Shown in pieces: positions 1 to 64,000 of a DNA stretch of 64,000 nucleotides. The DNA is taken from contig JAJFLH010000036.1 of NCBI GenBank assembly GCA_021772775.1, positions 24,800 through 88,799 on the forward strand, read 5' to 3'. The notes under the pieces are model-generated. The model saw only the letters and a program-made list of their open reading frames with translations. It had not been told where the DNA came from and made no database searches. The DNA is from Mariprofundus sp. Lineage in GTDB: Bacteria; Pseudomonadota; Zetaproteobacteria; Mariprofundales; Mariprofundaceae. A program made the translations under genes and the position numbers. How positions within the stretch are numbered: the first letter of the stretch is position 1; every line of letters begins with the position of its first letter.

Positions 1-88
1 TAGCCAAGACCATCAGAAGAATAATAGCCAACGACATTGAACCAAGCCGTTGCCAAAGTAGTTTTAGTGATTCAGAGAAGGATTGCAT
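1..88 (-). CDS. resB: Cytochrome c biogenesis protein ResB/Ccs1 (system II), 5' fragment running off the window edge
   Basis: Not in the ORF track. Manual translation gives MQSFSESLKLLWQRLGSMSLAIILLMVLA, matching the ResB N-terminal 'L.SM.LAI.LL' pattern. In-frame ATGs at 97 and 106 are alternative starts. Confidence 0.6.
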   Translation of the reverse strand, partial: MQSFSESLKLLWQRLGSMSLAIILLMVLA

Positions 89-120
89 GCGCGGCATGTT
101 AGCCATTCAATCAAGCCGCG

Positions 121-699
121 TCATGCTCTAAGGATGGTGCAGTCATTGCGCCATACACGCATGATTTGTGAGGCTTTGCCTGAACTTGAGTCACCAGTCA
201 GCCTTGCACTCAGAAATGAAGCGAAACGCAGCTGCGTTCGTCGATCCGCTGATTTTGTGCTTTTCCCTCTTCGATTCAGGCTACTCGAGAGCAACAGACC
301 ACCACAGGTATTCGCTAAAACCCGTGTTTCTTCTGAGGTATCCACACGAATCGCCATGCTTGACTTTTTATAACAAGCTTTATGAAGACCAGGTTTAGCC
401 GGAATAATCAGTGTCACAGGGCCAGGCCATGAAGAATGAACCAACCTACGCAAAACAGGAGAGATATAACGCGCCTGCCTCAACGCTGTTCCTATAGAAT
501 CCGCCAACAGTAAAAAAGGCCCCTGCCGCTGCTTGAAACATTGTAGCCGCTGAACAGCCTGTTTGCTATGCAAATCTGCCGCAATGCCTGGTAATGTGTC
601 CGTAGCATGCGCAATACAGCCGCCTCGTTTCAATACCTTGGAAACTCGCAAAGCCCGAAGCTTACCACTCACGCTCTTACCCTTCACTTTACACATCAC
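121..699 (-). CDS. tsaC: L-threonylcarbamoyladenylate synthase (YrdC/Sua5 family, short form)
   Basis: YrdC-like motifs HATDTLPG, KQRQGPFLLL, WPGPVTLI, AIRV and SSSLNRRG. Exact start uncertain. Confidence 0.8.
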   Translation of the reverse strand: MMCKVKGKSVSGKLRALRVSKVLKRGGCIAHATDTLPGIAADLHSKQAVQRLQCFKQRQGPFLLLADSIGTALRQARYISPVLRRLVHSSWPGPVTLIIPAKPGLHKACYKKSSMAIRVDTSEETRVLANTCGGLLLSSSLNRRGKSTKSADRRTQLRFASFLSARLTGDSSSGKASQIMRVWRNDCTILRA

Positions 700-985
700 A
701 ACAATAGTTAGCGTCTAGTTCAAAGGGAAAACACACCTTCAAACATTCATACACCTTATATAATACAACAACCATTCAACAGCCTCTTAACAATCAACAG
801 ATCAACACCACTGCCATGAAGCATATCAACATCACCTCTGGAATACACTCCTGATACAGAATGATATAAACGCCATTGATTGATTAAAAGTGTGTACGCT
901 TTATTTAATGCAGATGATGTAGAGGGTTATGCCCATTATTATACGTGCTTTCACTGCTGTAATATATATTCAGGGGATAAAATAG

Positions 986-1519
986 ATGCGACAGTACCTT
1001 ATGAAGTTTGACCTTGTTACTGCTTTATTGATGACACTGTTACTGCTGGCCGGCTGTGTCCCTCATCAAAGCCTGCATGGCAAAGCAAAACAGACGGATA
1101 CACGTCTATTAGCTGTCAGCGACTTTATATCCGAAGTCAGGTCTATTCATTTGAAACATGATGATAAAAAGCTATCGGAAAAGATATTTACCCGAGCGTT
1201 GTCAGGACTTAAAAAAAACACTGAGGATCAATTGCGTAAAACAGGCCGTTGGAAGGAAGATGAAAATATCATCTTGCATCTGGAAATCGAACAGATTCGC
1301 TTGCGCAAAATCGCGGCAGTTTTATTACTTGATCCTTTCGCCGGGAGCGACGAGATGACAATCAAAGTATGGATCACCAAAGAGGGCACGGTGATTGCAT
1401 CGGATACGATTTCAACAAGTCTGGGGGGTGGCGGCTTCATTAGCACTTTCCCATTAAGTAAACGGTTGGACATGTTATCTCAACAGATTGCACGTAAATT
1501 TGTCAGGGCACGCCTGTAA
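986..1519 (+). CDS. Putative lipoprotein, DUF4410-like
   Basis: Signal peptide with lipobox LLLAGC. The C-terminal half (FAGSDEMTIKV...SLGGGGF) resembles DUF4410 lipoproteins. Confidence 0.6.
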   Translation: MRQYLMKFDLVTALLMTLLLLAGCVPHQSLHGKAKQTDTRLLAVSDFISEVRSIHLKHDDKKLSEKIFTRALSGLKKNTEDQLRKTGRWKEDENIILHLEIEQIRLRKIAAVLLLDPFAGSDEMTIKVWITKEGTVIASDTISTSLGGGGFISTFPLSKRLDMLSQQIARKFVRARL

Positions 1520-1527
1520 TATGAGGC

Positions 1528-1716
1528 TCAAAATAACACGAGGCAATATGAAGTGATATAGAGCCGCGGCACCTCACAAATCTCCCCAAACACACCGGCA
1601 CTGGATGGAAAGACACCCGTAGAGCTATACTTCGGCACATTGGTAATCCAAAAGAGCACCAGTGAGTAACAACAAGCACCATAAATAATCGCTAAAATTA
1701 TCCTGCTGATGAACAT
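1528..1716 (-). CDS. Possible small membrane protein (62 aa)
   Basis: One hydrophobic segment (IILAIIYGACCYSLVLFWI). Fills the gap between two genes, but the RBS is weak and no family is recognised. Confidence 0.25.
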   Translation of the reverse strand: MFISRIILAIIYGACCYSLVLFWITNVPKYSSTGVFPSSAGVFGEICEVPRLYITSYCLVLF

Positions 1717-1753
1717 CTTCTCAGCGAGTTAAAGACTGCATCATGGAGAAGAA

Positions 1754-2365
1754 ATGGCTTCCACTTTGATAGACCTGCTGAAAAAAATACCCATTGATCT
1801 GGGGCAGGAATCGGTAGCCGATCGCACCGAGGGCAAACAGATTGCCTTGCGACTCGTGCCTTCTGACGGTCAAGGAAAGTCAGCGCTTGACGTCGGCGCA
1901 CGCATGGGAGAACAGACCCGTTTTCTTACCCAACGCGGTTACAGTGTTACCTCAGTCGATATTGAACCGAGATTTGAGGGGTGCCTCAGCATGGATGCCA
2001 ATCAACCATTGCCATTTGAAGATAATCAATTTGACCTGATCTGGTGCTCAGAAGTGATTGAGCACCTACAAGATCCAGCTCACTGCATCAGTGAATTCCG
2101 CCGCATTACCCGTAGCGGTGGCCAGATCATCATGACCACTCCCAATAGCTACGCTTGGTTCTTCCGCCTCTTCGCTCTGTTCGGACTACCTCCAGAGCGC
2201 TTGCAGCGCGCAGATCATATTCACTTTTTCTCCCTCGATGAGGTGCGTGATATTGCTCCCGATGCTGATCTGTATGGTTATTTCCCTTACATGCTGATCA
2301 AACGCACTATTCGTAAATCTCTGAATTTACTTACCCCCACCTTTATCATCCATATCAAAACATGA
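1754..2365 (+). CDS. Class I SAM-dependent methyltransferase
   Basis: Motif I ALDVGARMG and LPFEDNQFDLIWCSEVIEHL. RBS GGAG upstream. Confidence 0.9.
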   Translation: MASTLIDLLKKIPIDLGQESVADRTEGKQIALRLVPSDGQGKSALDVGARMGEQTRFLTQRGYSVTSVDIEPRFEGCLSMDANQPLPFEDNQFDLIWCSEVIEHLQDPAHCISEFRRITRSGGQIIMTTPNSYAWFFRLFALFGLPPERLQRADHIHFFSLDEVRDIAPDADLYGYFPYMLIKRTIRKSLNLLTPTFIIHIKT

Positions 2366-3945
2366 TGCATATCTCCGTCAATCAGATGATCGAACGCCCC
2401 TGGCTCTGGCTGATCGGGCTCGCCGCAGTTCAGTTACTATTCATGCTGGGGGGCCACACCTTCTGGGACATTGATGAGCCGATCAATGCAAGCTGCAGCC
2501 GAGAAATGTTGGAGGCTGCCAATTGGTTGGTACCCATGTTCAATGGCGAGTTACGCACTGGAAAACCTATTCTAACCTACTGGTTTATGCTCACCTCATA
2601 CAGCTTGTTTGGCGTCAGCGAGTTTTCAGCCCGTCTACCCTCGGCAATATGCATCACGCTGTTAATGCTAAGCATTACCTATTTTTCTCGTCGCCTGCTC
2701 GGCGCAAAATATGGTCTTATTGCCGGTGGCCTGTTCATCACTAGCTTGCATATGACCGTCATTGGGCGAGCCGCTACACCTGATGCGGTGTTTCTGTTAT
2801 TTCTCTGCACCGGACTACTGGCCGGTTTGTGTTACTGTGTTGAGGAGTTCAAACCGAAAAAGATGTTATGGTTGGCTTATGCCTGCTTTGGCATCGCTGT
2901 GCTGGCCAAAGGACCAGTAGCGGTCGCTATGCCGGGCATGATTCTCGCTACCTGGCTACTGTTAACAGGGAACTTGCGCAAATGGTCATCATTTCACATT
3001 GGACGCGGCCTGCTTATTATCTTCGCTCTGGCGCTGCCATGGTATATCGCCGTATGGCTGCAAACTGATGGCGAATGGGTAGAACGTTTTCTGATCACCG
3101 ATAATGTTGGTCGTTTCCTCGCTCCGATGGAGGGGCATAAGGGCTTCCCCGGTTTTTATCTGCTAAGCCTCTTACTCGGCCTGTTCCCATGGACAGGTAT
3201 CCTGATTGGCACCCTGATCCACTCTACATGGAGACCGTCGCTGCTGAAGCAACAGCCGATGCGTGCCTTTCTGATCAGCTGGGTCGGCGTGTTCTTCATA
3301 TTTTTCACTATAGCCCGAACCCAATTACCCAACTATATGTTACCAGTCATGCCAGCGCTGATTTTGTTGATGGCCATGTGGCTACGCGATACAGCCAGGG
3401 AAACAGTGAACCGCTATCTACTGTGGAGCGCTGGCATCATCTCTGCTGCCCTACTCATCGGCGGTGGATTCGCCCTGCAACATCAATGGCCGGGAGACTG
3501 GTATTATGCATTCAGCTTCCTGCCAGTACTGCTAGCCGTGCTCATCGCCTGGCGACAGCGGGAAAAATCACTGCAGCTGATCACTGCAGGCATGGTTATG
3601 ATGGTCATCATACTGGCAAGCTGGGCTCTACCCGGAATTGATAACCACAAGGCCCCCCGCACCTTGGCTCAAAGCGCTGCCGAAGCCGGTTACGCCAAGG
3701 GAAGTCTGGCAGGCTACCGTTACTTTCAACCTTCGATGCTGTTCTATCATGGCAATAACACCTTGCCTGTACTGATCACACCAAAGGAGTTACTGGAATG
3801 GCTCGAACAAAAGCGAGTAGCCGTCGTCCCCGAGCGCTACATGGCCGAACTATCCCCTGAAATACAGGCTCGTTTGAATGTCATTAAACGCGCTTATGGG
3901 CTCTATGCCCGCCAGGATCTGTTGCTGGTCAGCTTGCGCCAATAA
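2362..3945 (+). CDS. ArnT/PMT-family (GT-C fold) lipid-carrier-dependent glycosyltransferase
   Basis: Multiple TM helices with motifs WDIDEP, FNGELRTGKPILTYW, EFSARLPSA, LAKGPVA and QLPNYMLP. Overlaps the methyltransferase by 4 bp. Confidence 0.88.
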   Translation: MMHISVNQMIERPWLWLIGLAAVQLLFMLGGHTFWDIDEPINASCSREMLEAANWLVPMFNGELRTGKPILTYWFMLTSYSLFGVSEFSARLPSAICITLLMLSITYFSRRLLGAKYGLIAGGLFITSLHMTVIGRAATPDAVFLLFLCTGLLAGLCYCVEEFKPKKMLWLAYACFGIAVLAKGPVAVAMPGMILATWLLLTGNLRKWSSFHIGRGLLIIFALALPWYIAVWLQTDGEWVERFLITDNVGRFLAPMEGHKGFPGFYLLSLLLGLFPWTGILIGTLIHSTWRPSLLKQQPMRAFLISWVGVFFIFFTIARTQLPNYMLPVMPALILLMAMWLRDTARETVNRYLLWSAGIISAALLIGGGFALQHQWPGDWYYAFSFLPVLLAVLIAWRQREKSLQLITAGMVMMVIILASWALPGIDNHKAPRTLAQSAAEAGYAKGSLAGYRYFQPSMLFYHGNNTLPVLITPKELLEWLEQKRVAVVPERYMAELSPEIQARLNVIKRAYGLYARQDLLLVSLRQ

Positions 3946-4055
3946 ACAGAAGACTCGTAAACCGGCCACAAAAAGTAAGTTAACTTTGACAAGGAAAGTG
4001 CTATTCCGCCCTAATTTGGGGAGAAATGACTCAAAATGCGTGAGCACTTCAGACA

Positions 4056-4227
4056 CCTCACATCATGAAAATATATTCATACTTCATTCATGGCAGTCTA
4101 ACGTGAGGGCTCTAAAGTTCGCCATGTCTGGAGCGGAACTTCTCCCCCTCCCTGATCCCTCCAGACAATCATTTTTTCTCTTGATGTGTAAAAATAGAGC
4201 CCCGGCCCTCCCTCCGGGGCTTTTTTT
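4056..4227 (+). ncRNA. Candidate small RNA with C/U-rich hairpin loops
   Basis: Three hairpins: 4056-4108, 4125-4167 (loop ACTTCTCCCCCTCCCTGA) and 4196-4223 (loop CCCTCCCT) followed by a T-run. Strand and ends are inferred. Confidence 0.4.
4196..4227. terminator. Rho-independent terminator, probably bidirectional
   Basis: AGAGCCCCGG-ccctccct-CCGGGGCTTT stem followed by T7 on the + strand, with an A-run just upstream. Confidence 0.75.
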
Positions 4228-4383
4228 ACCCTCTTTTAGAAGCACAGCTTACTCTGATTATTAGCTCATCATGTTTGAACTCCAACTTCATAACAGCCTC
4301 TAACCTGAACCCCGCAAGCCCATCAGACTTTTGGCACATATCTTGTTGGTGGAGCGATAATCCACTGAATAGAGAGGTGCCTC

Positions 4384-4764
4384 ATGTACGATCATCATCA
4401 GTATAAAGAGCTCCGAAACTTTAAAAGGTTTTCGATTGAGTTTCCTGTCGAGATTATTGGCTGGTCAAATCAGGCTGAGAAATTCTCCGATTTTGCCGAA
4501 ATGAGTAACATCTCAGATAATGGTTTATGCTTTTCTACCACCAATTCCGATTGGTATTCTATCTCTCAGCAATTGACTGTTAATGTCCACCTACCAGAAA
4601 CAGGGCTATTGAACAGCGGTATTGAATGCCAAGCAAGCGTAATGTGGATGCACTATATTGATCAGCAGTGCTCTGAAACTAAAGATCAAACGCTAATCGG
4701 TTTGTGCCTGGAGAGTTTGATGACATTTGAAACGCAAAAGTTAAAAGAGTTCGCCAAAGCTTAA
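4384..4764 (+). CDS. Stand-alone PilZ-domain protein (c-di-GMP receptor)
   Basis: RxxxR (RNFKR) and (D/N)xSxxG (NISDNG) motifs. RBS GAGG upstream. Confidence 0.85.
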   Translation: MYDHHQYKELRNFKRFSIEFPVEIIGWSNQAEKFSDFAEMSNISDNGLCFSTTNSDWYSISQQLTVNVHLPETGLLNSGIECQASVMWMHYIDQQCSETKDQTLIGLCLESLMTFETQKLKEFAKA

Positions 4765-5002
4765 TGCTATTTATACAAACCGACTGCAACCACAACAGAT
4801 ATTAAAATAAATAAAAGAACACGAACAGCCCCTTGGGGACAATCCATAGCTTTAATAGCCACCCCGATTGAGACTTTCGCGCATAACACGATAGAGTTGC
4901 TTGAAGATACAATGAAGCACTAGTTTTTTACCCGATAACCCTATCTCCCCTCTTGATATATAATTGAATTATAATATAATTATTAAAAAAACGGAGTCTG
5001 TC

Positions 5003-5191
5003 ATGATGTTCATTAAGGATCAGAAAAATAACCGCAGGTGTAACTATCAGGCGCATGTCTGGTTCGATAAACACTCCCATTAATGCGGCTGTTTTGCAGT
5101 TAGAGCTGCTGCAGAGCAGTGGGCCCAATGGCTGCATAGAAGAGTGGCAACCGATGATCTGCTAAAAGACGTTCGTCAAAAGTCCGAATAA
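5003..5191 (+). pseudogene. Small gene (62 codons) interrupted by an in-frame TAA at 5081-5083
   Basis: RBS GGAG at 4993-4996. Reads MMFIKDQKNNRRCNYQAHVWFDKHSH*CGCFAVRAAAEQWAQWLHRRVATDDLLKDVRQKSE* in one frame. Confidence 0.5.
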
Positions 5192-5232
5192 AAAACTAAA
5201 ACTCATAGGCTTAAATAGTGGGCTTCGACACT

Positions 5233-7074
5233 TTACCCCCGTTTTGAGCGCAGTTCTGCCTGAATTTCAGCCACACGTTCACGGGTAAGCGGATAGAACC
5301 ACATCGATATGACAGCCAGGCTCAAAAACAGCACTGGAATTGCTAAATATGCACTACGCACCTTCAGCAGCGTATCATCGCTCAGCATTGTCTCCTGCCC
5401 TACTACGCCTGCCCAGGCCAGTAGCGCGCCACTGCCAAGTGCTACGATGCCAATAGCGGTTTTATAAACCAGCGCAAATACAGCGCTATATACACCCTCA
5501 CGGCGATGACCCGTATTGAGTTCATCCTCATCACAAATATCAGCCGCAAACGAGCCGTTTACCGCCCAGCAGGCACACAACCCCCAAGCAGCTACAACGA
5601 CAGGAATAATTTGCAGCCATGGATTTTCCGGTGTGAACAACCACCAGCTTGATGCATATCCGACAATGGAGATACTCAAACCAGTGAACAAGATAGTCTT
5701 TTTATCCAGCCGCTCACTCGCCCATGAGATCAGAGGCATGGCGAGAAACTGGCCAGTAACCTGAATAACAGTCATCACGCCACCAATCTCAGCGGCCAAC
5801 ATTTTATCCCCTTCGCAAACATAGAAGATGCCGATGTAGGTCATAAATGGCAGTGCAAAGAACAGCCCCATAAACACCGCAAATACCGAGCCCATCAACA
5901 TACGGAAACTCTTGTTCGTGGCGGTAAGTTTTATGGCCTTGAACAGCGGTAGATGCTCCTTTTTACGTTCACTCGATGCAAAGCGTTCACGGCATAAAAT
6001 AGCCGGTAACATAGTAGAGACCAACACCAACAGGCCGATGCAGACACCGACAATGCGTACACCCAGCACCTCATCACCACCCAGCCATGCCCCTGCCATT
6101 TGTGACCAAAGGTAGAGATAACCGACCAGCAGACTGGCGCAAAATGAAGCGACTAAACGATAGATTTGCAGATTGGTACGCTCTGAATAGTCGTCAGTCA
6201 ATTCAATACCCAGCCCCGAATAGGGAATCACGAAAACGGAGAAACTGAAATAGAACAGTAGGCAGACCAGTGCAAATGCCCCGAACATCTTCAGTGATGA
6301 ATAGGAGGTGATCCCAAATTGGTGCAACAAAGTGCTATCCAGCACATCAGCACTCGGCAAAATGCGCAGGCCAGCGGTGGTTTCTGCGCTAGCCTCGCTG
6401 GAGACTGCTGCCGTAACCGTTACAGATTGAGCTGCTTGCCAATTCTCCGACGTAAAGATCAATTGCGAGGGTTCAAGTTTCAAATGAATTGTCGCATCCC
6501 CATTCGCCACCGATTCGATGGTAAATGCGGTGGCCGCTTGTGGTGCCGACTTCAACACGACATTGAAACTGCCGGAAGTAGCATCGCTTGAAAGTCTGAC
6601 ATCCTTGCTGCTAACACCGTACCACGACAGAGAATCATGCAGTGCGGCGGCTTTTTGATTCTGCTCAGCAGCTTCAATAACAGGCCCATGCTGCAGATGT
6701 ACCGTGACTAGTTTAGGCAACTGCGGCATCAGTGAGGGCAGGAACCAGACAGCTGTAAAAAACAGCGTCATCAGAATCGAACCGACAAACATCCATGGCC
6801 GACGACGTCCCCAGCGCGATTCTGTGTTATCGGTCAAGTTCCCAATAATCGGATCAATGATGGCATCCAGAATACGGGAGACAGCCATCGCCAAGCCGAT
6901 AGCCAGTGTACTAAAGCCCAGTGCTACATTAAAGATCGGAAAAACCAGCGACAGGATGGCGGAGTTAGCAATATTTTCACCAAAACCACCTACACCCCAG
7001 CCCAGTTTGGTTTTAACCGGCAGCTTTCCTGCGGCCGGCCTCAGATCCGCAGAGCGCTGGCTCTCATCACTCAA
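5233..7074 (-). CDS. MFS sugar transporter, GPH/MelB family, with a large inserted extracytoplasmic domain
   Basis: GPH motifs SRILDAIIDPIIGNLTDNTESRWGRRRPW, ELTDDYSERT and ADICDEDELNTGHRREGVY. An insert of about 145 aa lies after TM3. Confidence 0.9.
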   Translation of the reverse strand: MSDESQRSADLRPAAGKLPVKTKLGWGVGGFGENIANSAILSLVFPIFNVALGFSTLAIGLAMAVSRILDAIIDPIIGNLTDNTESRWGRRRPWMFVGSILMTLFFTAVWFLPSLMPQLPKLVTVHLQHGPVIEAAEQNQKAAALHDSLSWYGVSSKDVRLSSDATSGSFNVVLKSAPQAATAFTIESVANGDATIHLKLEPSQLIFTSENWQAAQSVTVTAAVSSEASAETTAGLRILPSADVLDSTLLHQFGITSYSSLKMFGAFALVCLLFYFSFSVFVIPYSGLGIELTDDYSERTNLQIYRLVASFCASLLVGYLYLWSQMAGAWLGGDEVLGVRIVGVCIGLLVLVSTMLPAILCRERFASSERKKEHLPLFKAIKLTATNKSFRMLMGSVFAVFMGLFFALPFMTYIGIFYVCEGDKMLAAEIGGVMTVIQVTGQFLAMPLISWASERLDKKTILFTGLSISIVGYASSWWLFTPENPWLQIIPVVVAAWGLCACWAVNGSFAADICDEDELNTGHRREGVYSAVFALVYKTAIGIVALGSGALLAWAGVVGQETMLSDDTLLKVRSAYLAIPVLFLSLAVISMWFYPLTRERVAEIQAELRSKRG

Positions 7075-7077
7075 TGT

Positions 7078-8058
7078 TTAATTGCCAGCCTTAAGGTGAT
7101 CAATCACCGCCTGCGCCGTTGTAAAACACAAGCCTGTCACAGTATCAGCACAGCCATAATAGATCGCAATACGGCCACTCGGTGCATCCGTCAAAGCGGC
7201 ACAGGGGAAAGTAACATTCGGTACATCACCCACGCACTCATATTGCTCCCACGGTGCAATGAGGAAATTTTTGGAACGATGAATAACTTTCCATGGCTCA
7301 TCGAGATCAAGCAAAGCGGCACCAAAGCTGTAAACAAAACCGTTACAGGAGGTTAACACACCGTGATAAATCATCAGCCATCCTTCATTGGTCTCAATCG
7401 GGATTGGCCCTGCGCCAATTTTAGTGGACTGCCAGCCATCGGAAGTACCCATCACATGACGATGGCAGCCCCAATGCTCCATATCCGGACTCTGGCTGAC
7501 AAAAATGTCACCGAAAGGTGTATGGCCATTATCACTTGGACGTGACAACATCATATATTTACCGTTGATCTTGCGCGGAAACAGTACGCCATTGCGATTA
7601 AAGATCAGAAATGCATTTTCAAGCTGATGGAACTCTTTAAAATCCTTCGTCCACGCCACACCGATAGTCGGCCCATGATAACCGTTACACCAGGTGACAT
7701 AATAGCGGTCTTCGATCCAAACCACACGCGGGTCGTAACCATATTCCCAACCATTCACCTCAGGGTCTGCATTGATGAATTGAATGCGCTCATCATTGAT
7801 CTTCCAGTTGATACCATCATCACTGAAACCAACATGCAGCTGCATCTCACGCGCAGTTGAGTCACAACGGAACACACCTGCAAACTTGCCATTGAACGGA
7901 ACAGCAGCACTGTTGAACGTGCTATTCGCACCAAGAAAAGGATTGCGCGGAATAATTGGATTCTGGTCATAACGCCAGACCACTTCCTGAGAGTCCTGCG
8001 GTTTGTCCTGCCAAGGCATATTAGGCAACTCTTGCCCGATGATATCGATTTTGCTCAT
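7078..8058 (-). CDS. Glycoside hydrolase family 130 beta-mannoside phosphorylase (GH130_2-like)
   Basis: MPWQDKP...[43 protein letters not shown] and GDVPNVTFP are typical of GH130. Start set at MSKID (8058), with RBS AAGGA. Confidence 0.92.
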
Positions 8059-8308
8059 ATGTATTCCTTTGTTCGTGTTGATGGATTCGTCACTCAGGCT
8101 AGCCAGCAACCTGTCGTGCGGAGAAACAGTGGCCTGATTTAGGCCCAGCGTCAACGAAGAAACATCGTAACCGTTCCGCTCAGCCCTGATTCACTCAAGC
8201 TCTGCCTCAAACGTACTTATCTAGAAGAGTAAATTGCCTGCTTTTCCCTTGATTTTGGGTAAATAAGAAGCAAGCTAAACAGTCGATTATTCGTCATACC
8301 CCAAGCTA

Positions 8309-8555
8309 GCTTCTCTACCTTCGGCATTCACCTGCTTCCTGAGTGGTTTCATCAGGCAAGGAGAATCCGAGGGCATAGAGAGCCCCCCGCGGGAAGAATA
8401 CAGCTTTTCCGCATGATGGATTCCGGCTAAAATATGCCGGAACGATACTGATCTGTAGCTACTATTACTTTGCACGCACAGGTCGTTTTTAACCAACGAT
8501 CTGTGCGCAATAATGCTGAAACTTTCCGCGCCTTGAATGCTACTTATAAGGCGCG
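8309..8555. other. Highly structured intergenic region with four consecutive hairpins
   Basis: Inverted repeats at 8309-8383 (long, imperfect), 8421-8442, 8475-8507 and 8527-8555. Confidence 0.55.
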
Positions 8556-8563
8556 AAGAGATC

Positions 8564-9037
8564 TTAATCTGCCGCGAGAATAGCTTCAGCCTGTGCTGCG
8601 CGATCAGCTTTAAGCTTATCACTCAGATCTTCATCCGTTTGCGCCAACATCTGCACAGCCAGCAAACCTGCATTTTTGGAAGCGTTAATGCCAACAGTCG
8701 CAACCGGCATGCCAGGCGGCATCATCACGGTAGACAACAGCGCGTCTTCACCATTTAGCGGACCCGATGCAATCGGCACACCAATGACCGGCTTCACTGT
8801 TTTAGAGCATACAACACCGGCCAGATGAGCCGCCATGCCTGCAGCGCAGACAAACACCTTGCAGCCTGCCGCTTCAGCATCTTTGATCGCCTGCACAGTT
8901 GCTTCCGGTGTACGATGCGCTGAGCGCACCATTGTTTTATACGGTACGCCAAAAGCATCCAGTACGGCCTCTGTTTTTTTCATCACCGGCATATCACTGG
9001 CGCTACCCATCAAAATCAAAACTTTAATATTTTCCAT
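8564..9037 (-). CDS. purE: N5-carboxyaminoimidazole ribonucleotide mutase
   Basis: [29 protein letters not shown] and [10 protein letters not shown] motifs. Confidence 0.97.
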
Positions 9038-9116
9038 TATTAACCTCTTCTTTACAAAAACTTTTTACCACTAAGACACACAAGCTCAAAACCAGTTTAT
9101 CTCTTCGTGATATAAA

Positions 9117-10406
9117 TCATTTTTCTTCGCGGGCTAGCGCTCGATAAGCAATATCACGACGATAAAAACCAGTCGGCCAATCAAGGTTTTCCAATGCCAT
9201 ATATACTGCTGTCTGAGCTTCTTTCACTGAAGGTGCCACAGTGGTTACACCCAGGACACGTCCACCAGCATTCACAATAACACCATTTTTTTCTGCCGTA
9301 CCGGCATGAAAGACAGTTGCGCCAGCCGCTTCAACCGCATCCAGACCGCCAATGCGTTGTCCCTTCTCAAAACTACTCGGGTAACCATCCGAACTAACTA
9401 CCACGCACAATGATGTACCGGCTTCCCACTCTAGTTCCACGCCATCCAAGCGACGTTCAGCAGCAGCTAACAGTACTTCACCAAGATCGGACTTCAAACG
9501 GCTCATCAATGGCTGACATTCAGGATCACCAAAACGCACATTAAATTCCAAAGTCTTCAGTCCATTTTTTGTCAGCATCACACCGGCATACAATATACCG
9601 ATAAATTCTGCGCCCTTCTTTTTAAGCGCTGCAATGATAGGTCGCGCAATCGTTTCCAACACCTCGTTTTCAACCGCATCGGTAACACAAGGTGCCGGGC
9701 TATAAGCCCCCATACCACCAGTATTCGGCCCTTTATCACCATCGAGAAGAGCTTTATGATCTTGCGAGGATGCCAATGGTAGAATCGTATCACCAGACAC
9801 AATAAACAGACACGAAGCTTCTTCACCAATCAGACACTCTTCAATAATTACCTGCGAACCGGCATCACCAAAGGTATTGCCTGCCAGCATATCGCGCGCT
9901 GCAACAATGGCCTCTTTCTCAGTCTGGGCAACAATCACACCTTTGCCTGCCGCCAAACCGGAGGCTTTAATAACAATCGGAGCACCCCATGAACGGATTG
10001 TATCGACGGCTTCATCAGCATCGACATGCACTTCAAAACGCGCCGTGGGTACACCAGCGTCATGCATCAAACGCTTGGAAAATGACTTACTACCCTCAAG
10101 GTTTGCAGCAGCCTTATCCGGCCCGAATACTGCAAAACCCTCTTCACGCAATTTATTACCTAAACCAGCCACTAACGGTACTTCTGGCCCCACCACAACC
10201 AGATCAGGCTTTTCAGTTGCCGCCAAAGCCAATAAGCCGTCAACATCTTCAGCACCAACATTAACACAGCGTGCTTCGCGTTTGATGCCCGGATTACCCG
10301 GCGCACAGACAACTTCACCCACCGAGTCCGAACGGTTTAATTTCCAACAGAGGGCGTGTTCACGACCACCGCCACCAACAACCAATACTTTCATAGCTTG
10401 TCCCAT
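9117..10406 (-). CDS. purD: Phosphoribosylamine--glycine ligase
   Basis: GGGGREHAL, LEGSKSFSK, GLAAGKGV, QDHK, GPNTGGMGAY and EFNVRFGDPE motifs. Confidence 0.98.
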   Translation of the reverse strand: MGQAMKVLVVGGGGREHALCWKLNRSDSVGEVVCAPGNPGIKREARCVNVGAEDVDGLLALAATEKPDLVVVGPEVPLVAGLGNKLREEGFAVFGPDKAAANLEGSKSFSKRLMHDAGVPTARFEVHVDADEAVDTIRSWGAPIVIKASGLAAGKGVIVAQTEKEAIVAARDMLAGNTFGDAGSQVIIEECLIGEEASCLFIVSGDTILPLASSQDHKALLDGDKGPNTGGMGAYSPAPCVTDAVENEVLETIARPIIAALKKKGAEFIGILYAGVMLTKNGLKTLEFNVRFGDPECQPLMSRLKSDLGEVLLAAAERRLDGVELEWEAGTSLCVVVSSDGYPSSFEKGQRIGGLDAVEAAGATVFHAGTAEKNGVIVNAGGRVLGVTTVAPSVKEAQTAVYMALENLDWPTGFYRRDIAYRALAREEK

Positions 10407-10415
10407 CTGTTCCCC

Positions 10416-11972
10416 TTAATGCTTGAAGTGGCGAATGCCAGTAAAGATCATTGCCAAACCATGTTCATCTGCTGCTGCAATCACTTCATCATCACGAATT
10501 GAGCCACCCGGCTGAATCACTGCTTTTGCACCGGCATCGGCCAGTGCATCCACACCATCACGGAATGGGAAGAATGCATCCGATGCAACGGCTGAAGCCT
10601 GAAGGGTATCGCCACCATGATGTGCTGCGATACGGGTTGAATTGACACGATTCATCTGTCCAGCCCCAACACCGAGAGTCACACCCTCTTTGACAAATAC
10701 AATCGCATTGGATTTCACATGCTTGGCAACAGACCAGGCGAACAGCATATCGTTCCACTCAGCTTCTGTCGGGGCGCGTTTGGTCACCACTTTGCAGGCA
10801 TCACGATCAAGAATGTGCGCATCACGTTCTTGCACCAATAAGCCACCATTCACACGTTTAAACTCTAATCCACCAGACACAGCTTCAACAGATGGAGCCA
10901 ATAACAGACGCAGGTTTTTACGCTCTTTTAAGACTTCACGCGCTGCATCGGAAAAACCGGGTGCAATAACCACTTCCATAAATGTTTGCGCAATCAACTT
11001 GGCAGTATCTTCTGTAAGTTCACTGTTAAAAGCTGCAATACCGCCAAAAGCAGACACTGAATCAGCCGCGCGTGCACGCTCATAAATTTCAGCCTGCGTA
11101 CCACAGCCCATCGCCACACCACATGGATTTGCATGTTTAACGATCACAACTGCTTCATCATTCAGATCGCGAACCAATGCAAAAGCAGCATCGGCATCAG
11201 CAATATTATTATACGACATCGCCTTACCCTGCATCACTTCACAGTCAGCCATAGAGAGCCCTTCATCTTCTACATCGGCATAAAAAGCACCGTCCTGATG
11301 CGGGTTTTCACCATAACGTAGTGTATCAGCAGTTTTAATAAACTGACGGGTAAAGATATCAGGAAACTTACGGGTAGAGGCATCGGGATTCAGTGCTGAG
11401 AAATGGTTCGCAATCGCGCCATCATAAGCTGCCGTATGAGCAAATGCCTTGGTAGCCAATGCGCGGCGTACAGCTTCGCTCAATGCATTGTTATCCATAG
11501 CATTGAGGATCACACCATAATCGGATGGATCAACCACAATAGTTACAAATTTATGATTTTTGGCTGAGGCACGCACCATGCAAGGGCCACCGATATCAAT
11601 GTTTTCAATCGCATCTTCAATAGTGCAGCCCTCTTTGGCCACAGCCTCACGGAAGGGATAAAGATTCACACAGACCAGATCGATCTGCTCAATGCCATGC
11701 TCATCCATTGACGCCAGATCACCATCATTATCGCGGCGCGCCAGAATGCCACCGTGCACTTTCGGATTCAGTGTTTTGACACGTCCATCCATCATTTCCG
11801 GGAATCCGGTATAGTCCGACACATCACGGCACTCAACACCGGCGGCGCGCAATAACTTGGCAGTGCCACCTGTTGATAATATTTTCACACCACGATCTAC
11901 CAATGATTTGGCAAAACCTTCTACATTTGTTTTGTCTGACACACTGATTAGTGCCTGTTTGATCGAAGCCAT
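10416..11972 (-). CDS. purH: Bifunctional AICAR transformylase/IMP cyclohydrolase
   Basis: [43 protein letters not shown] and SDAFFPF motifs. Confidence 0.98.
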
Positions 11973-12220
11973 ACGGTCTCTCCAGAAGATAAATTACAAG
12001 GGAGCGGCAAGCTACCCGCTGGCAGCATGTTCGCAACAGAAAGTGAAATAGCAGCATCAAAAGCCGCCAAAAACAGAGTTTCACCGGAACGTCATTCATC
12101 ACAACTGGCAATAATCTTGCTTACTTATTTCAAAGACAGCAAAGGCACTCTTCCACATAGGCGCTAAAACTCATCACCCCCTATGATATATGATCTGCCA
12201 GCTCCTTTTCGGAGAACTCT

Positions 12221-12883
12221 ATGATTACTAAAAAATCAGCGCATGACCAGGGCCCCATTGAATGCTTCTTTGAAGATATTTTATGGAGTGGCCGATGGGC
12301 TGTTGTGCTCGCCGTACTCGGAGGCATGTTCACCGCGACCATCATGTTCTATATTGCCTCGGTTGACGTTTTTCACCTGCTGGAACTTATTATCGAATAT
12401 TCCACCATGGCAGACACCCCCGCTCGTGAAGCGTTAAGAGCAGATATCATCGGCCATGCTGTGGAAGTTATCGATGGTTTCCTACTGGCAATTGTTTTAC
12501 TCATTTTCTCTTACGGCATCTATGAGTTATACATCAGTAAGATTGAACTGGCATATACCGATGAGGCATCTGAACATCTATTGAGGATCAACAACCTTGA
12601 TGACTTAAAAGCACGTCTTGGCAAAGTTATCTTGATGATTTTAGTAGTTAAATTCTTTGAAGTCGCCGTCAGCATGCACGTCACAACAACAGAAGACCTG
12701 TTGATGCTGGCAGCATCCATCATCCTGATTGGCATCACCCTGTTCATGAATCAAGTCGTCGAATATTTTGTACACCTACCACGCCATGGAAAATCGGAAT
12801 ACAACGCCAATAGACACCCCAAACGAAGAAGTCACGACCATAGTCAAAACAATGATAAAGAAAACATAGCGAGTGAGTCATGA
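12221..12883 (+). CDS. YqhA/UPF0114-family membrane protein (paralog 1)
   Basis: VEVIDGFLLAIVLLIFSYGIYELYISKI and LDDLKARLGKVILMILVVKFF, with hydrophobic helices. Confidence 0.85.
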   Translation: MITKKSAHDQGPIECFFEDILWSGRWAVVLAVLGGMFTATIMFYIASVDVFHLLELIIEYSTMADTPAREALRADIIGHAVEVIDGFLLAIVLLIFSYGIYELYISKIELAYTDEASEHLLRINNLDDLKARLGKVILMILVVKFFEVAVSMHVTTTEDLLMLAASIILIGITLFMNQVVEYFVHLPRHGKSEYNANRHPKRRSHDHSQNNDKENIASES

Positions 12884-13500
12884 GCGTCGATAAAAACAGA
12901 GAAAGCACTTTTGAACAGGTATTTGAATTTATTTTATGGAGTGGTCGCTGGTCGGTTCTTCTTGCCGTCGTTGGTGGTATGCTCACCTCATTTGTGATGT
13001 TCTATATTGCTTCTGTAGATGTTTACCACCTGGGCAATTTGGTGCTGCAATATATGGAAACTACGGATCTCACGGCTCGCGAAGCATTAAGAGCAGATAC
13101 TGTCGGCCATGCAGTTGAAGTCATTGATGGTTTTCTTTTGGCCATTGTATTGCTGATTTTCTCTTACGGCATCTTTGAGCTTTATGTCAGTAAAATTTTT
13201 CAGGCCTATGACTCCAGCACAGCTCAACACCTGCTCAAAATCAATAGCTTAGATGATCTGAAAGCACGACTCGGCAAAGTTATTCTGATGATTCTGGTCG
13301 TTAAATTCTTTGAAGTGGCGATCAGCATGGATTTTGCCACCATGAGAGATTTATTGCTATTTTCAGCCTCCATCATTCTGATTGGCATCACACTATTCAT
13401 GAATCAACTGGTAGAGCACATTGTGCACAACAGGCGCAGTACTGATTTCAAACGAAGAGCAGAAGACTCAGGTAGCCACCCAGATCGCAGAGAGAGATAA
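12880..13500 (+). CDS. YqhA/UPF0114-family membrane protein (paralog 2)
   Basis: Same motifs as the upstream paralog. Overlaps it by 4 bp (ATGA). Confidence 0.85.
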   Translation: MSVDKNRESTFEQVFEFILWSGRWSVLLAVVGGMLTSFVMFYIASVDVYHLGNLVLQYMETTDLTAREALRADTVGHAVEVIDGFLLAIVLLIFSYGIFELYVSKIFQAYDSSTAQHLLKINSLDDLKARLGKVILMILVVKFFEVAISMDFATMRDLLLFSASIILIGITLFMNQLVEHIVHNRRSTDFKRRAEDSGSHPDRRER

Positions 13501-13550
13501 AACGTTCGCTAACAGTGCATTAGCCCCCTATCATTTGAAGGCTCTTATCA

Positions 13551-14090
13551 TTACGCTTTCCATCGCGTCAGAAAAACAATGATCGAATTCAACGCTTCCG
13601 GTTTTTTCATATCTCCGCGCGGCAACGTATAGTCCGCACACTCCTCATATAAAGGATAACGTATATCAGCCAGATCTTTTATCTTTTGGAGAGTATCACC
13701 ACCGGCAATCAAAGGGCGGTTACTATCCCCATCAATGCGCTTGGCTAGGAAGTTGGGGCTTGCTTTAAGCCATATCACGGGCGGATGATCTTTTAAAAGC
13801 TGCCGATTCTCCTCCGACATAACAGCACCACCACCTGTAGCAATCACCGCCGTTTTACCCAACACCTCACGCAAGGCTTCTGTCTCCAACTGACGGAAGA
13901 AAGCTTCGCCCTCCTGTTCAAAAATATCTGGAATAGAGCGACCGTCCTTCTCAACGATATATTCATCCAGATCAATCAAGGGTACATTGAGATGTTTCGC
14001 CAAACGTCGCCCAATACTGCTTTTCCCAGACCCCATAAGGCCTACTAAAACAGGACTAAGCTGCGCTATCTGTTCTTTTGAATCTTGCAT
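13551..14090 (-). CDS. aroK: Shikimate kinase
   Basis: P-loop GLMGSGKS, plus FRQLE, ATGGG and RPL motifs. Confidence 0.96.
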   Translation of the reverse strand: MQDSKEQIAQLSPVLVGLMGSGKSSIGRRLAKHLNVPLIDLDEYIVEKDGRSIPDIFEQEGEAFFRQLETEALREVLGKTAVIATGGGAVMSEENRQLLKDHPPVIWLKASPNFLAKRIDGDSNRPLIAGGDTLQKIKDLADIRYPLYEECADYTLPRGDMKKPEALNSIIVFLTRWKA

Positions 14091-14171
14091 AGCTATTCCT
14101 CAGGCCGCCATGACTGAGAAACGGGTCATGAATTCGGCATCGATGTGTCTGAAAATCTAATCTCCAGAGAG

Positions 14172-15239
14172 CTAATCGAGTACAGAATATTCATACACAT
14201 TCATTTCCACCCGACGGTTTTTAGCCCTTCCTGCTTTTGTTGCATTATCAGCTATCGGTTTAAATGCACCATAGCCCTTTGATTTCAACTGCGATTCAGG
14301 AACACCGCGCTCAAGTAGGTAGGCTTTAACCGCCCTCTCCCTTTTAAAAGATAGCTGAAGATTATACAAAGCACTTCCAAGGCTATCTGTGTGTGCCACA
14401 ATCTCTATGATCAATACAGGATTTATTTTTAAACCTTCAGCGATACGATCCAGCAGACGTAGTGACTCAGCATTAAGCGTATGGCCATCAAATCCGAAAT
14501 TCAGATCTTCCAAATGCATTCTCCAGTCATTGATTTCATCGACTTGCTGCTCAGATTGAGTAATGACTGGCTGAGGCTGTATTTGAAGCTCAGGAGTTAC
14601 CACTGCCGACTTAACTGGCTGAGCCTGTTCTTGATTCAGATATTCTCTCTGATCATCACCAAAGCCATAATTGAGAGAAACCATCACCCCTGGTGAAGAG
14701 AGGCCAACAGCTTTAGGGGTCAATGCAATCCCCTGCATAAATAAGCCGGCATCCACAATAAATTTCGGTGTCACTTTCCACGAAACACCAGCCCCGAGCC
14801 CAAGTCCCAAATAACGTTTTGATATAATATTACCATCGACAGCATTAACTATACGTTGTCTGACGTTCGACAGTGTCACTAAGCCATGCACACCTAGTTT
14901 ACCGGTGCCAAACTTGCGCACACGCATATACGCACTGGGCCGGGGCTCCAAACGTATGCCAATTGAACTGGTGCCACGGGAAGCTTTTTTTCTCGTGCTA
15001 CCAGACACCATCACCCCAACCTCCAAATCAGGCATAAGGGCATAACCAGCACTCAAAGTATAAGTCGGCACAGTTGCTTTATATGCCTCTTGAGCAGGTA
15101 GTTTTGAAGAGACCTTCGCTGCACCAGCACCAATCCCGATCCGAAAATGTTCAACGACAGAACCACTTTCAGCCACCACAGGACTTATCAACAACATCAA
15201 GCCAAGCAGAGGCAGATCTATATATCTATAAGCTCTCAT
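14172..15239 (-). CDS. OmpA-family protein (N-terminal beta-barrel plus C-terminal peptidoglycan-binding domain)
   Basis: Signal peptide and amphipathic beta-strands, then a P/Q-rich linker and the OmpA-C motifs AHTDSLGSALYNLQLSFKR and GRAKNRRVE. Confidence 0.9.
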   Translation of the reverse strand: MRAYRYIDLPLLGLMLLISPVVAESGSVVEHFRIGIGAGAAKVSSKLPAQEAYKATVPTYTLSAGYALMPDLEVGVMVSGSTRKKASRGTSSIGIRLEPRPSAYMRVRKFGTGKLGVHGLVTLSNVRQRIVNAVDGNIISKRYLGLGLGAGVSWKVTPKFIVDAGLFMQGIALTPKAVGLSSPGVMVSLNYGFGDDQREYLNQEQAQPVKSAVVTPELQIQPQPVITQSEQQVDEINDWRMHLEDLNFGFDGHTLNAESLRLLDRIAEGLKINPVLIIEIVAHTDSLGSALYNLQLSFKRERAVKAYLLERGVPESQLKSKGYGAFKPIADNATKAGRAKNRRVEMNVYEYSVLD

Positions 15240-18013
15240 CGAAGCTTCCCCAATCCTGATTGATCACGCCGTAAAATAAGATAAAAGATCGATAACACCA
15301 CCATGACAGGAAACAGAGGGTCAACAGAATTACGTACCGGATTCATCACGCAACCACCATCACGTATAACTTTCGCCACCACCAGTGATGATGAACCTAC
15401 ACCCACAGGGTCTACGATCATTCCGTTCGCGACCCTATCCAGATCAAACAGACCACCATCCAGCAATGTTAATACGATACTATTGCCATTGATCTGAACC
15501 CATTGATCCACACCCGCACCTTTCGGGATCAGACTATACGCACCGGCATTATCTACTTTATACAGCTCTAAATTCGCTGGCAGAGCATTACTAAAAGAGA
15601 GTGTGATAGCCTGGCTGGCTCCAACAGAAACACTCGTGTTATACGAAACAACCCCAAACGGAAACGATATCCCGGCAGGCTGACCTGCTCCACTGGGGCT
15701 AAATGCAACATTACTAACCACCTGGCCCGGACTGGAGATATTCACAGTACCACTGGCCACTGGCAGACCTGCAGCAATCGATGCATCCAGCGTATTTGCC
15801 CCAGTTTCAAACGCATCAATGAGCCCATCACCATCCTGATCATACGGATTAGCTGGATCACCAACTTCGACTGCATCTGGAATACCATCTCCATCAGCAT
15901 CTACCGTTGCAGCATTTGGATCAAAACCAAGCGCCAAAGCCTGCGCAATGGTCAAACCATTCCCCGATGGGGCCGGAGCATTGTTACCTGTGGCAGCTGG
16001 ATCAGTGACAGTTACCATTGCTGAGCCTGTCGAGGTATTGCCCAGTGCATCTGTCGCACTAAAGGTCACGATGGTTGCTGAGCCGTTAGCAAAAAGGGCT
16101 GGTGCATCATTTATCGGGGTGACTGCACCATCAACAATATCTGTCGCACTGCCGTTATTCAAAAATGCCACAATCTGCGCATCAGTAACTGCCACTCCCC
16201 CCAAGATAGCATCACCTATCAAGATGAGATTAGCGGGAGGCGTTACAGCAGGCCCAGTGGTATCAACCACATTGACTGTGCGAACCACGGCTATTGCTGC
16301 ATTCGTCGCTGCATCGGTGTAGTTATATGTCACCGTATAAACACCCGGTAGCGCTGTATTCACCGTGCTTACACCAGCCAACAGTGCGTTGGTGGCACCA
16401 ATATTATCAACCACTGTTGCTTTGGCATCGCCATAAACTGAACCCGCTTCCACGCTGACAGGTGTGACGCCATTAAGCGTAATGACCGGCAGAGTCACAT
16501 GCACTACATATGTAGAGACCAACGATGCAGCTCCAGTATTACCTGCCTGATCGGTAGCTATGGCAGAAAAAGAGTGAACTCCCCCACTAAGGGTTGCGCC
16601 ACCCGGAGCCAGACTCCAGTTGCCGGCCGCCGCGGTGATTAGTCCTAGTGAGACCGCGCCATCTTTAACCTCGATTGAGGCATTCGTCTCTGCCGTACCA
16701 GAGATTATTGGCCTGGCAGTACTATTCGTAAATACGTTATTGCCCGGCGCTACAATTATAGGTGCTGCCGGCGGCTGCGTGTCGAGGGTAATTGTGTCGC
16801 TTGCAGCATTAGAGACATTTGCTGCCGCATCGGTAAAACGGACATAGACAGTACGCACACCATCCACACCGGCCGACATCGTCCAGGTTTTGTTTGCCCC
16901 ATTGGCTTCCAGTACGCTCCAGGTTATATTGTCGTTAGAGAACTGCATCTGAGTACAAGCCACATTATCACCGCATGTGAGAGCCAAGGTCACGGTCGTA
17001 CTAGCAGTTACAGCATTTCCATTATCAATAGAAACGCTACCAACGGGAACTGTATTACTCCCCGTCTGAACGCCATTACCATTTGTTCCCGCATAGAGTG
17101 TAACAGATGTGGTCGGATCAATCACGATTGACCAGATAGTCATATTCGCAAGCCCTGTATTGATCGCAATCCAGTTCACACCACTATCCACACTTTTAAA
17201 TACACCACCATTTGTTCCAGCAAAGAGCGTGGCAGGATCGCTCACAACAATCGCAATAGAATAAACCGTTGTCGCTGTAAGCCCCGTATTGATCGCAACC
17301 CAGTTCGCACCACTATCCGTGCTCTTAAAGACACCAGCATTTGTTCCTGCATAGAGAGTGGCTGACGTCAGCGGGTCAATAACAACTGAATAGATAATTG
17401 TGTTCGTTAGCCCTGTATTGATCGCGCTCCAGCTCACACCTGCATCTGTACTTTTGAAGACACCACCGCCCACAGTTCCGGCATAGAGTATGGTTGGTGT
17501 ATTCGGGTCAATGGCAACTGAATAGATCATTGTATTTGTCAGCCCTGTATTGATCGCAACCCAGTTCGCGCCACTATCCGTACTCTTGAACACACCACCA
17601 AAAGTTCCCGCATAGAGTGTAGCCGGCGTGGCCGGATCAATCACAACGGAATAGACACTTATATTTGTCAGACCTACATTGATCGCAGCCCAGTTTGCAC
17701 CGCCATCCGTGCTCTTAAACAGACCACCACCATTGGTTCCGGCATAGAGTGTGGTTGGCGTAGCAGGGTCAATCGCAGCTGAATAGATATTGCTATTCGT
17801 CAATCCCGTATTCATCGCAGTCCAGCTCACTCCACTATCTATACTTTTAAACAGACCACCTCCTTGCGTTCCCGCATAGAGTGTGGCTGGTGCATTCGGA
17901 TCAATTACAACAGATCGGACAATCGGCCCAGCCACTGGCCCAGTCGCAGGAATCCACGTCACAGCCTCTGCCTGAATCGGCAAGAAACAGACCATGCTTA
18001 TCACTAAGACCAT
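15236..18013 (-). CDS. Large cell-surface protein: 7-blade Asp-box beta-propeller, several Ig-like/HYR domains, Ca-binding DxDxDG repeats, choice-of-anchor-U-like domain, C-terminal JDVT-CTERM-like sorting signal
   Basis: AEA signal cleavage site and seven repeats with SxDxGxxW. DADGDGIPD and DQDGDGLID follow, then LLDGGLFDLDRVANGMIVDP and the C-terminus GGCVMNPVRNSVDPLFPVMVVLSIFYLILRR. Confidence 0.85.
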   Translation of the reverse strand: MVLVISMVCFLPIQAEAVTWIPATGPVAGPIVRSVVIDPNAPATLYAGTQGGGLFKSIDSGVSWTAMNTGLTNSNIYSAAIDPATPTTLYAGTNGGGLFKSTDGGANWAAINVGLTNISVYSVVIDPATPATLYAGTFGGVFKSTDSGANWVAINTGLTNTMIYSVAIDPNTPTILYAGTVGGGVFKSTDAGVSWSAINTGLTNTIIYSVVIDPLTSATLYAGTNAGVFKSTDSGANWVAINTGLTATTVYSIAIVVSDPATLFAGTNGGVFKSVDSGVNWIAINTGLANMTIWSIVIDPTTSVTLYAGTNGNGVQTGSNTVPVGSVSIDNGNAVTASTTVTLALTCGDNVACTQMQFSNDNITWSVLEANGANKTWTMSAGVDGVRTVYVRFTDAAANVSNAASDTITLDTQPPAAPIIVAPGNNVFTNSTARPIISGTAETNASIEVKDGAVSLGLITAAAGNWSLAPGGATLSGGVHSFSAIATDQAGNTGAASLVSTYVVHVTLPVITLNGVTPVSVEAGSVYGDAKATVVDNIGATNALLAGVSTVNTALPGVYTVTYNYTDAATNAAIAVVRTVNVVDTTGPAVTPPANLILIGDAILGGVAVTDAQIVAFLNNGSATDIVDGAVTPINDAPALFANGSATIVTFSATDALGNTSTGSAMVTVTDPAATGNNAPAPSGNGLTIAQALALGFDPNAATVDADGDGIPDAVEVGDPANPYDQDGDGLIDAFETGANTLDASIAAGLPVASGTVNISSPGQVVSNVAFSPSGAGQPAGISFPFGVVSYNTSVSVGASQAITLSFSNALPANLELYKVDNAGAYSLIPKGAGVDQWVQINGNSIVLTLLDGGLFDLDRVANGMIVDPVGVGSSSLVVAKVIRDGGCVMNPVRNSVDPLFPVMVVLSIFYLILRRDQSGLGKLR
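17056..17930 (-). repeat. Seven tandem coding repeats of about 130 bp (43-44 aa; beta-propeller blades)
   Basis: Consensus TGLTNxxIYSVxIDPxTPxTLYAGTxGGxFKSTDxGxxWxAIN. Visible at DNA level as recurring gcatagag, ttgatcgca and ccagttc blocks. Confidence 0.9.
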
Positions 18014-18410
18014 GAGCTTATGAAATTGAATGGAAGTTATGATGACTCTCCTCTGTTTAAGCTGCTAACCCATATTGTTTCGTTTCGAAAATACGGCCAG
18101 CAGTATAGGTTAAATGCGGAAACAGTATATGCTTTTCTAGTTTTATTCGGCCAACTCACTATTATCCAGCTTGAACATAATTGGCCTCTCACTATGACCA
18201 GCATATTCAGCACCTCAAATAATTTGTTTTATATTCAGCTCTCATCATCACAAAAAGAGAAGAATTCTCCTGCATCGATTAGCATCTCGCTATGACATCA
18301 CTCTATTCGTGACTGCAAATACAATATCGAAATAAAACAGATGTTGTTTGAGTGGAGTCGAACCCATTTTCTGGCTATGCTTCGCTCCGATTTTACGATG
18401 AGGCAACCTT

Positions 18411-18689
18411 ATGGATATTGATGTAAAGAAAGTAGCGATGTTATCCCGCATTCGCTTGACGGATGACGAGGCGACAGAACTCGGCCCCCAACTGGCTAAT
18501 ATTATTGGTTATGTTGAGCAGCTGAGTGAAGTAAATACTGATGGTGTTGAACCCACTGCACACCCGCATGATGCTGCGATGCCATTGAGAGCCAACATTG
18601 TGACCAACGTCAATCGTCGCGAAGAGCTGCAAGCATCATCTCCTAAAATTGAATCAGGCCTCTATGTTGTGCCGAAGGTAATCGAATAA
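18411..18689 (+). CDS. gatC: Asp/Glu-tRNA amidotransferase subunit C
   Basis: VAMLSRI, QLANIIGYVEQLSEVNTDGVEP and YVVPKVIE motifs. Lies upstream of gatAB. Confidence 0.96.
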   Translation: MDIDVKKVAMLSRIRLTDDEATELGPQLANIIGYVEQLSEVNTDGVEPTAHPHDAAMPLRANIVTNVNRREELQASSPKIESGLYVVPKVIE

Positions 18690-20167
18690 TGCCATTTTCC
18701 TCTCTATCAGATATTCAGAACCGTTTAAACAGCGGCCAAACCACAGCTGTCGAAGTCGCACAGCTCTACCTTGATCGTATTCTGGCCTTTAATGACAAGC
18801 TTAATGCTTTTGTTCATCTTGATGCCGCCGATGTACTGGCTCAAGCCGAAGCATCCGATGCATACCGCGCCAAACATGGCGCACGTGCACTGGAAGGTTT
18901 ACCGATTGCTGTAAAAGATATTTTTTGTACTCAGGATGGTCCTACCCGCTGCTGCTCTAACATCCTCGAAGATTTCCATGCACCCTACGACGCCCATGTT
19001 ATCAGCCAGCTGAAAGAAGCAGGTGCCATACTGGTTGGCAAAACCAATATGGATGAGTTTGCCATGGGTTCATCTAACGAAACATCGGCCTTTGGCCCCT
19101 GCTGTAACCCATGGGATACAGACCGTATTCCGGGTGGCTCTTCCGGTGGTTCTGCAGCAGCAGTTGCAGCAGCACTCACACCCGCAGCCCTTGGTACCGA
19201 TACTGGTGGTTCAATCCGCCAACCAGCTGCACTTACTGGCATCACCGGCCTTAAACCAACTTATGGCCGTGTATCACGCCGCGGTATTATCGCTTTTGCC
19301 TCTTCACTCGATCAAGCAGGGCCTATGACCCGCAATGTAAAAGACACTGCGATGATTACTGCTGCCATTGTTGGCCATGATGCTGCCGATGCGACATCGG
19401 TTGCAGATGCTCCAATCATTGATTGGTTGGCAGCCTGCGAAGCGCAGGATATGAAAGGCCTCAAAATCGGTAAACCAAAAGAGTATTTTATCGATGGCAT
19501 GGATGCTGAAGTGCGCCAGACTGTCGAAGATGCATTGAAAAAATGCCAGGATCTCGGGGCTGAAATTATCGACATCAGCTTGCCTCATACTGAGTATGCA
19601 GTCGCAGCCTATTACGTGATCGCACCATCAGAGGCATCGGCCAATCTTTCACGTTATGACAGTGTACGTTTCGGACACCGCTGTGATAATCCGGAGGATC
19701 TGCTTGATATGTACACCCGCTCACGCGACGAAGGTTTTGGTTCAGAAGTGAAACGTCGCATCTTGACCGGCGCATTTACACTCTCATCCGGTTATTACGA
19801 TGCTTATTACCTCAAAGCTCAGAAGGTGCGCACCCTCATCCAGCAGGATTTCATTCAGGCCTTTGAACAGGTCGATGTGATTGCTACTCCGACATCTCCC
19901 ATCTCCGCCTTTAAACTCGGTGAAAAAACAGACGATCCACTGACCATGTATCTTTCTGACATTTACACCATCGCAGTAAATCTGGCTGGTCTGCCAGGCT
20001 TGTCACAGCCCTGTGGTTTTGCACAAAACCTGCCAGTTGGCCTACAATGGATTGGCCCGGCATGGCGTGAAGAGACCATCATTTCAGCAGCTTCAGCGTA
20101 TGAGTTTGCAACAGACTGGAGCACTCAGCATCCAGCTGAATTCAACGCCAATGGAGGTGAGTCATGA
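18689..20167 (+). CDS. gatA: Asp/Glu-tRNA amidotransferase subunit A
   Basis: Amidase signature KTNMDEFAMGS, GGSSGGSAAAVAA and GTDTGGSIRQPA. Confidence 0.98.
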   Translation: MPFSSLSDIQNRLNSGQTTAVEVAQLYLDRILAFNDKLNAFVHLDAADVLAQAEASDAYRAKHGARALEGLPIAVKDIFCTQDGPTRCCSNILEDFHAPYDAHVISQLKEAGAILVGKTNMDEFAMGSSNETSAFGPCCNPWDTDRIPGGSSGGSAAAVAAALTPAALGTDTGGSIRQPAALTGITGLKPTYGRVSRRGIIAFASSLDQAGPMTRNVKDTAMITAAIVGHDAADATSVADAPIIDWLAACEAQDMKGLKIGKPKEYFIDGMDAEVRQTVEDALKKCQDLGAEIIDISLPHTEYAVAAYYVIAPSEASANLSRYDSVRFGHRCDNPEDLLDMYTRSRDEGFGSEVKRRILTGAFTLSSGYYDAYYLKAQKVRTLIQQDFIQAFEQVDVIATPTSPISAFKLGEKTDDPLTMYLSDIYTIAVNLAGLPGLSQPCGFAQNLPVGLQWIGPAWREETIISAASAYEFATDWSTQHPAEFNANGGES

Positions 20168-21597
20168 GTTGGGAAACCGTTATCGGACTTGAGGTTCACT
20201 GCCAGATCAATACCGACACCAAAGCATTTTGTGGCTGCTCGACTGAATTCGGTGCTGAACCGAACAGCCAAACCTGTCCTGTTTGTCTCGGCATGCCCGG
20301 CCAACTACCGGTACTCAACACCGTTGCAGCCGACAAAAGTATTTTAACAGGTCTGGCTATCGATGCTCACATCAATCTGGAATCGAAATTTGATCGCAAA
20401 AACTATTTCTACCCGGATCTGCCTAAAGGTTATCAGATCACCCAGTTCACTGTACCAATTGTTGAAGGTGGTCATATTGACATCACCAGCAAAGATGGTG
20501 TTAAAAAGCGTCTCGGCGTCACCCGCATTCACATGGAAGAAGATGCTGGGAAATCCATGCATGAAGGCCTCGATGCGGTATCACATATCGACCTGAATCG
20601 CTCCGGCATTCCTTTGATGGAAATCGTATCGGAACCGGATATGCGCTCTGCAGATGAGGCCATTGCCTATCTCAAACAGCTGCATCAGGTCATACGTTTC
20701 CTTGGCGTATCTGGTGCCGACATGGAAAAAGGCCAGTTCCGTTGTGATGCTAATGTCTCGGTGCGTCGTCCTGGCGAACCTTTTGGTACCCGTACAGAGA
20801 TGAAGAACATGAACTCCTTCCGCTTCATCAAGCAGGCCATCGAATTTGAAGTAAATCGTCAGATTGAGCTTATTGAAGATGGTGGTGAAGTGGTTCAGCA
20901 GTCCCGCTTGTGGGACTCTGTTAAAAATGAATCCCGTCCGATGCGCAGCAAAGAAGAAGCACATGATTACCGTTACTTCCCGGAACCTGACTTGCCACCT
21001 TTGCGTGTAACACAGGAACACGTTGATGCGATTAGAGCAGGCATGCCTGAACTACCTGGCCAATTGCGCCAGCGTTTTGAAACAGACTATGGCCTCTCAC
21101 CTTATGATGCCGATGTATTGAGCCAGACACGTGAAACATCGGAATGGTATGAGTCACTGGTCGCCGCTCACCCGGCAGATCCAAAACGTTGTGCGAACTG
21201 GATGGCCAATGAACTGCTTGGTCGCCTGAAAGAAGCTGGCAAAGATCTGGCGAGTTCACCCGTATCAGCACAGCGTCTGGCTGGCCTTCTCGATCGTGTT
21301 GGCGACAACACCATTTCAGGTAAAAGTGCCAAAGACATTCTCGATGAAATGATGGTTTCAAATGACGATGCAGATAGCATTATTGAAGCCAAAGGCTTGA
21401 AACAGGTTAGCGATACCGGTGCTATTGATGCGATCATTCATGAAGTGATGCAAGCCAATCCGAATCAGGTCGCGGGCTATCGCGGTGGCAAAGATAAGTT
21501 GATGGGCTTCTTTGTTGGCCAAGTGATGAAAGCATCACGCGGCAAAGCCAATCCAGGCATGGTCAATCAGCGTTTAGCAGAGTTGCTCAAAGGCTAA
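20164..21597 (+). CDS. gatB: Asp/Glu-tRNA amidotransferase subunit B
   Basis: VIGLEVH, RKNYFYPDLPKGYQITQ, HMEEDAGK and RCDANVS motifs. Confidence 0.98.
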   Translation: MSWETVIGLEVHCQINTDTKAFCGCSTEFGAEPNSQTCPVCLGMPGQLPVLNTVAADKSILTGLAIDAHINLESKFDRKNYFYPDLPKGYQITQFTVPIVEGGHIDITSKDGVKKRLGVTRIHMEEDAGKSMHEGLDAVSHIDLNRSGIPLMEIVSEPDMRSADEAIAYLKQLHQVIRFLGVSGADMEKGQFRCDANVSVRRPGEPFGTRTEMKNMNSFRFIKQAIEFEVNRQIELIEDGGEVVQQSRLWDSVKNESRPMRSKEEAHDYRYFPEPDLPPLRVTQEHVDAIRAGMPELPGQLRQRFETDYGLSPYDADVLSQTRETSEWYESLVAAHPADPKRCANWMANELLGRLKEAGKDLASSPVSAQRLAGLLDRVGDNTISGKSAKDILDEMMVSNDDADSIIEAKGLKQVSDTGAIDAIIHEVMQANPNQVAGYRGGKDKLMGFFVGQVMKASRGKANPGMVNQRLAELLKG

Positions 21598-21810
21598 AGC
21601 CAAACTCTTCACATCGAAGAGAAATAAGGAAAAACATTTGGCTTAAGGAGTGGATGAAAAGAGATTGAAACTTATATTGCTGAAACTCCATGATGAATAG
21701 TTTTTCCTCGTCTCTTGATATTGCCGGACAAGAGCTATGGATATACCGGGACGGCTCTCATGAGCCGTTCCAATACCCTCGCTACAACAACCTGCAGTAC
21801 TGAACAATGA

Positions 21811-24462
21811 TTGACGCAGATTTACTCAACTGGCGCATCGCTTAATATGACTCAGAGAGTGCGAAACGGCTTTATTGTCAGCACTATTGCTTTGGCTCTA
21901 CTTAGCCTGCTGTGGTTCCGCCTGGACGCCAGCGCACTAAAAAACAGCTTAACAGAAAAATTAAGTGTTTATGCCGAATCCACCAGCATGCAGGCTGAGA
22001 CAAGCTCTTTAACATTCATGCATGGCATCGGCTTGAGACTGAATCAGGTAAAGCTTGATCACCCTAGCATTCAAATCACGGCCAAACATATCAATATAAG
22101 TATTCGCTTACTGCCACTGCTACTGGGAAAATTCGAAATCAATGAGCTTGATATGCATGATGCCGTTTTCAAACTCAAATCCGACTCACTGGCACTTAGT
22201 GCGGCATCGATCTCAAACCTGCCGCTTGAACGCATCCACCTAATTCGCAGCCGCATTGAATCAGTCGATGGCATCGCTCTGCTTAACAATATAAAGCTGG
22301 AGCTTAGAGGCATTGGCACTGAACACGAAACTCTGTGGGAATTAAATGCACAGGATGAACATCAGGAAGTCAGTGGGCATGGCAGAATACTGTTTCATCA
22401 AGGTCAGCTTGACTCTTCATTCGGGAAACTGAAATTAGCCAATATGCCTGTGACCAAGCTCCACTCTCTGGTACCGGCGCGATTACTGACATGGATTGAA
22501 GGCGAAGGTAACAAGCTGAGTGGTTCGCTCACAATGGATATGAGCAATCATCAGAGATGGGCTCTGTTCGGTGAAATGATGCTTGAAAATGAATTCACCC
22601 ATTTAGCCGCCAAGCTACGTGGTAAACTCAATCACCCTATGGATGGCAAGCTGGTGTGGAAAGATAGCTTCATCCATCTGGATAAAAAAGCGGTGATCGC
22701 GATTGCAGGCTCATGTGAACAGAATGAGTGCAACACAACACTGGATGCCAAAAACATTGCCATCGAGCGCTGGCACCCATTTATACCCGGCAGCATTACA
22801 TTTCATCGTAACATTTCAGCTTCGACACATCTGCTGGCTTCCATGCAATGGAACGATGAAATATGGCAAGGTACGGCGGCTCTAAAACTTAAGAAGGCGA
22901 GTTTTCTGCATAATGATAAAAACATTGCCCTACCTGACCTGAACTTTGATATCAGCGAACTATCCAGTCATGCAACAACGTGGTCAGCAAAATCAGCCAT
23001 CACATCAGCAAACATATCTGGTGTGATCAATGTAGAGAGCAATCAGGAAAGCTCTGGTGAGAAAAATATGGAGATAACAACGGACAATGCTGATAGCAAA
23101 TTATGGCAACCACTGGCCAATCTACTGCTCTCTTCATTGAAACTGGAACCTGATTTAGAGGCCCATGGCACCATTCAAGGCTCGGTGCATTTGCATCAGC
23201 ACAATAAGCGTAAAAAACTAGAGCTGGATGTGGATGCAACATCCACAGAGATTAACTATAGCCCATGGCTAAAAAAAGCAGCTGAAGTAGAGGCCACCTG
23301 CCAAGCAAACATCCAATTTTCTGATGCCCGGCCCTATGCCATCAACATGTCGAAATGTCAGCTGGGAGCATCCAGCATTGCTCAATTGAACTGGTCAAAG
23401 AAAAAAGAACGGCAAAAACTAGTCATTGATAAACTAAAATTGAACTTAGACTCACTGCATAAACATAGCGTTGCACTACCCGAAGCAGTAAAAAACTTCA
23501 GCGGTGACCTTACAGGAAGTGGCAAAACTTCGTGGAAAAACAGCGAACATTGGACTAAAACAATGCATGGAGCGTGGCTGCTCCGAAACATTGGCCCCCA
23601 GACATGGCAAGCCGATGCTGATATAGCTGTTAAAAAAGGACTATTCAGCAGTAAAAAAATGTCGATCAAGGGAATATACGGCCAGGCAGAACTAAAAGGG
23701 AGTTTTCACTTTGCAAAGAAACGAGGTGACATTGATATCATATCCAGCAGCATCGATTGGGACAGATATCCAACATTAACCTCATATTGGCACGATATAT
23801 CTCTACGCGGCAAGCTTAAGAAAACTGAATTAATCCTGTTAAACAACAACTGGCAGAATATCCACAGCAACTACACATTCTCTCAGGGAACCTTATCTCT
23901 AAAAAAACTACAGGGCAGAGTGGCAGATGGTTCAATCAGCAGTGATCAGCTGGCACTATCACCCGGCCCGAATGGCTTAAAGATTAAAGGTAATTTACGC
24001 GGCAAAAAAATTCAGCTGGATCAACTACAGGGTTTAAATGAATGGATTCAGGCAGATATGCGTGGAGCCTTGCATGCCAATATCAAACTCAATGGGCTCA
24101 TCTCTCCTAGCAGCACACTGCCGTGGTCAAAAAACTGGCAGCTAAGTAATGGCGATCTATTAATCTACAGTGGTGACTGGCAGCAGCACCAACAGGCTGA
24201 ATCACTCACCGAACAGTTGGGGATTAGCACTCCTATACTAGAAGAGCATTATGCTTTCAAAAAACTGGAATTCAGATTTAAAATTCGTGAAAATAAAACA
24301 GATATTAATGGCATCACATTGATTCGCCATAAACAGACTTACCGAGGCAAGTCGAGCATCACGCCTGATCTTCAGATATCTGGTAAGGTGCAAAATAGAG
24401 CTGATAAAACCTACTACCTGATGAATAGCCATCTGCCTCAAATCCACTGGCAAGCACAATAG
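21811..24462 (+). CDS. AsmA-like (AsmA/YhdP superfamily) envelope protein
   Basis: Single N-terminal TM anchor followed by a long beta-rich body, with LLPLLLGKFEINELDM typical of the AsmA N-terminus. Start may be 21847. Confidence 0.7.
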   Translation: MTQIYSTGASLNMTQRVRNGFIVSTIALALLSLLWFRLDASALKNSLTEKLSVYAESTSMQAETSSLTFMHGIGLRLNQVKLDHPSIQITAKHINISIRLLPLLLGKFEINELDMHDAVFKLKSDSLALSAASISNLPLERIHLIRSRIESVDGIALLNNIKLELRGIGTEHETLWELNAQDEHQEVSGHGRILFHQGQLDSSFGKLKLANMPVTKLHSLVPARLLTWIEGEGNKLSGSLTMDMSNHQRWALFGEMMLENEFTHLAAKLRGKLNHPMDGKLVWKDSFIHLDKKAVIAIAGSCEQNECNTTLDAKNIAIERWHPFIPGSITFHRNISASTHLLASMQWNDEIWQGTAALKLKKASFLHNDKNIALPDLNFDISELSSHATTWSAKSAITSANISGVINVESNQESSGEKNMEITTDNADSKLWQPLANLLLSSLKLEPDLEAHGTIQGSVHLHQHNKRKKLELDVDATSTEINYSPWLKKAAEVEATCQANIQFSDARPYAINMSKCQLGASSIAQLNWSKKKERQKLVIDKLKLNLDSLHKHSVALPEAVKNFSGDLTGSGKTSWKNSEHWTKTMHGAWLLRNIGPQTWQADADIAVKKGLFSSKKMSIKGIYGQAELKGSFHFAKKRGDIDIISSSIDWDRYPTLTSYWHDISLRGKLKKTELILLNNNWQNIHSNYTFSQGTLSLKKLQGRVADGSISSDQLALSPGPNGLKIKGNLRGKKIQLDQLQGLNEWIQADMRGALHANIKLNGLISPSSTLPWSKNWQLSNGDLLIYSGDWQQHQQAESLTEQLGISTPILEEHYAFKKLEFRFKIRENKTDINGITLIRHKQTYRGKSSITPDLQISGKVQNRADKTYYLMNSHLPQIHWQAQ

Positions 24463-24500
24463 TACTTGAGCATCTTTTTACAGCATGGCAGAATAATGTC

Positions 24501-25706
24501 ATGAAAAGACTATCTATTCGCGTCCAACAAATTAAAACATCGGCCACCTTGGCCATTACTGCCAAAGCAGCTGAAATGCGTGCAGCAGGCAAAAGTGTTA
24601 TTTCACTCTCCGTCGGAGAGCCTGACTTTGAGACACCTAAAGCTGCCCGTGAAGCAGGTATTGAAGCGATCAACTCAGGCTTCACTCGCTATACAGCCGT
24701 TGCAGGCATCCCGGAACTGAGACAAGCTGTCGCTAAAAAGTTCAAGCGGGATAATAACCTCTCATACAGTGCCGACGACATCCTTGTCTCTTCTGGTGGC
24801 AAGCAATGCATTTTCAACCTGTTAATGGCAGTCATGAATCCCGGAGAGCGTGCAGTTATTCCGGCACCATATTGGGTCTCATATCCGGATATGGTAAAGC
24901 TAGCGGAAGGCACACCGGTAATTGTAGAGACGACTGCCGCGTCTGGATTCAAAATCACGGCTGAGCAGTTGGATGAAGTATTATGCCATCGCTGTAAAAT
25001 CCTGTTCCTCAATTCCCCCTCCAATCCAACCGGCATGGCCTATTCTGCTGAAGAGTTAAAAGCCATTGGTAATGTAGTGCGTAAACATCCCGAGTTGATT
25101 GTTGCAACCGATGATATGTATGAAAAGATCCTCTTTGATGGTAAAGAATTTGCCACCTTCGCTCAGGTTAATCCTGATTTGAAAGATCAAACTGTAACCC
25201 TCAGTGGCGTATCCAAAGCCTACTGCATGACCGGCTGGCGTATTGGTTTCTGTGCTGGACCGAGTGCAATCATCAAAGCCATGACCAAGATTCAGGGCCA
25301 GAGCACATCCAACCCCAATGCCATTGCGCAAAAAGCGGCACTTGCTGCCCTCAATGGCCCAACGGATGAATTGGACAGAATGGTTGCCACTTATGAAGTC
25401 CGTCGCACATGGTTGGTTGCTGCAATCAATGCCATTCCCGGCATGCATGCAATTACACCAGATGGGGCATTTTATGTCTTTCCATCTGTTCAAGCCTGGA
25501 TCGGTAAAACCACATCATCGGGCATTGCACTGACCGATGATGTAGCTATCTGCGAATGGCTATTGGATGAGACCGGCGTTGCGCTTGTGCCAGGAACAGC
25601 CTTTGGCTCACCCGGACATGTCCGTTTTTCCTATGCCGTTAGCCAGGACACATTGGAAGATGCTGTGCAACGGATCTCCAAAGCAGCCCATAGCTTAGGC
25701 AGCTAA
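24501..25706 (+). CDS. aspC: Aspartate aminotransferase (PLP-dependent class I/II)
   Basis: LSVGEPDF, NSPSNPTG, DDMYE and SKAYCMTGWRIG (PLP lysine). Confidence 0.88.
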   Translation: MKRLSIRVQQIKTSATLAITAKAAEMRAAGKSVISLSVGEPDFETPKAAREAGIEAINSGFTRYTAVAGIPELRQAVAKKFKRDNNLSYSADDILVSSGGKQCIFNLLMAVMNPGERAVIPAPYWVSYPDMVKLAEGTPVIVETTAASGFKITAEQLDEVLCHRCKILFLNSPSNPTGMAYSAEELKAIGNVVRKHPELIVATDDMYEKILFDGKEFATFAQVNPDLKDQTVTLSGVSKAYCMTGWRIGFCAGPSAIIKAMTKIQGQSTSNPNAIAQKAALAALNGPTDELDRMVATYEVRRTWLVAAINAIPGMHAITPDGAFYVFPSVQAWIGKTTSSGIALTDDVAICEWLLDETGVALVPGTAFGSPGHVRFSYAVSQDTLEDAVQRISKAAHSLGS

Positions 25707-25897
25707 CCACTTGGGCTATTCAAATAGCTAGGTTGATAGAATATAACCCTGAGCATAGCTTCTTCGACCCTTTGATTGATCGTAATCGCTGTCTCGCAAT
25801 GACTGAGCCGGTCAGTAAGCTCGCTCTACGGCTTTGCAAACAAGCCTCCAATAAACTAGCTAGAGAAAGAAGTTTATAAGCAATCAGATCAACGCCC

Positions 25898-26263
25898 TTA
25901 CCCTTCCAACAGAGCGGCCACTTGATTGGAAAAATTCGATGGATCAATAGGTTTTTGCAGATAAGCTGAAAAACCACTATTTAACAATCGCTCTTCATCA
26001 CCTTTCATAGCTGATGCAGTTAACACCGCCACAGGAATATGAGATGTCGCTGCATTAGCATCTAGCACCAGCATCGCCTCCAAGCCACTCATCTCAGGCA
26101 TACGCAGATCCATCAGCACCAGATCTGGCTGCATCTGCACTGCCATTTCAATCGACTGCCGCCCTGAACTCGCAGTCATCACTTCAAAGCCATCCAACTC
26201 CAACACATCAGCGGCCAATTCGAGATTCAATAAATTATCATCCACAATCAATATCTTAGCCAT
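25898..26263 (-). CDS. Single-domain response regulator (DivK-like)
   Basis: ILIVDDN, VLMDLRMPEMSG and YLQKPID motifs. Start set at MAKIL, overlapping the kinase stop (TAATG). Confidence 0.92.
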   Translation of the reverse strand: MAKILIVDDNLLNLELAADVLELDGFEVMTASSGRQSIEMAVQMQPDLVLMDLRMPEMSGLEAMLVLDANAATSHIPVAVLTASAMKGDEERLLNSGFSAYLQKPIDPSNFSNQVAALLEG

Positions 26264-29200
26264 TAAACATCCCCCCCATAACAACCCACATCCCCACCTG
26301 CATTGACCGCTTCAGCTAATCGTTCTGCAAGGCATTGCATCAAACCGCCTATATCTTCGGCATCTTTGCCAAAGTGGGCTGCGGCAAAAGATGCTTTAAG
26401 CTCACCGGCTTGATCATCGGGCAATAAAAAACGTTGATGCCGGATACGCAAGCGCAATTTCTCAGCCACCCGCACAACGCCAAGAGTCGTAACCCCGGGT
26501 AGGAATAACATAAATTTATCTTCATCCATGCGTGCACATATATCACCCCGGCGCGTCACAGATTGAACCGTTTCCATGATCTCTTTTAATGCTGCGATAG
26601 CCCAACGCTCACCATAATTTCCAACATAATCATTATAATGATCAATCTTCCAAAACAGCAGCGAGAACTTGAGTCCATGTCGACTGGCGTTGGACGCTTC
26701 CTGCTCCAAACGCCGATCCATATAACGTGAGTTAAAGCAATTCAATACAGGATCAATCAACTGAGCGCGTACCGGATAGAGCAATTCCATTTTCTGCAGT
26801 TGGCGCAGCAGATCACCACGCCCATTGGCGCCCTTGATTAGCACACGCTCTGCCTCCTGTCCCAAATGTAGTGCTTCTGCACGCGTCAGATCCTTAGCTG
26901 TGTAGATCACAACCGGAATTTGGGCTGCGACCGGATGTCGATTCAATTGTCTAATCACATCAAAACCACTGATCTGTGGCATCATCAAATCCAGAATAAT
27001 CATATCCGGCTCTCTCTCCACAGCGACCTTGATACCCTCTTTACCATCGCGTGCCAGCAAAACCCTGAAGCCTTCTGATACCAGTGTATCTCTGAGGAAT
27101 TCGCGTACCGTCGCCTCATCATCAATAACCAGCACACTCGGCACCTCCGTACGAGCCGGTATGTAATGACAATAGCGGGATATAAGATCCAGCAGATCCT
27201 GATGTTTAATACCTTTCTCCATCACACCAACCGGCCCCATCGAGAACTCCATAGCATCGGCATCACCACCAATCAATATCACCGGCAAGTTGCGGGTCTC
27301 CTTATATGTTTTCAATGCCTCCAGCCTGTGATGCAGCTGTTTATCATCGGCTGGAATCCCTAGCATAATAAGATAGGCACACAAGGACTCACATTGTTCA
27401 GCAGCATTCAATATATCTGATGCAAAAGCCTCGTAGCCCTGCTGCTCCATTAGAGCAATCACAGCAGTCGTACGCAGCGTATCCTCATCAACAACCACTA
27501 TTTTAGGGCGTGGGCCACTCATGGGTACTATTTCAGCGATCATCTCATCAACTTGTTCCATATCTTGATCTTGAATCAAGCCTTCAGTTATTGATTGATC
27601 CTGTGAAACATGGATCGCTTCACCCGGTAATTCAACACTGAAACAGCTGCCTTCATCCGGTGTACTCTCCAGGCGAATCGAACCTCCTAGCAGATGAATC
27701 TGGCGCCGTGTAAGAGCTAAGCCCAGACCGGTGCCACCATGCACACGATTCAAACCGCCACTGGCCTGCACAAAGGGTTCAAAAATCTTCTCCTGATCTT
27801 CAACAGCAATGCCACAGCCGCTATCCCTGACCGCCACCGTTACAGATCGTTTATTCGCATCTGGTTTTTCAATACGCACAAGGATTTCGACCTGCCCTTC
27901 CTCAGGCGTAAACTTGATGGCATTACCAACCAGATTGACAATAATTTGATGTAGTTTTCCGGCATCGAGAATCACCTTTTCACTGTCTGAGCAATCATCC
28001 TTCAATGTCAGCGCGATCTGCTTAGCTGAAGCCAGCGGAATGAGCTCATTCAGCACCTCGCTTGCAATCTGTCCGGGCAGGCAGGGAATCTCATCAATCA
28101 TCATCATGCCAGCTTCAATTTTACTGATATCCAGTAGATCATTAATAATAGTCAGCAAACGTTTACCACTGACATGTACATGATCCACATAGCGACTCTG
28201 TCTCTCCGTCAAGCTGCCCATACGCGGGTTCTTCAACAATTCAGAAAAACCAATAATGGCGTTGAGAGGTGTGCGCAGCTCGTGACTGGTATTGGCTAAG
28301 AACTGACTTTTCGCCTCATTGGCCTGAGATAGCTCCTCATTTATCAATTCCAGTTCGATCTCTCTGGAGAGTAGGCGACGATTAACGACCGCCAATTCCG
28401 ACTGCGCATTGCGTTGATTAGCCAGCGCAATCGCGCAAGCTGATGCAAGCACTATGATTGCGCGTTCATCATCTTCATCGAAATCACAGCCATCCGTACG
28501 ATCACTTAAATAAATTGCGCCAAGTGTCTCCCCAGCAAAATCCAACGGTACACCCAACAGTGACTGCATGGGCGGATGACCTTCGGGAAAGCCAACGCTG
28601 GCTGGATGCGAAGCGATATTATTGATCCGCACCGGTTCATGACCATTCCAGAACAGCCCCAGCAAACCTTTACCTACTGGTAGCCTAGAAATTGCAGCTG
28701 CCTGCTTCTCACTGATCCCCAAAGGAATCAGATGATGCTCTCCTTTCATGTCGGTATAGGTCACCATCGCATAGCGCGCTCTGACCATATCCATGGCCAA
28801 TTCACCGACATGATGTAAAATATCCTCTTTTGCGCTCTGACGGGACAGACTAATCACCGCTTCAGTCAGCAGCTCCTGCCGCTTTTTCTGCTTGGCCTCT
28901 CCATCTATCCTGGACTCCACATGCCCAACCAACTCGTCAAATGCATTTGCAACCATGCCAAACTCATCCTTTCGCGATGAGTCGATGCGATAATTCAATT
29001 TACCCCGTGTCACTGTTTCAGCTGCCGCATTAAGAGCCATTAGCGGGCGGATGATCTGAGTACGAAAAAAAGCTACTGCAACAGCGATAAACAACAGCAT
29101 CATCGCCAAAAAAATCATCATCGTATCGGCCAACAACTCTTCCATACGGGTGGTCGTCGCTGATGTTGGCACACTCAGCACCAGCACACCGCGCAATGCA

Positions 29201-29709
29201 TTCTGTGTGTAACCATGACATGCCAGGCAGACCTGATCACCGCGCACCGGATAGAGCACAGTCAGCTGCCCTTCTTTATGAAGATTACTCTGGCGCCCTT
29301 CTCGCACAACCTTGTCAAACTCGCTCTGTAAGGACGTATCCAGATGAGCAGCACCAGCAATAGCTTCACGTTGAAAGCGTTGCTCGGAAAGGAATGCATT
29401 CACGGCAGCAACTGTTTTCAAATCACGAAACGCCTCAACACCATCTGGTCGATAGATCTTGGCAAAATCAATGGATGACTGAGCAGTAAGTCGTTCCAAC
29501 CAACCGTGTGCAGTATCCCCGCGCCCTGCCAGCATGATACTCTTCAGGCTACTGATCGCCGTATCCGCTGTACTTGCAGCCCGCTCCACCTCATCTTGTT
29601 GCATTAATGTTTGTCCCCGCATATCAATCCAATAGAGACCAGCGGCCAATAAGCTTGTAAGCAACAAGCTCAAAAACAGAGCAAATTTGACACTTATCTT
29701 ATGTGACAT
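26263..29709 (-). CDS. Hybrid histidine kinase: periplasmic CxxCH heme domain, HAMP, GAF, HisKA, HATPase, degenerate REC, REC, degenerate GGDEF
   Basis: Two TMs flank CLACH. Kinase motifs FLANTSHELRTPLNAII, NLVGNAIKFT and GGTGLGL. REC motif IILDLMMP and C-terminal RRGDICARMDEDKF. Start set at MSHK with RBS GGGAG. Confidence 0.92.
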   Translation of the reverse strand: MSHKISVKFALFLSLLLTSLLAAGLYWIDMRGQTLMQQDEVERAASTADTAISSLKSIMLAGRGDTAHGWLERLTAQSSIDFAKIYRPDGVEAFRDLKTVAAVNAFLSEQRFQREAIAGAAHLDTSLQSEFDKVVREGRQSNLHKEGQLTVLYPVRGDQVCLACHGYTQNALRGVLVLSVPTSATTTRMEELLADTMMIFLAMMLLFIAVAVAFFRTQIIRPLMALNAAAETVTRGKLNYRIDSSRKDEFGMVANAFDELVGHVESRIDGEAKQKKRQELLTEAVISLSRQSAKEDILHHVGELAMDMVRARYAMVTYTDMKGEHHLIPLGISEKQAAAISRLPVGKGLLGLFWNGHEPVRINNIASHPASVGFPEGHPPMQSLLGVPLDFAGETLGAIYLSDRTDGCDFDEDDERAIIVLASACAIALANQRNAQSELAVVNRRLLSREIELELINEELSQANEAKSQFLANTSHELRTPLNAIIGFSELLKNPRMGSLTERQSRYVDHVHVSGKRLLTIINDLLDISKIEAGMMMIDEIPCLPGQIASEVLNELIPLASAKQIALTLKDDCSDSEKVILDAGKLHQIIVNLVGNAIKFTPEEGQVEILVRIEKPDANKRSVTVAVRDSGCGIAVEDQEKIFEPFVQASGGLNRVHGGTGLGLALTRRQIHLLGGSIRLESTPDEGSCFSVELPGEAIHVSQDQSITEGLIQDQDMEQVDEMIAEIVPMSGPRPKIVVVDEDTLRTTAVIALMEQQGYEAFASDILNAAEQCESLCAYLIMLGIPADDKQLHHRLEALKTYKETRNLPVILIGGDADAMEFSMGPVGVMEKGIKHQDLLDLISRYCHYIPARTEVPSVLVIDDEATVREFLRDTLVSEGFRVLLARDGKEGIKVAVEREPDMIILDLMMPQISGFDVIRQLNRHPVAAQIPVVIYTAKDLTRAEALHLGQEAERVLIKGANGRGDLLRQLQKMELLYPVRAQLIDPVLNCFNSRYMDRRLEQEASNASRHGLKFSLLFWKIDHYNDYVGNYGERWAIAALKEIMETVQSVTRRGDICARMDEDKFMLFLPGVTTLGVVRVAEKLRLRIRHQRFLLPDDQAGELKASFAAAHFGKDAEDIGGLMQCLAERLAEAVNAGGDVGCYGGDV

Positions 29710-30092
29710 GTTTGATTCTCCCAAACAGCTTCATCCTTTGCCACCAGCCATGCATCAAAAACATCCAAGAGCGCATCAATCGGAACAGGTTTGTGAAGTA
29801 GAGATACGCCCAACCTTTTTATCGATGGATTCAAATCACCGGTGATCAGCACGGTGCTTGCCAGCAGCTCAGGGCGATGAATTTCTATCCACTCTATCAC
29901 CTGCAAACCACTGCCATCGTTTAAATTGTAATCACAGCCAACTGCATCGACTTGCTCATTTGCCAACAGCTTGAGTGCCTCTGCCACCGAATGCGCCACA
30001 AACACGTGATAATCAAGTGATAAAACCTCCTCATACAGCTCCAGCTGCGTAGGATCATCATCCACCATCAGGATACGCTTCGAGCTATTCAT
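29694..30092 (-). CDS. Single-domain response regulator
   Basis: ILMVDDD, CDYNLNDGSG, LITG and LHKP motifs. Confidence 0.88.
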   Translation of the reverse strand: MNSSKRILMVDDDPTQLELYEEVLSLDYHVFVAHSVAEALKLLANEQVDAVGCDYNLNDGSGLQVIEWIEIHRPELLASTVLITGDLNPSIKRLGVSLLHKPVPIDALLDVFDAWLVAKDEAVWENQTCHIR

Positions 30093-30697
30093 ATTCCCAA
30101 TCCACCTTGAAGCGATGCCTTGGCATCACCTAGAACGGTGTGCACCGTGTTAATAAATATCTTGAGATTCAGCGGCTTAAACAGCAACGCTTCTGGATTG
30201 GCCGTATTGATGCGATTGACGACTAACCTCCGGTCTGAGGCTGCTGTAACAACAACAATTTTAGCTTCAGCTAGCGGTGGCTCATCGCCCTTGAGCCGGT
30301 GGATGATCTCCAAACCATTGATATCCGGCATCATGATATCCAACACGATTAGATCTGGCTGAAGCCGCCCAATTTCAATCAGACCTGAATAACCATTATG
30401 AGCCGAATAGACTTCATAGCCGGCATTATCAACCTCCAACGCGCCGATCATCAATTCATGCGCTGTCAGATCGTCATCAATCAACAATATACGTTTAGGG
30501 GAGAGGACAGTATCAGCATTATTGCTTATGGCTGGCGCAGTAAACTTTTCCATAAATGTGAGAAATGATGCACGAGGAATACGCCAATGACCGCCTGGAG
30601 TCTGGACAGCGGCAATATCACCCTGACGGATCCAGTTTTTAATGGTATTTAATTTTACACCACAAAGTTTTGCCGCTTCACCGGTAGTAATATACAT
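30089..30697 (-). CDS. Response regulator with N-terminal excisionase-like (HTH_17/MerR-type) DNA-binding domain
   Basis: YITTGEAAKLCGVKLNTIKNWIRQGDIAAVQTPGGHWRI, then a REC domain (LLIDDD, VLDIMMPDING, KP). RBS GGGGGAG precedes ATG at 30697. Confidence 0.92.
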   Translation of the reverse strand: MYITTGEAAKLCGVKLNTIKNWIRQGDIAAVQTPGGHWRIPRASFLTFMEKFTAPAISNNADTVLSPKRILLIDDDLTAHELMIGALEVDNAGYEVYSAHNGYSGLIEIGRLQPDLIVLDIMMPDINGLEIIHRLKGDEPPLAEAKIVVVTAASDRRLVVNRINTANPEALLFKPLNLKIFINTVHTVLGDAKASLQGGLGI

Positions 30698-30758
30698 GCT
30701 CTCCCCCTGACAACTAAGGATCATAATTATGATTGCCCCAATATAACCAAACAAAAGT

Positions 30759-30803
30759 CACTTTCAACGGTTTTTACTATATATTCACTTTTGACACTTT
30801 TGA
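30759..30803. promoter_or_regulatory. Phased 9-bp direct repeats upstream of the HTH-REC gene
   Basis: Five in-phase units: CACTTTCAA, CGGTTTTTA, CTATATATT, CACTTTTGA and CACTTTTGA. Confidence 0.5.
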
Positions 30804-30905
30804 TATTTACTTCACGAAAGCAGTTGATGAAACGGCGATGATACCAGCCCTCTTTGCTCAGCCTGCACAAAAAAACAGCTATCCGAGTGGAAAAAAGCGA
30901 GCCGT

Positions 30906-30944
30906 CTGACATTTCTTTAGTGGATGTATAGATTCCCATCCATG
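30906..30944 (+). promoter_or_regulatory. Sigma70-like promoter ending at the start codon (leaderless candidate)
   Basis: CTGACA, 17 bp, TAGATT, 7 nt, then ATG(30942). No Shine-Dalgarno sequence. Confidence 0.6.
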
Positions 30945-31769
30945 ACTGATATTCTGCAACTGTATCCGCCTTCACCGCAGAAATTGCCTCTGAAGCATCT
31001 CTATCTGAGCTTAAACCTGCACAAGCAGGCTGCGCCATCAGAGTTACTGATTTATGCCAATTACATCGCCAGCGTGGATGGCCGCATTTCATTGCGCGAT
31101 GCCGAGTCAGGTGAGTTCATGGTGCCTGCCAGTATTGCAAACAAACGTGATTGGCGACTCTATCAAGAGCTTGCGGCGCAAGCAGATGTGATGATCACCT
31201 CAGCACGCTACTTTCGTCAATTGGCTAAGGGTAAAGCACAGGACCTTCTGCCTGTTGGCACCTCACCTGAATACGCCGATCTGGCTAATTGGCGAAGACA
31301 ACAGGGATTGAACAAACAACCTGATGTTGTCGTGATCTCAAACTCTTTAGATATCCCTTTCGAAGCTCTGGCACAGCTAGAAGATAGACGTGTGATCATC
31401 TGCACCAGCGAAGAAGCAAATCAACAGAAAATCAATCAACTGCAGTCCCTGGGCATCTCGGTACTGATCGCCGGCAATCAGCAGGTTGAAGGCAAACGAC
31501 TAAAGAAGCTATTAATCCAACAAGAGTATCGCAGCGCTTATATGATTGCCGGGCCAGAGATACATCGCACACTATTAAATGCAAAGGTGCTGGATCGCCT
31601 ATTTCTAACTAGCCGCTTAAACCTGCTGGCGGGTGATGCTTTTCACACCATACTCAACGGTGATATCCAACAGCCTGCAGAGTTGGAACTATTATCGCTG
31701 TATCTCGATAAAAGCAGCCCCCTGAAGCAAATATTCGCTCAATACACCCTAACAAGAACGGAGAAATAA
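30942..31769 (+). CDS. RibD C-terminal-domain (dihydrofolate-reductase-like) protein
   Basis: YANYIASVDGRIS, YQELAAQADVMITSARY and AGPEIHRTLL motifs. Confidence 0.85.
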   Translation: MTDILQLYPPSPQKLPLKHLYLSLNLHKQAAPSELLIYANYIASVDGRISLRDAESGEFMVPASIANKRDWRLYQELAAQADVMITSARYFRQLAKGKAQDLLPVGTSPEYADLANWRRQQGLNKQPDVVVISNSLDIPFEALAQLEDRRVIICTSEEANQQKINQLQSLGISVLIAGNQQVEGKRLKKLLIQQEYRSAYMIAGPEIHRTLLNAKVLDRLFLTSRLNLLAGDAFHTILNGDIQQPAELELLSLYLDKSSPLKQIFAQYTLTRTEK

Positions 31770-31770
31770 T

Positions 31771-32115
31771 ATGATCACAATGTATGGCATCAGCAATTGC
31801 GATACGATTAAAAAAGCACGTCGCTGGCTCGACCAGCATAGCGTGATATATCAATTCCATAACTACAAAACAGCGGGTATTGAAGCAGCACAGCTACAGC
31901 AGTGGACTGAACAGGTCGGCTGGGAAGTATTGCTGAACAAACGCGGCACAACATGGCGTCGTTTAAATGAAGATCAAAAGAGCGGTATTGATAGCGAGAA
32001 AGCTATCGCATTGATGTCTGAGCACACCTCAATGATCAAACGACCCGTACTGATCGTTGGCGATAACATTGAAGTGGGCTTCTCCGAACAGCGCTATGGT
32101 GAACTATTCAAATGA
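31771..32115 (+). CDS. ArsC/Spx-family protein (YffB-like)
   Basis: MYGISNCDTIKKARRWL, LLNKRGTTWR and MIKRPVL motifs. Confidence 0.92.
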   Translation: MITMYGISNCDTIKKARRWLDQHSVIYQFHNYKTAGIEAAQLQQWTEQVGWEVLLNKRGTTWRRLNEDQKSGIDSEKAIALMSEHTSMIKRPVLIVGDNIEVGFSEQRYGELFK

Positions 32116-32735
32116 CACTGCACCAACATCAAAAGGTCATGTTGGCTGGCCCTTCAGGTCAACTGGAAGGGCTGTATCAAAAAGGTGAAGCTGGAAAACC
32201 CGCCATTGTTGTCTGCCACCCCCACCCGCAATATGGCGGCACCATGCGCAATAAGGTGGTCTACTGGATAGCGCGGGCATTTGAAGACAGGGGGTGTTCT
32301 GTATTACGGTTTAACTTTCGTGGTGTAGAAAAATCAGAAGGCGAATGGGATAAAGGCCGTGGTGAGTCTCATGACGCATCAGCTGCATTAGACTGGCTGC
32401 ATAAACAACACCCGGATAGCCCATTGTGGCTGGCCGGGTTTTCCTTTGGCTGTTATGCAGGTCTGCAAGCAGCACGAAGAGACAAACGGGTATCCCGACT
32501 ATTTGCTGTCGCACCGGCAGTAAATCTATGGTCATTTGCATTCATGCAGGGTGATCAACGACCTTTTACAGTGATATCAGGCACCGCTGATGAAATCGTA
32601 CCATTTGAACAAGTACGCGCCAATGTGGTTGGACAGAGCAATATTCGTTTTCATCATATTGAAGGTGCAGGACACTTTTTCCCTGAACATAAAGATCAAA
32701 TGATTTCAGCACTCATGACAGATGTGAGGGTGTAA
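32112..32735 (+). CDS. Alpha/beta hydrolase
   Basis: CHPHPQYGGTMRNKVV, nucleophile GFSFG, GTADE and GAGHFF. Confidence 0.92.
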   Translation: MTLHQHQKVMLAGPSGQLEGLYQKGEAGKPAIVVCHPHPQYGGTMRNKVVYWIARAFEDRGCSVLRFNFRGVEKSEGEWDKGRGESHDASAALDWLHKQHPDSPLWLAGFSFGCYAGLQAARRDKRVSRLFAVAPAVNLWSFAFMQGDQRPFTVISGTADEIVPFEQVRANVVGQSNIRFHHIEGAGHFFPEHKDQMISALMTDVRV

Positions 32736-32780
32736 ACAAGTTAGTTGTGAAGAGTAAGGGAGCCTTCCCTCTTTATCCCC

Positions 32781-34751
32781 CTATTTCACCATTCTGCCAA
32801 TGAGCCCATCAAGATCATCTGGATTAAACGGCTTACTGATAAGAATGGTATTGTCCAAATTACGCGTCTCTTCTGTTACCAGAGACTGATCGTAACCCGT
32901 AGCATAAATCACCGGCAGATCAGGGCGTAATTTACGCATCTGCTTGGATGCTGCTACACCATCCATATGCGGCATCACGATATCAGTAATAAGAATATCC
33001 CAATGATCATATTTCCCTTCAAATATTTCACAAGCCGCACGTCCATCGGTAGCCAAGGTAACATGATGTCCCATACATTCGAGCAACTCCTTGGTGGGCT
33101 CCAGCACCCTGTTGTCATCATCAACAAGCAAAATATTTGCACTTCTATTCGATTGCTGATCATGCGCTATTGCAGCTGTTTTCTCAGGCATGAGTACCGG
33201 CAAAAACAGATGAAAACAGCTACCACGACCAAGCCTGCTCTCAACATCAATGATACCATGGTGATTGCGAATACAGCCCATAACCATGGCCAAACCCAAA
33301 CCACTACCCAGTTGTTTGGTCGTAAAAAACGGATCAAAAATACGATCCAGCATACTCTCGGGCATGCCTTTACCATTATCTCGAATTAACACGTGCGCAA
33401 AGTTCCCATGCCTGAGCACAGGATATTTCTTCAATAAATCGTTATGCTCGCTGCTATTGAAGGGCGTAAGTTTAATCTCGATATGAGCCGCATCAATCTC
33501 TTTGCAAGCTTCAACCGCATTATGAATAATATTGAGTAAAGATTGCTGCAATTGACCAGCATCGCCGCGAAAATTGACCGCCCCCGGCTCAAAGCTTGAT
33601 GTAAACCTAATATTCTCCGGCACACTATGCTGAGCCAATTTGACAAATTCATTGATGAAAGGTTTAAGTGAAAACTCTTTAGCATGGTGTTCACCCTGAC
33701 GAGCAAATGTCAGCAGCTGCGCGACAATTTCAGAGGCCTCCTGGGTCGTGGCCTGAACCTTTTTCATGCGCTCTGCGGTCTTTGGCAGATGAGCCACTTC
33801 TCTTGAAGCCAGGTAAATCTGTCCTACTAGGCCTGCTAGCAGATTATTGAAATCATGTGCAATGCCACCAATCAGAGTAATAAGTGCTTCCTGTTTCTGA
33901 GTATTACGCATTTTTTCTTCGAGTGATACCTGCTGACTAATATCTTCCTGAATAATGATGTGATGCGTCACATCACCTTCGACATTTCGAATCGGGGCAA
34001 TACTCACTGAAGCGATAAAACCTGTACCATTTTTACGGACAATATCGTGCCTATCCACCCAAGCCTCTTCTGCTTCAAGGCTAAGTTTCAACTGCTGGCT
34101 AAAACCATCAGTGCTTCCTTCAAACAGGGTCTCATAAAATACCCGACCTCTAATCTCATCGGTATCCCAGCCAGTCTGATCTGTAAATGTTTGGTTGGTG
34201 TATTCAATCTGACCATGTACATCAGTGATAATCACGGCCTCGCCTGCCTGATCAATAGCAGCAGCCAATTGCATATTTTTCTTTTCCAGGTCTAGCCTTT
34301 GATCAAGCTCACTTTTCAACAATTGAGCCGACGTTTTATATTGCTCAATCAATCTCAATTGCTCGGTTTGATCCTGAATCGTAAAGAGGGCAATTCGCTG
34401 CTCTTGCAACCATGACACAGTAACCAACTGTGCTCTGAATTCACCATGCGCCAACGGACAAGCAATTAAGTGATGGTGCAACTGGGCTGAAAATATGACT
34501 GGGGCTCCCCCCTTAAGAACCTGATCAATACGCAACTTAAAAACATCCGCAGCCGTATTTGGGAAGAGTTCAAACAAATTCTTATTGAGTACCTGCTGAC
34601 GGGGACGCTTGGTCCATTGCTCCATATTATTATTCCAAAGCACAATCGTTCCATCACGATTAATAGCCAAAATTCCACTGCCAATATGATCGAGAAGCGG
34701 AAATTGATCAGCCTTAACCAAATCGGACTGACGATGACCTAGATTGTTCAT
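32781..34751 (-). CDS. Cytoplasmic PAS-PAS hybrid histidine kinase (CckA-like, with REC)
   Basis: Two PAS folds, [26 protein letters not shown] and REC motif ILITDIVMP. Confidence 0.92.
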
Positions 34752-35344
34752 GCCATGAGTTCCTTATTAATGGAATAGATTAGACTCTGAAATGAGCCAA
34801 GCTCAAAGAACAGCAGAATATTTCCTTCAATACATAACTCATCAATATAGAAATTGGCACGGGCAATAAGCACAGCTTCTGCCTCTTGATGCCCCAGCAG
34901 ATCCTGCACTGGCACTTCCTGATATATAGGCACTGAATAATCCAGCGTAGAAGCCAGCATGTTACTCAATGAGCCCATGACTCCGTTAAGGAGAATATTA
35001 CCAACTTCTGCCAATGTACCTGAGCGCAAGTCATCCAGCTCTGCTGAATCAGGCTCCTCGCCAGTCAATACAGCCACCAGCGTTCTGGCTGACACCAAGG
35101 GAAACATAAGTGATGCATTACCATCAAAGTCACCATGAAAACTCATAGAAACGGATGAAATACCGTCCCCATCACCAATTGGAGGATTATGTCTTATTTT
35201 ATCAATACTAAGAAACTCCACCGTTGGTACAGTCAAACGTATGGTGTGATTAATCAAACAGTTTAATGTTGAAGCAGCATGCCCGACACCGATATTGATC
35301 AGCTCGGTCAGTGCATCGTTCTGCTCAACTGAAATATCCATCAT
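34748..35344 (-). CDS. cheC: CheC-like aspartyl-phosphate phosphatase
   Basis: Two CheC active-site repeats: DALTELINIG and TLAEVGNIL. Confidence 0.85.
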   Translation of the reverse strand: MMDISVEQNDALTELINIGVGHAASTLNCLINHTIRLTVPTVEFLSIDKIRHNPPIGDGDGISSVSMSFHGDFDGNASLMFPLVSARTLVAVLTGEEPDSAELDDLRSGTLAEVGNILLNGVMGSLSNMLASTLDYSVPIYQEVPVQDLLGHQEAEAVLIARANFYIDELCIEGNILLFFELGSFQSLIYSINKELMA

Positions 35345-35730
35345 ACAACATCCTTGCTACAGAGAGCAGCTTTTTTATTGAGAGCAACGTCCAAGGCATT
35401 TAATACTTCAGCCTCTTTCGGCGGTTTATTGATAAAACCAACAGCCCCAAGTTGTAAACATTCATCTCTGATTGTATCTTGAATATCCGCCGTCAATACA
35501 ATGACAGGCACAGGGTGGGCTTGTTCCTTCAATGCTGCCAATACAGATAGACCATCCATCTCAGGCATCACCAAATCAAGAAACACAACGTCTGGAGCAC
35601 CTTGCTTAATCTGATTCATACATTCGATGCCATTAACGGCTTCAGTAATGTTATGGCCACCAGACTTCAGAATACTGCATGTCCTACGTCTTAGAAAACT
35701 TGAATCATCCGTCACTAAAATATTGGCCAT
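35341..35730 (-). CDS. CheY-like single-domain response regulator
   Basis: ILVTDDS, FLDLVMPEMDG, LTAD and INKP motifs. Confidence 0.92.
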   Translation of the reverse strand: MANILVTDDSSFLRRRTCSILKSGGHNITEAVNGIECMNQIKQGAPDVVFLDLVMPEMDGLSVLAALKEQAHPVPVIVLTADIQDTIRDECLQLGAVGFINKPPKEAEVLNALDVALNKKAALCSKDVV

Positions 35731-35825
35731 GGGGTCCTCCCAAACGAGTTGAATTAATCAAATGTTTATGATTCTTACTTAATTATAATTTGGATCAGCA
35801 AGAATCAGGCCGAAACTTTAAGCCT

Positions 35826-37280
35826 TTAATGAACTGTTTTGATGACATCTCCACTATTGGGCTGCTCGTCCACATCCATACCATTGAGTGCAGCCAACTT
35901 CTCTGCGGTAAAGCGACCAAGGATATGATTGTTTGTTATGGCCAGTTTTTCCCAGCTGTCATCCAGCTTCCATCTGTAGAGAGAGATACGTGGAATATCA
36001 CCCTCACCTTCTGCCATATAGGTATCAAAGCTCTGTGCAATACTAGAAAACGCGCGCATATAATCGATAAATTCTTTGCGTGCACTCCACATCAACATCA
36101 CAAATGCCCGACGCCCTTTGATATAAATATAGGCATCAATCTTGGCTGTGCTGACGTGCGGAGCAGACATGGTAATTTCGGCATGAGAATATGACATACC
36201 AGCTTGCTGCCCGGTTTTTATAATCCTGGTATGGCGTTTCGGAAAACTACGTTTTAATAGTTCAGTTGGAGTCTCACGTTTCTTCAGCTCTTTTGTCTGC
36301 AACTGGAAATAAACATCTTTCTGGCGCAAGCGTGCGTTCAGTGAAGCAGGCGTGTTCGTAATCACCCACTCTTCTGGAAACTTTAGCTGAATACCGAGAT
36401 CTGGATGCAAAAAACGACGACCAACTACAGCGCCCTGCTCCGGGCTATCACCATAGGGATAGCCATCAACCGCAGCCAGCATGGCGTTGTGATTATCCAA
36501 CACGGTGTCTATTTGAGTCGACTTGGCTTGCGCAATAGCTTCTTTGATACGCTTTTCTGTTTTTGGATGACTGGCGAATGCCCCGTGGTACTCCTGCACT
36601 TTATCACCAGCATCTTTTGTCTCTTTGTCATTCAAATCCCGCAATCGTTTCAGCGTTTTAAGAATACCAACGGTAGCGTTAGGATCATAACCAGCACGTG
36701 TTAGATATTTGACAGATAACTCATCTGATTCAAGCTCAGCCTCTCTGCCATAGCCTTTGATAACAGCCGTCGCCAACAGATCAGAAAGCATGCCCGCAGC
36801 TTGCGGAACAGGCACAAACACAGATGCAATCATGGCTCCCACCTGATAGGCCTGAGCCTTGGAATATTGTTTCACCGAATGGCGTGCTGTGACATGGCCA
36901 ATCTCATGACCCAATACAGCCGCCATCTCAGCTTCGCTATTCATGTGATTAAGCAGACCTCTATGCATATAGATGTAGCCACCGGGCAAAGCAAAGGCAT
37001 TGATGGTATCATCATCAACAACATGGAAGCGATAAAAGAGTTCTGGTCGATCAGCGATAGCTGCCATTTTTTGACCTATACGATCCACATAACGTACCAA
37101 TGGATCTTTTTCATCCAATAGAACAAGGCTTTTATTGATTTCAGCGGCAGCCTGTTGCCCCAGCTCCAACTCCTTATTCTCACTCACCATCACAAAGTCT
37201 TTGGTCTTGGTGGCAGGATTAGTCACGCAGGAGACAAGCAAAAGTAGCAGTGTAATATTAAGAAGGCGGAAATATATCAT
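35826..37280 (-). CDS. M48-family zinc metalloprotease, probably a lipoprotein (BepA/YfgC-like)
   Basis: Lipobox-like LVSC, INAFALPGG, HEIGH, REAELESD and SHP motifs. Confidence 0.9.
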   Translation of the reverse strand: MIYFRLLNITLLLLLVSCVTNPATKTKDFVMVSENKELELGQQAAAEINKSLVLLDEKDPLVRYVDRIGQKMAAIADRPELFYRFHVVDDDTINAFALPGGYIYMHRGLLNHMNSEAEMAAVLGHEIGHVTARHSVKQYSKAQAYQVGAMIASVFVPVPQAAGMLSDLLATAVIKGYGREAELESDELSVKYLTRAGYDPNATVGILKTLKRLRDLNDKETKDAGDKVQEYHGAFASHPKTEKRIKEAIAQAKSTQIDTVLDNHNAMLAAVDGYPYGDSPEQGAVVGRRFLHPDLGIQLKFPEEWVITNTPASLNARLRQKDVYFQLQTKELKKRETPTELLKRSFPKRHTRIIKTGQQAGMSYSHAEITMSAPHVSTAKIDAYIYIKGRRAFVMLMWSARKEFIDYMRAFSSIAQSFDTYMAEGEGDIPRISLYRWKLDDSWEKLAITNNHILGRFTAEKLAALNGMDVDEQPNSGDVIKTVH

Positions 37281-37332
37281 GCATCAATTATTACAATTTC
37301 ACTCACGAAGATCAATTTCCCGACGATAGCTA

Positions 37333-38076
37333 TCAGCGAATTTCGTGAGGGGAGTGAATACTCAGATAGAGATTACCAGTAGATGAGATACGAACCACAC
37401 CTGCAATAATCACCTTGTCTCCTTTTTTTGGCAGATCAGCCGGAGTGAACCACTGGCGTGATATACGCGGTACAGTGATCGTTAATTTTGCCAATCGAAA
37501 ACGCCACGGCTGCACTGCATCAACGTAACCGCGCAGCAGATGAAATTGTCCGATGTGTTCATTGCGAAGATCCGAAGCATCCATAATTCGCCACCGGGAT
37601 GACTTCCACAGGCCGCGCATCTCATTGCGAGCAGCAGCTTCACTCTTTAATAATGAATCGGTCCAATAGAAATTAGGTGCAAAGCTGTATACATGCGCCA
37701 GCCCTTCGCGAACCATGATATCATTGATCCAGCGACCATCACGCAAATAGACTTGAGCCAGCGTGCGACCATATTTATCACGTTTTTCTCTGTCGGTACG
37801 CAGCTGTACCAACTGACCATTTATCAAGGCCCTCAGTCGTCGCTTCGCCTTAATGCCATAGGCTTCACTGGATTGACTTCCATGCGCAATTTCAGGTGTA
37901 TTGATCCCCAGCAAACGCACTTTCTCACCATTTCGTGTACGGAATGTATCACCATCAAACACATGAGCGACTTGTACCCAGCGCGACTTACCAATAACCG
38001 AGAGTGTTCCTGCCTCTGCTTGCACTGCAGCACAACAGAGCAGGCAGAGTGTTAAAAAGAGTTTATTTCGTAACAA
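37333..38076 (-). CDS. Secreted thermonuclease (SNase-like) with C-terminal OB-like extension
   Basis: Signal peptide (AVQAEA), VFDGDT, VRLLGINTPE, DKYGRTLAQVY and GLW motifs. Probable TTG start overlapping the pyrD stop; the ORF track begins at 38139. Confidence 0.85.
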   Translation of the reverse strand: MLRNKLFLTLCLLCCAAVQAEAGTLSVIGKSRWVQVAHVFDGDTFRTRNGEKVRLLGINTPEIAHGSQSSEAYGIKAKRRLRALINGQLVQLRTDREKRDKYGRTLAQVYLRDGRWINDIMVREGLAHVYSFAPNFYWTDSLLKSEAAARNEMRGLWKSSRWRIMDASDLRNEHIGQFHLLRGYVDAVQPWRFRLAKLTITVPRISRQWFTPADLPKKGDKVIIAGVVRISSTGNLYLSIHSPHEIR

Positions 38077-38998
38077 GTGATCCGACGAGATCAGCATAAG
38101 CATCCATATCATTCTGTTCGAGATATTCGGACATGCCATCGAGTAGTTTCTTACACATCAAGGGATCATAAAAAAGGCCAGTTCCCACACCGATGGCATC
38201 AGCACCAACAATGGCAAATTCGACGGCATCCTTTGCATTGGCAATACCACCCTGCCCCAAAATTGGAATACCATGTTTAGCAGCCACCGCCCGCGTCTGA
38301 TGAATTTTCCACAACGCTACCGGTTTAATCGCAGGGCCAGAGAGACCTCCTGAGACATTATCGATGATCGGTTTTCGACTGTTGATATCGACTGCCATGC
38401 CCACCAATGTATTGATCACGGAGAGACCATCACTGCCCGCCTCAATGACTGCACGTGCAGTTTCTGCAATATCGGCGTTATTTGGAGAGAGCTTGGTAAT
38501 CAGAGGCTTTTTCGTCATCGGACGCATCGCTTCAACTACACGTGCAGCCATGGCCGGATTATTACCAAAATGTACCCCTCCCTCTTTCACATTGGGGCAG
38601 GAGATATTAATTTCAATAGCGGTAACGGGTGAATCATCAAAGATACGTGCCATCTCGGCATACTCTTCAGGACTGGTTCCATTTGCGTTGGCCCAGAACT
38701 GCGTCTCATCATGCGGCAAATTTGGCAGGATGTTATCAATCACATAACGCGCACCGGGGTTTTGCAAACCAATTGCATTGAGCATACCCGAAGGGGTCTC
38801 ATACAGCCTACGCGGTGCATTGCCCATGCGCGGCTCTAATGTCGTGCCTTTGAGGATCACCGCGCCAATATCGCGATTATCCCAACCTTCGATATGGGTG
38901 TACTCCTCACCAAAGCCGACACAGCCAGAGAGTAGTACAAGTGGTGTTTGCAGCTTAAGTCCTGCAAAAGAGACGGAGAGATCTTTATGTAGAGTCAT
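38063..38998 (-). CDS. pyrD: Dihydroorotate dehydrogenase, family 1 catalytic subunit
   Basis: NAIGLQNPG, NISCPNV (catalytic Cys), KLSPN, INT and GGLSGPAIKP motifs. Confidence 0.95.
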   Translation of the reverse strand: MTLHKDLSVSFAGLKLQTPLVLLSGCVGFGEEYTHIEGWDNRDIGAVILKGTTLEPRMGNAPRRLYETPSGMLNAIGLQNPGARYVIDNILPNLPHDETQFWANANGTSPEEYAEMARIFDDSPVTAIEINISCPNVKEGGVHFGNNPAMAARVVEAMRPMTKKPLITKLSPNNADIAETARAVIEAGSDGLSVINTLVGMAVDINSRKPIIDNVSGGLSGPAIKPVALWKIHQTRAVAAKHGIPILGQGGIANAKDAVEFAIVGADAIGVGTGLFYDPLMCKKLLDGMSEYLEQNDMDAYADLVGSLVTK

Positions 38999-39010
38999 AG
39001 GCCAAGCATA
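38996..39010 (-). promoter_or_regulatory. -10 element directly before the pyrD start (leaderless candidate)
   Basis: TATGCT, 6 nt, then ATG. No Shine-Dalgarno sequence, and the -35 is weak. Confidence 0.45.
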
Positions 39011-39096
39011 GCGCCGAAAACAGATTCAGCCTATGATCTTTTTTGTGAAACGATTAACCTCCTCTATGAAGGTAAAAAAGGTGAAATAAATGCTTG

Positions 39097-39114
39097 TGAA
39101 AGTAAATACTCTCA
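39097..39114. promoter_or_regulatory. Candidate TetR-type operator
   Basis: Near-perfect inverted repeat TGA-a-AGTA-aa-TACT-c-TCA, 30 bp upstream of the TetR-domain gene. Confidence 0.45.
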
Positions 39115-39143
39115 TTTTTTATTCGCCTTATGGGTGAATTGAA

Positions 39144-39935
39144 GTGAAAACAAAAATTGCACAAACGCGTTGGAAACAGGTGCTTCGGGCTATCGATGAA
39201 ATCGCTGGCAAGGATCAACTGGCATTTATAACCACCCAGCGTGTATCGAGGCAGTCCGGCATTTCTGACGGTGTTCTGTTTCGTCATTTTTCTACCAAAG
39301 AAGTCATGTTGGCAACCTGGGTAGAGACTCGCGGCGATCAACTGCGCCTTCTGCTTGATGCCATGCCTGCCGGTCGAAGTGGTCTGATCTATCTGCTACA
39401 GCAGCTATTTCAACAAAAAGTCTTATTGAACTTTTTATGCTGCCAGCCAATGGACACACCATATTTACGGCAACTTTTGGACTCGTACCGTCTGCAATTC
39501 AACAGGGTCATACAGACCCGAATTGAGTTAATGAGTTCAACACCCATAGGAGTCACATCGGATGTACTTATCGATCATCTGATGCAATCGATTTATCGTG
39601 CCTGGAACCCCGACAACCCTGAGCGGGACTGGCAAAAGGAGCATCTCATGAATCAATTACCTTGGGAAAAAAACGAGATCAAAGACAACACGTTTCCATC
39701 ACAAGATATTATGCAAAGGCTAGCACTCAATGATAGCGGCTTTGTCTTTGACCCGGTCAATGGCAAGAGCTTCACAGCCAATGAAACAGGCATATATGCG
39801 CTGCGTTTTCTGCAACACAGTAGTGATAGCGAAGCTCTGTTGGTGGCTATTGCACGCGATTTCGAAGTCAGTCAATCCGATGCTGCGCGTGATATCACCG
39901 AGTTCTCCAGCCAACTGCGCAAGTTTCTGCAATGA
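39144..39935 (+). CDS. TetR-family HTH regulator fused to a C-terminal PqqD/RRE-like domain
   Basis: N-terminal TQRVSRQSGISDGVLFRHFSTKE, and C-terminal LALNDSGFVFDPVNGKSFTANETG...ARDFEVSQSDAARDITEF. GTG start. Confidence 0.8.
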   Translation: MKTKIAQTRWKQVLRAIDEIAGKDQLAFITTQRVSRQSGISDGVLFRHFSTKEVMLATWVETRGDQLRLLLDAMPAGRSGLIYLLQQLFQQKVLLNFLCCQPMDTPYLRQLLDSYRLQFNRVIQTRIELMSSTPIGVTSDVLIDHLMQSIYRAWNPDNPERDWQKEHLMNQLPWEKNEIKDNTFPSQDIMQRLALNDSGFVFDPVNGKSFTANETGIYALRFLQHSSDSEALLVAIARDFEVSQSDAARDITEFSSQLRKFLQ

Positions 39936-41035
39936 ATCAAGCATCGGATAAAAAAATAACCATCGCTGTCACCGGCATGAATGCCAAGCCAGATAATCCT
40001 GGCCCCGGTCTTGCCGTAGCGCGTTGTTTGCGTCTGGCACACGGCGATCAAGTGCGTATCATAGGTTTGGGTTATGACGTACTCGATGCCGGTTTGTATT
40101 TGGATGATATCTGTGATGCCGCCTATCTACTGCCCTACCCTTCGGCCGGTGAGCAGCAGCTGATGGAGCGTATGGATTATATTCAGCAACAAGAGTCGAT
40201 TGATGTACTTATTCCTTGTCTGGATGCTGAGCTATTAAGTTTTAGTCGCCTGCATCACGAATTTGAACATCTGGGCATTCGTATGCTCATTCCTGATGTC
40301 AGCCAGTTGCGTGATCGCAATAAAGATCGATTAGGGGAACTAGCAAGAAATGCCGGCATCCGATACCCGGAGACAAAAAACATCACCAGCGCCAATTTCT
40401 TTTATCGCTGCCATGATGACAACTGGAGCTATCCGATGGTGGTCAAAGGTATCTTTTACGATGCCACTATTGTGCATAACGCTGATGAAGGGGCCGAAGC
40501 ATTTCGAAACATTGCCGCCAGCTGGGGATATCCGGTTTTGGTGCAACGTTATGTGGAAGGCCATGAGGTGAACCTGACTGCCATTGGAGATGGCAAAGGT
40601 GAACTGCTTGGGGCTGTCATGATGCGCAAACAGGCCGTCACCGATAAAGGTAAAGCCTGGTCATGTGTCACTATTGAGGATCAGCGATTGGAGAGTGATG
40701 CGCTGAAACTGGTGCAGGCACTGCAGTGGGCAGGCCCTTTGGAAGTGGAAATGCTCAAGGAGTCAGACGGACAATACTTGCTGATTGAAATCAACCCCCG
40801 CTTCCCTGCCTGGATTTATCTTGCAGCTGAGGCAGGCAGCAATCTACCAGCGGGTTTAGTGGATTTGATCATGAACAAACAGAGTTTATTTGAGCCCCCC
40901 AAAACAGGCATGATGATGATTCGTTACGCGCAAGAGACCGTCATTGATTTGAGTACCTTCGAAGCCATGGCCATGCATGGCCGTTATATAGCAGATGTGA
41001 ACAGAGAAAATGGGCAGGAGCTAAATTATGAATGA
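39932..41035 (+). CDS. ATP-grasp-domain protein (amide ligase-like)
   Basis: IDVLIPCLDAEL, YPMVVKG, LVQRYVEGHE, GPLEVEM and LIEINPRF motifs. Confidence 0.9.
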   Translation: MNQASDKKITIAVTGMNAKPDNPGPGLAVARCLRLAHGDQVRIIGLGYDVLDAGLYLDDICDAAYLLPYPSAGEQQLMERMDYIQQQESIDVLIPCLDAELLSFSRLHHEFEHLGIRMLIPDVSQLRDRNKDRLGELARNAGIRYPETKNITSANFFYRCHDDNWSYPMVVKGIFYDATIVHNADEGAEAFRNIAASWGYPVLVQRYVEGHEVNLTAIGDGKGELLGAVMMRKQAVTDKGKAWSCVTIEDQRLESDALKLVQALQWAGPLEVEMLKESDGQYLLIEINPRFPAWIYLAAEAGSNLPAGLVDLIMNKQSLFEPPKTGMMMIRYAQETVIDLSTFEAMAMHGRYIADVNRENGQELNYE

Positions 41036-42434
41036 TGCAACGCATGAAATAAGTGAAAAAAAGAGATGGAGCAAACCCACGCTAACACCGCACCGCATCG
41101 GTTCGTTAAACAAGTTTGGCAGTGTCAGCGGTGGTCATTATCAGGATAGCTTTGAAGGTGTTCCCATTGCATCCCTCTTAGAAGAGTACGGTTCACCGCT
41201 ATTCGTTCTGTCGGAACAACGTCTGCGTAATAATGTGCGCAAACTTCTGCGCGCCTTTGAAACGCGCTATGGCAATGTCATCTACAGCTGGTCCTATAAA
41301 ACTAACTATCTGGCAGCTGTCTGCAGCACCCTGCATCAGGAAGGCGCATGGGCCGAAGTAGTTTCAGCATTCGAATATGAAAAAGCCCGCCAGCTTGGCA
41401 TGCCTGCAGAAAAAATCCTCTTTAATGGCCCGCACAAAGAGCGTCCCATCCTTGAGCGCGTGGTTGCAGAAGGTGCACGTATTCATATCGATCATCTCGA
41501 TGAACTTTATCTATTGGAAGATGTTGCCAAAGCGGCAGGCAAACAAGTTGATGTCACCATGCGTCTCAATTTCGACACAGGATTCACCGAACCATGGAGT
41601 CGTTTCGGTTTTAATATCGAATCAGGTCAGGCCCTCGATGCAGCCCGCATTCTCGGTGATAGCAAATATCTCAACCTGTGTGGTCTGCACAGTCATCTGG
41701 GCACATTTATTCTCGATCCTCGCGCTTATGGTGTACAAGTCCGAATCATGTGTGCTTTTATGGATAAGGTAGAAGTACTAACTGGCTGCACAATCGAAAG
41801 CATCGATATTGGTGGCGGTTTTGCCTCCATGAACTCCTTGCAAGGCACCTATTTGCCACCGGAACAGGTAGTACCAAGCATGGATCAGTATGCCGAAACG
41901 ATCTGCACTGCACTGAATGATGCTACCCGCGAACGTGATCTGCAGGGCAAGGGCAGACCTCGCCTTATTTTGGAAAGCGGCAGAGCCGTTGTTGATGATG
42001 CTGAAATTCTGGTCTCATCTGTCGTCGCCAATAAACGCATGCCCGATGGCAGACGTTCGGTTGTCATTGATGCAGGTGTGAATCTGCTGTTTACCGGGTT
42101 TTGGTACAATCATCAGGTCACACCGACGCGCCAACTCGAAGGCGTGCCAGAAGACACCGTGCTCTACGGCCCCTTATGTATGAATATCGATATCATGCGT
42201 GCATCGGTACTACTGCCACCACTAAATGTCAGTGACTCCATTATTTTTAGTAATGTGGGCGCTTATAATAACACCCAATGGATGCAGTTTATTGAATACC
42301 GCCCCAATGTGGTGATGGTGCATGCCGGCAATCAGGTCTCGATTGTGAGAACTGCAGAAGATCTGCATGTGATGACCGAACAGGAGAGCGTTCCTGCTCA
42401 TCTCTGCTCGGTTGAACCACAGCAGGGCGATTAA
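41028..42434 (+). CDS. PLP-dependent fold-III decarboxylase (diaminopimelate/ornithine decarboxylase family) with N-terminal extension
   Basis: YSWSYKTNY (PLP Lys), FNGP, SRFG, GLHSHLG, DIGGGF, ESGR, GPLC and NVGAY motifs. Confidence 0.9.
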   Translation: MNDATHEISEKKRWSKPTLTPHRIGSLNKFGSVSGGHYQDSFEGVPIASLLEEYGSPLFVLSEQRLRNNVRKLLRAFETRYGNVIYSWSYKTNYLAAVCSTLHQEGAWAEVVSAFEYEKARQLGMPAEKILFNGPHKERPILERVVAEGARIHIDHLDELYLLEDVAKAAGKQVDVTMRLNFDTGFTEPWSRFGFNIESGQALDAARILGDSKYLNLCGLHSHLGTFILDPRAYGVQVRIMCAFMDKVEVLTGCTIESIDIGGGFASMNSLQGTYLPPEQVVPSMDQYAETICTALNDATRERDLQGKGRPRLILESGRAVVDDAEILVSSVVANKRMPDGRRSVVIDAGVNLLFTGFWYNHQVTPTRQLEGVPEDTVLYGPLCMNIDIMRASVLLPPLNVSDSIIFSNVGAYNNTQWMQFIEYRPNVVMVHAGNQVSIVRTAEDLHVMTEQESVPAHLCSVEPQQGD

Positions 42435-42436
42435 GC

Positions 42437-44647
42437 TTGCTCTTCACGCCACTGCAAAACCAGCTGAAAGCCTCTGTGACAAAAACAGCCACAGGCCTGT
42501 TCAGAGCCTATGGGGCAATTCTTTTTGCTGAGAAGCCTTGGATTGGTAGCCTCTTTTTGCTTGCCACCTTCTGGTTTCCCAATGCTGGTTTTGCAGGGCT
42601 ACTGGCTGCAATAACGGGTATGTTAACGGCCCGACTATTGAAATTCAGGAATCTGGAAAGCGGTCTGCATGTATACAACAGCCTGCTGGTCGGCCTATCA
42701 CTTGGGGCATACTACACCCTCGATATTCATCTGGCTGTGCTGATTGTATTGGGTGCAGTACTGGCAGTCTTCGCTACCGTTGCCATGGCTGATATAGCAT
42801 GGCGCCTGGGCCGATTGCCGGTCTTAAGCCTGCCTTTTGTGATCGTTGCCCTGACGGTAACACTGGCAGCACACAGCTATGGCACATTAAGCCGTTATCT
42901 GGTGCCACTGGTTCCCAATGAGGGATTGATTTCACCCTTTATAGATCAGCTCCTTACAGCACTCGGTTCGGCTTTTTTCACACCCCATCCACTGGCTGGA
43001 CTGCTACTGTTTACAGGGCTATTGATCTCATCACGCTATCTGGCTCTGCTGGCCGTCGCAGGATTTTTATGCGGCTTTTCGGCCTATGCATTCCTCTCCG
43101 GCAGTCCACATCCCGATCTGGTGGCATGGAATGGCTTTAATTTTATTCTCGTGGCTATGGCACTCGGTGGTCTATTTACCGTACCCAGTTTGCCAACCTT
43201 TCTATTGGCCATGGTAGGTGCAGTTATTGCTGCGCTTGTCACCTCTGCCTCTGAAACGTTTATGCTGGTTTACGGCCTACCGGTGATGGCCCTACCCTTT
43301 TTAATTACCACACTGACTATTCTTCTTGCGCTTACCCACAGGCCAGCCTCTGATTCTTTACAGCTTACTTTGGATGCACCGACGCTTCCAGAAAAAAGTG
43401 CCGAACGAGCACGTCTGGCTATGGTTCGACATGGTGAATTTAACAGTATTCCTGTGCTAGCTCCGTTTTATGGTCGTTGGGAGGTTTATCAGGGCTTTAA
43501 TGGAAAACATACACATCAAGCGCCATGGCAACACGCACTCGACTTTTACATTGTTGAAGATGAACAGAGCTATCATACCGATGGTGTGAACTTGGTGGAT
43601 TATTACTGTTTTGGTCTACCGGTACTTTCTCCGGTTGGTGGCTATGTTGTAAAAACACTGGATAGCCTACCAGACAATCCTCCCGGCCAGGTTGATTTGG
43701 AAAACAACTGGGGCAATCATGTAGTGATCCGTATGCCTAATGGCCTCTATGCCCTGCTCGCACATCTAAAACAGGGCAGTGTGTGTGTAAAAACAGGGGC
43801 ATATCTGCAACCCGGGCAACAGCTTGCTGAATGCGGCAGTTCTGGCCGCTCCCCTCAGCCGCATCTGCATCTGCATATTCAATGGGGTGAAGCGCTTGGC
43901 TCAGCCACCCACCCTTTCCACTTAACCACAGTATTACATCAATCCAATGATCATAGTTCAACAGACTCCCCATCAAACCACACGACTCACGCAGACTTCA
44001 AACTGTTTTCCCGTCCCACTGAGGGAGAGCGTATCATGATGCCCAAAGTTGACTTGGCACTGGTCGAAAGTTTGAGATTAAGTGTGGGCAGGAAATTTTG
44101 TTATCAGGTCACACATGGCAATAGATCAGAAAAAAGAGAGCTGTTGGTCACCCTCAATTTAGCGGGGCAGTTACGCCTGACTGCAGATTCAGGTGCCAGT
44201 GCTGCATTCACTTCACAAGATCATCTGCTGGCATTTTATGATCGCCAGGGGCCTAAAGATGTATTTTTAGATACATGGTTACTGGCGCTCGGTTTGATGC
44301 CATTAACGGAAGGGGAATTAAACTGGAACGATCAACCTTCGATGCAGCTGCTACCCATGAGCTGGAAACAGAACTGGCTGGGTAAACTATTACGCCCATT
44401 GGGCGGTGGCATCGACAGCCGTTATGAGCGTCAATGGGATGGTAAATATTGGCAACAATCGGCCCAGCACAGCTTATCTCTTAGTTTAGGGCAACAGATC
44501 AAAGCGCAGTCATCAGTAAGTATTGAACCCCGCATGGGATGCAAACGCATTTCGATCAATAGTGCAGCAGGAAACCTTGAGGCCACACTGCTGGAAGTAG
44601 GGCAAAAAGCAGATGCCGGTATTCCAGCATGGAAAATTAAGGCATGA
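42437..44647 (+). CDS. Urea-transporter (UT)-family membrane domain fused to an M23-like peptidase domain and an unknown C-terminal domain
   Basis: UT repeats LPVLSLPF and LPVMALPF, plus YNSLLVG and GFNFILV. M23 motifs PVLSP, NWGNHVVI, AHLKQGS and SGRSPQPHLH. TTG start. Confidence 0.85.
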   Translation: MLFTPLQNQLKASVTKTATGLFRAYGAILFAEKPWIGSLFLLATFWFPNAGFAGLLAAITGMLTARLLKFRNLESGLHVYNSLLVGLSLGAYYTLDIHLAVLIVLGAVLAVFATVAMADIAWRLGRLPVLSLPFVIVALTVTLAAHSYGTLSRYLVPLVPNEGLISPFIDQLLTALGSAFFTPHPLAGLLLFTGLLISSRYLALLAVAGFLCGFSAYAFLSGSPHPDLVAWNGFNFILVAMALGGLFTVPSLPTFLLAMVGAVIAALVTSASETFMLVYGLPVMALPFLITTLTILLALTHRPASDSLQLTLDAPTLPEKSAERARLAMVRHGEFNSIPVLAPFYGRWEVYQGFNGKHTHQAPWQHALDFYIVEDEQSYHTDGVNLVDYYCFGLPVLSPVGGYVVKTLDSLPDNPPGQVDLENNWGNHVVIRMPNGLYALLAHLKQGSVCVKTGAYLQPGQQLAECGSSGRSPQPHLHLHIQWGEALGSATHPFHLTTVLHQSNDHSSTDSPSNHTTHADFKLFSRPTEGERIMMPKVDLALVESLRLSVGRKFCYQVTHGNRSEKRELLVTLNLAGQLRLTADSGASAAFTSQDHLLAFYDRQGPKDVFLDTWLLALGLMPLTEGELNWNDQPSMQLLPMSWKQNWLGKLLRPLGGGIDSRYERQWDGKYWQQSAQHSLSLSLGQQIKAQSSVSIEPRMGCKRISINSAAGNLEATLLEVGQKADAGIPAWKIKA

Positions 44648-44689
44648 ACAATACGATGAATTTCAAAAAAATGAAAATTGGAGGATAAT

Positions 44690-45592
44690 ATGAATATACA
44701 ACGGCACATGGTTTTGATGGCCTTTATCGCCAGCCTGTTCTCTGTTCAGCATACAGCCATGGCAGAAGAGAGTGACTGGACACTGAAAACAGATATTCAA
44801 GCCATCTATGGCAGTTACAGCGGTTCTCTTTCGCGCAAATCCCTTACCGGCGGCGGCCTGATTCTTAATGCGGATTATCTTGATCTGGGCGGTTTTTCAT
44901 TGGGTGCGAATTACGCCCAACTCGCATTCAGAAATGTCACCAATGATATCAAACAACAATCCTATTACGGAAGCTTGCACTACAACGCCTACCTCGATGC
45001 CATTCCCGGCCCGCTGACGCTGCGTTTGGATGGGCATGGTATAAATAATAATGACGCCAGTGGAAACACCGACAATGTGCGTGTCATTGCGCCACAAATA
45101 TCTTTTTTGAATTATGACAAAAGCTTTTATGCTGATCTCGGCTATGCCTATTCAACCTATCAGAACAACCTCAAAGTACATCAATTCACACCCACACTGG
45201 GCTTTGGCTTTAATGCATTGGCCGACTGGATACGCATACGCGGCTACTTCATTGATCCATCCAACGCATTACGTGCCCAAAACAAAAATAGCACCACCGC
45301 TGTAGAAGCCAAATGGACACATTGGTTTGATCCCGGTTCATGGCATAAACTAGATAACATGCAAATAGCGGGACTGGTAGGCGAAAGAATTTACGCTGTT
45401 GATAACGATGCAGCCGCTGTTTACAACCTGACAGACATTCAGCGTGGCTCCGTCTCTGTCGCTTTACAATGGAAGTTAACAGAACAGCTCAGTCTAATGC
45501 TGGTCGGAGGAAATGAACGTTATTTGAACAACACAGTTTCTGATGCCTACAGCAATCGTTATGGTTACCTTAATCTATCCACACAATGGTAA
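44690..45592 (+). CDS. Outer-membrane beta-barrel protein of unknown family
   Basis: Signal peptide (TAMA/EE), alternating beta-strand pattern and C-terminal YLNLSTQW. RBS GGAGG before ATG at 44690. Confidence 0.8.
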   Translation: MNIQRHMVLMAFIASLFSVQHTAMAEESDWTLKTDIQAIYGSYSGSLSRKSLTGGGLILNADYLDLGGFSLGANYAQLAFRNVTNDIKQQSYYGSLHYNAYLDAIPGPLTLRLDGHGINNNDASGNTDNVRVIAPQISFLNYDKSFYADLGYAYSTYQNNLKVHQFTPTLGFGFNALADWIRIRGYFIDPSNALRAQNKNSTTAVEAKWTHWFDPGSWHKLDNMQIAGLVGERIYAVDNDAAAVYNLTDIQRGSVSVALQWKLTEQLSLMLVGGNERYLNNTVSDAYSNRYGYLNLSTQW

Positions 45593-45615
45593 TGTTCAAT
45601 GCAAAGGAGAGCATC

Positions 45616-46236
45616 ATGTTAAAGTTTATATTGCTTCCAATCACATCAATTATTGTTGTGCTGATCAGTTTCACCACCACCGTTTACAGTGCTGAAATCA
45701 AAAGTCCTTGGAGTACCTCTTACACTTTAGAGGCCAATGGCGAATATGAAAAAGCCGCCTCAGTCATCTATCAATTTATAGACAGAGGCGCTGAAAATGA
45801 ATTTGCTCTGATACGCTATGGATGGCTCAATTATCTGCAAGGCAACTTCAATGACTCCATTCAGGCCTACCAACGGGCACTTGATCGCAACAATCGCTCT
45901 GTAGATGCACGGTTAGGCATTGCGCTTCCTCTTATGGCTCAGCGACGCTGGAGCAGTGCAGTGCGTTATTTGAAACAGGTCATAGGGCACTCCCCTCTCA
46001 ATTATACAGCCCATATCCGTTTGATGATCTGCGAAGAAGGCTTGCGCAAATGGGAGACTCTGGAAAAACATGCCAAAGAAGTCAGCATCCACTATCCCAC
46101 CGACACCTTAGCTCTGGTTTATCTTGCCCGTGCACATGCATGGCAGGGCGACAAACAAAAAGCCTATGCCGCATATAAACGCGTGCTTGTACGATACCCT
46201 GAACATCTGGAGGCTATCCGTTATTTAAACCCATAA
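45616..46236 (+). CDS. Secreted tetratricopeptide-repeat protein
   Basis: Signal peptide and TPR patterns (GWLNYLQGNFNDSIQAYQRAL, LARAHAWQGDKQKAYAAYKRVL). RBS AAGGAG. Confidence 0.85.
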   Translation: MLKFILLPITSIIVVLISFTTTVYSAEIKSPWSTSYTLEANGEYEKAASVIYQFIDRGAENEFALIRYGWLNYLQGNFNDSIQAYQRALDRNNRSVDARLGIALPLMAQRRWSSAVRYLKQVIGHSPLNYTAHIRLMICEEGLRKWETLEKHAKEVSIHYPTDTLALVYLARAHAWQGDKQKAYAAYKRVLVRYPEHLEAIRYLNP

Positions 46237-46270
46237 ACACAGATTCCAGGCTAGGGAGTTACAATCCAGG

Positions 46271-48979
46271 ATGCATGATAGACAAGGTGTGAGCGACATA
46301 AAAATACAGCGCGGCATGCGTTGGCGACTAATGCTTGGCATGGTCGGCATGATTGTGACCATGGTTGTTCTGTTAACCGTGTTACAGATCTCTGCACAAA
46401 AGGATAGTCTGAATAGCGCGCTTGCCTCACATACTTTTTTTCTTGAAGAGCAGCTGCATAAGAAAGCTGAAAAGGCTAGCAGCCAGATGTCAGGTCATAT
46501 CGAACGACTTATTTCAACCTATCGCCTTACTCTGGCCAATGAGTTTATTCGTAATGTCATCCGGGATATTGATGATTTGAGTTATGTCATATTGATGGAG
46601 GGAGGTGCTCCAAAGATAGCCATCGGCAGTGACCTTGTGGATGCCGAGTTACGTAAACATATTCTATCCGGTGACATTTCAGGTTTAGCGGCAAAACAAA
46701 CAGAAAAAATGCATCATGATTTTATTTTCGCAGATCATGGTTTCATGGAAAACGTAGTACCAATCATGCGGCATCAGGAGCAATGGGGGGTATTACGCCT
46801 TGGTTTTTCACGCGATGAATTGAATAACAATTTGGCATCTTCGCAGCTACGCATTCATCAAGAGATCAAAGATGCCTTATTCAAAACCTCGTTAACGTCG
46901 TTGATCTTTCTCATACTGGGGGCATTAACGGTCTATTATTTTGCCCGCCGCTGGACTGATCCCATTCAAAAGCTGGTGCATTTCTCCAACCGACTCGCCA
47001 GTGGTGATTTTTCTGCCACAGCCCATATCAGTACACGCCGTGATGATGAGATTGGTCTATTGGTTGTATCTCTGGAAGATATGGCAGCCTCCCTCAAACA
47101 GTCGTATGCTCAACTGGAAGAGCACAGTCATACACTCGAAGAGAAAGTAGAAAAACGCACCCATGAGTTAGCCGAAGCCCGTGATAAAGCCCTGGCTGCA
47201 ACACAAACAAAGAGTGAATTCCTGGCCAATATGTCGCATGAGATTCGCACCCCGATGAATGCAATCATAGGTATGGCACATCTGGCGCAGGATATGGCCA
47301 CAGCAGCTCCCCAGCGCCAGTATTTAAATAAGATTCTCACCGCTTCAGAGAACTTATTAAAAATCATCAATGATATTCTTGATTTCTCTAAAGTCGAAGC
47401 GGGTAAACTGGTATTGGAAGCCACAGACTTTCAGCTACAAGAGACGCTGAATCATGTTGAAAGCATCGCAAGTGTCCAGGCACATCAGAAAGGTCTCGAC
47501 TTTGCCTTTGACTCTCCAGCTGATTTACCTGTATTGCATGGTGATTCATTGCGTTTGGGGCAAATTTTACTCAACCTGACCACCAATGCGGTGAAGTTTA
47601 CAGCCTCAGGACATGTGCGTATCACGGTCGAAGTGGTTGAAAAAAACGAATCAACTATCGATCTTCATTTCAGCATCTCCGATTCTGGCATAGGCATGGC
47701 TGAAGAGCAGATGTCACATCTGTTTGAAGCCTTTACACAGGCCGATGCTTCGACCACGCGCAATTATGGCGGCACAGGATTGGGGCTCGCCATCTGCAAA
47801 CAACTGGTTGACATGATGCAGGGCAAAATCGTCGTTGAGAGCACGCCGAATCAAGGTAGTTGTTTCCATGTAAACATACAATTCGGCTTAGGCAATCCAC
47901 TCTTTATAGCTACAAAAACACCATCACCCCAAACCATGCAGTCGCTGCAAGGAACACGCTTGTTATTGGTTGAAGATTATGAAATAAACCAGCAGGTCGC
48001 AGAAGGGTTGTTATCCAAAGCAGGTGTAAGTCTGCACATCGTCGATAACGGAAAAAAGGCTGTTGATGCCGTTAAGAGCGAGGTATTTGATGGTGTTCTG
48101 ATGGATATGCAGATGCCTGTCATGGGTGGCATTGAAGCCACCCGCCTCATTCGTGCCGATGGGCGTTTCAATGAGCTTCCGATCATCGCCATGACCGCCA
48201 ATGCCATGCCCGAAGATCGACAAATGTGCATCGAAGCAGGCATGAATGATCATCTCACCAAACCCATTCATCCAGACGCCCTCTACAACACCTTGTCACG
48301 CTGGATCACAATTTCAGCACCAGCCATCACTGCAGAACCTTTACCCATGAAGAGCCCAAAGACCAATGATGATATCGGTTTTTCAGCACTGCGTGGCATT
48401 GATATCTCAGATGGTTTGCAACGGGTTGCGGGTGACCAACAGTTGTATGCGGCTATTTTATGTAAATTTCGTCATTCACAAGCTGATAGTTTGCAGAATA
48501 TGCAAGCCGCAACCGTAGCAAGTGATTTTGAACAGGCGGCATCTATAGCGCATGCCTTAATAGGTTTAGCTGGCAATATTGGAGCCAAAGAGCTCGCAGC
48601 ACATATCCGCACATTGGAATTTTCATTTACAAACGGTAAAGCTATTGATCTGCCAACATGGCAAGCTGCAGAGCAGCAGCTCTCATACATTATCGACAGC
48701 ATAGAACCCCTATGCGAAACAATCGCTACAACTAAAAAAACAGCTCCAGCTACAGATCATGCAGCAGCCAAACAGCTCATCACTCAGATGAGAAGCTTAT
48801 TAGAAGAGTCTGATGGCGATGCTGTTGATCTACTCGATGAACTCAGCGCAACTCTGGGAGATCATGCAACGAATCAGCATATTTCAATGCTCAGGCAGCA
48901 TCTCTCCGGCTATGACTTCGACGCAGCACTGGAAGATCTATCTGCCATATCACAACTGAACACCAATGCAGAAGAATAA
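46271..48979 (+). CDS. Membrane hybrid histidine kinase: periplasmic sensor, HAMP, HisKA, HATPase, REC, Hpt
   Basis: Two TMs, FLANMSHEIRTPMNAII, NLTTNAVKFT, YGGTGLGL, LMDMQMP and Hpt motif AHALIGLAGNIGA. Start uncertain. Confidence 0.92.
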   Translation: MHDRQGVSDIKIQRGMRWRLMLGMVGMIVTMVVLLTVLQISAQKDSLNSALASHTFFLEEQLHKKAEKASSQMSGHIERLISTYRLTLANEFIRNVIRDIDDLSYVILMEGGAPKIAIGSDLVDAELRKHILSGDISGLAAKQTEKMHHDFIFADHGFMENVVPIMRHQEQWGVLRLGFSRDELNNNLASSQLRIHQEIKDALFKTSLTSLIFLILGALTVYYFARRWTDPIQKLVHFSNRLASGDFSATAHISTRRDDEIGLLVVSLEDMAASLKQSYAQLEEHSHTLEEKVEKRTHELAEARDKALAATQTKSEFLANMSHEIRTPMNAIIGMAHLAQDMATAAPQRQYLNKILTASENLLKIINDILDFSKVEAGKLVLEATDFQLQETLNHVESIASVQAHQKGLDFAFDSPADLPVLHGDSLRLGQILLNLTTNAVKFTASGHVRITVEVVEKNESTIDLHFSISDSGIGMAEEQMSHLFEAFTQADASTTRNYGGTGLGLAICKQLVDMMQGKIVVESTPNQGSCFHVNIQFGLGNPLFIATKTPSPQTMQSLQGTRLLLVEDYEINQQVAEGLLSKAGVSLHIVDNGKKAVDAVKSEVFDGVLMDMQMPVMGGIEATRLIRADGRFNELPIIAMTANAMPEDRQMCIEAGMNDHLTKPIHPDALYNTLSRWITISAPAITAEPLPMKSPKTNDDIGFSALRGIDISDGLQRVAGDQQLYAAILCKFRHSQADSLQNMQAATVASDFEQAASIAHALIGLAGNIGAKELAAHIRTLEFSFTNGKAIDLPTWQAAEQQLSYIIDSIEPLCETIATTKKTAPATDHAAAKQLITQMRSLLEESDGDAVDLLDELSATLGDHATNQHISMLRQHLSGYDFDAALEDLSAISQLNTNAEE

Positions 48980-49010
48980 GAGAGCTATGTTACGCTTAAA
49001 CACTCTCTCT

Positions 49011-49048
49011 TTTACTATTACTGAAACATTGCATAGGTTCGATTCATG
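49011..49048 (+). promoter_or_regulatory. Sigma70-like promoter ending at the start codon (leaderless candidate)
   Basis: TTTACT, 17 bp, TAGGTT, 6 nt, then ATG(49046). No Shine-Dalgarno sequence. Confidence 0.55.
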
Positions 49049-49315
49049 TCTGAAGTACAAACTCAAAAAAACAATCCTCTGCACGGCATTACCCTGGAGA
49101 AGATGGTCACCACTCTGGTTGAATATTATGGCTGGGGTGAACTGGGGATCCTTGTCAAAGTCCGCTGTTTCAATAACGACCCATCTGTGAAGTCCAGCCT
49201 GAAGTTTCTGCGCAAAACCCCCTGGGCACGCGCAAAAGTGGAAGAACTGTATCTCGAAATGCTGAGAGAAAAGGCCGCCGACGAAAACAAATCGCCATGG
49301 CCAAACAGAGAGTAA
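49046..49315 (+). CDS. VF530/DUF2132-family small protein
   Basis: NPLHGITLE...YGWGEL...[26 protein letters not shown]. Confidence 0.92.
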
Positions 49316-49494
49316 ACAAGTGCTTACATATCCTACAAACTATGTTCTGAGCATTCACGGACAGGCTTTCGAGATCTAACACTCCCTGTAATGAATTTGA
49401 TTCCCCTCAGACCAATACGCAACAAAACAGTGGAAGGGCAAATAATCTTATCCACCGAGCCGTTCAAGTATTTAAAATTGAGGATGAAAGTCAA

Positions 49495-49866
49495 ATGAGA
49501 AACCCATTACTATTTTTTGTAGAACTAATGCAACAACCGCTATGGATACCTCTATGGGTATCGGCTCTGATGATGGTCAATATGGCCAGTCTCTTCTTCT
49601 GGCATGAAGTGTTGGCACAAATTATTTTCATCACATTTATGGCATCGGCAATGATCATGATGCTGCTTTATTCACATTTTGGTTTTGAGAAAATACTGGG
49701 GCTAGGCCATATCCTGTGGATCCCTCTGTTGATTTATATATTTATTCAGATCCCAGAAGCTGAACAAGCCTTCCGGCACTATCTAATCGTACTATCTGCT
49801 TTCATCTCAATCTCATTGCTATTTGATGCCATGGATACCTTCAAATATTTCAAAAAGAACGGATAA
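49495..49866 (+). CDS. Hypothetical 4-TM membrane protein
   Basis: Four hydrophobic segments, including GFEKILGLGHILWIPL. RBS GAGG upstream. Confidence 0.7.
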   Translation: MRNPLLFFVELMQQPLWIPLWVSALMMVNMASLFFWHEVLAQIIFITFMASAMIMMLLYSHFGFEKILGLGHILWIPLLIYIFIQIPEAEQAFRHYLIVLSAFISISLLFDAMDTFKYFKKNG

Positions 49867-49927
49867 CCCCTCAGTTTTCACAAAACATCGTGGCTCAGCT
49901 AAATGACAGAGCCGTATGCATATCGTC

Positions 49928-52795
49928 TCACGCATCAAGCTGTTCTCTGATCATTTGACTTAATTTTACGATATTATAGGGCTTAGAAAGAATCAGGGTT
50001 TTATCTGCAGGCATTTCACCCTTCAATGTTTCATCTTTATCATAGCCGGTTGCAAAAATCACTTTCGCTTCAGGGCTAACTATCTTGATGCGTTCAAAAG
50101 CTTTCAGGCCCCCCACTCTGGGCATAACAACATCCATAATAATCAGCGCAATATCGTCCTGATGCTGAGTGAATGTATCAATCGCCTCTAGGCCATCAAT
50201 AGCCACCAACACCTTATATCCTAAATTCTCTAGTACCTCTCGGCTGGTCTTACGGATCTCAGCATTATCATCAACAACCAGTATCAATTCACCATGACCA
50301 GGCAGTGCGTTTACGCTACCATCCGCTATCAATTCGATCTTGTGCTCCTCCAACAGCGGAAGATAGATATGAAAAGTAGTTCCTACCCCCTGAGTGCTCT
50401 CCATTTCGAGGATTCCATCGTGACTTTGCACCGCCCCATAGGCCATGGAAAGCCCAAGCCCCGTCCCAACTCCAATCCCCTTGGTGGTATAAAAGGGTTC
50501 AAAAATGTGCTCTTTGTCAGCACTGCTTATGCCGGAACCATTATCACTGACAATCAGATGAGCGAATAGGCTGCCACTCATATCAGGATGTTTATCCATA
50601 AACTCCTGATCCCCTTCAAACTCTTCAAGCTTCATCATGATGACGGGATCAGATACATTTTCGACAGCATCACGTGCATTGTTTAACAGATTCATCAGCA
50701 CCTGTTGAAGCTGAGTAGCATCACCTCTTACAATAAGCTCTTCAGCACAAAATTCACTCTGCGTATGAATGTTCTCAGGAATACTTGATGTATTCAGTTT
50801 GGATGCCTCTTTAATAAATGAGGTTAAACCGAAAGGTTTCATCTCAACCACACCTTTTCGGGCAAATGTCAGCAGTTGCTTGATCATCTCAGCAGCGCGA
50901 AAGCTTAAAGCAGACACACTATCCAGTTTTTCCACTACATCAGGAAAGCCTGCGACCTTTTTCTTAGCCAGATAGAGATTACCAGTCATACCCGCCAGCA
51001 TATTATTGAAATCATGGGCGATGCCACCAACCAGTGTTCCAAGCGCCTCCATTTTTTGAGCCTGACGAAACTTCTCTTCCAGGGATTCATGCATTGTCAT
51101 GTCCTGTTGAATACCCACATAGTGCGTAATCTGCTCATCTTCATTAAAAATGGGCGAAATTGTCATCAAAGCTGGATATTGTGAACCATCCTTGCGTCGA
51201 TCAACAACGGCACTATGCCAGACCTCTCCTCTGGAGATCGTACGCCAAAGGCTCTTATAAAACTCTTTACTTTGATTGCCACTTTTAAGAATTCTCGGAT
51301 TCTTGCCCAGAACTTCTTCAGGCAAATAACCGGTTATTTTTGTGAATGAAGAGTTCACATATTCAATAGTGCCCTCTTTATTCGTAATCATGACTGACTC
51401 TCCAGCTTGTTCAACGGCCTGAGACAGTTTACGCATCTCCATTTCTCTCTGAGTTCGGGACAATTCATTACCAATCCATGAGGCCATAAGTTGAAGCGCA
51501 TCAATATCAACATCTTCAAATTTTCTTTTCATCGGAGCCGGACTAGAAAAATTCAGGGTTCCAAAAACTTGCCCCTGAACAATAATTGGCGTTCCGATAT
51601 AGGCTTCGAGTCCAAAAGCCTTGTAGGCTGGGTGTATTCTTATCTCGGATTCTTTTACATGCTCAAAACCAACAGGGCCATTGGCCTTCATGGTGATTGC
51701 ACAGTAAGTATTGCCCAACTCAAAATGATCGCCTTCATTCAGCGCTATCTCAGCAGGACAGTGCCTGTATACAACCTCGTAATCATCCTTGACGATTTGA
51801 GACATAATACCAATTTCCAGATGAAATCGATTGCAGCCTAACTCCAGTAATTTATGAACTTTCTCCTCTAAATTGTAATGTGACTCAATCGATAACTGGT
51901 AAAGTGTACGGATAACGTTTTCGCTATCATGGAGCTCGGCTGTTCTCTCATCTACAGCACGTCGAAGTGTTACACTCCATATAAAAACAACGGCAAACAA
52001 CACAAACAGAGCCAAGGCAAGCATGAGGACTGACGGCCCATACTTCACAAACCAGCTATCTGGTTTAATCATCCATTGATTAAAAAGTTCGTCATAACGG
52101 CCAGAAGCTCTTAATTTGACCAATTCACTATCCAGCAGTGATATCATCGCACTATTGCCCTTTATTGCTGTGAAACAGAAGTCTTGCGGCCAAATATTCA
52201 CTTCTGCCAATTCAACATTTGTCAAATTATGCTGTTTAATAAAATAGAGTCCTGGTTGTGTGGCGCTAAAAAATGCAGCGGCCTTGCCTGAGTTCAGTTT
52301 AATGAAACCATCCTGTTTATTTTTAACAATAAGGCGCTCAAAGTCATTGCGATCAGATAGTTTTTCCAGCGCAATATCGTGTTGCTGTAAAATGACAATA
52401 GCGCCGGAGATTGAGTCTAAGCCTTCAATACCTGCTTTGTATCTGTTTCGAAACAGTGATTGATCAATACCACTATGCGGTTCAGAAAACTCATATTTAC
52501 TCACTCGATCAGGCGTACGAATCATGTTGATCAGATCAACTTCGCCGCTTTCAAGGCCTTTGACAGCATCAGGCCAGCTCATAGGTATAAATGTGAACCT
52601 GATTCCAGCAGTGGCTTCAATTTCCCGCAGAAGATCAGGAAGAAATCCTTTGATCTTGCCGTCGGAGTCTACAAACTCATAAGGGGCATATTCTGCATCA
52701 ATTGCCACCTTGATTTCTAATTGTTCTGCAGCTGAAACAGTAGATGAGGTTAGTACCATACATAATAGAAGAAAACATATTTTTGCCATAGTCAT
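49928..52795 (-). CDS. Hybrid histidine kinase: periplasmic solute-binding (SBP_bac_3) domain, TM, GAF, PAS, HisKA, HATPase, REC
   Basis: [35 protein letters not shown] and IIMDVVMP motifs. Start uncertain (52843, 52795 or 52789). Confidence 0.9.
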   Translation of the reverse strand: MTMAKICFLLLCMVLTSSTVSAAEQLEIKVAIDAEYAPYEFVDSDGKIKGFLPDLLREIEATAGIRFTFIPMSWPDAVKGLESGEVDLINMIRTPDRVSKYEFSEPHSGIDQSLFRNRYKAGIEGLDSISGAIVILQQHDIALEKLSDRNDFERLIVKNKQDGFIKLNSGKAAAFFSATQPGLYFIKQHNLTNVELAEVNIWPQDFCFTAIKGNSAMISLLDSELVKLRASGRYDELFNQWMIKPDSWFVKYGPSVLMLALALFVLFAVVFIWSVTLRRAVDERTAELHDSENVIRTLYQLSIESHYNLEEKVHKLLELGCNRFHLEIGIMSQIVKDDYEVVYRHCPAEIALNEGDHFELGNTYCAITMKANGPVGFEHVKESEIRIHPAYKAFGLEAYIGTPIIVQGQVFGTLNFSSPAPMKRKFEDVDIDALQLMASWIGNELSRTQREMEMRKLSQAVEQAGESVMITNKEGTIEYVNSSFTKITGYLPEEVLGKNPRILKSGNQSKEFYKSLWRTISRGEVWHSAVVDRRKDGSQYPALMTISPIFNEDEQITHYVGIQQDMTMHESLEEKFRQAQKMEALGTLVGGIAHDFNNMLAGMTGNLYLAKKKVAGFPDVVEKLDSVSALSFRAAEMIKQLLTFARKGVVEMKPFGLTSFIKEASKLNTSSIPENIHTQSEFCAEELIVRGDATQLQQVLMNLLNNARDAVENVSDPVIMMKLEEFEGDQEFMDKHPDMSGSLFAHLIVSDNGSGISSADKEHIFEPFYTTKGIGVGTGLGLSMAYGAVQSHDGILEMESTQGVGTTFHIYLPLLEEHKIELIADGSVNALPGHGELILVVDDNAEIRKTSREVLENLGYKVLVAIDGLEAIDTFTQHQDDIALIIMDVVMPRVGGLKAFERIKIVSPEAKVIFATGYDKDETLKGEMPADKTLILSKPYNIVKLSQMIREQLDA

Positions 52796-52891
52796 GGCAG
52801 CTAAAGCAGCAAGTTTCAGGCCATTCCCTACGTTCGGACTCAATCGCAGTTATTTGCCCCGATTTCTCAAACGAATGAGATCAATATTTCG

Positions 52892-53617
52892 TTATTCTTT
52901 AATAAGATCCTTGGCATGCAGGCTTTGACCACGTATCTCTTTTGAGTCATCGGAAAGTAGATAAAGATAGGCCGGCACTACAGTAGTTGCTGCAGGCACT
53001 TCATTAGGGTGCATGCCGCCAAACGTACGTTTAAACAGAGCTGTGCGTACAAGACCCGGATTCAATGCATTGAAACGATAAGGTTTTTCCTCATGTTCGT
53101 TTTGCCACATCGCGGCAGCATATGCTAAAGCCCGCTTTGCCATGCCATAAGCATGCCAGTTGTTCTGGTCCTCATCGACCATGTCACAAGTGGTAAAAAC
53201 AACAGAGGCAGCATCAGCCCGTCTAAGCAGCGGCAACATCATCTGTGTTAGCATATTCGGTGCTGTCAGATTGATATCCAGCGATTCTCTAAACACATCC
53301 TGTTTGATGTATTGCATTGGTGCACAACGATCGATTGATGCGGCACAGTGTACCAGCCCATCAAGATGCGGAATCTGATCTTTCAGGCTGAGAAACAATT
53401 TACCATAATTATCAAAATCAGTCAGATCAAAAGGCACACAGAGACAACGACCACCAAGCTCTTCAATGCGTTCCATTGTTTGCTGCAAACCATCTTCATT
53501 GCGGCCAATGGCAATAACTGATGCACCAGCCTCACCAAGGGCAGCTGCAACATGTTGGCCTATACCATCGGATGCGCCAGTAACCATAATAATACGATCT
53601 TGAAATGCTTTAGACAT
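52892..53617 (-). CDS. Short-chain dehydrogenase/reductase, YciK-like
   Basis: TGASDGIG, LDGLVHCA, YGMAK and NPGLVRT motifs. Confidence 0.88.
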   Translation of the reverse strand: MSKAFQDRIIMVTGASDGIGQHVAAALGEAGASVIAIGRNEDGLQQTMERIEELGGRCLCVPFDLTDFDNYGKLFLSLKDQIPHLDGLVHCAASIDRCAPMQYIKQDVFRESLDINLTAPNMLTQMMLPLLRRADAASVVFTTCDMVDEDQNNWHAYGMAKRALAYAAAMWQNEHEEKPYRFNALNPGLVRTALFKRTFGGMHPNEVPAATTVVPAYLYLLSDDSKEIRGQSLHAKDLIKE

Positions 53618-53899
53618 GTGTTCCCTCCAGCCTGCGGCATCTTAACGTTTGTAATTTATATTCATAGACCTTCAGCTCGAAGAGCATAAAAAGTCACGAG
53701 AGATTTTGATTTCACCAGCAAAGCCAACCATTCAGCCGTCGAAGGGTAAAATAGAGCCTATGAAACATACATTCACATTCGCACCATGCATCAAATCCGG
53801 ATTACAATTGTCCAATAAATGCCACGCATCTAACAAGTGTACCCAGCAAGCATAAAAAAGTGTGGGTTTTCAACAGTGTACGGCGATAGGAGAGCGCCC

Positions 53900-53916
53900 T
53901 ATACTCCCGCGCCATG
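53900..53916 (+). promoter_or_regulatory. -10 element directly before the rnfA start (leaderless candidate)
   Basis: TATACT, CCCGCGCC, then ATG(53914). No Shine-Dalgarno sequence in between. Confidence 0.45.
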
Positions 53917-54495
53917 ACTGAATTCGCTCTAATTTTGCTTTCCGCGGTGCTGGTGAACAACTATGTGTTGACCAAATTCCTCGGTATTTGTCCCTTTTTG
54001 GGTACCTCCAGCAAAGTAGAAACCGCCATTGGCATGTCCTTCGCGGTCATGTTTGTGATGACCCTGGCTTCAACCGCTTCATGGCTGGTCCAGCAATATG
54101 TGTTGATTCCATTGGAATTACAGTATCTGCAAACTATTTTCTTTATCCTGATCATCGCCTCTTTAGTGCAGTTGATTGAAATGATGATCCATAAAACCAG
54201 CCCTGTTCTCTATCAGGCACTGGGGATTTTCCTACCTTTGATTACCACCAACTGTGCTGTACTCGGTGTGGCTATTCTTAATGTGCAGCAGGAACAGACC
54301 TTTTTAACCTCAGCGCTATATGGCGGTGGTGCAGCCATTGGTTTTGCACTGGTACTAATTCTGTTTGCCGGTATTCGCGAACGCATTGACGTTTCCCCGG
54401 TACCTGCGGCTTTCAAAGGCTCACCATTGGCATTGATTACTGCAGGTATGATGAGTTTGGCATTCATGGGCTTTTCCGGCCTGGTTAAAGTTTAG
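53914..54495 (+). CDS. rnfA: Rnf/Rsx electron transport complex subunit A
   Basis: [16 protein letters not shown] and [16 protein letters not shown] motifs. Confidence 0.97.
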
Positions 54496-54504
54496 TTCGC
54501 TTCG

Positions 54505-55104
54505 ATGATGACAGAATCTATGACAGGCCTACTCTATGCCTTGGGCAGCCTCGGCGCTTTTGCACTCTGTGCAGGCATCGTTTTGGCCATTGCCCAAAAG
54601 GTATTTCATATCGAAGGCGATCCAATGATCGACAACATCGATGCCTTGCTACCACAAACACAATGTGGTCAGTGCGGTTATCCGGGTTGTAAACCCTATG
54701 CAACGGCAGTCGCCGGTGCTCAAGCCGATGTAAATCACTGTGTACCCGGTGGTGAACGCACCATGTTACAAATCGCCGCTTTGATGGGTGTGGAACCGAA
54801 AGAACTGGAAGAGGAAGCCAGTGCTCCGATGCTGGCTTTTGTGCGTGAAGATGAGTGCATCGGCTGCACCCTCTGCATCAAAGCCTGTCCTGTTGATGCC
54901 ATTATCGGGGCACCAAAACAATATCACACCGTGATCGGTGATCACTGTACTGGCTGCACGCTCTGTGTTGAACCATGCCCGGTAGATTGCATCGATATGC
55001 TGGTGAAACCTGAACTCATTGAACATTGGGCATGGCCATTGCCAGATACCAAACGCTCTCAACTGGGTCACGAAAGGCGGGAACAACATGCCGGCCATGC
55101 TTAG
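54505..55104 (+). CDS. rnfB: Rnf/Rsx subunit B
   Basis: LPQTQCGQCGYPGC plus two 4Fe-4S motifs (CIGCTLC, CTGCTLC). Confidence 0.97.
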   Translation: MMTESMTGLLYALGSLGAFALCAGIVLAIAQKVFHIEGDPMIDNIDALLPQTQCGQCGYPGCKPYATAVAGAQADVNHCVPGGERTMLQIAALMGVEPKELEEEASAPMLAFVREDECIGCTLCIKACPVDAIIGAPKQYHTVIGDHCTGCTLCVEPCPVDCIDMLVKPELIEHWAWPLPDTKRSQLGHERREQHAGHA

Positions 55105-56665
55105 AACACTAGCCCGCAAAATGGGTCTAATGGCACACAGTTTTTCCGGTGGCATTCATCCGGATATGCATAAACTATCGGCCGCATCTGCCATTGAAGA
55201 TGTGGGCATTTCCCCTGTACTCATCTTACCGATGAAACAGCATATCGGCTCCCCCTGTTCTCCTTTGGTCAGTGTGGGTGACAAAGTGCTACGAGGCCAA
55301 AAAATAGCCAAATCAGAAGGTTATCTCTCTGTTCCAGTACATGCCTCCACCTCTGGCCGCGTGGTTAAAATTGAAGAGCATGCTATTGCTCACCCATCCG
55401 GCATGGGCATGCCATCGATCTTTATCGAAGCCGATGGTGATGATCTGGCCGATGAAAGCCTTGAGCCGCTCACTGACTGGCGAAATGTAGATCCTACCGT
55501 CTTACGTGAACGCGCTCGCATGTGTGGTCTGGCTGGTTTAGGTGGAGCGGTATTCCCTACTTTCATCAAGTTGGTTCAGGACAAACGTTTTCCGATTGAA
55601 ACAGTCATTCTCAATGGCATCGAATGCGAACCTTATCTGACCAACGACCACCGTTTGATGGTAGAGAAAGCCTCCGATATTCTCGATGGCATGGCGATCA
55701 TCATGCATATGGTCGGCAGCAGTTCTGGCATCATTGCCATTGAAGACAATAAAGCCGATGCCGCCGAAGCCATGCAGGAAGCCCTTGATACAAAAGAGGG
55801 TATGGACGGTGTACAGGTAAAAGTATTACCCACCCGCTATCCACAGGGTAGCGAAAAACAGTTAATTTATAGCCTGACCGGTCGTGAAGTACCAGCCGGA
55901 AAATTACCCATGCATATTGGTGTTATATGCCAAAATGTAGGCACCACCAAAGCGCTGCGCGATGCTGTCATGCTGGGCAGACCACTGACTGAACGTATCG
56001 TAACTGTCAGTGGCGACGCCTTACCGAACCCTGCCAATCTTAGGGTCCGACTCGGCACACCTATCCGCTCGCTGTTTGCACGGCAGGGACTAGAAGACTT
56101 TAGCAATATCCAGGTCATTCACGGTGGCCCGATGATGGGCGAGCGTCTGCGTCATCCTGATATTCCAGTGGTCAAGTCGACTTCCGGCACTCTTGCTTTG
56201 AGTCAAAATGCTATGCAGAGCGCGCATACGGTTGAAAGTCCATGCATCCGCTGTGGCCATTGCAGTGAAGTTTGTCCGGCATCATTGGTGCCCAATCTGC
56301 TGGCTGACTTTTGTCGTAGCGATCAATTCGATAAAGCTGAAGACTATAAGTTATTTGACTGTATTGAGTGCGGTAGTTGCTCCTATGTCTGCCCTTCGAA
56401 TATCCCATTGGTGCACTATTTCCGTTATGGTAAAGGACAGATTGCTTTAGGTCGTCGTGAACAGGCTTTTGCCGAAGCATCACGTCAGCGCTCTGAAGGC
56501 AGAGATGAACGTTTAGCACAGGAAGAGGCCGCGAAAGCTGCACGCCGCTCTAAAGTACGCAAAACACATGCTCCAAAACCGGCAGCAGAGCCTGAAACAA
56601 ACACTCTAACCAGCGCCACAGACAACACCCCGGCCGCCACTGCAAAACCAGAGGAGAAGAGCTGA
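55088..56665 (+). CDS. rnfC: Rnf/Rsx subunit C
   Basis: GGIHP, QHIG, GLGGAVFPT, NGIECEPYL, YPQGSEKQL, CIRCGHC and CIECGSC motifs. Start set at MPAML. Confidence 0.96.
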   Translation: MPAMLRTLARKMGLMAHSFSGGIHPDMHKLSAASAIEDVGISPVLILPMKQHIGSPCSPLVSVGDKVLRGQKIAKSEGYLSVPVHASTSGRVVKIEEHAIAHPSGMGMPSIFIEADGDDLADESLEPLTDWRNVDPTVLRERARMCGLAGLGGAVFPTFIKLVQDKRFPIETVILNGIECEPYLTNDHRLMVEKASDILDGMAIIMHMVGSSSGIIAIEDNKADAAEAMQEALDTKEGMDGVQVKVLPTRYPQGSEKQLIYSLTGREVPAGKLPMHIGVICQNVGTTKALRDAVMLGRPLTERIVTVSGDALPNPANLRVRLGTPIRSLFARQGLEDFSNIQVIHGGPMMGERLRHPDIPVVKSTSGTLALSQNAMQSAHTVESPCIRCGHCSEVCPASLVPNLLADFCRSDQFDKAEDYKLFDCIECGSCSYVCPSNIPLVHYFRYGKGQIALGRREQAFAEASRQRSEGRDERLAQEEAAKAARRSKVRKTHAPKPAAEPETNTLTSATDNTPAATAKPEEKS

Positions 56666-57762
56666 TGTCTCTGATTATGCTCAGTTCACCGCATGCTCAT
56701 GGTGGCGATTCGATTCGCATGATGATGTTCACCGTTATGCTTGCACTACTGCCAGCCGCAGCTGTCAGTATCTATCTGTTCGGCTGGTTAGCATTTTTGT
56801 TGATTGTCAGCTGCATGCTCAGCGCACTCGCGACTGAAGCGGTCTGTCTAAAAATGATGAATCGTCCACTCTCGACAGTACTGGATAATTCAGCAGCTCT
56901 AACCGGTCTATTCCTCGCCCTCACTCTGCCCGCGGCAACGCCCTGGTGGATGGCTGTGCTGGGTAGTGTCTTTGCCATTGTACTGGGGAAACAGGTCTAT
57001 GGTGGTTTAGGCCATAATATCTTTAATCCAGCCCTTTCCGCCCGCGTGATTCTGTTAATTTCATTCCCTTTAAGCATGACGACATGGATCATGCCCATGT
57101 CTGCCATGGCACCCGCCATTGATCTGTACGACTTCTCCATCTGTGCCACAATATTCTTTGCAGGCACCGATGCACTGCTGGCAACAAGCCAACTCAGCCT
57201 CGATGCCATTAGCATGGCTTCTCCATTGGGCCATGTTAAAACAGAAGCGACGCTTGGTGTGCCAGTAGCTGAAGCACTCAAAGCTTATGATTACAGTTAT
57301 CTCGATGCCTTCCTTGGTTTTGAAGCCGGTAGTATTGGTGAAACCAGCGCTCTAGCACTGCTCATTGGTGGCATATTCCTGCTGGCGCGCCACTCCATCA
57401 CCTGGCACATCCCCTTCGCTTATATCGGTACCGTGCTATTGCTAGCCGCTATCTTTAATCAGGCTGCCCCTGATCAATTCGCCTCACCGATGTTTCATCT
57501 GTTCGCTGGTGGGCTAATCCTCTGTGCCTTTTTTATGGCAACCGATCCGGTCTCTTCACCGGTCACGCCAATGGGGCAGATCGTGTTTGGCATCGGTTGT
57601 GGTGTTTTAACATGGAGCATCCGCAGTTTTGGCGGTTATCCTGAAGGTGCGATGTTCGCTGTACTACTTATGAACTGTGCGGTTCCTTTGATTGATCATT
57701 ATTTCAGACCACGCGTATTTGGCCACCATGTCGATGAACAGAATGCAGGTAAAAAACAGTGA
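56665..57762 (+). CDS. rnfD: Rnf/Rsx subunit D
   Basis: SSPHAH, GKQVYGGLGHNIFNPA, GSIGETS, MATDPVSSP and GGYPEG motifs. Confidence 0.97.
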   Translation: MSLIMLSSPHAHGGDSIRMMMFTVMLALLPAAAVSIYLFGWLAFLLIVSCMLSALATEAVCLKMMNRPLSTVLDNSAALTGLFLALTLPAATPWWMAVLGSVFAIVLGKQVYGGLGHNIFNPALSARVILLISFPLSMTTWIMPMSAMAPAIDLYDFSICATIFFAGTDALLATSQLSLDAISMASPLGHVKTEATLGVPVAEALKAYDYSYLDAFLGFEAGSIGETSALALLIGGIFLLARHSITWHIPFAYIGTVLLLAAIFNQAAPDQFASPMFHLFAGGLILCAFFMATDPVSSPVTPMGQIVFGIGCGVLTWSIRSFGGYPEGAMFAVLLMNCAVPLIDHYFRPRVFGHHVDEQNAGKKQ

Positions 57763-58385
57763 AGATCGACAGAGATCAAATCCGTATGGTTATCGCGTTA
57801 TCTCTCGTTGCAGTCATTGCTGCAGCTGTCACCGGCCTTACCGACATATTCACCCGCGCCCCCATTGCTTCAGCACAAAAAGCGGCGCTACATAAGGCAT
57901 TGCAGCAGGTACTACCCGCCCATAGCAACGATGCTCAGGCCGAGGCAATCACCATTGAGAAGAGCTCCATATATCCCGCCAAAAGTGATGATGGTTCTCT
58001 CACGGGTTTAGCTTGGGAAGTCATCGCACCCGATGGCTATTCCGGTTCCATTCGCATTCTTGTTGGGCTGCGCCCTGATGGTGCTGTTCATGCCATCCGT
58101 ATCACCCACCACCGTGAAACGCCGGGTTTGGGGGATGGCATCACCAACAATCATTCATGGCTGGCGAGTTTTGTCGGTCAGAGTCTGGACAGCATCAGCT
58201 GGAAAGTGAAAAAAGACGGTGGTGATTTCGATCAGTTTACCGGTGCCACCATCACGCCACGCGCAGTTGTCAAAGCGGTGCAACAGGCACTGGAATTTTT
58301 CCACACGCATCACGACGTGATGCTTGCCAATATCATGAAGCAAGCAACAACAGGCAACAAACAAACGGGAGCTGGTCTTGAATAA
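57759..58385 (+). CDS. rnfG: Rnf/Rsx subunit G
   Basis: GYSGSI, HRETPGLG and FMN-attachment motif FDQFTGATITP. Confidence 0.96.
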   Translation: MKIDRDQIRMVIALSLVAVIAAAVTGLTDIFTRAPIASAQKAALHKALQQVLPAHSNDAQAEAITIEKSSIYPAKSDDGSLTGLAWEVIAPDGYSGSIRILVGLRPDGAVHAIRITHHRETPGLGDGITNNHSWLASFVGQSLDSISWKVKKDGGDFDQFTGATITPRAVVKAVQQALEFFHTHHDVMLANIMKQATTGNKQTGAGLE

Positions 58386-59055
58386 ATCTGACATCTTTTC
58401 CGATGGTTTTTGGCACAACAATACTGTCTTTGCTCAACTGCTCGGCATGTGCCCCCTACTCGGTGTCACTACATCGGCTGAAAATGGTTTCTGGATGGGA
58501 GCTGCTACCATACTGGTGCTGATTGGTTCCAATCTGGTTGTATCCATGGTGCGTGGTGTGATTCCAAAAAACGTACGTATCCCAGCTTACATCACCATCA
58601 TTGCTGCCTTTGTTACCGTTGTTGAAATGGCTATGAATGCCTGGATGCATGAAATGTATCTGGTGCTCGGTCTGTTTATTCCATTGATCGTAGTCAACTG
58701 CGCCATTCTTGGGCGTGCAGAAGCCTTTGCCAGCAAGAACTCCGTATCTGACTCCTTCGTCGATGCCATTGCTATCGGTACTGGCTTTACCTTTGCCCTA
58801 CTGCTGCTCGGCGGTGTACGCGAAATTCTGGGGCAGGGTGAACTGTTTGGTTTTGCTGTTTTCGGCGCCTCCTATCCCGACGTACTGATGTTCATCCTGC
58901 CACCAGGAGCCTTTATTGCCTTGGGCTTTATTTTGGCTGCCATTAATATTTTTAATGGCTATTTGAAACGTCGTAGTGAAAAACGTAGCAATGCCGCCAA
59001 ACCTGCACTGGCAACACTTGCTGCTGAGGTTAGTGCTGTGGAGATAAGTTCATGA
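58378..59055 (+). CDS. rnfE: Rnf/Rsx subunit E
   Basis: QLLGMCPLL, IPLIVVNCAILGRAEAFA and ILPPGAF motifs. Confidence 0.97.
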   Translation: MNKSDIFSDGFWHNNTVFAQLLGMCPLLGVTTSAENGFWMGAATILVLIGSNLVVSMVRGVIPKNVRIPAYITIIAAFVTVVEMAMNAWMHEMYLVLGLFIPLIVVNCAILGRAEAFASKNSVSDSFVDAIAIGTGFTFALLLLGGVREILGQGELFGFAVFGASYPDVLMFILPPGAFIALGFILAAINIFNGYLKRRSEKRSNAAKPALATLAAEVSAVEISS

Positions 59056-59288
59056 GTGGAATGACATTTTGGTTAATTATAGCCGTTATCTTTGTACTAT
59101 TATGGTGGGCGGGTTTTTATGCCACCAAAGATATGCGTGTGAAAAAAAATGCACTGCGTGTAGAGCAGGCTAAACGTAATCTGGAGCGACAGGCCCAGCA
59201 ACAGGCTGAGGCTGCTGCTGAAGCAGCCATCCCAGCAACAGATGAGACCAAAACCAATGAGGGTAACTCACCCAAGGATGCCAGCTGA
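59052..59288 (+). CDS. Small single-TM protein of unknown function
   Basis: N-terminal TM followed by a Q/A/E-rich helix. Overlaps both rnfE (ATGA) and the next gene (TGATG). Confidence 0.7.
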   Translation: MSGMTFWLIIAVIFVLLWWAGFYATKDMRVKKNALRVEQAKRNLERQAQQQAEAAAEAAIPATDETKTNEGNSPKDAS

Positions 59289-59626
59289 TGCCCTGTTTAT
59301 TCATACACACCAATGTCGAAGTGGCTGATAGTTCTGTTTTTCTGAGCTGCTGTTCATCCGGGATAGCCTCTGCATTGGGCAAACCCGAATCCTATGTCAT
59401 GGTCAAACTCTCCGACAATCAGAGCATGCTATTTGCCGGCACTGATGCTCCGCTAGCCTTTTTAGAGCTCAAAAGTCTCGGCCTGAACACAACGCAGACA
59501 GCAGATCTAACCGCCAACTTATGCACGCTGATACAAGCTGAATTAGGCATTGATAGCAGTCGTATTTATATTGAGTTTGCAGCCCCCGAACGCGCTATGT
59601 TCGGCTGGAACGGTGGTACATTCTAA
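59288..59626 (+). CDS. MIF-like phenylpyruvate tautomerase-family protein
   Basis: N-terminal Pro (MPCLFIHTNV), LGKPESYVMV, ELKSLG, RIYIEF and FGWNGGTF. Confidence 0.9.
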   Translation: MPCLFIHTNVEVADSSVFLSCCSSGIASALGKPESYVMVKLSDNQSMLFAGTDAPLAFLELKSLGLNTTQTADLTANLCTLIQAELGIDSSRIYIEFAAPERAMFGWNGGTF

Positions 59627-60168
59627 TGGCAGTTCAAGAGATATTAATTCATCCGGATGATCGTCTGCGCGAAATAGCCAAACCGGTGACGTTCCCACTC
59701 AGCGACGACACAAAACAGATCATCAGAGATATGGCTGACACCATGTATGATGCGCCAGGGGTTGGTTTAGCCGCGCCTCAAATTGGTGTATCTTTAAAGA
59801 TCGCTGTCACAGATACCCTCTGGCGCAGTGATGAAGTGCGCCATGATCCCGACAGGCCCGGTGGCACACGTGATCTGAAAGTATGGATCAATCCTGAATT
59901 TCTCTGGCATAGCGATGAGATGGCCACATGGGAAGAGGGTTGCCTCTCTATTCCGGAAACCTATGCCGATGTAAAACGGCCTGCGGCGATTCGACTGCGC
60001 TGGTTTGACATCGATGGGCAGCAGCACGAGAAGGATTTCGATGATTTTCAGGCCGTTGCCCTGCAACATGAGTTCGATCATCTGATTGGCAAGCTCTTTA
60101 TCGATTACCTCACTCCTTTAAAGCGTAATATGATTACCAAAAAGATGCGGAAGTTATTCAAAGAATAA
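59626..60168 (+). CDS. def: Peptide deformylase
   Basis: GVGLAAPQIG, EGCLS and QHEFDH motifs. Confidence 0.97.
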   Translation: MAVQEILIHPDDRLREIAKPVTFPLSDDTKQIIRDMADTMYDAPGVGLAAPQIGVSLKIAVTDTLWRSDEVRHDPDRPGGTRDLKVWINPEFLWHSDEMATWEEGCLSIPETYADVKRPAAIRLRWFDIDGQQHEKDFDDFQAVALQHEFDHLIGKLFIDYLTPLKRNMITKKMRKLFKE

Positions 60169-60200
60169 GTCATATATAGTCACATATGAATACAGATTAG

Positions 60201-60232
60201 TGACAAGCGTGCACTCCCCCTCCTGCTTGTCA
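60201..60232. other. Intergenic hairpin with CTCCCCCTCC loop
   Basis: TGACAAGC/GCTTGTCA stem. The loop contains the same 10-mer as the hairpin loop at 4142-4151. Confidence 0.55.
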
Positions 60233-60295
60233 TGCTTTAAATTGATAGTTCTCAATGATGCTGAATAGTTTCTTATATAAAAACATGGAGAAAGT

Positions 60296-61228
60296 ATGCG
60301 CGTAGTATTTGCCGGCACACCCGGTTTTTCTGTTCCTTGCCTGACAGCTTTAATTGAAGCCGATGGTATTGATGTCGCCGGTGTAGTCTCACAACCGGAT
60401 CGTAAGTCAGGGCGCGGCATGAAACTCACACCGTCAGCAGTCAAACAGGCAGCGCTCGATGTTGACATTGATGTCATCACACCTGAAAAATTACGTGATA
60501 ATGATGAAGCACTGGCATGGTTAGAGAGCAAACAGGCCGATATTTTAGTTGTCGTTGCCTTTGGCATGATTTTACCGAAATCGTGGTTAGATGCACCCAG
60601 CATTGCACCGGTCAATGTGCACGCTTCACTGTTGCCACGCTGGCGTGGAGCGGCTCCCATTGAGCGCTCTCTGTTAGCCGGAGATAACGAAACAGGCGTT
60701 TGCATCATGCAGATGGAAGAGGGTTTGGATACCGGCGGTATCTATAGCTGCCAAACCCTACCGATTACAGCACAAACTACCGGTTCTGAATTGTGGTTCA
60801 AACTATCCCCTATGGGCGCTGAACTGCTCATCGACACGCTACCAAAAATTGCTGCAGGCCTTCTACCAGAGCCACAGTTTGAAGATGGCATCACCTACGC
60901 CAAAAAGATCACCAATGAAGAGCGCATCATCGACTGGTCACAAACAGCCTCTGACATAGATCGATTGGTTCGCTGTTTCTCCCCCCGCCCAGGCGTACGC
61001 AGCCAGTGCAATGGTAAATGGTTGAAACTGATTTCTGGAGAACCTTTAGCGGCAACACATCACAATATGCCTGGAACGATTGTCGAGACAGCTGCAGGCC
61101 TGGATATCGCCTGTTCAGAAGGATCAGTCTATCGCATCACTGAGTTACAACCCGAAGGAAAAAAAGCCATGCCGGCCATCGATTTTCTTAGAGGTGCTCA
61201 GCTAAAGCGTGGCGCACTGTTAACTTAA
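60296..61228 (+). CDS. fmt: Methionyl-tRNA formyltransferase
   Basis: VVFAGTP, VVSQPDR, NVHASLLPRWRGAAPIER and GLDTG motifs. Confidence 0.97.
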   Translation: MRVVFAGTPGFSVPCLTALIEADGIDVAGVVSQPDRKSGRGMKLTPSAVKQAALDVDIDVITPEKLRDNDEALAWLESKQADILVVVAFGMILPKSWLDAPSIAPVNVHASLLPRWRGAAPIERSLLAGDNETGVCIMQMEEGLDTGGIYSCQTLPITAQTTGSELWFKLSPMGAELLIDTLPKIAAGLLPEPQFEDGITYAKKITNEERIIDWSQTASDIDRLVRCFSPRPGVRSQCNGKWLKLISGEPLAATHHNMPGTIVETAAGLDIACSEGSVYRITELQPEGKKAMPAIDFLRGAQLKRGALLT

Positions 61229-61231
61229 TCC

Positions 61232-61639
61232 ATGCAAATCACCCAGCTCCCATTTAATCAGCATATTGATCTGCAATCGGATGGTGATGTCGTATTCCTC
61301 AAACAGCAACCATGCCTGCTCAATCATGTCGGCAGCCTGCATGCTTCTGTTATTCATGCTTTAGCTGAGGGTGCCAGTGGTCATTATCTCATTCTAAATT
61401 TACTGCCCCTTTTCCCGCACTCCATTGTACTGGTCAAAAAGGCAGCCATTGAATACAAACGTCCGGCCATGCAGCAGTGCAGTGCAAAAGCAGACGTTAG
61501 CCCCGCCACATTGCAACACTGCATCGACACATTGAAACGCCGCAAAAGAACCATTCTTACCATCCCAGTCAACGTCTTCTGTGATAACAAAATCATCGCA
61601 ACCGCTGAAATTGATTGGTGGTTAAAAATAGAGGCATAA
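61232..61639 (+). CDS. Hotdog-fold thioesterase (PaaI/DUF4442-like)
   Basis: NHVGSLHASVIHALAEGASG and IEYKRPA motifs. Confidence 0.8.
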   Translation: MQITQLPFNQHIDLQSDGDVVFLKQQPCLLNHVGSLHASVIHALAEGASGHYLILNLLPLFPHSIVLVKKAAIEYKRPAMQQCSAKADVSPATLQHCIDTLKRRKRTILTIPVNVFCDNKIIATAEIDWWLKIEA

Positions 61640-61643
61640 CACC

Positions 61644-64000
61644 ATGGACCAAGCACAAACAATCTATCTGAAAGATTATCAGGCCCCCGCATTTCTGGTC
61701 GACCAGGTATCACTTACATTTTCGCTACAGCCCAATGCCACCGAAGTGCTATCACGCATTCAATATCGGCGTAACCCTGCAGCTTCCGACCCTGCTGCGC
61801 CCCTAATGTTGGATGGCCACAACATGGAGCTGCTCTCTGTTCTGTTAGATGGTAAGACTCTCTCATCCGATGATTATCAGCTGCATGATCATGGTTTGAA
61901 TATAAGCAACATCCCTGATGCATTTGAGCTGGAAATCACCACCCGCATCAACCCGCAGGGCAATACAGCGCTCGAAGGGCTATACCGCTCCGGTGGCAAC
62001 TACTGCACCCAGTGTGAAGCACAAGGCTTTCGTCGCATCACCTATTACCAGGATCGCCCTGATGTGATGGCGCCATTCAGCGTGCGCATTGTAGCCGACA
62101 AGCAGAGCAACCCTGTGCTTCTTTCCAATGGTAATCCTATTGGCCAGGGCGAGTTGGATAACGGCATGCACTGGGCTGAATGGCATGATCCCTTTATTAA
62201 GCCCTGTTATCTCTTCGCACTCGTCGCAGGTGACCTCTCCTCTGTTGAAGATCATTTCACTACGATGTCCGGACGTGATATTACCCTCCGTATCTTTACT
62301 GAAGAGCACCATATCCATCAATGTGGTCATGCTATGGCATCGCTCAAACGCGCCATGCTGTGGGACGAGAAGCGCTTTGATCTCGAATACGATCTTGATC
62401 TGTTCATGATCGTTGCCGTTGATGATTTCAATATGGGCGCGATGGAAAACAAAGGTTTGAACGTATTCAATTCACGTCTTGTATTTGCCAGCCCTGAATC
62501 GGCCACCGATGGAGATTACATGGCCATTGAAGCTGTGATCGGTCACGAATATTTTCATAACTGGACAGGTAACCGCATCACCTGCCGCGACTGGTTCCAG
62601 CTCAGTCTGAAAGAGGGGCTGACGGTATTCCGTGATCAGGAGTTTACCGCCGATACCCATTCGCATGCGGTAAAACGCATTGAAGATGTGCGCCTGCTGC
62701 GCACCCACCAATTTGCCGAAGATGCAGGGCCAATGGCGCATCCTATTCGTCCAGCCTCCTATATGGAGATTAATAACTTTTATACCGTCACGGTTTATGA
62801 GAAAGGTGCTGAAGTGGTACGCCTCTATCAGAGCCTGTTGGGAGTAGATGGTTTTAGACGTGGCATGGATCTCTATTTCAAACGCCATGACGGCCAGGCA
62901 GTCAGCACCGAGGATTTCCTCGCGGCCATGGCTGATGCCAATAATCGTGACCTCTCCCAGATGCAACAGTGGTACGATCAGGCCGGCACACCACGCCTGT
63001 CGGTGAGCATGGATTATGATGCCGATAGCAAGAGCTGCACACTGCATTGTCAGCAGTTTTCACCTGCCGCCCATGCAACAGGCGCGAGTGATGAGTGGGA
63101 TGATGAATGCAGCAACGAAAGCGATAAAAAACCATTTTTGATTCCACTTGAGCTGGGCCTGTTACTGCCCGATGGCACAGAACTGCAACTACAGTTGGCA
63201 GAAGAGGACGAGCCGCAAGGTACAACGATAACAGTGTTGATTACCGAGATGCAGCAGTCGTTCAGCTTTATCAATGTCACTGCTAAACCGCTACCCTCTC
63301 TGCTGCGTGGATTCTCAGCCCCTGTTGAGCTGGAATACAACTACACGCTGGCTGAGCACGCCTTTTTGATGTCTCACGATAGTGATTCATTTAATCGCTG
63401 GGCAGCAGCACAAGCTCTGGCCATGCAGACACTGCTAAATATGATCTCCGATGATTCGAAACCTACGGCTATCGTCAGTGAGGCCTTTGCCGCACTGCTA
63501 GCGGATGAGGAGCTGGACATGGCTCTGAAAGCCGAAGCGCTGTTACTGCCATCAGAAGCCGATATAGCTGAAGCATGTTCAAAAAATGCCGGTGAATTTT
63601 TTGCACCCGCCCTGATTCATGATGCACGTCAGCAGCTGCGCTATTTTCTTGCCAGCCATCTGCGTACTGATCTGGAGAGTCACTACCAACGCTTGTTGCC
63701 AGCGCAAGGCATGGATGATGAAGCCATGCAGCAGCGCAGCCTGAAAAATGTCTGTCTTAGCTATCTATCGGTACTCAATGACGAAGCATCCACAGCACTG
63801 GTCGCAGAGCAATTTAATACGGCCAGCAATATGACTGATCAATTTGCAGCCCTCTCTGCGCTGAGCAATTGTGATTGCCCTGAACGAAGCGCTGCACTAT
63901 CCAGCTTCGAACAACGCTGGATGGATGATGCCAATGTGATGGATAAATGGTTTGCAGTGCAGGCCACATCATCACTACCGGGCACACTGGCGCACGTAAA
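61644..64000 (+). CDS. pepN: Aminopeptidase N (M1 family), 3' end outside the window
   Basis: Not in the ORF track because no stop falls in the window. Manual translation gives MDQAQTIYLKDYQAP, TQCEAQGFRRIT, GAMENKGLN and GHEYFHNWTGNR. Confidence 0.97.
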   Translation, partial: MDQAQTIYLKDYQAPAFLVDQVSLTFSLQPNATEVLSRIQYRRNPAASDPAAPLMLDGHNMELLSVLLDGKTLSSDDYQLHDHGLNISNIPDAFELEITTRINPQGNTALEGLYRSGGNYCTQCEAQGFRRITYYQDRPDVMAPFSVRIVADKQSNPVLLSNGNPIGQGELDNGMHWAEWHDPFIKPCYLFALVAGDLSSVEDHFTTMSGRDITLRIFTEEHHIHQCGHAMASLKRAMLWDEKRFDLEYDLDLFMIVAVDDFNMGAMENKGLNVFNSRLVFASPESATDGDYMAIEAVIGHEYFHNWTGNRITCRDWFQLSLKEGLTVFRDQEFTADTHSHAVKRIEDVRLLRTHQFAEDAGPMAHPIRPASYMEINNFYTVTVYEKGAEVVRLYQSLLGVDGFRRGMDLYFKRHDGQAVSTEDFLAAMADANNRDLSQMQQWYDQAGTPRLSVSMDYDADSKSCTLHCQQFSPAAHATGASDEWDDECSNESDKKPFLIPLELGLLLPDGTELQLQLAEEDEPQGTTITVLITEMQQSFSFINVTAKPLPSLLRGFSAPVELEYNYTLAEHAFLMSHDSDSFNRWAAAQALAMQTLLNMISDDSKPTAIVSEAFAALLADEELDMALKAEALLLPSEADIAEACSKNAGEFFAPALIHDARQQLRYFLASHLRTDLESHYQRLLPAQGMDDEAMQQRSLKNVCLSYLSVLNDEASTALVAEQFNTASNMTDQFAALSALSNCDCPERSAALSSFEQRWMDDANVMDKWFAVQATSSLPGTLAHV

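What the first reader, a model, noticed from the sequence alone, without database searches (positions are those of the whole stretch)
6295..6735. MFS sugar transporter with an Ig/Calx-beta-like domain inserted in an outer loop
Seen: about 145 hydrophilic residues (roughly 114-260) sit between TM3 and TM4, making the protein 613 aa. The insert includes SFNVVLKSAP and LIFTSENWQAAQSVTVTA. Known: this loop is short in MelB/GPH transporters and faces outward, and an 'L.FT..NW...Q.VTV.A' motif is typical of Ig-like beta-sandwich repeats in large surface proteins. Inference: a built-in periplasmic capture or lid domain on a secondary transporter, an architecture I do not know for GPH proteins.
Basis: partly seen in the sequence, partly recalled or inferred. 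Interest (0 to 1): 0.68.

Follow-up and report, generated by a model that had tools for sequence, protein, structure and literature searches.

The report
Sugar symporter with built-in periplasmic Ig-like domain
An inner-membrane sugar importer of an iron-oxidising Mariprofundus-type bacterium carries a folded, adhesin-derived Ig-like domain in a loop facing the periplasm; the papers I searched do not describe this design for bacterial sugar symporters, and what the domain does is untested.

Summary
ORF 5233-7074 (-) encodes a 613-aa GPH/MFS_2 symporter. Its Pfam match is split at profile position 93/94 by about 145 extra residues (114-257) between TM3 and TM4.

- **Fold:** AlphaFold2 (pLDDT 89, pTM 0.88) folds the insert as a nine-strand beta-sandwich.
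- **Side of the membrane:** the GRRRP loop before TM3 and the positive-inside count place it in the periplasm.
- **Not a chimera:** 34 homologues from independent assemblies (Mariprofundus, a few Gallionellaceae) share it. They form one clade on a tree built from the membrane core alone. The insert has dN/dS of about 0.15-0.3.
- **Origin:** its core (164-226) is homologous to tandem repeats of giant surface proteins (hhalign 97.4%; 12,273 proteins by HMM search). It lacks their acidic motifs. It is not Calx-beta; the weak affinities are to fn3_6 and other Ig-like folds.
- **Context:** the gene is always coupled to a GH130 beta-1,4-mannoside phosphorylase 68% identical to UhgbMP. The nearest insert-less relative has the same partner.
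- **Recurrence:** an unrelated insert sits in the same loop in Bacteroidota and Calditrichota relatives.

The likely function is an accessory periplasmic module for beta-mannoside uptake (substrate capture, partner docking or gating). This part is inferred only. I rate it a new variant of a known kind, of moderate interest.

The parts
7078..8058 (-). GH130 (subfamily 2-like) beta-1,4-mannoside phosphorylase gene, first gene of the two-gene cassette. The ORF is open from TTG at 8154; the likely start is ATG at 8058, giving 326 aa like the homologues.
   Evidence: Pfam Glyco_hydro_130, 231 bits. PDB UhgbMP 4UDG E 8e-152, RaMP2 5AYD E 2e-151, TM1225 E 3e-133. 68% identity to UhgbMP over 314 columns. 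Present next to the transporter in all 12 insert-bearing loci.
5233..7074 (-). GPH/MFS_2 cation:sugar symporter gene, 613 aa. TTG start lies 3 nt after the GH130 stop codon.
   Evidence: Pfam MFS_2, 201 bits. Foldseek of the model gives MFSD2A and MelB, TM-score to target 0.78-0.85.
6736..7074 (-). N-terminal tail, TM1-TM3 and the cytoplasmic loop 2-3 motif D70..D74..GRRRP (residues 1-113).
   Evidence: AF2 helices 20-51, 56-83 and 92-109. Aligns to MelB residues 4/5-90/91.
6304..6735 (-). Periplasmic insert in the TM3-TM4 loop (residues 114-257): a nine-strand beta-sandwich plus linkers.
   Evidence: AF2 strands 121-127, 152-154, 158-161, 167-174, 182-189, 198-201, 204-207, 216-222 and 232-240. 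The same strands appear in the stand-alone model. dN/dS 0.15-0.3.
6643..6693 (-). Variable, low-confidence loop inside the insert (residues 128-144).
   Evidence: pLDDT 58-62 in this block. Column identity 0.12-0.38 among 34 homologues, with length variation.
6397..6585 (-). Core of the beta-sandwich (residues 164-226), homologous to about 110-aa tandem repeats of giant surface proteins. Contains SF.V.L...P and L.FT..NW...Q.VTV.
   Evidence: hhalign A3 vs A4: 97.4%, E 1.3e-11, 61 columns. Repeat hits in other zetaproteobacterial genomes. 12,273 proteins in the 1.84-billion-protein library.
6283..6369 (-). Highly conserved last strand and pre-TM4 segment, LRILPxxDVLxSPxLxxxGITSxSxLxMF (residues 236-264). 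Its second half also exists in the insert-less sister proteins.
   Evidence: Conservation table. Alignment with P0035/P0036. Spacing of 72 instead of 47 in those sisters.
5236..6303 (-). TM4-TM12 of the symporter (residues 258-613).
   Evidence: Pfam MFS_2 profile 94-427 at residues 259-598. AF2 helices.

Best explanation
**Shown.** The gene encodes a 12-helix GPH-family (MelB/MFSD2A-like) cation:glycoside symporter. It is translationally coupled to a cytoplasmic GH130 beta-1,4-mannoside phosphorylase. Together they form a self-contained two-gene cassette. One Ig-like (fn3-like) beta-sandwich, copied from the tandem repeats of giant surface adhesin-like proteins, was inserted once into the periplasmic TM3-TM4 loop. 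This happened in the ancestor of a clade now found in about a third of Mariprofundus species and in a few Gallionellaceae. The insert lost the repeats' acidic DD..EG/DND motifs. It gained transporter-specific conserved flanks (PQLPKxVTVH, DSLSWY, LRILPxxDVL) and is kept by purifying selection.

**Inferred.** The cassette imports short beta-mannosides (manno-oligosaccharides or Man-beta-1,4-GlcNAc-type fragments) and cleaves them to mannose-1-phosphate. The beta-sandwich is anchored by both ends to the N-lobe beside cavity-lining TM4. It acts as an accessory periplasmic module that captures or hands over the oligosaccharide at the mouth of the transporter, like a built-in binding module. Confidence in the architecture is above 0.95. 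The confidence value given here is for the capture function.
For: - **Architecture:** split MFS_2 match. AF2 pLDDT 89 and pTM 0.88 with a nine-strand sandwich. Topology by the GRRRP loop, the MelB alignment and positive-inside counts.
- **Conservation:** 34 insert-bearing homologues of 584-632 aa. They form one clade with 100/100 support on a tree built without the insert. dN/dS is 0.167 for the insert against 0.066 for the core in the least saturated pair.
- **Origin:** hhalign 97.4% to adhesin repeats, and 12,273 hits whose 150 best-scoring listed members all carry 14-67 repeats.
- **Substrate context:** the GH130 is 68% identical to UhgbMP, and E is about 1e-151 to RaMP2. The pair is present in all 12 loci and nothing else is shared. 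The insert-less sister P0035 is also directly downstream of a GH130.
- **A periplasmic module is useful at this position:** an unrelated insert of 122-129 aa lies in the same loop of a separate GPH clade, in a locus with GH94 and GH35-like genes and a TonB-dependent receptor. Scan notes report more cases.
Against: - No carbohydrate-binding-module family matches the insert.
- Foldseek finds only generic Ig-like folds, with best E 0.006 and TM-score to query at most 0.48.
- The parent repeats are usually structural spacers, not lectins (general knowledge).
- The best-conserved insert-specific blocks are the sequence-terminal segments adjoining TM3 and TM4 (117-126, 236-245) plus an internal 145-155 block, and several intervening stretches vary. 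This fits a fixed mounting or gating role at least as well as a distal binding site.
- I had no model coordinates, so the interface was not inspected.
- The hosts are known as obligate chemolithoautotrophs (general knowledge), so sugar import itself is unproven.
Confidence: 0.38

Rival explanations
1. Docking domain. The beta-sandwich binds a protein, not a sugar. It would tether the symporter to a periplasmic or outer-membrane partner (a porin, TonB-dependent receptor or periplasmic enzyme) or mediate oligomerisation. The Ig-like extracellular domain of mammalian PepT1/2, reported to bind trypsin, would be the analogue.
For: - The domain descends from adhesin-type repeats.
- No CBM signature.
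- The closest folds include chaperone-usher Ig domains that bind proteins.
- The PepT1/2 extracellular-domain precedent (PMC4597091, listed).
Against: - No partner gene is conserved next to the cassette. Only the GH130 and the symporter are shared by the 12 loci.
- The cassette occurs in two distant lineages (Zetaproteobacteria and Gallionellaceae), which argues against dependence on a lineage-specific partner.
Confidence: 0.24
2. Intramolecular gate or stabiliser. The domain packs on the periplasmic face of the N-lobe and modulates the outward-open/closed equilibrium, or protects and stabilises the transporter in an iron-oxide-precipitating periplasm. It would have no ligand of its own.
For: - The strongest insert-specific conservation lies in the sequence-terminal segments adjoining TM3 and TM4 (117-126, 236-264), with a further internal block at 145-155, and several intervening stretches are variable.
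- pTM of 0.88 for the whole chain suggests a fixed position relative to the membrane domain.
- The pre-TM4 extension already existed in the insert-less sisters.
Against: - Insert-less relatives with the same GH130 partner apparently work without it.
- Independent recruitment of unrelated sandwiches at the same loop in sugar-utilisation loci fits a substrate-related role better than a habitat-specific shield.
Confidence: 0.22
3. Nearly neutral passenger. A domain was captured by illegitimate recombination with an adhesin gene and is tolerated in a permissive loop without contributing to function.
For: - The insert evolves 3-4 times faster than the core.
- Distribution is patchy: 12 of 133 zetaproteobacterial genomes and 3 of 201 in the Gallionellaceae-type family.
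Against: - dN/dS is well below 1 (0.15-0.3).
- Polar and aromatic residues outside the fold core are fully or nearly fully conserved (D147, W151, Y152, R237, D243).
- No frameshifted or shortened versions appear among the 34 homologues, despite synonymous divergence near saturation.
Confidence: 0.1
4. Export instead of import. The GH130 works in the synthetic direction (mannose-1-phosphate to beta-mannoside). The symporter-like protein then exports the product, for example for extracellular polysaccharide or stalk material, and the periplasmic domain guides the product.
For: - Hosts are autotrophs that secrete polysaccharide-rich iron structures (general knowledge; PMC8250860 read).
- GH130 enzymes are reversible in vitro, and a GH130 'mannoside synthase' exists in the PDB (9ERG).
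- The genome has only this one GH130 and one clear GPH transporter.
Against: - The enzyme is closest to catabolic phosphorylases.
- The insert-less sister pair sits among catabolic genes: fucosidase, sulfatase and ROK kinase.
- GPH proteins are known as cation-coupled importers.
- The stalk pan-genome paper contains none of the search terms MFS, major facilitator or phosphorylase.
Confidence: 0.05
5. Artefact: chimeric assembly, a fused gene call or a pseudogene.
For: None found.
Against: - The same architecture occurs in isolates (M. ferrooxydans PV-1, M. micogutta ET2, M. erugo P3, Mariprofundus sp. KV) and in many independent MAGs.
- The reading frame is continuous, the selection is purifying and the fold is confident.
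Confidence: 0.01

Closest known systems
MelB / GPH family symporters (TC 2.A.2, Pfam MFS_2), including eukaryotic MFSD2A
   Same: - 12-helix MFS fold with the loop 2-3 D..D..GRRRP motif.
- Asp70 and Asp74 align with the two TM2 aspartates of the MelB cation site. The MelB numbering D55/D59 is from memory; the alignment is.
- Best sequence and fold matches in the PDB.
   Different: - MelB has only a few residues between TM3 and TM4. Here a beta-sandwich of about 145 aa sits there.
- The score against the NCBIfam gph model is below its cut-off (182 vs 231 bits).
- The residues aligned with MelB K18/D19 read E33/N34 (sequence, plus memory of MelB).
GH130 + GPH symporter beta-mannoside pathways of Bacteroides fragilis and Ruminococcus albus (mannobiose symporter with a mannoside phosphorylase); UhgbMP and RaMP2
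   Same: The gene pairing of a cation symporter with a cytoplasmic GH130 phosphorylase. The enzyme is 68% identical to UhgbMP.
   Different: - Those symporters are, to my knowledge, ordinary-length GPH proteins.
- No convincing cellobiose-2-epimerase was found in the genome; the one GlcNAc_2-epim match is weak (27.4 bits, just over the 23.4-bit cut-off) and covers only part of a 756-aa frame. No mannanase lies in the cassette.
- The host is an iron-oxidising autotroph.
Mammalian PepT1/PepT2 (SLC15) extracellular domain
   Same: An MFS transporter with Ig-like beta-sandwich domain(s) inserted in an outward-facing loop (PMC4597091).
   Different: A different MFS family (POT), a different loop (TM9-TM10, C-lobe) and two domains, in eukaryotes. 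There is no sequence relationship.
Tandem ~110-aa Ig-like repeats of giant bacterial surface or adhesin-like proteins (weak fn3_6 affinity; no Pfam model of their own found here)
   Same: The core motif SF.V.L...P ... L.FT..NW...Q.V.V.A and the fold.
   Different: - The insert is a single copy.
- It lacks the VDD..EG and DND acidic motifs.
- It carries extra strands and linkers that join it to TM3 and TM4.
Other GPH symporters with TM3-TM4 inserts: the Bacteroidota/Calditrichota clade L014-L017, and the beta-glucan-locus cases noted by this scan
   Same: The same loop, similar size (122-175 aa), beta-rich, in oligosaccharide-utilisation loci that also encode glycoside hydrolases or phosphorylases.
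   Different: No detectable homology between the inserts (hhalign 0.7%). The clades are separate on the core tree, so the acquisitions were independent.

Membership tests
GPH cation:sugar symporters (Pfam MFS_2 / TC 2.A.2) | Match to the family HMM above the curated threshold | tested here: met
   PF13347: 201.4 bits against a cut-off of 27, in two stretches.
GPH cation:sugar symporters (Pfam MFS_2 / TC 2.A.2) | NCBIfam TIGR00792 'gph' subfamily cut-off | tested here: not met
   182.5 bits against a cut-off of 231.35. The match is split by the insert, so this is a divergent member rather than a non-member.
GPH cation:sugar symporters (Pfam MFS_2 / TC 2.A.2) | Twelve transmembrane helices in two six-helix bundles, with N and C termini inside | tested here: met
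   AF2 model with 12 long helices. TM-score to target 0.78-0.85 against MelB and MFSD2A. K/R count 20 inside against 0 in the short outside loops.
GPH cation:sugar symporters (Pfam MFS_2 / TC 2.A.2) | Cation-coupled sugar transport activity | not testable with these tools
   Needs uptake assays.
Calx-beta domain (PF03160) | Match to the Calx-beta HMM | tested here: not met
   No Calx-beta hit at E <= 1 for the window insert or any of the 13 aligned inserts.
Ig-like / fn3-like beta-sandwich | Two-sheet sandwich of 7-9 strands predicted with confidence, with fold matches to Ig-like domains | tested here: met
   - Nine strands, pLDDT about 90 in context.
- Foldseek top hits are the fn3_6 domains of subtilases, FimC-type chaperones and MSP domains. 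They are weak: E >= 0.006, TM-score to query <= 0.48.
- fn3_6 HMM at E 0.04-0.14 in 4 of 13 inserts.
Tandem-repeat domain of giant surface proteins | Profile-level homology to the repeat unit | tested here: met
   hhalign 97.4%, E 1.3e-11. hmmsearch finds 12,273 proteins; the 150 best-scoring listed each have 14-67 matched stretches.
Tandem-repeat domain of giant surface proteins | Acidic VDD..EG and terminal DND motifs; occurrence in tandem | tested here: not met
   The insert reads VTVTAAVSSEA where the repeats read VTVTAVDDxVxEG. It has no DND and is a single copy.
Carbohydrate-binding module (any Pfam CBM family) | Match to a CBM family model or a significant fold match to a CBM | tested here: not met
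   No CBM family appears among the Pfam hits. No CBM appears among the top Foldseek matches. Binding itself was not tested.
GH130 subfamily-2-type beta-1,4-mannoside phosphorylase (neighbour gene) | Family HMM, close similarity to characterised phosphorylases, and the catalytic Asp in the YDPR motif | tested here: met
   PF04041, 231 bits. 68% identity to UhgbMP with YGYDPRV conserved. The assignment of that Asp as the proton donor is from memory of the UhgbMP literature.

The most novel reading that the evidence does not exclude
The TM3-TM4 loop of GPH oligosaccharide symporters is a recurrent landing site. Unrelated periplasmic beta-sandwich modules have been recruited there independently: an adhesin repeat in this clade, a different sandwich in Bacteroidota/Calditrichota, and CBM-like domains in beta-glucan loci elsewhere. 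In this reading they serve as built-in substrate-binding domains. Secondary transporters would then have their own equivalent of the binding proteins of ABC and TRAP systems.
Probability: 0.3. Interest if true: 0.75.

Novelty: new variant of a known kind. Interest (0 to 1): 0.5.

Why it matters
Bacterial MFS sugar symporters are textbook 'bare' 12-helix proteins. A 2026 review of bacterial glycoside transporters gives 400-550 aa as the norm and names only the cytoplasmic IIA tail of LacS as an exception (PMC13543919).

A conserved, selected, folded periplasmic domain inside such a transporter would show that secondary carriers can gain extracytoplasmic accessory modules. That holds whether the domain captures substrate, docks a partner or gates the carrier. 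It is also a clean example of domain shuffling from an adhesin repeat into a membrane protein loop.

The cassette also bears on iron oxidisers regarded as obligate autotrophs. It suggests they can take up and phosphorolyse beta-mannosides, which would affect how their carbon budget and extracellular polysaccharide turnover are viewed.

The construct is small and could be tested directly in E. coli.

Tried and rejected
- **Calx-beta identity:** rejected. No HMM hit in 13 inserts.
- **CBM identity:** no support from Pfam or Foldseek.
- **Close structural relative of the insert in the PDB:** none. Best E is 0.006 and the hits are generic Ig folds. Sequence profiles of the insert and of the repeats find nothing useful in the PDB.
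- **Homology between this insert and the Bacteroidota/Calditrichota insert:** rejected (hhalign 0.7%).
- **Longer matches L022 and L037 as further insert types:** rejected. They are tandem or adjacent transporter genes read through stop codons.
- **Conserved third gene in the cassette (partner, regulator or outer-membrane component):** none found.
- **Cellobiose-2-epimerase route as in B. fragilis:** only a weak partial match in the genome.
- **Link to stalk-formation genes or published iron-oxidiser comparative genomics:** the papers read do not discuss the cassette. Two contain none of the search terms for the transporter or a GH130-type enzyme, and the third mentions glycoside hydrolases only generically.
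- **Read mapping and expression:** The chimera question was settled by independent assemblies instead.
- **Position of the sandwich over the transport path:** not assessable. Model coordinates are not returned by the tools.
Full report
**1. Observation**

The minus-strand ORF 5233..7074 encodes 613 aa. The finding's coordinates 6295-6735 are residues 114-260, and both quoted peptides are there. Pfam MFS_2 matches at 201 bits, but in two pieces. The profile resumes at position 94 at residue 259. A whole-genome search with the same model places profile 3-94 and 94-427 on either side of the segment.

The distance from the loop 2-3 motif GRRRP to the TM4 motif IPYS varies by group:

| Group | Spacing (residues) |
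|---|---|
| This protein | 189 |
| Insert-less relatives where both motifs were found | mostly 47 (range 44-48) |
| Small sister group (P0035, P0036, L013) | 71-72 |
| The 34 close full-length homologues | 163-201 |

The transporter therefore really has about 140-145 extra residues between TM3 and TM4.

**2. Fold and side of the membrane**

AlphaFold2 was run on a 60-sequence alignment and gave mean pLDDT 89 and pTM 0.88. It predicts twelve long helices. Between helix 92-109 (TM3) and helix 258-291 (TM4) it predicts nine beta-strands at pLDDT of about 90, interrupted by one low-confidence loop at 128-150. A stand-alone model of the insert from 13 sequences reproduces the same strands at pLDDT 73. 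The whole model matches MFSD2A and MelB (TM-score to target 0.78-0.85).

The N-terminal part aligns with MelB residues 4/5-90/91. The insert follows the strongly basic GRRRP loop and one helix. Cytoplasmic loops and tails hold 20 K/R, the five short periplasmic loops hold none, and the insert is acidic with 7 K/R against 13 D/E. By MelB topology (established knowledge) and by the positive-inside rule, the insert is periplasmic. This is a strong inference, not an experiment.

**3. Not an artefact, and under selection**

- Thirty-three further proteins of 584-632 aa carry the insert at 62-94% identity. They come from ENA, JGI, NCBI and Logan assemblies.
- Twelve species-representative genomes carry it. 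These include the isolates Mariprofundus ferrooxydans PV-1, M. micogutta ET2, M. erugo P3 and Mariprofundus sp. KV, plus two betaproteobacterial MAGs labelled Nitrosomonadales and Burkholderiales. Related proteins are named Gallionella.
- On a maximum-likelihood tree built with the insert cut out, the insert-bearing proteins form one clade (100/100). That clade is nested within insert-less GPH proteins, with P0035 and P0036 as its nearest relatives.
- Nei-Gojobori dN/dS is 0.15-0.3 for the insert against 0.05-0.1 for the membrane core. The least saturated pair gives 0.167 against 0.066 at dS 0.8.
- The conserved blocks are:
  - 117-126 (PQLPKxVxVH);
  - 145-155 (LxDxLSWY);
  - the fold core F170/L174/P178/F184 together with 202-216 (PxxLxFTxxNWxxxQ);
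  - 236-264 (LRxLPxxDxL...GIxSxSxLxMF).
- The stretches 128-144, 187-201 and 223-235 vary.

**4. Where the domain came from**

A profile of the insert finds tandem repeats in large ORFs (1,090-6,578 aa) of other zetaproteobacterial genomes. Examples are L081 985-4248 and L083. A profile-profile comparison with eight such repeats gives 97.4% probability and E 1.3e-11 over residues 164-226.

Against 1.84 billion representative proteins, the insert profile hits 12,273 proteins at E <= 0.001. The 150 best-scoring hits listed are giants of 1.6-7.9 kaa, each with 14-67 matched stretches. These repeats have no strong Pfam model. They sum to weak fn3_6 hits, and the insert itself touches fn3_6 weakly (E 0.04-0.14 in 4 of 13 inserts). 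There is no Calx-beta hit and no CBM hit.

Foldseek of the insert against the PDB gives only generic Ig-like folds: the fn3_6 domains of plant subtilases, FimC-type chaperones and MSP domains. The best E is 0.006 and the TM-score to query is at most 0.48.

The insert lacks the repeats' VDD..EG and DND acidic motifs. It has extra N- and C-terminal elements that the repeats lack.

**5. Context**

The symporter's TTG start lies 3 nt after the stop of a GH130 gene. That enzyme matches UhgbMP (4UDG, E 8e-152, 68% identity), RaMP2 (5AYD) and TM1225. These are characterised beta-1,4-mannoside phosphorylases. The YGYDPRV motif is conserved; it contains the Asp that the UhgbMP literature assigns as proton donor (from memory).

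In all 12 loci the GH130 and the symporter are adjacent, and no other gene is shared. Here the pair sits between a PilZ gene and purE/purD/purH. The insert-less relative P0035 is also immediately downstream of a GH130, among fucosidase, sulfatase and ROK-kinase genes. The enzyme-transporter pairing therefore predates the insertion.

The window's genome has one GH130 and one clear GPH transporter. It has no convincing cellobiose-2-epimerase.

The distribution is patchy. It is found in 12 of 133 zetaproteobacterial genomes, all in one genus. It is found in 3 of 201 sampled genomes of the family holding L007. GH130 identity of 91-92% between the two proteobacterial classes points to horizontal transfer. 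Synonymous sites are nearly saturated, so the transfer was not recent.

**6. A second, independent insert at the same place**

GPH proteins of Bacteroidota and Calditrichota MAGs (L014-L017) carry 122-129 extra residues in the same loop. They form a separate, fully supported clade. Their insert shows no homology to this one (hhalign 0.7%). In L014 the gene sits with GH94 and GH35-like genes, two T9SS-tailed (Por_Secre_tail) proteins, one of them carrying a CBM9 domain, and a TonB-dependent receptor.

Notes from this scan describe further GPH symporters with TM3-TM4 beta-sandwich inserts in beta-glucan loci. I treat these as leads only. My own L014-L017 result is an independent instance of the same pattern.

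**7. Mechanism**

*Shown:* the architecture, the conservation, the origin of the domain and the pairing with the GH130.

*Inferred from the families involved:* the cassette takes up short beta-mannosides by cation symport and phosphorolyses them to mannose-1-phosphate.

In MFS proteins TM3 is a peripheral support helix and TM4 lines the central cavity (established knowledge). A domain tied between them must therefore sit on the periplasmic face of the N-lobe, next to the entrance. What it does there is open. My ranking is:

| Reading | Confidence |
|---|---|
| Substrate capture or hand-over | 0.38 |
| Partner docking | 0.24 |
| Gating or stabilisation | 0.22 |
| Neutral passenger | 0.10 |
| Export of a GH130-made mannoside | 0.05 |
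| Artefact | 0.01 |

- **For capture:** unrelated sandwiches were recruited repeatedly at this loop in sugar loci.
- **Against capture:** there is no CBM signature. The parent repeats are usually spacers. The best-conserved insert-specific residues lie in the sequence-terminal segments adjoining TM3 and TM4.

**8. Comparison and novelty**

The closest families are MelB/GPH for the carrier and the GH130-plus-symporter mannoside pathways of gut bacteria for the cassette. PepT1/2 is the only well-known MFS protein with Ig-like outward domains, but it differs in family, loop and kingdom (PMC4597091).

A 2026 review of bacterial glycoside transporters states that MFS glycoside carriers are 400-550 aa and gives only the C-terminal IIA domain of LacS as an exception (PMC13543919). 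Searches for this cassette in iron-oxidiser genomics papers found nothing.

I class it as a new variant of a known kind. The finding is real and interesting for transporter evolution and mechanism, but its function is unproven, and analogous cases are already noted within this scan.

**9. Limits**

- No model coordinates were available, so the interface was not inspected.
- dS is near saturation for most pairs.
- Residue roles in MelB and UhgbMP are quoted from memory.

Noticed in passing
L014:8286-8672, L015:8298-8705, L016:8286-8672, L017:727-1134: GPH symporters of Bacteroidota and Calditrichota MAGs carry an unrelated insert of 122-129 aa (motif AWFEIAGDD...IQLAWS) in the same TM3-TM4 loop. 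In L014 the gene lies with GH94, GH35/GlmA-like, T9SS-tailed and TonB-dependent receptor genes.
   Followed up: partly
Proteins P0071, P0074, P0076, P0077, P0081-P0086, P0089-P0091 and P0095: A group of GPH transporters of 776-790 aa has a GH17 (PF00332) domain fused after the MFS_2 part, in the C-terminal roughly 100 residues. On which side of the membrane it lies was not examined.
   Followed up: partly
L081:985-4248: A 1087-aa zetaproteobacterial surface protein has an N-terminal signal-like segment, many 'W..G....T S.DG..W' propeller-like repeats and four of the adhesin repeats related to the insert. It ends in a Gly-rich segment, a hydrophobic helix and RRRK, which looks like a GlyGly-CTERM or PEP-CTERM-type sorting signal. 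No Pfam family matched significantly.
   Followed up: no
window 7078-8154 vs L006:1614-2711 and L007:6968-7948: The GH130 is 91-92% identical in protein between Zetaproteobacteria and Gallionellaceae-type MAGs, higher than the transporter (76-77%). The flanking genes differ in every locus. The two-gene cassette moves horizontally between iron-oxidiser lineages.
   Followed up: partly
P0035, P0036, L013:7908-9467: The nearest insert-less relatives already have a 25-residue extension before TM4 (L.SP.L...GI.....L.MF), so the spacing is 72 instead of 47. The beta-sandwich was added upstream of this pre-existing periplasmic segment.
   Followed up: partly
window 6704-7081 (+) and 6319-6591 (+): Long open frames lie on the strand opposite the transporter. 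One is 'conserved' in the related loci only because it shadows the transporter gene. These are not genes.
   Followed up: yes
window 2362-3945 (+) and 4384-4764 (+): Downstream of the cassette, on the other strand, lie a PMT_2/ArnT-like glycosyltransferase and a small PilZ-domain protein. Neither is conserved next to the cassette in other genomes.
   Followed up: no

Follow-up and report, generated by a model that had tools for sequence, protein, structure and literature searches.

A conserved gene cassette that combines a ligase, a decarboxylase and a peptide-binding protein with a pore bearing a predicted intracellular protease, probably for amine/amide synthesis and export

Gene content of the locus

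The window analysed, a 64,000-nucleotide stretch of Mariprofundus sp. DNA recovered from a biofilm metagenome, encodes seven consecutive ORFs on its forward strand between positions 39144 and 48979 ( Table 1 ). ORF calling returned exactly the coordinates given in the original prediction, and the junctions between successive genes (-4, -8, +2, +30, -7 and +34 nt) bear out its description of same-strand genes that overlap or lie at most about 50 bp apart. No internal terminator or promoter was found above shuffled expectation within the gene run, and the flanking genes (DHODH, SNase, M48 and VF530) are unrelated to the cassette. All the domain assignments made previously were verified, by Pfam and NCBIfam profiles or, in the case of g5, by an AlphaFold2 model. 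The true start of g5 is probably the ATG at 44690 (P0121).

Table 1. Genes, domains and predicted regulatory site of the locus.
Feature	Position	Strand	Basis or remark
20-bp imperfect palindrome GTGAAAGTAAATACTCTCAT	39096..39115	.	likely TetR operator, predicted
g1, TetR-PqqD/RRE fusion	39144-39935	+	Pfam and NCBIfam matches
g1, TetR DNA-binding domain and core (residues 1-190)			
g1, PqqD/RRE domain (residues 196-260)	39729-39923		
g2, ATP-grasp carboxylate-amine ligase	39932-41035	+	ATPgrasp_Ter
g3, fold-III (alanine-racemase-fold) PLP decarboxylase	41028-42434	+	Orn_Arg_deC_N and Orn_DAP_Arg_deC
g3, N-terminal tail motif	41067-41120		W14-x-K-P-T-L...G25...K29-F-G
g4, urea-transporter-fold pore, M23 and new beta-rich domain	42437-44647	+	UT, Peptidase_M23, AlphaFold2
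g4, pore (residues 1-300)	42437-43336		
g4, M23 domain (about residues 340-500)	43454-43936		
g4, beta-rich C-terminal domain (residues 516-736)	43982-44644		
g5, 14-stranded outer-membrane beta-barrel, signal peptide	44678-45592	+	AlphaFold2, Foldseek
g6, periplasmic TPR protein, signal peptide	45586-46236	+	TPR match
g7, hybrid histidine kinase	46271-48979	+	HAMP-HisKA-HATPase-REC-Hpt matches

The first gene was assigned on the basis of a PqqD match of 32.4 bits (cutoff 23.4) and a TetR_N match slightly below its cutoff (21.9 against 24 bits), and the PqqD subfamily model ranked best by NCBIfam is the lasso-type chaperone. PqqD is found in every cassette, fused to TetR in 29 loci and standing alone in 37 of 66 as a protein of about 85-145 aa, so that the 'RRE regulator' proposed earlier is a secondary fusion. 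The palindrome located about 30 bp 5' of g1, between a -35-like TTGTGA and a -10-like hexamer, has the ideal form GTGAAAGTA-AA-TACTTTCAC, is unique in the window and had no match in 100 shuffles. Its degenerate form occurs exactly once per locus in 24 loci, always just 5' of a TetR-PqqD gene, with the gammaproteobacterial L029 and L030 among them. The palindrome is a likely TetR operator, through which the fusion protein would repress the operon in this genome.

Conservation and limits of the cassette

More than 1000 full-length homologs of g4 were recovered, and the fusion of urea-transporter-fold pore and M23 domain (UT-M23) is encoded in at least 314 species genomes. In every one of the 56 loci with sufficient flank, g1 to g3 precede the UT-M23 gene in colinear order, which upholds the PqqD/ATP-grasp/decarboxylase/UT-M23 core put forward in the original prediction, and both barrel and TPR genes lie downstream in 56 of 67 loci. 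Gene order and strand are kept in these loci, which range from the Zetaproteobacteria to the Bacteroidota and Myxococcota, although the surrounding context differs by lineage. The cassette occurs in hundreds of Gram-negative species, among them the cultured Congregibacter variabilis IMCC43200 and Ghiorsea bivora. Fusions elsewhere pair PqqD with the ATP-grasp (P0323) and the ATP-grasp with the decarboxylase (P0297), and no further conserved neighbour was found beside the cassette across the compared loci. Genes g1 to g6 are almost certainly one functional unit.

The seventh gene, which encodes a kinase with a periplasmic sensor followed by HAMP, HisKA, HATPase, REC and Hpt domains, has full-length orthologs that include the sensor domain only in L004, L007, L010 and L065, all from the closest Zetaproteobacteria; other two-component systems often adjoin the cassette. 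By these sequence comparisons g7 is a lineage-specific neighbour outside the conserved cassette. The conserved unit thus comprises g1 to g6 of the proposed seven-gene operon and not g7, and the idea that the terminal kinase senses the product is left without comparative support. A literature search found no published description of this gene combination, no NCBIfam model reaches its cutoff and there is no curated model, in agreement with the earlier view that no characterised pathway has it; the function of the cassette is undescribed in the literature or in curated models.

Enzymes, pore and outer-membrane route

The g2 ligase (ATPgrasp_Ter, 39.6 bits) belongs to the uncharacterised CPS-like PRK12767/ATPgrasp_Ter group. 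Profile searches against the PDB placed 2pn1 first, followed by CPSase and biotin carboxylases, with no RimK, LysX or graspetide ligases among the matches; the nearest solved relatives are thus an uncharacterised protein and bicarbonate-activating enzymes. Identity among type A loci is 48-89%, and in sister cassettes the ATP-grasp gene is tandem-duplicated or accompanied by a second paralog.

The decarboxylase g3 falls in the FslC/SbnH/BtrK/MccE/DAPDC clade, its closest solved structure being FslC (7KH2, 8e-51), followed by LysA (7e-37) and, as a detectable homolog, BtrK (4e-20); its NCBIfam FslC score of 207 falls short of the cutoff of 500. Both C384 and the PLP lysine K91 are retained, and the specificity residues of both LysA and FslC are replaced by a T/W/Y/M/I/Q set (T356, W359, Y360, M385, I387 and Q417) that is invariant or nearly so in 66 orthologs. 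The distal pocket is neutral and has no acidic residues for the binding of basic side chains. The possibility that g3 is simply the LysA of the cell was rejected, since FslC is nearer and the LysA specificity residues are replaced. Members of this clade decarboxylate amino acids conjugated through their side chain and not free ones (PMC7857480). The N-terminal tail of g3 carries the motif W/YxxPx(L/I), found in 64 of 66 sequences against 1.4 expected and kept across all cassette types, with a universally conserved lysine 15 residues past the W/Y. The motif is similar to the YxxPxL of lasso leaders (PMC10368454). Binding of the PqqD/RRE domain to this tail is proposed tentatively, at somewhat less than even odds, and the motif may be a mere structural element of this decarboxylase subfamily.

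The g4 product matches UT (177 bits) and Peptidase_M23 (46 bits), and its AlphaFold2 model (pLDDT 91) aligned in Foldseek with dvUT and UT-B (TM about 0.8) and with M23 folds, while its C-terminal domain had no match in the PDB at E<=10. The hydrophobic frame residues L84, L238, F181 and L130 are retained in the pore; the central-constriction (Sm) threonines of dvUT are changed to S (T130, 52 of 54 sequences) and A (T294, 50 of 54), E187 to S, and Q24 to A, S or N. Judged from these substitutions, g4 is a urea-channel fold without the urea filter, and hypothetically the smaller filter residues of this narrow pore admit more than a small amide. Invariant residues of the M23 domain are H360, D369, H443, H476 and H478; its first metal motif departs from the canonical form, with H366 replaced by Y in 9 of 54 sequences and H360 as the presumed ligand. 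The N-terminus and the C-terminal linker of g4 are rich in K/R, and the M23 domain is very likely cytoplasmic, as predicted from sequence and from the sister cassettes. In sister cassettes of Rokubacteria and Nitrospinota a canonical sirtuin replaces M23, with or without a GNAT domain, these domains being fused to homologous pores at the same point as M23. The cell-interior end of the pore is predicted to bear an amide-cleaving enzyme, M23 here and sirtuin with or without GNAT in the sister cassettes. Sirtuin and GNAT domains require NAD+ and acetyl-CoA, respectively, which supports a cytoplasmic position, but the pair could also stand for reversible lysine acylation, a form of regulation, and not for release of the product.

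For g5 there was no match among Pfam or NCBIfam models; 41 members of its family likewise match no Pfam family, and the family is named only 'hypothetical'. Its AlphaFold2 model (pLDDT 93) consists of a signal helix and 14 beta strands, with OmpG and CymA as the closest Foldseek matches, which bears out its identification as an outer-membrane barrel. The TPR gene g6 is conserved beside the barrel gene, and TPR proteins with signal peptides also accompany sister cassettes; in Bacteroidota and Myxococcota one of the two proteins encoded between the UT-M23 and TPR genes appears, upon inspection, to combine a TPR stretch with a barrel. In L070, L071 and L072 barrel and TPR are missing and a TolC-family OEP gene lies 51-85 bp 3' of UT-M23, with no recognisable periplasmic adaptor in this variant. 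This replacement backs export, which is the likely direction rather than import. The movement across both membranes suggested earlier is plausible.

Proposed function, alternatives and comparison with known systems

The cassette, in which ligase, decarboxylase and peptide-binding protein go together with a pore that carries a predicted intracellular protease, probably serves amine/amide synthesis and export. More specifically, comparative and structural inference gives a probability of roughly 55% that g1 to g6 build, release and export an amide-linked, decarboxylated (amine-bearing) product. Amide formation followed by decarboxylation is the natural chemistry of these families, and of the original proposal the synthesis and export parts are partly supported, the kinase sensing is not. 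In the proposed scheme the ATP-grasp would couple an amino acid via its side chain to an acceptor, the decarboxylase would remove the free alpha-carboxylate to yield a primary amine, and M23 would cleave the product free at the cytoplasmic mouth of the pore, after which it would pass through the putatively widened pore and then the TPR/barrel route. PqqD would in this scheme dock on the motif at the decarboxylase N-terminus and not on a separate precursor peptide.

The alternative that survives best, though unlikely, is an RRE-dependent RiPP pathway with a precursor peptide gene at another place in the genome, the leader of this peptide being bound by PqqD. The ATP-grasp would add an amino acid or lactam to the peptide, the decarboxylase would act like MccE in microcin C by trimming this addition, and the M23-pore would cut the leader while the core is exported, as in peptidase-containing exporters. 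The ubiquity of PqqD in the cassettes and its lasso-type subfamily match favor this view, as do the PqqD-ATP-grasp fusion, which recalls the fusion of RREs to RiPP enzymes, and the place of MccE among the clade relatives of g3; the proximity of a PqqD-like gene to those of enzymes, regulators and transporters is regarded as a hallmark of RiPPs (PMC7470986). However, no conserved small ORF of >=10 aa within 700 bp or of >=20 aa within 3 kb of the cassette was found in 80 loci from many phyla, and the gene junctions, all overlapping or closely spaced, give no space for a precursor gene inside it. The urea-channel-fold pore is moreover far narrower than any known peptide exporter, and the sole leader-like motif found is that of the decarboxylase.

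Somewhat less probable still is that the enzymes mainly control the pore instead of feeding it, with the tail lysine or another protein lysine reversibly acylated (ATP-grasp/GNAT) and de-acylated (M23/sirtuin) so as to switch an amine-producing decarboxylase and the channel, and with a simple amine or small amide being exported. GNAT and sirtuin are the classical pair for reversible lysine acylation, type C cassettes carry the two as fusions to the pore, the tail lysine is universally conserved and the pore has the fold of a small-amide channel. Type A cassettes have neither GNAT nor sirtuin, though, the clade relatives of g3 use conjugated amino acids, its pocket is devoid of acidic residues for basic side chains, and a small amine needs no dedicated barrel/TPR or TolC partner.

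Uptake and assimilation, in which a urea- or peptide-like nitrogen compound would enter through the OmpG-like porin, with the TPR protein, and the UT-like channel for processing by M23, ATP-grasp and decarboxylase in the cytoplasm, appears improbable. Passive channels of the UT and OmpG/CymA types usually work in uptake, TetR repressors often govern catabolic operons and g2 has a distant relationship to enzymes that activate bicarbonate, for instance in urea carboxylase; against this stand the TolC-family efflux duct of three loci, the loss of the urea-binding polar residues and threonines, the lack of linked urease, allophanate hydrolase or other catabolic genes, and the biosynthetic character of ATP-grasp ligases and clade-2 decarboxylases.

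Peptidoglycan remodelling, in which cross-links would be altered by a ligase of the Ddl kind, an M23 endopeptidase and a LysA-like decarboxylase with the free D-centre of meso-DAP in stem peptides as its target, is very unlikely. M23 is a murein endopeptidase family with weak NCBIfam matches here (MepM, ShyA, DipM), g2 has weak Ddl matches and LysA is the second-best relative of g3, but the murein-enzyme models all score far under their cutoffs and g3 lacks the DAP-binding Arg and Glu. The M23 domain is moreover predicted to be cytoplasmic, its position is held by sirtuin/GNAT in sister cassettes, and among free M23 proteins its nearest relatives are membrane-anchored ones from Thermus and from haloarchaea, which have no murein. 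Chance adjacency of unrelated housekeeping genes is hardly credible given the constant order and strand (56 of 56 and 56 of 67 loci) in otherwise differing contexts and the domain fusions that tie the members together.

Several known systems share parts of the architecture that we interpret as serving amine/amide synthesis and export. The M23 domain of g4 has the fold, HxH and catalytic His of murein endopeptidases (MepM, ShyA, LytM, lysostaphin) but differs in its first metal motif (HxH...x8...D instead of HxxxD) and in its predicted cytoplasmic location. A periplasmic TPR protein paired with an outer-membrane barrel is also found in AlgK/AlgE, PgaA, BcsC and Slam/type XI systems. Polymer porins have 16-18 strands, whereas g5 has 14 and is OmpG/CymA-like, and no glycosyl-transferase synthase is present; the barrel is not a porin of the AlgE/PgaA type formerly invoked. 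The Slam barrel has 14 strands, but a DUF560 match is absent here and the TPR_Slam match is below cutoff. The pore shares its fold with the UT/SLC14 channels dvUT, UT-B and UT-A, in which the Sm threonines are identical in dvUT, UT-B and UT-A2 (PMC4357013). In g4, by contrast, these positions are S and A, a 430-residue enzyme module is fused to the pore, the urease context is absent and the NCBIfam model urea_trans_yut gives 109 where 275 is required. RiPP systems (lasso, PQQ) and peptidase exporters share the PqqD-type RRE, the YxxPxL-like motif and a peptidase on the export device; here no precursor gene was found, the motif is on an enzyme, and a passive channel fold with M23 stands in place of an ABC transporter with C39.

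Related in chemistry are the siderophore pathways of rhizoferrin (FslA/FslC, FigA/FigC), staphyloferrin B and achromobactin (SbnH, AcsE), in which, as proposed here, side-chain ligation precedes decarboxylation, and FslC is a fold-III decarboxylase of the same clade as g3, unrelated to polyamine synthesis. Their ligase is an NIS (IucA/IucC) synthetase rather than an ATP-grasp, the citrate-binding H357 and R387 of FigC correspond to I387 and Q417 in g3, and no siderophore receptor or uptake genes are linked to the cassette. In the butirosin side-chain pathway (BtrI/BtrJ/BtrK) the ATP-grasp ligase BtrJ is paired, as here, with a clade-2 PLP decarboxylase. This enzyme, BtrK, acts on glutamate held on an 87-aa carrier (PMC7857480). 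The glutamate is thioester-linked to this acyl carrier protein, which has no counterpart here, the pathway is devoid of pore, RRE, M23, barrel and TPR, and of the two decarboxylases FslC is by far the nearer to g3. In the LysW/LysX amino-group carrier protein system for lysine/arginine synthesis of Thermus and archaea, substrates are modified while amide-linked to a small carrier, to which an ATP-grasp attaches them and from which a metallopeptidase frees them. Tethering by an ATP-grasp, modification while bound and metallopeptidase release would be common to both systems; LysX is of the RimK type, which is not represented among the relatives of g2, the acidic-tailed LysW-like protein is absent here, and the putative release enzyme of the cassette is located on a membrane pore.

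A six-gene cassette and its surroundings

The original prediction had described a seven-gene operon, and all seven plus-strand ORFs (g1-g7) were found exactly where it had placed them, with junctions of -4, -8, +2, +30, -7 and +34 nt by ORF calling in the window (see table). The domains it had named were borne out by Pfam and NCBIfam, TetR_N in g1 staying just below threshold (21.9 bits, cutoff 24 bits). The outer-membrane protein g5 matches no library model, yet its predicted fold (pLDDT 93, 41-homolog alignment) is a signal helix followed by 14 beta strands, with the 14-stranded porins OmpG and CymA as best structural matches. Consensus scans revealed no promoter or terminator inside the operon above shuffled expectation. 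The dihydroorotate dehydrogenase, nuclease and M48 peptidase genes upstream of g1 and the VF530 gene downstream of g7 are unrelated to the cassette. The sequencing runs that contain the window sequence are all metagenome DNA runs from biofilms and microbial mats; no RNA run contains it.

Positions of cassette genes, neighbouring features and related features at homologous loci (window positions, or positions within the locus for L numbers)
Sequence	Feature	Positions	Strand	Domains
Window	g1, TetR-PqqD/RRE fusion	39144-39935	+	
Window	g2	39932-41035	+	ATPgrasp_Ter/PRK12767-type ATP-grasp (Pfam, NCBIfam)
Window	g3	41028-42434	+	Fold-III PLP decarboxylase (Pfam, NCBIfam)
Window	g4	42437-44647	+	UT + Peptidase_M23 (Pfam, NCBIfam)
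Window	g5, outer-membrane barrel	44678-45592	+	
Window	g6	45586-46236	+	TPR (Pfam, NCBIfam)
Window	g7	46271-48979	+	HAMP-HisKA-HATPase-REC-Hpt hybrid kinase (Pfam, NCBIfam)
Window	Near-palindrome, likely operator	39096-39115		
Window	CheY-like receiver and CheC/CheX phosphatase genes	34748-35730	-	
Window	M48 peptidase gene	35826-37280		
Window	Staphylococcal-nuclease-like ORF	37333-38139	-	
Window	Dihydroorotate dehydrogenase ORF	38063-38998	-	
Window	VF530 gene	49046-49315		
Window	123-aa protein	49495-49866	+	
Window	Second hybrid sensor kinase	49928-52843	-	
L086	UT-sirtuin (type B)	11541-13229		
L089	UT-sirtuin (type B)	11541-13256		
L085	UT-sirtuin-GNAT (type C)	7233-9344		
L090	UT-sirtuin-GNAT (type C)	11695-13761		
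L070	TolC-family protein	11233-12654		
L071	TolC-family protein	6974-7711		
L072	TolC-family protein	3043-4431		
L083	Free M23 relative (Thermus thermophilus plasmid)	6635-7594		
L084	Free M23 relative (Halocatena marina plasmid)	6581-7654		
L009	Flanking two-component locus	12818-14305		
L021	Flanking two-component locus	7535-9289		
L001	Flanking two-component locus	533-3312		
L087	Flanking two-component locus	5734-7668		
L089	Flanking two-component locus	2579-5424		
L002	Methylococcales neighbour set	3178-3474, 3532-3828, 4302-5030, 5191-7050		

The UT-M23 protein encoded by g4 has more than 1000 full-length homologs, the nearest in Zetaproteobacteria such as Mariprofundus and Ghiorsea, and when GTDB was scanned with each species represented by a single genome, relatives were recovered in at least 314 species. 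Among 72,556 plasmids no fused homolog was found, separate UT or M23 genes alone being matched. The seven window proteins were compared by tblastn with the best 79 loci, which belong to Zetaproteobacteria, many Gammaproteobacteria (Methylococcales, Thiotrichaceae, Thiohalomonadaceae, Ectothiorhodospiraceae and Halieaceae, the last represented among others by the complete Congregibacter variabilis IMCC43200 genome), Magnetococcales, Rhodospirillales, Burkholderiales, Nitrospirae and Desulfobulbaceae. PqqD, ATP-grasp and decarboxylase are colinear 5' of UT-M23 in all 56 loci with sufficient flank, and barrel and TPR genes both lie 3' of it in 56 of 67. A full-length g7 kinase was recovered in only four close relatives (L004, L007, L010 and L065), its sensor domain was searched for and not found outside them, and no other neighbour gene is conserved across loci except generic histidine kinases; the genes immediately 3' of the cassette vary by lineage. 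Since g1-g6 are co-conserved and g7 and the other neighbours are not, the conserved unit consists of six genes, g1-g6, moving jointly between genomic contexts. The predicted operon thus holds as a unit for its first six members, and the role proposed for the terminal kinase as a sensor of the product was rejected, its sensor domain being confined to the four close relatives. Some metagenome-assembled genomes harbor two copies of the cassette in its UT-M23 form, called type A below (L033/L040, L049/L054 and L081/L082). In the L054 copy barrel and TPR genes are missing, and PD40 and acyltransferase genes come next.

Two-component systems of various kinds often adjoin the cassettes, implying that regulation by a nearby sensor is common without any one conserved kinase and suggesting that sensory control is recurrent but interchangeable. 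The flanking systems are non-orthologous and comprise classical HisKA, HisKA_3, LytTR-type and histidine kinase plus sigma-54 activator kinds. In the window, a second hybrid sensor kinase, with a periplasmic SBP_bac_3 domain, GAF, PAS, kinase core and receiver, is encoded on the opposite strand some 1 kb further downstream, and upstream of the M48 peptidase gene the receiver and phosphatase genes overlap by 4 bp. The nuclease-like and dihydroorotate dehydrogenase ORFs overlap by 77 bp, the nuclease start being probably over-extended, and the VF530 gene is followed by one whose product has several hydrophobic segments and matches nothing in Pfam. In Methylococcales the cassette adjoins genes for two tandem 98-aa proteins, a C39-peptidase-domain protein and a SPOR-domain protein (L002, also L031, L042, L048 and L068), which may form a bacteriocin-like, lineage-specific set not conserved with the cassette.

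A 20-bp near-palindrome (9-2-9, ideal form GTGAAAGTA-AA-TACTTTCAC) overlaps the g1 promoter, sitting between -35-like and -10-like hexamers 5' of the gene. It is unique in the window and was recovered in 0 of 100 shuffles. A degenerate form occurs once per locus in 24 loci of Zeta- and Gammaproteobacteria, always 5' of the TetR-PqqD gene and at each such gene examined in these two groups, and the Desulfobulbaceae locus L080 has a variant outside the degenerate pattern. The near-palindrome is a likely TetR operator, which fits autorepression by the fusion protein.

Ligase, decarboxylase and a leader-like tail

When a profile built from 30 sequences of the ATP-grasp protein g2 was run against the PDB, the top match was 2pn1, an uncharacterised protein of CPS-like type, ahead of carbamoyl-phosphate synthetase and then biotin carboxylases; matches to Ddl, VanA and PylC were weak, and RimK, LysX and graspetide ligases were absent from the matches. 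Homology gave no clue to the substrate, the nearest solved proteins being uninformative. HMMER was run over 1.84 billion representatives and gave 207 relatives at E<=1e-30, among which double ATP-grasps in tandem, about 710 aa long, are numerous. Two homologous proteins, a PqqD and ATP-grasp fusion (P0323) and an ATP-grasp and decarboxylase fusion (P0297), tie PqqD, ATP-grasp and decarboxylase into one process.

The nearest solved structure to g3 is FslC/FigC (7KH2, 8e-51), followed by LysA (7e-37) and BtrK (4e-20). The catalytic set is intact, with K91, GGGF, ESGR and C384 aligning with K63, G237-239, R290 and C354 of FigC, and both K91 and C384 occur in 66 of 66 orthologs. With PLP lysine, glycine loop, E-x-G-R and catalytic cysteine all present, g3 is by its sequence a fold-III PLP decarboxylase. 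FigC, SbnH, AcsE, MccE and BtrK form one clade with DAPDC, and its non-DAPDC members act on amino acids previously conjugated via their side chain; in DAPDC, the distal carboxylate and amine of DAP are bound by R343 of the specificity helix and by an acidic residue beside the catalytic cysteine (PMC7857480). These specificity residues were mapped onto g3 by alignment. Compared with 1TWI, g3 has 'CMNID' for 'CESSD' and 'NLLFTGFWY' for 'NDMMRPAMY', so that both the arginine and the acidic residue of LysA/DAPDC are missing, and the replacements are invariant in the 66 orthologs. A score of 202.2 bits also falls below the LysA equivalog cutoff (TIGR01048, 297.9 bits), and the possibility that g3 is simply the housekeeping LysA, raised in the original prediction, was rejected.

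The similarity to FslC/FigC likewise stops short of family level (207 bits against the 500-bit cutoff of NF041039). FigC residues T327, T330, Y331 and M355 correspond to T356, W359, Y360 and M385 of g3, and the citrate contacts H357, R387 and N389 to I387, Q417 and M419. These pocket positions are mostly invariant among the 66 orthologs (I387 in 65; M419 is M or L), and no IucA/IucC (NIS synthetase) gene was found in any locus examined. From the near-invariance of the specificity positions it follows that all cassettes would use one common substrate, with its alpha-amino acid end free and its distal part predicted to be neutral, neither citrate-like nor basic.

In addition, g3 has an N-terminal tail that is absent from LysA and FslC. 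In the 66 type A orthologs (type A being the window's UT-M23 kind), W14 and P17 are invariant and K29 (65), G25 (64), L or I at position 19 (62) and K16 (61) nearly so. The pattern [YW]xxPx[LIVM] is expected by shuffling in 1.4 of the 66 tails and observed in 64, while the other cassette proteins have it 0-1 times. The spacing [YW]xxPx[LI]x5Gx3K is kept across phyla in all three cassette types and in the fused P0297. The PqqD-type B1 protein binds the YxxPxL leader motif, and lasso chaperone is the best NCBIfam subfamily for the PqqD domain of g1 (PF05402, 32.4 bits, cutoff 23.4). In lasso-peptide leaders this motif is conserved (PMC10368454). A PqqD-like RRE is present in 56 of 56 loci, the TetR part in 29, and in 37 PqqD is free, at roughly 85-145 aa. 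These patterns make docking of the RRE on the decarboxylase tail conceivable, if still doubtful, and ligase and decarboxylase would thereby be kept close to each other. Alternatively, the tail may be a structural element.

A PqqD-like gene near enzymes and transporters is the usual sign of a RiPP cluster (PMC7470986), and a RiPP whose precursor is encoded remotely is one rival explanation of the cassette. RRE-dependent RiPP clusters share the RRE with the cassette but have their precursor gene within or adjoining the cluster. When ORFs were clustered in two size ranges, 20-130 aa (up to 3 kb away) and 10-90 aa (up to 700 bp away), no small ORF down to 10 aa was conserved in or near 80 loci, the clusters recovered being shadow ORFs and operator-motif artefacts only, and the cassette genes leave no space between them for a precursor gene. 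The RRE-Finder paper does not mention an ATP-grasp or decarboxylase context. RiPP-mining tools keyed on RREs will flag these loci, and an enzyme-borne leader-like motif alters the reading of such matches.

Sister cassettes, the modified pore and the outer-membrane parts

Sister cassettes were found through the genomic context of more distant ATP-grasp relatives. Type A also occurs in Bacteroidota (L087) and Myxococcota (L088), with a pore protein about 30% identical; two proteins are encoded there between UT-M23 and the TPR gene, and one of them, as judged by eye from the sequence, apparently combines a TPR stretch with a barrel. Type B (Rokubacteria L086, Nitrospinota L089) encodes a secreted TPR protein of ~455 aa, PqqD, a double ATP-grasp, the decarboxylase and a UT-sirtuin, and type C (L085, Rokubacteria L090) a TPR protein of ~860-906 aa, a free or fused PqqD, an ATP-grasp, a divergent second ATP-grasp, the decarboxylase and a UT-sirtuin-GNAT. 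Both B and C occur in one Rokubacteria genome (GCA_016188005.1). The sirtuins have a complete GAGxS...PDxR, QNVDGLH, HG and CxxC...CxxC signature. Because these members are shared by the gene orders of all three types, the invariant core, judged by sequence, is the TPR protein, PqqD, one or two ATP-grasps, the decarboxylase and the UT-like pore. Only the cytoplasmic enzyme of the pore varies, each version being of a family that acts on amide or N-acyl-amine bonds. Sirtuins take acyl groups off lysine side chains, and a second rival holds that the cassette is a reversible lysine-acylation switch; in type A the corresponding enzyme is M23, and many M23 enzymes cut isopeptide-type cross-links.

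The model predicted for g4 (pLDDT 91, 54 sequences) is dominated in whole-model Foldseek searches by UT and M23 matches. Residues 1-300 (PF03253, 177 bits) resemble dvUT and UT-B (3K3F, 4EZC) with a TM of about 0.8, residues 340-500 (PF01551, 46 bits) match the M23 domains of DipM, Csd, lysostaphin and EnvC, and residues 516-736 form a conserved beta-rich domain for which a profile search gave no PDB match at E<=10. The filter residues of dvUT, at the outer (So), central (Sm) and inner (Si) sites, were taken from PMC4357013, where the Sm threonines are identical in dvUT, UT-B and UT-A2, and compared by alignment with the 54 g4-family sequences. The hydrophobic frame is kept (L84, L238 and F181 in 54/54, L130 in 53/54). 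In dvUT numbering, the Sm threonines are mostly replaced, T130 by S (52 of the 54) and T294 by A (50 of the 54), So E187 is S in 46 and Si Q24 is A, S or N in 47, nearly all substitutions being towards smaller or less polar residues. While g4 has the fold of the urea transporters (UT/SLC14), its selectivity-filter residues are altered and it scores 109 against the urea_trans cutoff of 275 (TIGR03441); though annotated 'urea transporter', it lacks, by these residues, the functional signature of the family.

Three genomes (L070, L071 and L072), in which the pore shows about 43% identity, lack barrel and TPR genes, and a same-strand TolC-family OEP gene lies 51-85 bp 3' of UT-M23, no periplasmic adaptor gene being visible at these loci. 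TolC proteins are exit ducts. Since a TolC-family protein here stands in for barrel and TPR, the outer parts probably serve export; this swap is the best support, and the rival reading, an uptake system, is the less probable direction. Known export devices differ from these parts. Synthase-dependent secretion (Alg, Pga, Bcs, Pel) shares the TPR element alone, its porin having 16-18 strands against 14 in g5 and its glycosyl-transferase synthase not being found with the cassette. The TPR protein g6 scores 22.9 bits against the TPR_Slam cutoff of 35.2 (Slam/type XI), and a DUF560/Slam barrel was rejected for g5 with no DUF560 match in 41 family members.

The M23 part shares the fold, HxH and catalytic His of murein endopeptidases (H443, H476 and H478 in 54/54), but where these have an HxxxD first metal motif, g4 has H358-x-H360...D369. 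Both H360 and D369 are also invariant in the 54 sequences, and H366 is Y in 9 of them. The nearest free M23 relatives (35-42% identity) are membrane-anchored proteins of Thermus and haloarchaea that share this HxH...D motif; haloarchaea have no murein. UT proteins have both termini intracellular. The N-terminus of g4 and the linker past its last helix are K/R-rich, the loops on the opposite side carrying one arginine, and the sister-cassette pores carry sirtuin and GNAT, which need NAD+ and acetyl-CoA, at the same C-terminal position as M23. On account of this positive-inside pattern and of the fusions at the same point, the M23 domain, and with it the C-terminal domain, is very probably cytoplasmic, unlike the periplasmic or extracellular murein endopeptidases. 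Such a location would rule out a murein role and with it a fourth rival, cell-wall remodelling, to which the M23 fold itself might point, and would instead bring an enzyme that cleaves amides to the cytoplasmic opening of the pore, next to ligase and decarboxylase.

A proposed pathway and its relation to known systems

From family chemistry and the fusions it is proposed that the ATP-grasp couples an amino acid, via its side chain, to an acceptor and that the decarboxylase then strips the free alpha-carboxylate; from the architecture, that M23 at the pore mouth would cut the amide and free a product, which would leave through the modified pore and then by the TPR/barrel or TolC route. It is an attractive but unproven idea that the cleaved bond is N-epsilon-acyl-lysine, perhaps on the invariant tail lysine, whereby the tail would be a built-in carrier like LysW or BtrI. 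In its full form, this assembly line would have the RRE bind the lasso-leader-like [YW]xxPx[LI]x5Gx3K motif within the decarboxylase N-terminus and the ATP-grasp load an amino acid, by its side-chain carboxylate, onto the invariant tail lysine. The tethered residue would be decarboxylated, and also extended in two-ATP-grasp cassettes, after which the pore-fused M23 (sirtuin in sister cassettes) would cleave the N-epsilon-acyl-lysine (isopeptide) bond and a side-chain-free omega-amino-acyl product or oligoamide would enter the repurposed urea-channel-fold pore with its widened filter. We give this carrier-tail assembly line, as a kind not yet described and with all parts taken jointly, a probability of roughly one in six. 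Chance adjacency, by which the genes would be mere neighbours, is the weakest rival beside their joint movement between genomic contexts.

The module is carried by iron-, sulfur- and methane-oxidisers, magnetotactic bacteria, marine Halieaceae, Nitrospirota and Desulfobulbaceae, and further by Bacteroidota, Myxococcota, Rokubacteria and Nitrospinota. Being kept by several hundred species, it likely makes something useful and unnamed so far. If the proposed pathway is true, there would be new jobs for the urea-channel fold, with its fused enzyme, for an intracellular M23 peptidase and for an RRE without a precursor peptide gene. Cultured carriers, among them Congregibacter variabilis, Ghiorsea bivora and Mariprofundus sp. 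EBB-1, make the question directly testable.

No curated model names the cassette proteins, and literature searches on combinations of their components turned up no paper describing the cassette, in agreement with the original prediction, to which no characterised pathway with this combination was known. Database names such as 'urea transporter', 'hypothetical protein' and 'carbamoyl-phosphate synthase large subunit' are probably misleading. Anti-phage defence was rejected, g1-g6 having no PADLOC match. The Zetaproteobacterial stalk-formation (sfz) cluster is unrelated, Sfz4 being a glycosyl hydrolase, and the paper on the cluster is silent on urea transporters, M23, ATP-grasp, PqqD and decarboxylases.

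On sequence and predicted models, the cassette is rated as a kind of system not yet described. It departs in a defining feature from each system to which it has been likened, while sharing the ligate-then-decarboxylate logic of FslA/FslC and SbnH/AcsE, and echoing the carrier-tethered chemistry with ATP-grasp of BtrI/J/K and LysW/LysX, the pairing of RRE and leader motif in lasso peptides, and the logic of peptidase-containing exporters and of TPR-plus-barrel export devices.

Follow-up and report, generated by a model that had tools for sequence, protein, structure and literature searches.

The locus considered here raises the question of why a domain of the PqqD/RRE type should be joined, within a single open reading frame, to a TetR-type DNA-binding regulator, and of what such a protein would do at the head of a conserved gene cassette. 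The frame lies in a window of 64,000 nucleotides from Mariprofundus sp., a zetaproteobacterium, the window being the whole stretch of DNA analysed. RREs are usually treated as markers of peptide-modifying enzymes, and the RRE-Finder survey lists enzymes as their known fusion partners, regulators having been filtered out as false positives (PMC7470986). Because mining tools discard matches to regulators, an RRE carried by a DNA-binding domain falls into a blind spot. The enzyme-fused RREs, which are common, resemble the present case in that the RRE is one domain of a larger protein, and differ from it in that the partner here is a TetR regulator. A sequence-only reading of the frame had regarded such a fusion as unusual, and this is borne out in that neither a TetR–PqqD protein nor any RRE joined to a DNA-binding regulator is described in the literature searched; the fusion thus appears to be undescribed so far. 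The protein and its two parts are as follows:

39144–39935, forward strand: long product, a TetR–PqqD fusion of 263 aa with a GTG start (open reading frame call, Pfam, homologues, AlphaFold2, Foldseek and family profile)
39144–39653, forward strand: TetR domain, residues 1–170, with HTH helices 1–3 and a six-helix core (AlphaFold2, Foldseek and dN/dS)
39702–39932, forward strand: PqqD/RRE winged-helix domain, residues 187–263 (PF05402, model topology, profile matches and a dN/dS of 0.09)

The sequence-only reading had placed a TetR helix-turn-helix (HTH) and a PqqD domain in this one frame and had proposed an HMM scan and a structure prediction as checks, which, taken together with a family profile, turn out in its favor as far as the two domains are concerned. 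In Pfam, PqqD (PF05402) is matched at residues 201–260 (32.4 bits; gathering score 23.4), and TetR_N (PF00440) at residues 30–56 with 21.9 bits, slightly below its gathering score of 24; PF00440 is matched in most orthologues of the fusion, according to the precomputed Pfam column of the homologue search. In NCBIfam all matches stay below the cutoff; they are SlmA and BetI for the N-terminal part, and for the C-terminal part the lasso-type PqqD chaperones (3.8e-6). A profile built from 21 family members and searched against the PDB retrieves UidR/GusR (E 2.9e-8), SlmA (E 2e-7) and dozens more TetR regulators on the N-terminal side, and the lasso-peptide RREs TfuB1 (E 0.0025) and TbiB1 (E 0.0039) on the C-terminal side. 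The doubt over the N-terminus is removed by these matches to solved TetR regulators. For the PqqD part the family profile is required, as the best match of this part alone in a single-sequence PDB search reaches only E 0.37, again to TfuB1.

The AlphaFold2 model of the fusion (mean pLDDT 88.5, pTM 0.65) comprises nine helices in the TetR part (residues 2–22, 31–38, 42–48, 52–73, 77–90, 92–99, 106–128, 139–154 and 161–170), a linker of low confidence at 171–186, and a PqqD part at 193–262 in which three short strands are followed by three helices (DSSP strand residues 194–195, 200–202 and 209–211; helices 214–225, 229–240 and 244–262). RREs are defined by three strands followed by three helices (PMC12710340), and the modelled topology agrees with this definition. 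In a Foldseek search against the PDB, the best 50 matches listed all belong to the TetR family, with 171–204 aligned columns and a probability of 1.0, and the neighbours among them include SlmA at the top, Bacillus subtilis FadR, and LuxR/HapR/SmcR. Because the model has nine helices and its structural matches are TetR proteins, the N-terminal part is, on the predicted fold, a complete TetR protein with HTH and core domain, so that of the earlier claim both domains stand, whereas the restriction of the first to an HTH does not. The HTH of the family follows the canonical pattern S-x-G-V-L-F-R-H-F-x-[ST]-K. Within the TetR core, a CCQPMD motif (residues 99–104, window positions 39438–39455) and a D-H pair (residues 144–145, 39573–39578) are conserved among the Zetaproteobacteria, and R116 and W154 are further conserved residues; L006, a distant fused form, lacks the CC and DH residues. 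Judged from conservation, CCQPMD and the D-H pair are a possible site for a small molecule, a metal or redox chemistry in these iron-oxidising bacteria.

The fusion is conserved well beyond the window. A homologue search yields 72 homologues with 41–94% identity, nearly all of 258–286 aa, from Mariprofundus, Ghiorsea and other Zetaproteobacteria where they are named, and database annotations call them either TetR family regulators or PqqD family chaperones. The full-length fused frame, free of stops, is present in 32 of 133 zetaproteobacterial species genomes, and a profile search of 1.84 billion representatives returns about 13 fused clusters at 50% identity, some of them from MAGs labelled Gammaproteobacteria, Magnetococcales or Alphaproteobacteria; with few exceptions, the other strong matches listed in that search are PqqD proteins of about 63–135 aa that stand alone. 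As to whether orthologues are fused or split, which the sequence-only reading had asked, they are fused in the 32 class genomes just counted, and stand-alone PqqD genes stand in the cassettes of most other lineages. The same reading had allowed that the fusion might be a sequencing error, to be recognised by a stop near codons 165–168 in close relatives. Such a stop occurs only in genome G006, directly after the K-E pair, where the TetR part has been deleted. Since open full-length frames recur in the 32 genomes and the 72 homologues, the idea that an assembly or sequencing artefact joined two genes is refuted: the same frame is open in 32 independent species genomes as well as in dozens of metagenomic contigs. 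Purifying selection acts strongly on both halves of the fusion: Nei–Gojobori dN/dS is lowest in the HTH (0.08), followed by the PqqD domain (0.09) and the TetR core (0.11), and reaches 0.27 at the junction.

In fused loci, the fusion always opens a conserved block of six genes whose flanks vary from locus to locus. The five genes that follow it in the window are:

39932–41035, forward strand: ATP-grasp ligase, its start overlapping the stop of the fusion gene (ATGA) (PF15632 and PF02655; a neighbour in all loci)
41028–42434, forward strand: fold-III PLP decarboxylase resembling LysA/FslC, in which an N-terminal tail of about 30 residues is conserved (Pfam and NCBIfam-type matches)
42437–44647, forward strand: urea-transporter-like channel fused to an M23 peptidase domain (PF03253 and PF01551)
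44678–45592, forward strand: outer-membrane 14-strand beta-barrel of 304 aa (signal peptide, C-terminal Trp, AlphaFold2 and Foldseek)
45586–46236, forward strand: TPR protein, with whose gene the conserved cassette ends (conserved in other loci)

The channel–peptidase protein has more than 1000 homologues. The barrel protein has no Pfam match, and its AlphaFold2 model (pLDDT 86, 14 strands) resembles the monomeric porins CymA and OmpG (Foldseek, 1e-10). Outside the class, at loci L005 and L007, the block opens with a stand-alone PqqD of 89–91 aa, which makes the fusion a variant, confined to certain lineages, of a cassette that is itself widespread. Nothing relevant to the six-gene cassette was found in the literature searched. 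The cassette contains no gene for a precursor peptide, nor do the loci have a conserved small ORF in common; since neighbouring cassette genes either overlap or are separated by 30 nt at most, a precursor gene could not be accommodated. The assignment of the PqqD/RRE domain stands at the level of the family and does not extend to a RiPP pathway, in which a precursor gene whose leader the RRE binds would be expected. The N-terminal tail of the decarboxylase, W.KP[TS][LI]TPH..G.LNKFG (41028–41130 in the window), recurs in conserved form in both fused and stand-alone cassettes and is, judged from its conservation, a candidate ligand of the RRE. Beside the stand-alone-PqqD cassettes of L005 (1178–3030) and L007 (3100–4713) lie two tandem 98-aa ORFs together with genes for a C39 peptidase and a SPOR protein; as a precursor system for the cassette, the tandem ORFs and the C39 peptidase were rejected, being absent from fused loci. 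In L077, from a gammaproteobacterial MAG, a c-type cytochrome gene (13409–13897) takes the place of the TPR gene. Directly 3' of the cassette in the window, on the same strand, a hybrid histidine kinase (HAMP-HisKA-HATPase-REC-Hpt) is encoded at 46271–48979, which at other loci is outside the conserved block.

Between the two domains, the fused proteins share a short motif:

39657–39668, forward strand: LPWE junction motif, L172–E175, with P173 and W174 invariant (all fused clusters)

All fused clusters have LPWE, even the ones without the internal Met described below (P0195, P0199, P0200 and L076–L078), and it is missing from all 13 stand-alone PqqDs compared. In secondary stand-alone forms it has decayed to LTQN, LSSP or LSWQ. 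Since the motif is invariant in fused forms and has decayed where the TetR part was lost, its constraint is tied to the fused state. The cassettes of L076–L078 contain no second PqqD gene, and because they encode no other PqqD, the fused RRE itself must serve the pathway there.

The gene carries, in addition, what looks like a second translation start just upstream of the junction:

39636–39641, forward strand: internal Shine–Dalgarno sequence AAGGAG, formed by codons K165–E166 (AAG GAG in 33 of 33 distinct genes)
39648–39935, forward strand: probable short product, a free PqqD of 95 aa beginning at the ATG of M169 (invariant M169 and stand-alone homologues)

K165 and E166 are encoded as AAG GAG in all 33 distinct fused genes, followed by six variable nucleotides and the invariant ATG of M169. 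Among about 70 conserved columns with a synonymous choice, these two are the only ones with zero codon entropy, and AAG and GAG are minority codons in the fused genes (36% and 35%). The codon comparison shows selection on AAGGAG-N6-ATG at the nucleotide level. Where the cassette has a stand-alone PqqD gene, that gene starts at the homologous Met (MGQL, MEQL or MNQL) and has a Shine–Dalgarno-like sequence of its own (AGGAGG, GAGGA, GGGAGG or AAGGAG). Three genomes of the class have a stand-alone PqqD devoid of the TetR part, and in two of them remnants of the fused form are left, namely ...QQKE, a stop and then Met in G006, and SKERRM in G018. In the ATP-grasp tree, in which the lineages outside the class are represented by two outgroup cassettes only, both long-branched, G006 and G018 are placed inside the fused clade (100/99), G006 being sister to fused genes (98/89). 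Because they are nested in this way, the two are read as independent secondary losses of the TetR part that rely on the internal start. The distant fused forms without the internal Met are also without the K-E pair. Given that the fused gene retains the internal Shine–Dalgarno sequence and its ATG, the gene in the window very probably yields both the fusion of 263 aa and a free PqqD of 95 aa, and the latter is predicted to be the counterpart of the separate PqqD encoded by the first gene of the six-gene cassette in most other lineages.

The start of the long form and the region before it contain three further features:

39130–39147, forward strand: ancestral ATG, now out of frame, which opens a five-codon mini-ORF, MGELK* (upstream-region alignment)
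39096–39115, unstranded: probable operator, an 8-4-8 palindrome GTGAAAGT-AAAT-ACTCTCAT (the sole conserved upstream block in fused loci)
39094–39122, forward strand: putative core promoter, with a -35-like TTGTGA (39094–39099), a 17-nt spacer containing the operator and a -10-like TTTTAT (39117–39122) (reading of the sequence)

The ancestral ATG is the start in most orthologues, and the 1-nt deletion that put it out of frame is common to the window and G086 (L012). The stop of the mini-ORF and the GTG at which the fusion starts share bases (GTGA), an arrangement that suggests coupling by termination and reinitiation. No Shine–Dalgarno sequence precedes the start of the long form, which may, to judge from this region, be translated from a leaderless mRNA.

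The upstream regions of fused loci are unalignable except for one block, CTTGTGAAAGT-N4-ACTYTCAT, with the ancestral ATG 14 nt on. The 20-bp operator consensus is GTGAAAGT-N4-ACTYTCAY, and every fused locus has it 14 nt 5' of the ancestral ATG; in L001 the repeat is perfect (GTGAAAGT/ACTTTCAC), and distant fused loci keep the putative operator as well (GTGAAAGCAAACACTTTCAC in L006 and GTGCAAGTATTTACTTTCAT in L077). The pattern TTGTGAAAGYNNNNRCTYTCRY, worth about 31 bits, has 34 exact matches among the 133 genomes, all within 32 of them, and the reversed control has none. These 32 genomes are exactly those with a full-length fusion, and 32 of the 34 sites are directly 5' of the fused gene, a co-occurrence that is confounded by adjacency, being in part co-inheritance, since deletion of the TetR part also removes the site. 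Around the operator, which overlaps the -35-like TTGTGA, an A-rich tract precedes and a T-rich -10-like hexamer follows. A consensus scan of 38900–39300 for promoters and terminators called none, the second hexamer having no A at position 2, and because no sigma-70 promoter was called, the operator-in-promoter geometry is one that we infer. Two other explanations of the palindrome were rejected. One is an RNA hairpin or attenuator: no change in one half-site (ACTCTCAT versus ACTTTCAC) is matched by a compensating change in the other, and the 4-nt centre is free to vary, so that the palindrome suits a DNA-binding dimer better than a stem of RNA. The other is a CRP/FNR-type site, in which TGTGA and TCAC would be separated by 6 nt, not by the 12 found here. 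TetR regulators bind palindromic operators, mostly at their own promoter or a neighbouring one, and are released from DNA by a ligand. As far as can be read from its position and conservation, the palindrome points to a dedicated autorepressor, and the earlier view of the protein as a repressor gains support from a conserved, putative operator at the gene's own promoter.

Taken as a working model, it is rather probable that the fusion gene both encodes a regulator dedicated to a cassette for biosynthesis and export and supplies the PqqD chaperone of that cassette. The long product would be a homodimeric TetR-type repressor that binds the 8-4-8 palindrome, a site whose conservation is observed directly; seated between the -35-like and -10-like elements, it would switch the whole operon off. 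From the same mRNA, the internal AAGGAG-N6-ATG would give the 95-aa free PqqD as the working chaperone, and one transcript would then supply little repressor and more chaperone, the long form having no Shine–Dalgarno sequence and perhaps a leaderless mRNA. The PqqD domain borne by the repressor would recognise the same partner as the free PqqD. Because no precursor gene exists, a peptide-like stretch within one of the cassette proteins is the probable partner, the decarboxylase N-tail being the obvious candidate. Repression could in this manner be tied to the occupancy or assembly of the pathway, either by allostery across the LPWE junction or by sequestration. That engagement of the RRE controls DNA binding by the repressor is proposed tentatively, with somewhat more doubt than confidence. 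The most specific version, a peptide-gated TetR switch in which the RRE reads a tag on a pathway protein such as the decarboxylase N-tail, thereby releasing or sequestering the repressor, while the free RRE competes for the tag, seems unlikely as a whole; operon transcription would in that case depend on the ratio of the two isoforms together with the assembly state of the biosynthetic complex.

The strongest objection to a sensory RRE is that the protein may be a conventional TetR regulator of small-molecule type, to which the RRE was attached as a passenger when a stop between coupled genes was lost, the free PqqD alone acting as chaperone. The conserved polar and Cys residues of the core (C99-C100-Q-P-M-D, R116, D144-H145 and W154) could form an ordinary ligand pocket, the linker is flexible and of low pLDDT, and in its favor are also the internal start retained in fused genes, the two lineages that dispensed with the TetR part and the cassettes of most lineages, where PqqD is separate. 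Against it, the fusion has stayed in frame down to about 40% identity, and LPWE is invariant and specific to fused forms; in L076–L078, where the internal Met is lacking, the fused RRE is the only one in the cassette, and the CC and DH of the supposed pocket are not conserved in distant fused L006. This explanation, the main rival, is considered rather unlikely.

The two-product part of the model can be challenged separately, as nucleotide conservation alone is silent on what AAGGAG does: it might be a Shine–Dalgarno-like pause site, or another nucleotide signal, that helps the TetR part to fold before PqqD emerges, only the long protein being made, and the existence of fused forms without an internal Met would be in keeping with this. 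Yet an ATG is found exactly 6 nt on, and is invariant, wherever AAGGAG occurs; stand-alone genes begin at the homologous Met with their own Shine–Dalgarno-like sequences; G006 and G018 rely on the internal start after losing the TetR part; and the distant fused forms that lack the Met have also lost the K-E pair. A pause signal is accordingly held to be quite improbable. Still less probable, to the point of being very remote, is a TetR-like part that does not bind DNA at all and serves the chaperone as a scaffold or dimerisation module. SlmA, the top structural and NCBIfam neighbour, would be its precedent, and TetR_N does fall below the gathering score, but SlmA is itself a DNA binder, the HTH is the most constrained part of the protein (dN/dS 0.08) and has the canonical pattern, and a conserved palindrome is present at the gene's own promoter.

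Several known systems share parts of the proposed arrangement. TetR-fold proteins whose activity is set by a protein partner, not by a small molecule, include AmtR with GlnK and DhaS with DhaQ, and SlmA with the FtsZ C-terminal tail (PDB 5HBU and 5HSZ) likewise shows a TetR fold governed by a peptide or protein, as proposed here. In SlmA, AmtR and DhaS, however, the partner binds the TetR core itself, whereas here a predicted peptide-recognition domain is appended. Internal initiation that gives two products from one gene is familiar from CheA-L/CheA-S, ClpB and IF2, in which an in-frame internal Shine–Dalgarno sequence and start yield the C-terminal part alone, as predicted for the fusion; the difference is that the short form here is the ancestral stand-alone gene, to which the long form adds a repressor. 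The lasso RREs TfuB1 (6JX3) and TbiB1 (5V1U), together with PqqD, belong to the same winged-helix family as the C-terminus of the fusion, with the same strand-then-helix topology, and are similar also in occupying the first gene of a biosynthetic operon; unlike them, the present domain is joined to a DNA-binding protein and has an ATP-grasp ligase and a PLP decarboxylase as neighbours, with no precursor gene and no lasso or PQQ enzymes. The mycofactocin cluster, as far as it is described in PMC8728441, is controlled by the TetR-family repressor MftR, its pathway depends on the PqqD-type RRE chaperone MftB, an example of a TetR repressor gene that neighbours an RRE gene, and the effector is a long-chain acyl-CoA. 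MftR and MftB are separate proteins in that account, whereas here one polypeptide carries both parts and an internal start for the RRE.

If the RRE does gate the repressor, the fusion would be a natural peptide-responsive TetR switch, of relevance to the RiPP field and to synthetic biology, and the peptide-gated version, if true, would make it the first natural RRE serving as the sensor of a transcription factor. Two products from one gene, backed by selection at synonymous sites, would provide a clean example of a fusion that keeps the ancestral stand-alone protein. The fusion and its operator also offer a genetic handle on the widespread six-gene cassette, as loss of either the repressor or the operator should switch the cassette on.

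With regard to a wider regulon, the exact pattern search of the 133 genomes revealed no conserved second target, because the only two further copies of the operator, in G000 and G106, adjoin unrelated genes that lie 3' of them. The copy in G106, a close relative, is exact and is located at 2244–2265 of L079 (contig 35), 5' of a gene for a small His/Met-rich putative lipoprotein; other genomes do not conserve it. The copy in G000 (contig 12, 125667–125688; about 3168–3189 of L045, minus strand) has promoter-like flanks (CTTGTGAAAGCAATTACTTTCATTTTTTATGCACTTAATGGGT) and lies 5' of a gene for a 180-aa Mor/HTH-like protein (L045 2574–3116, minus strand), so that it could be either an extra member of the regulon or a duplicated promoter fragment.
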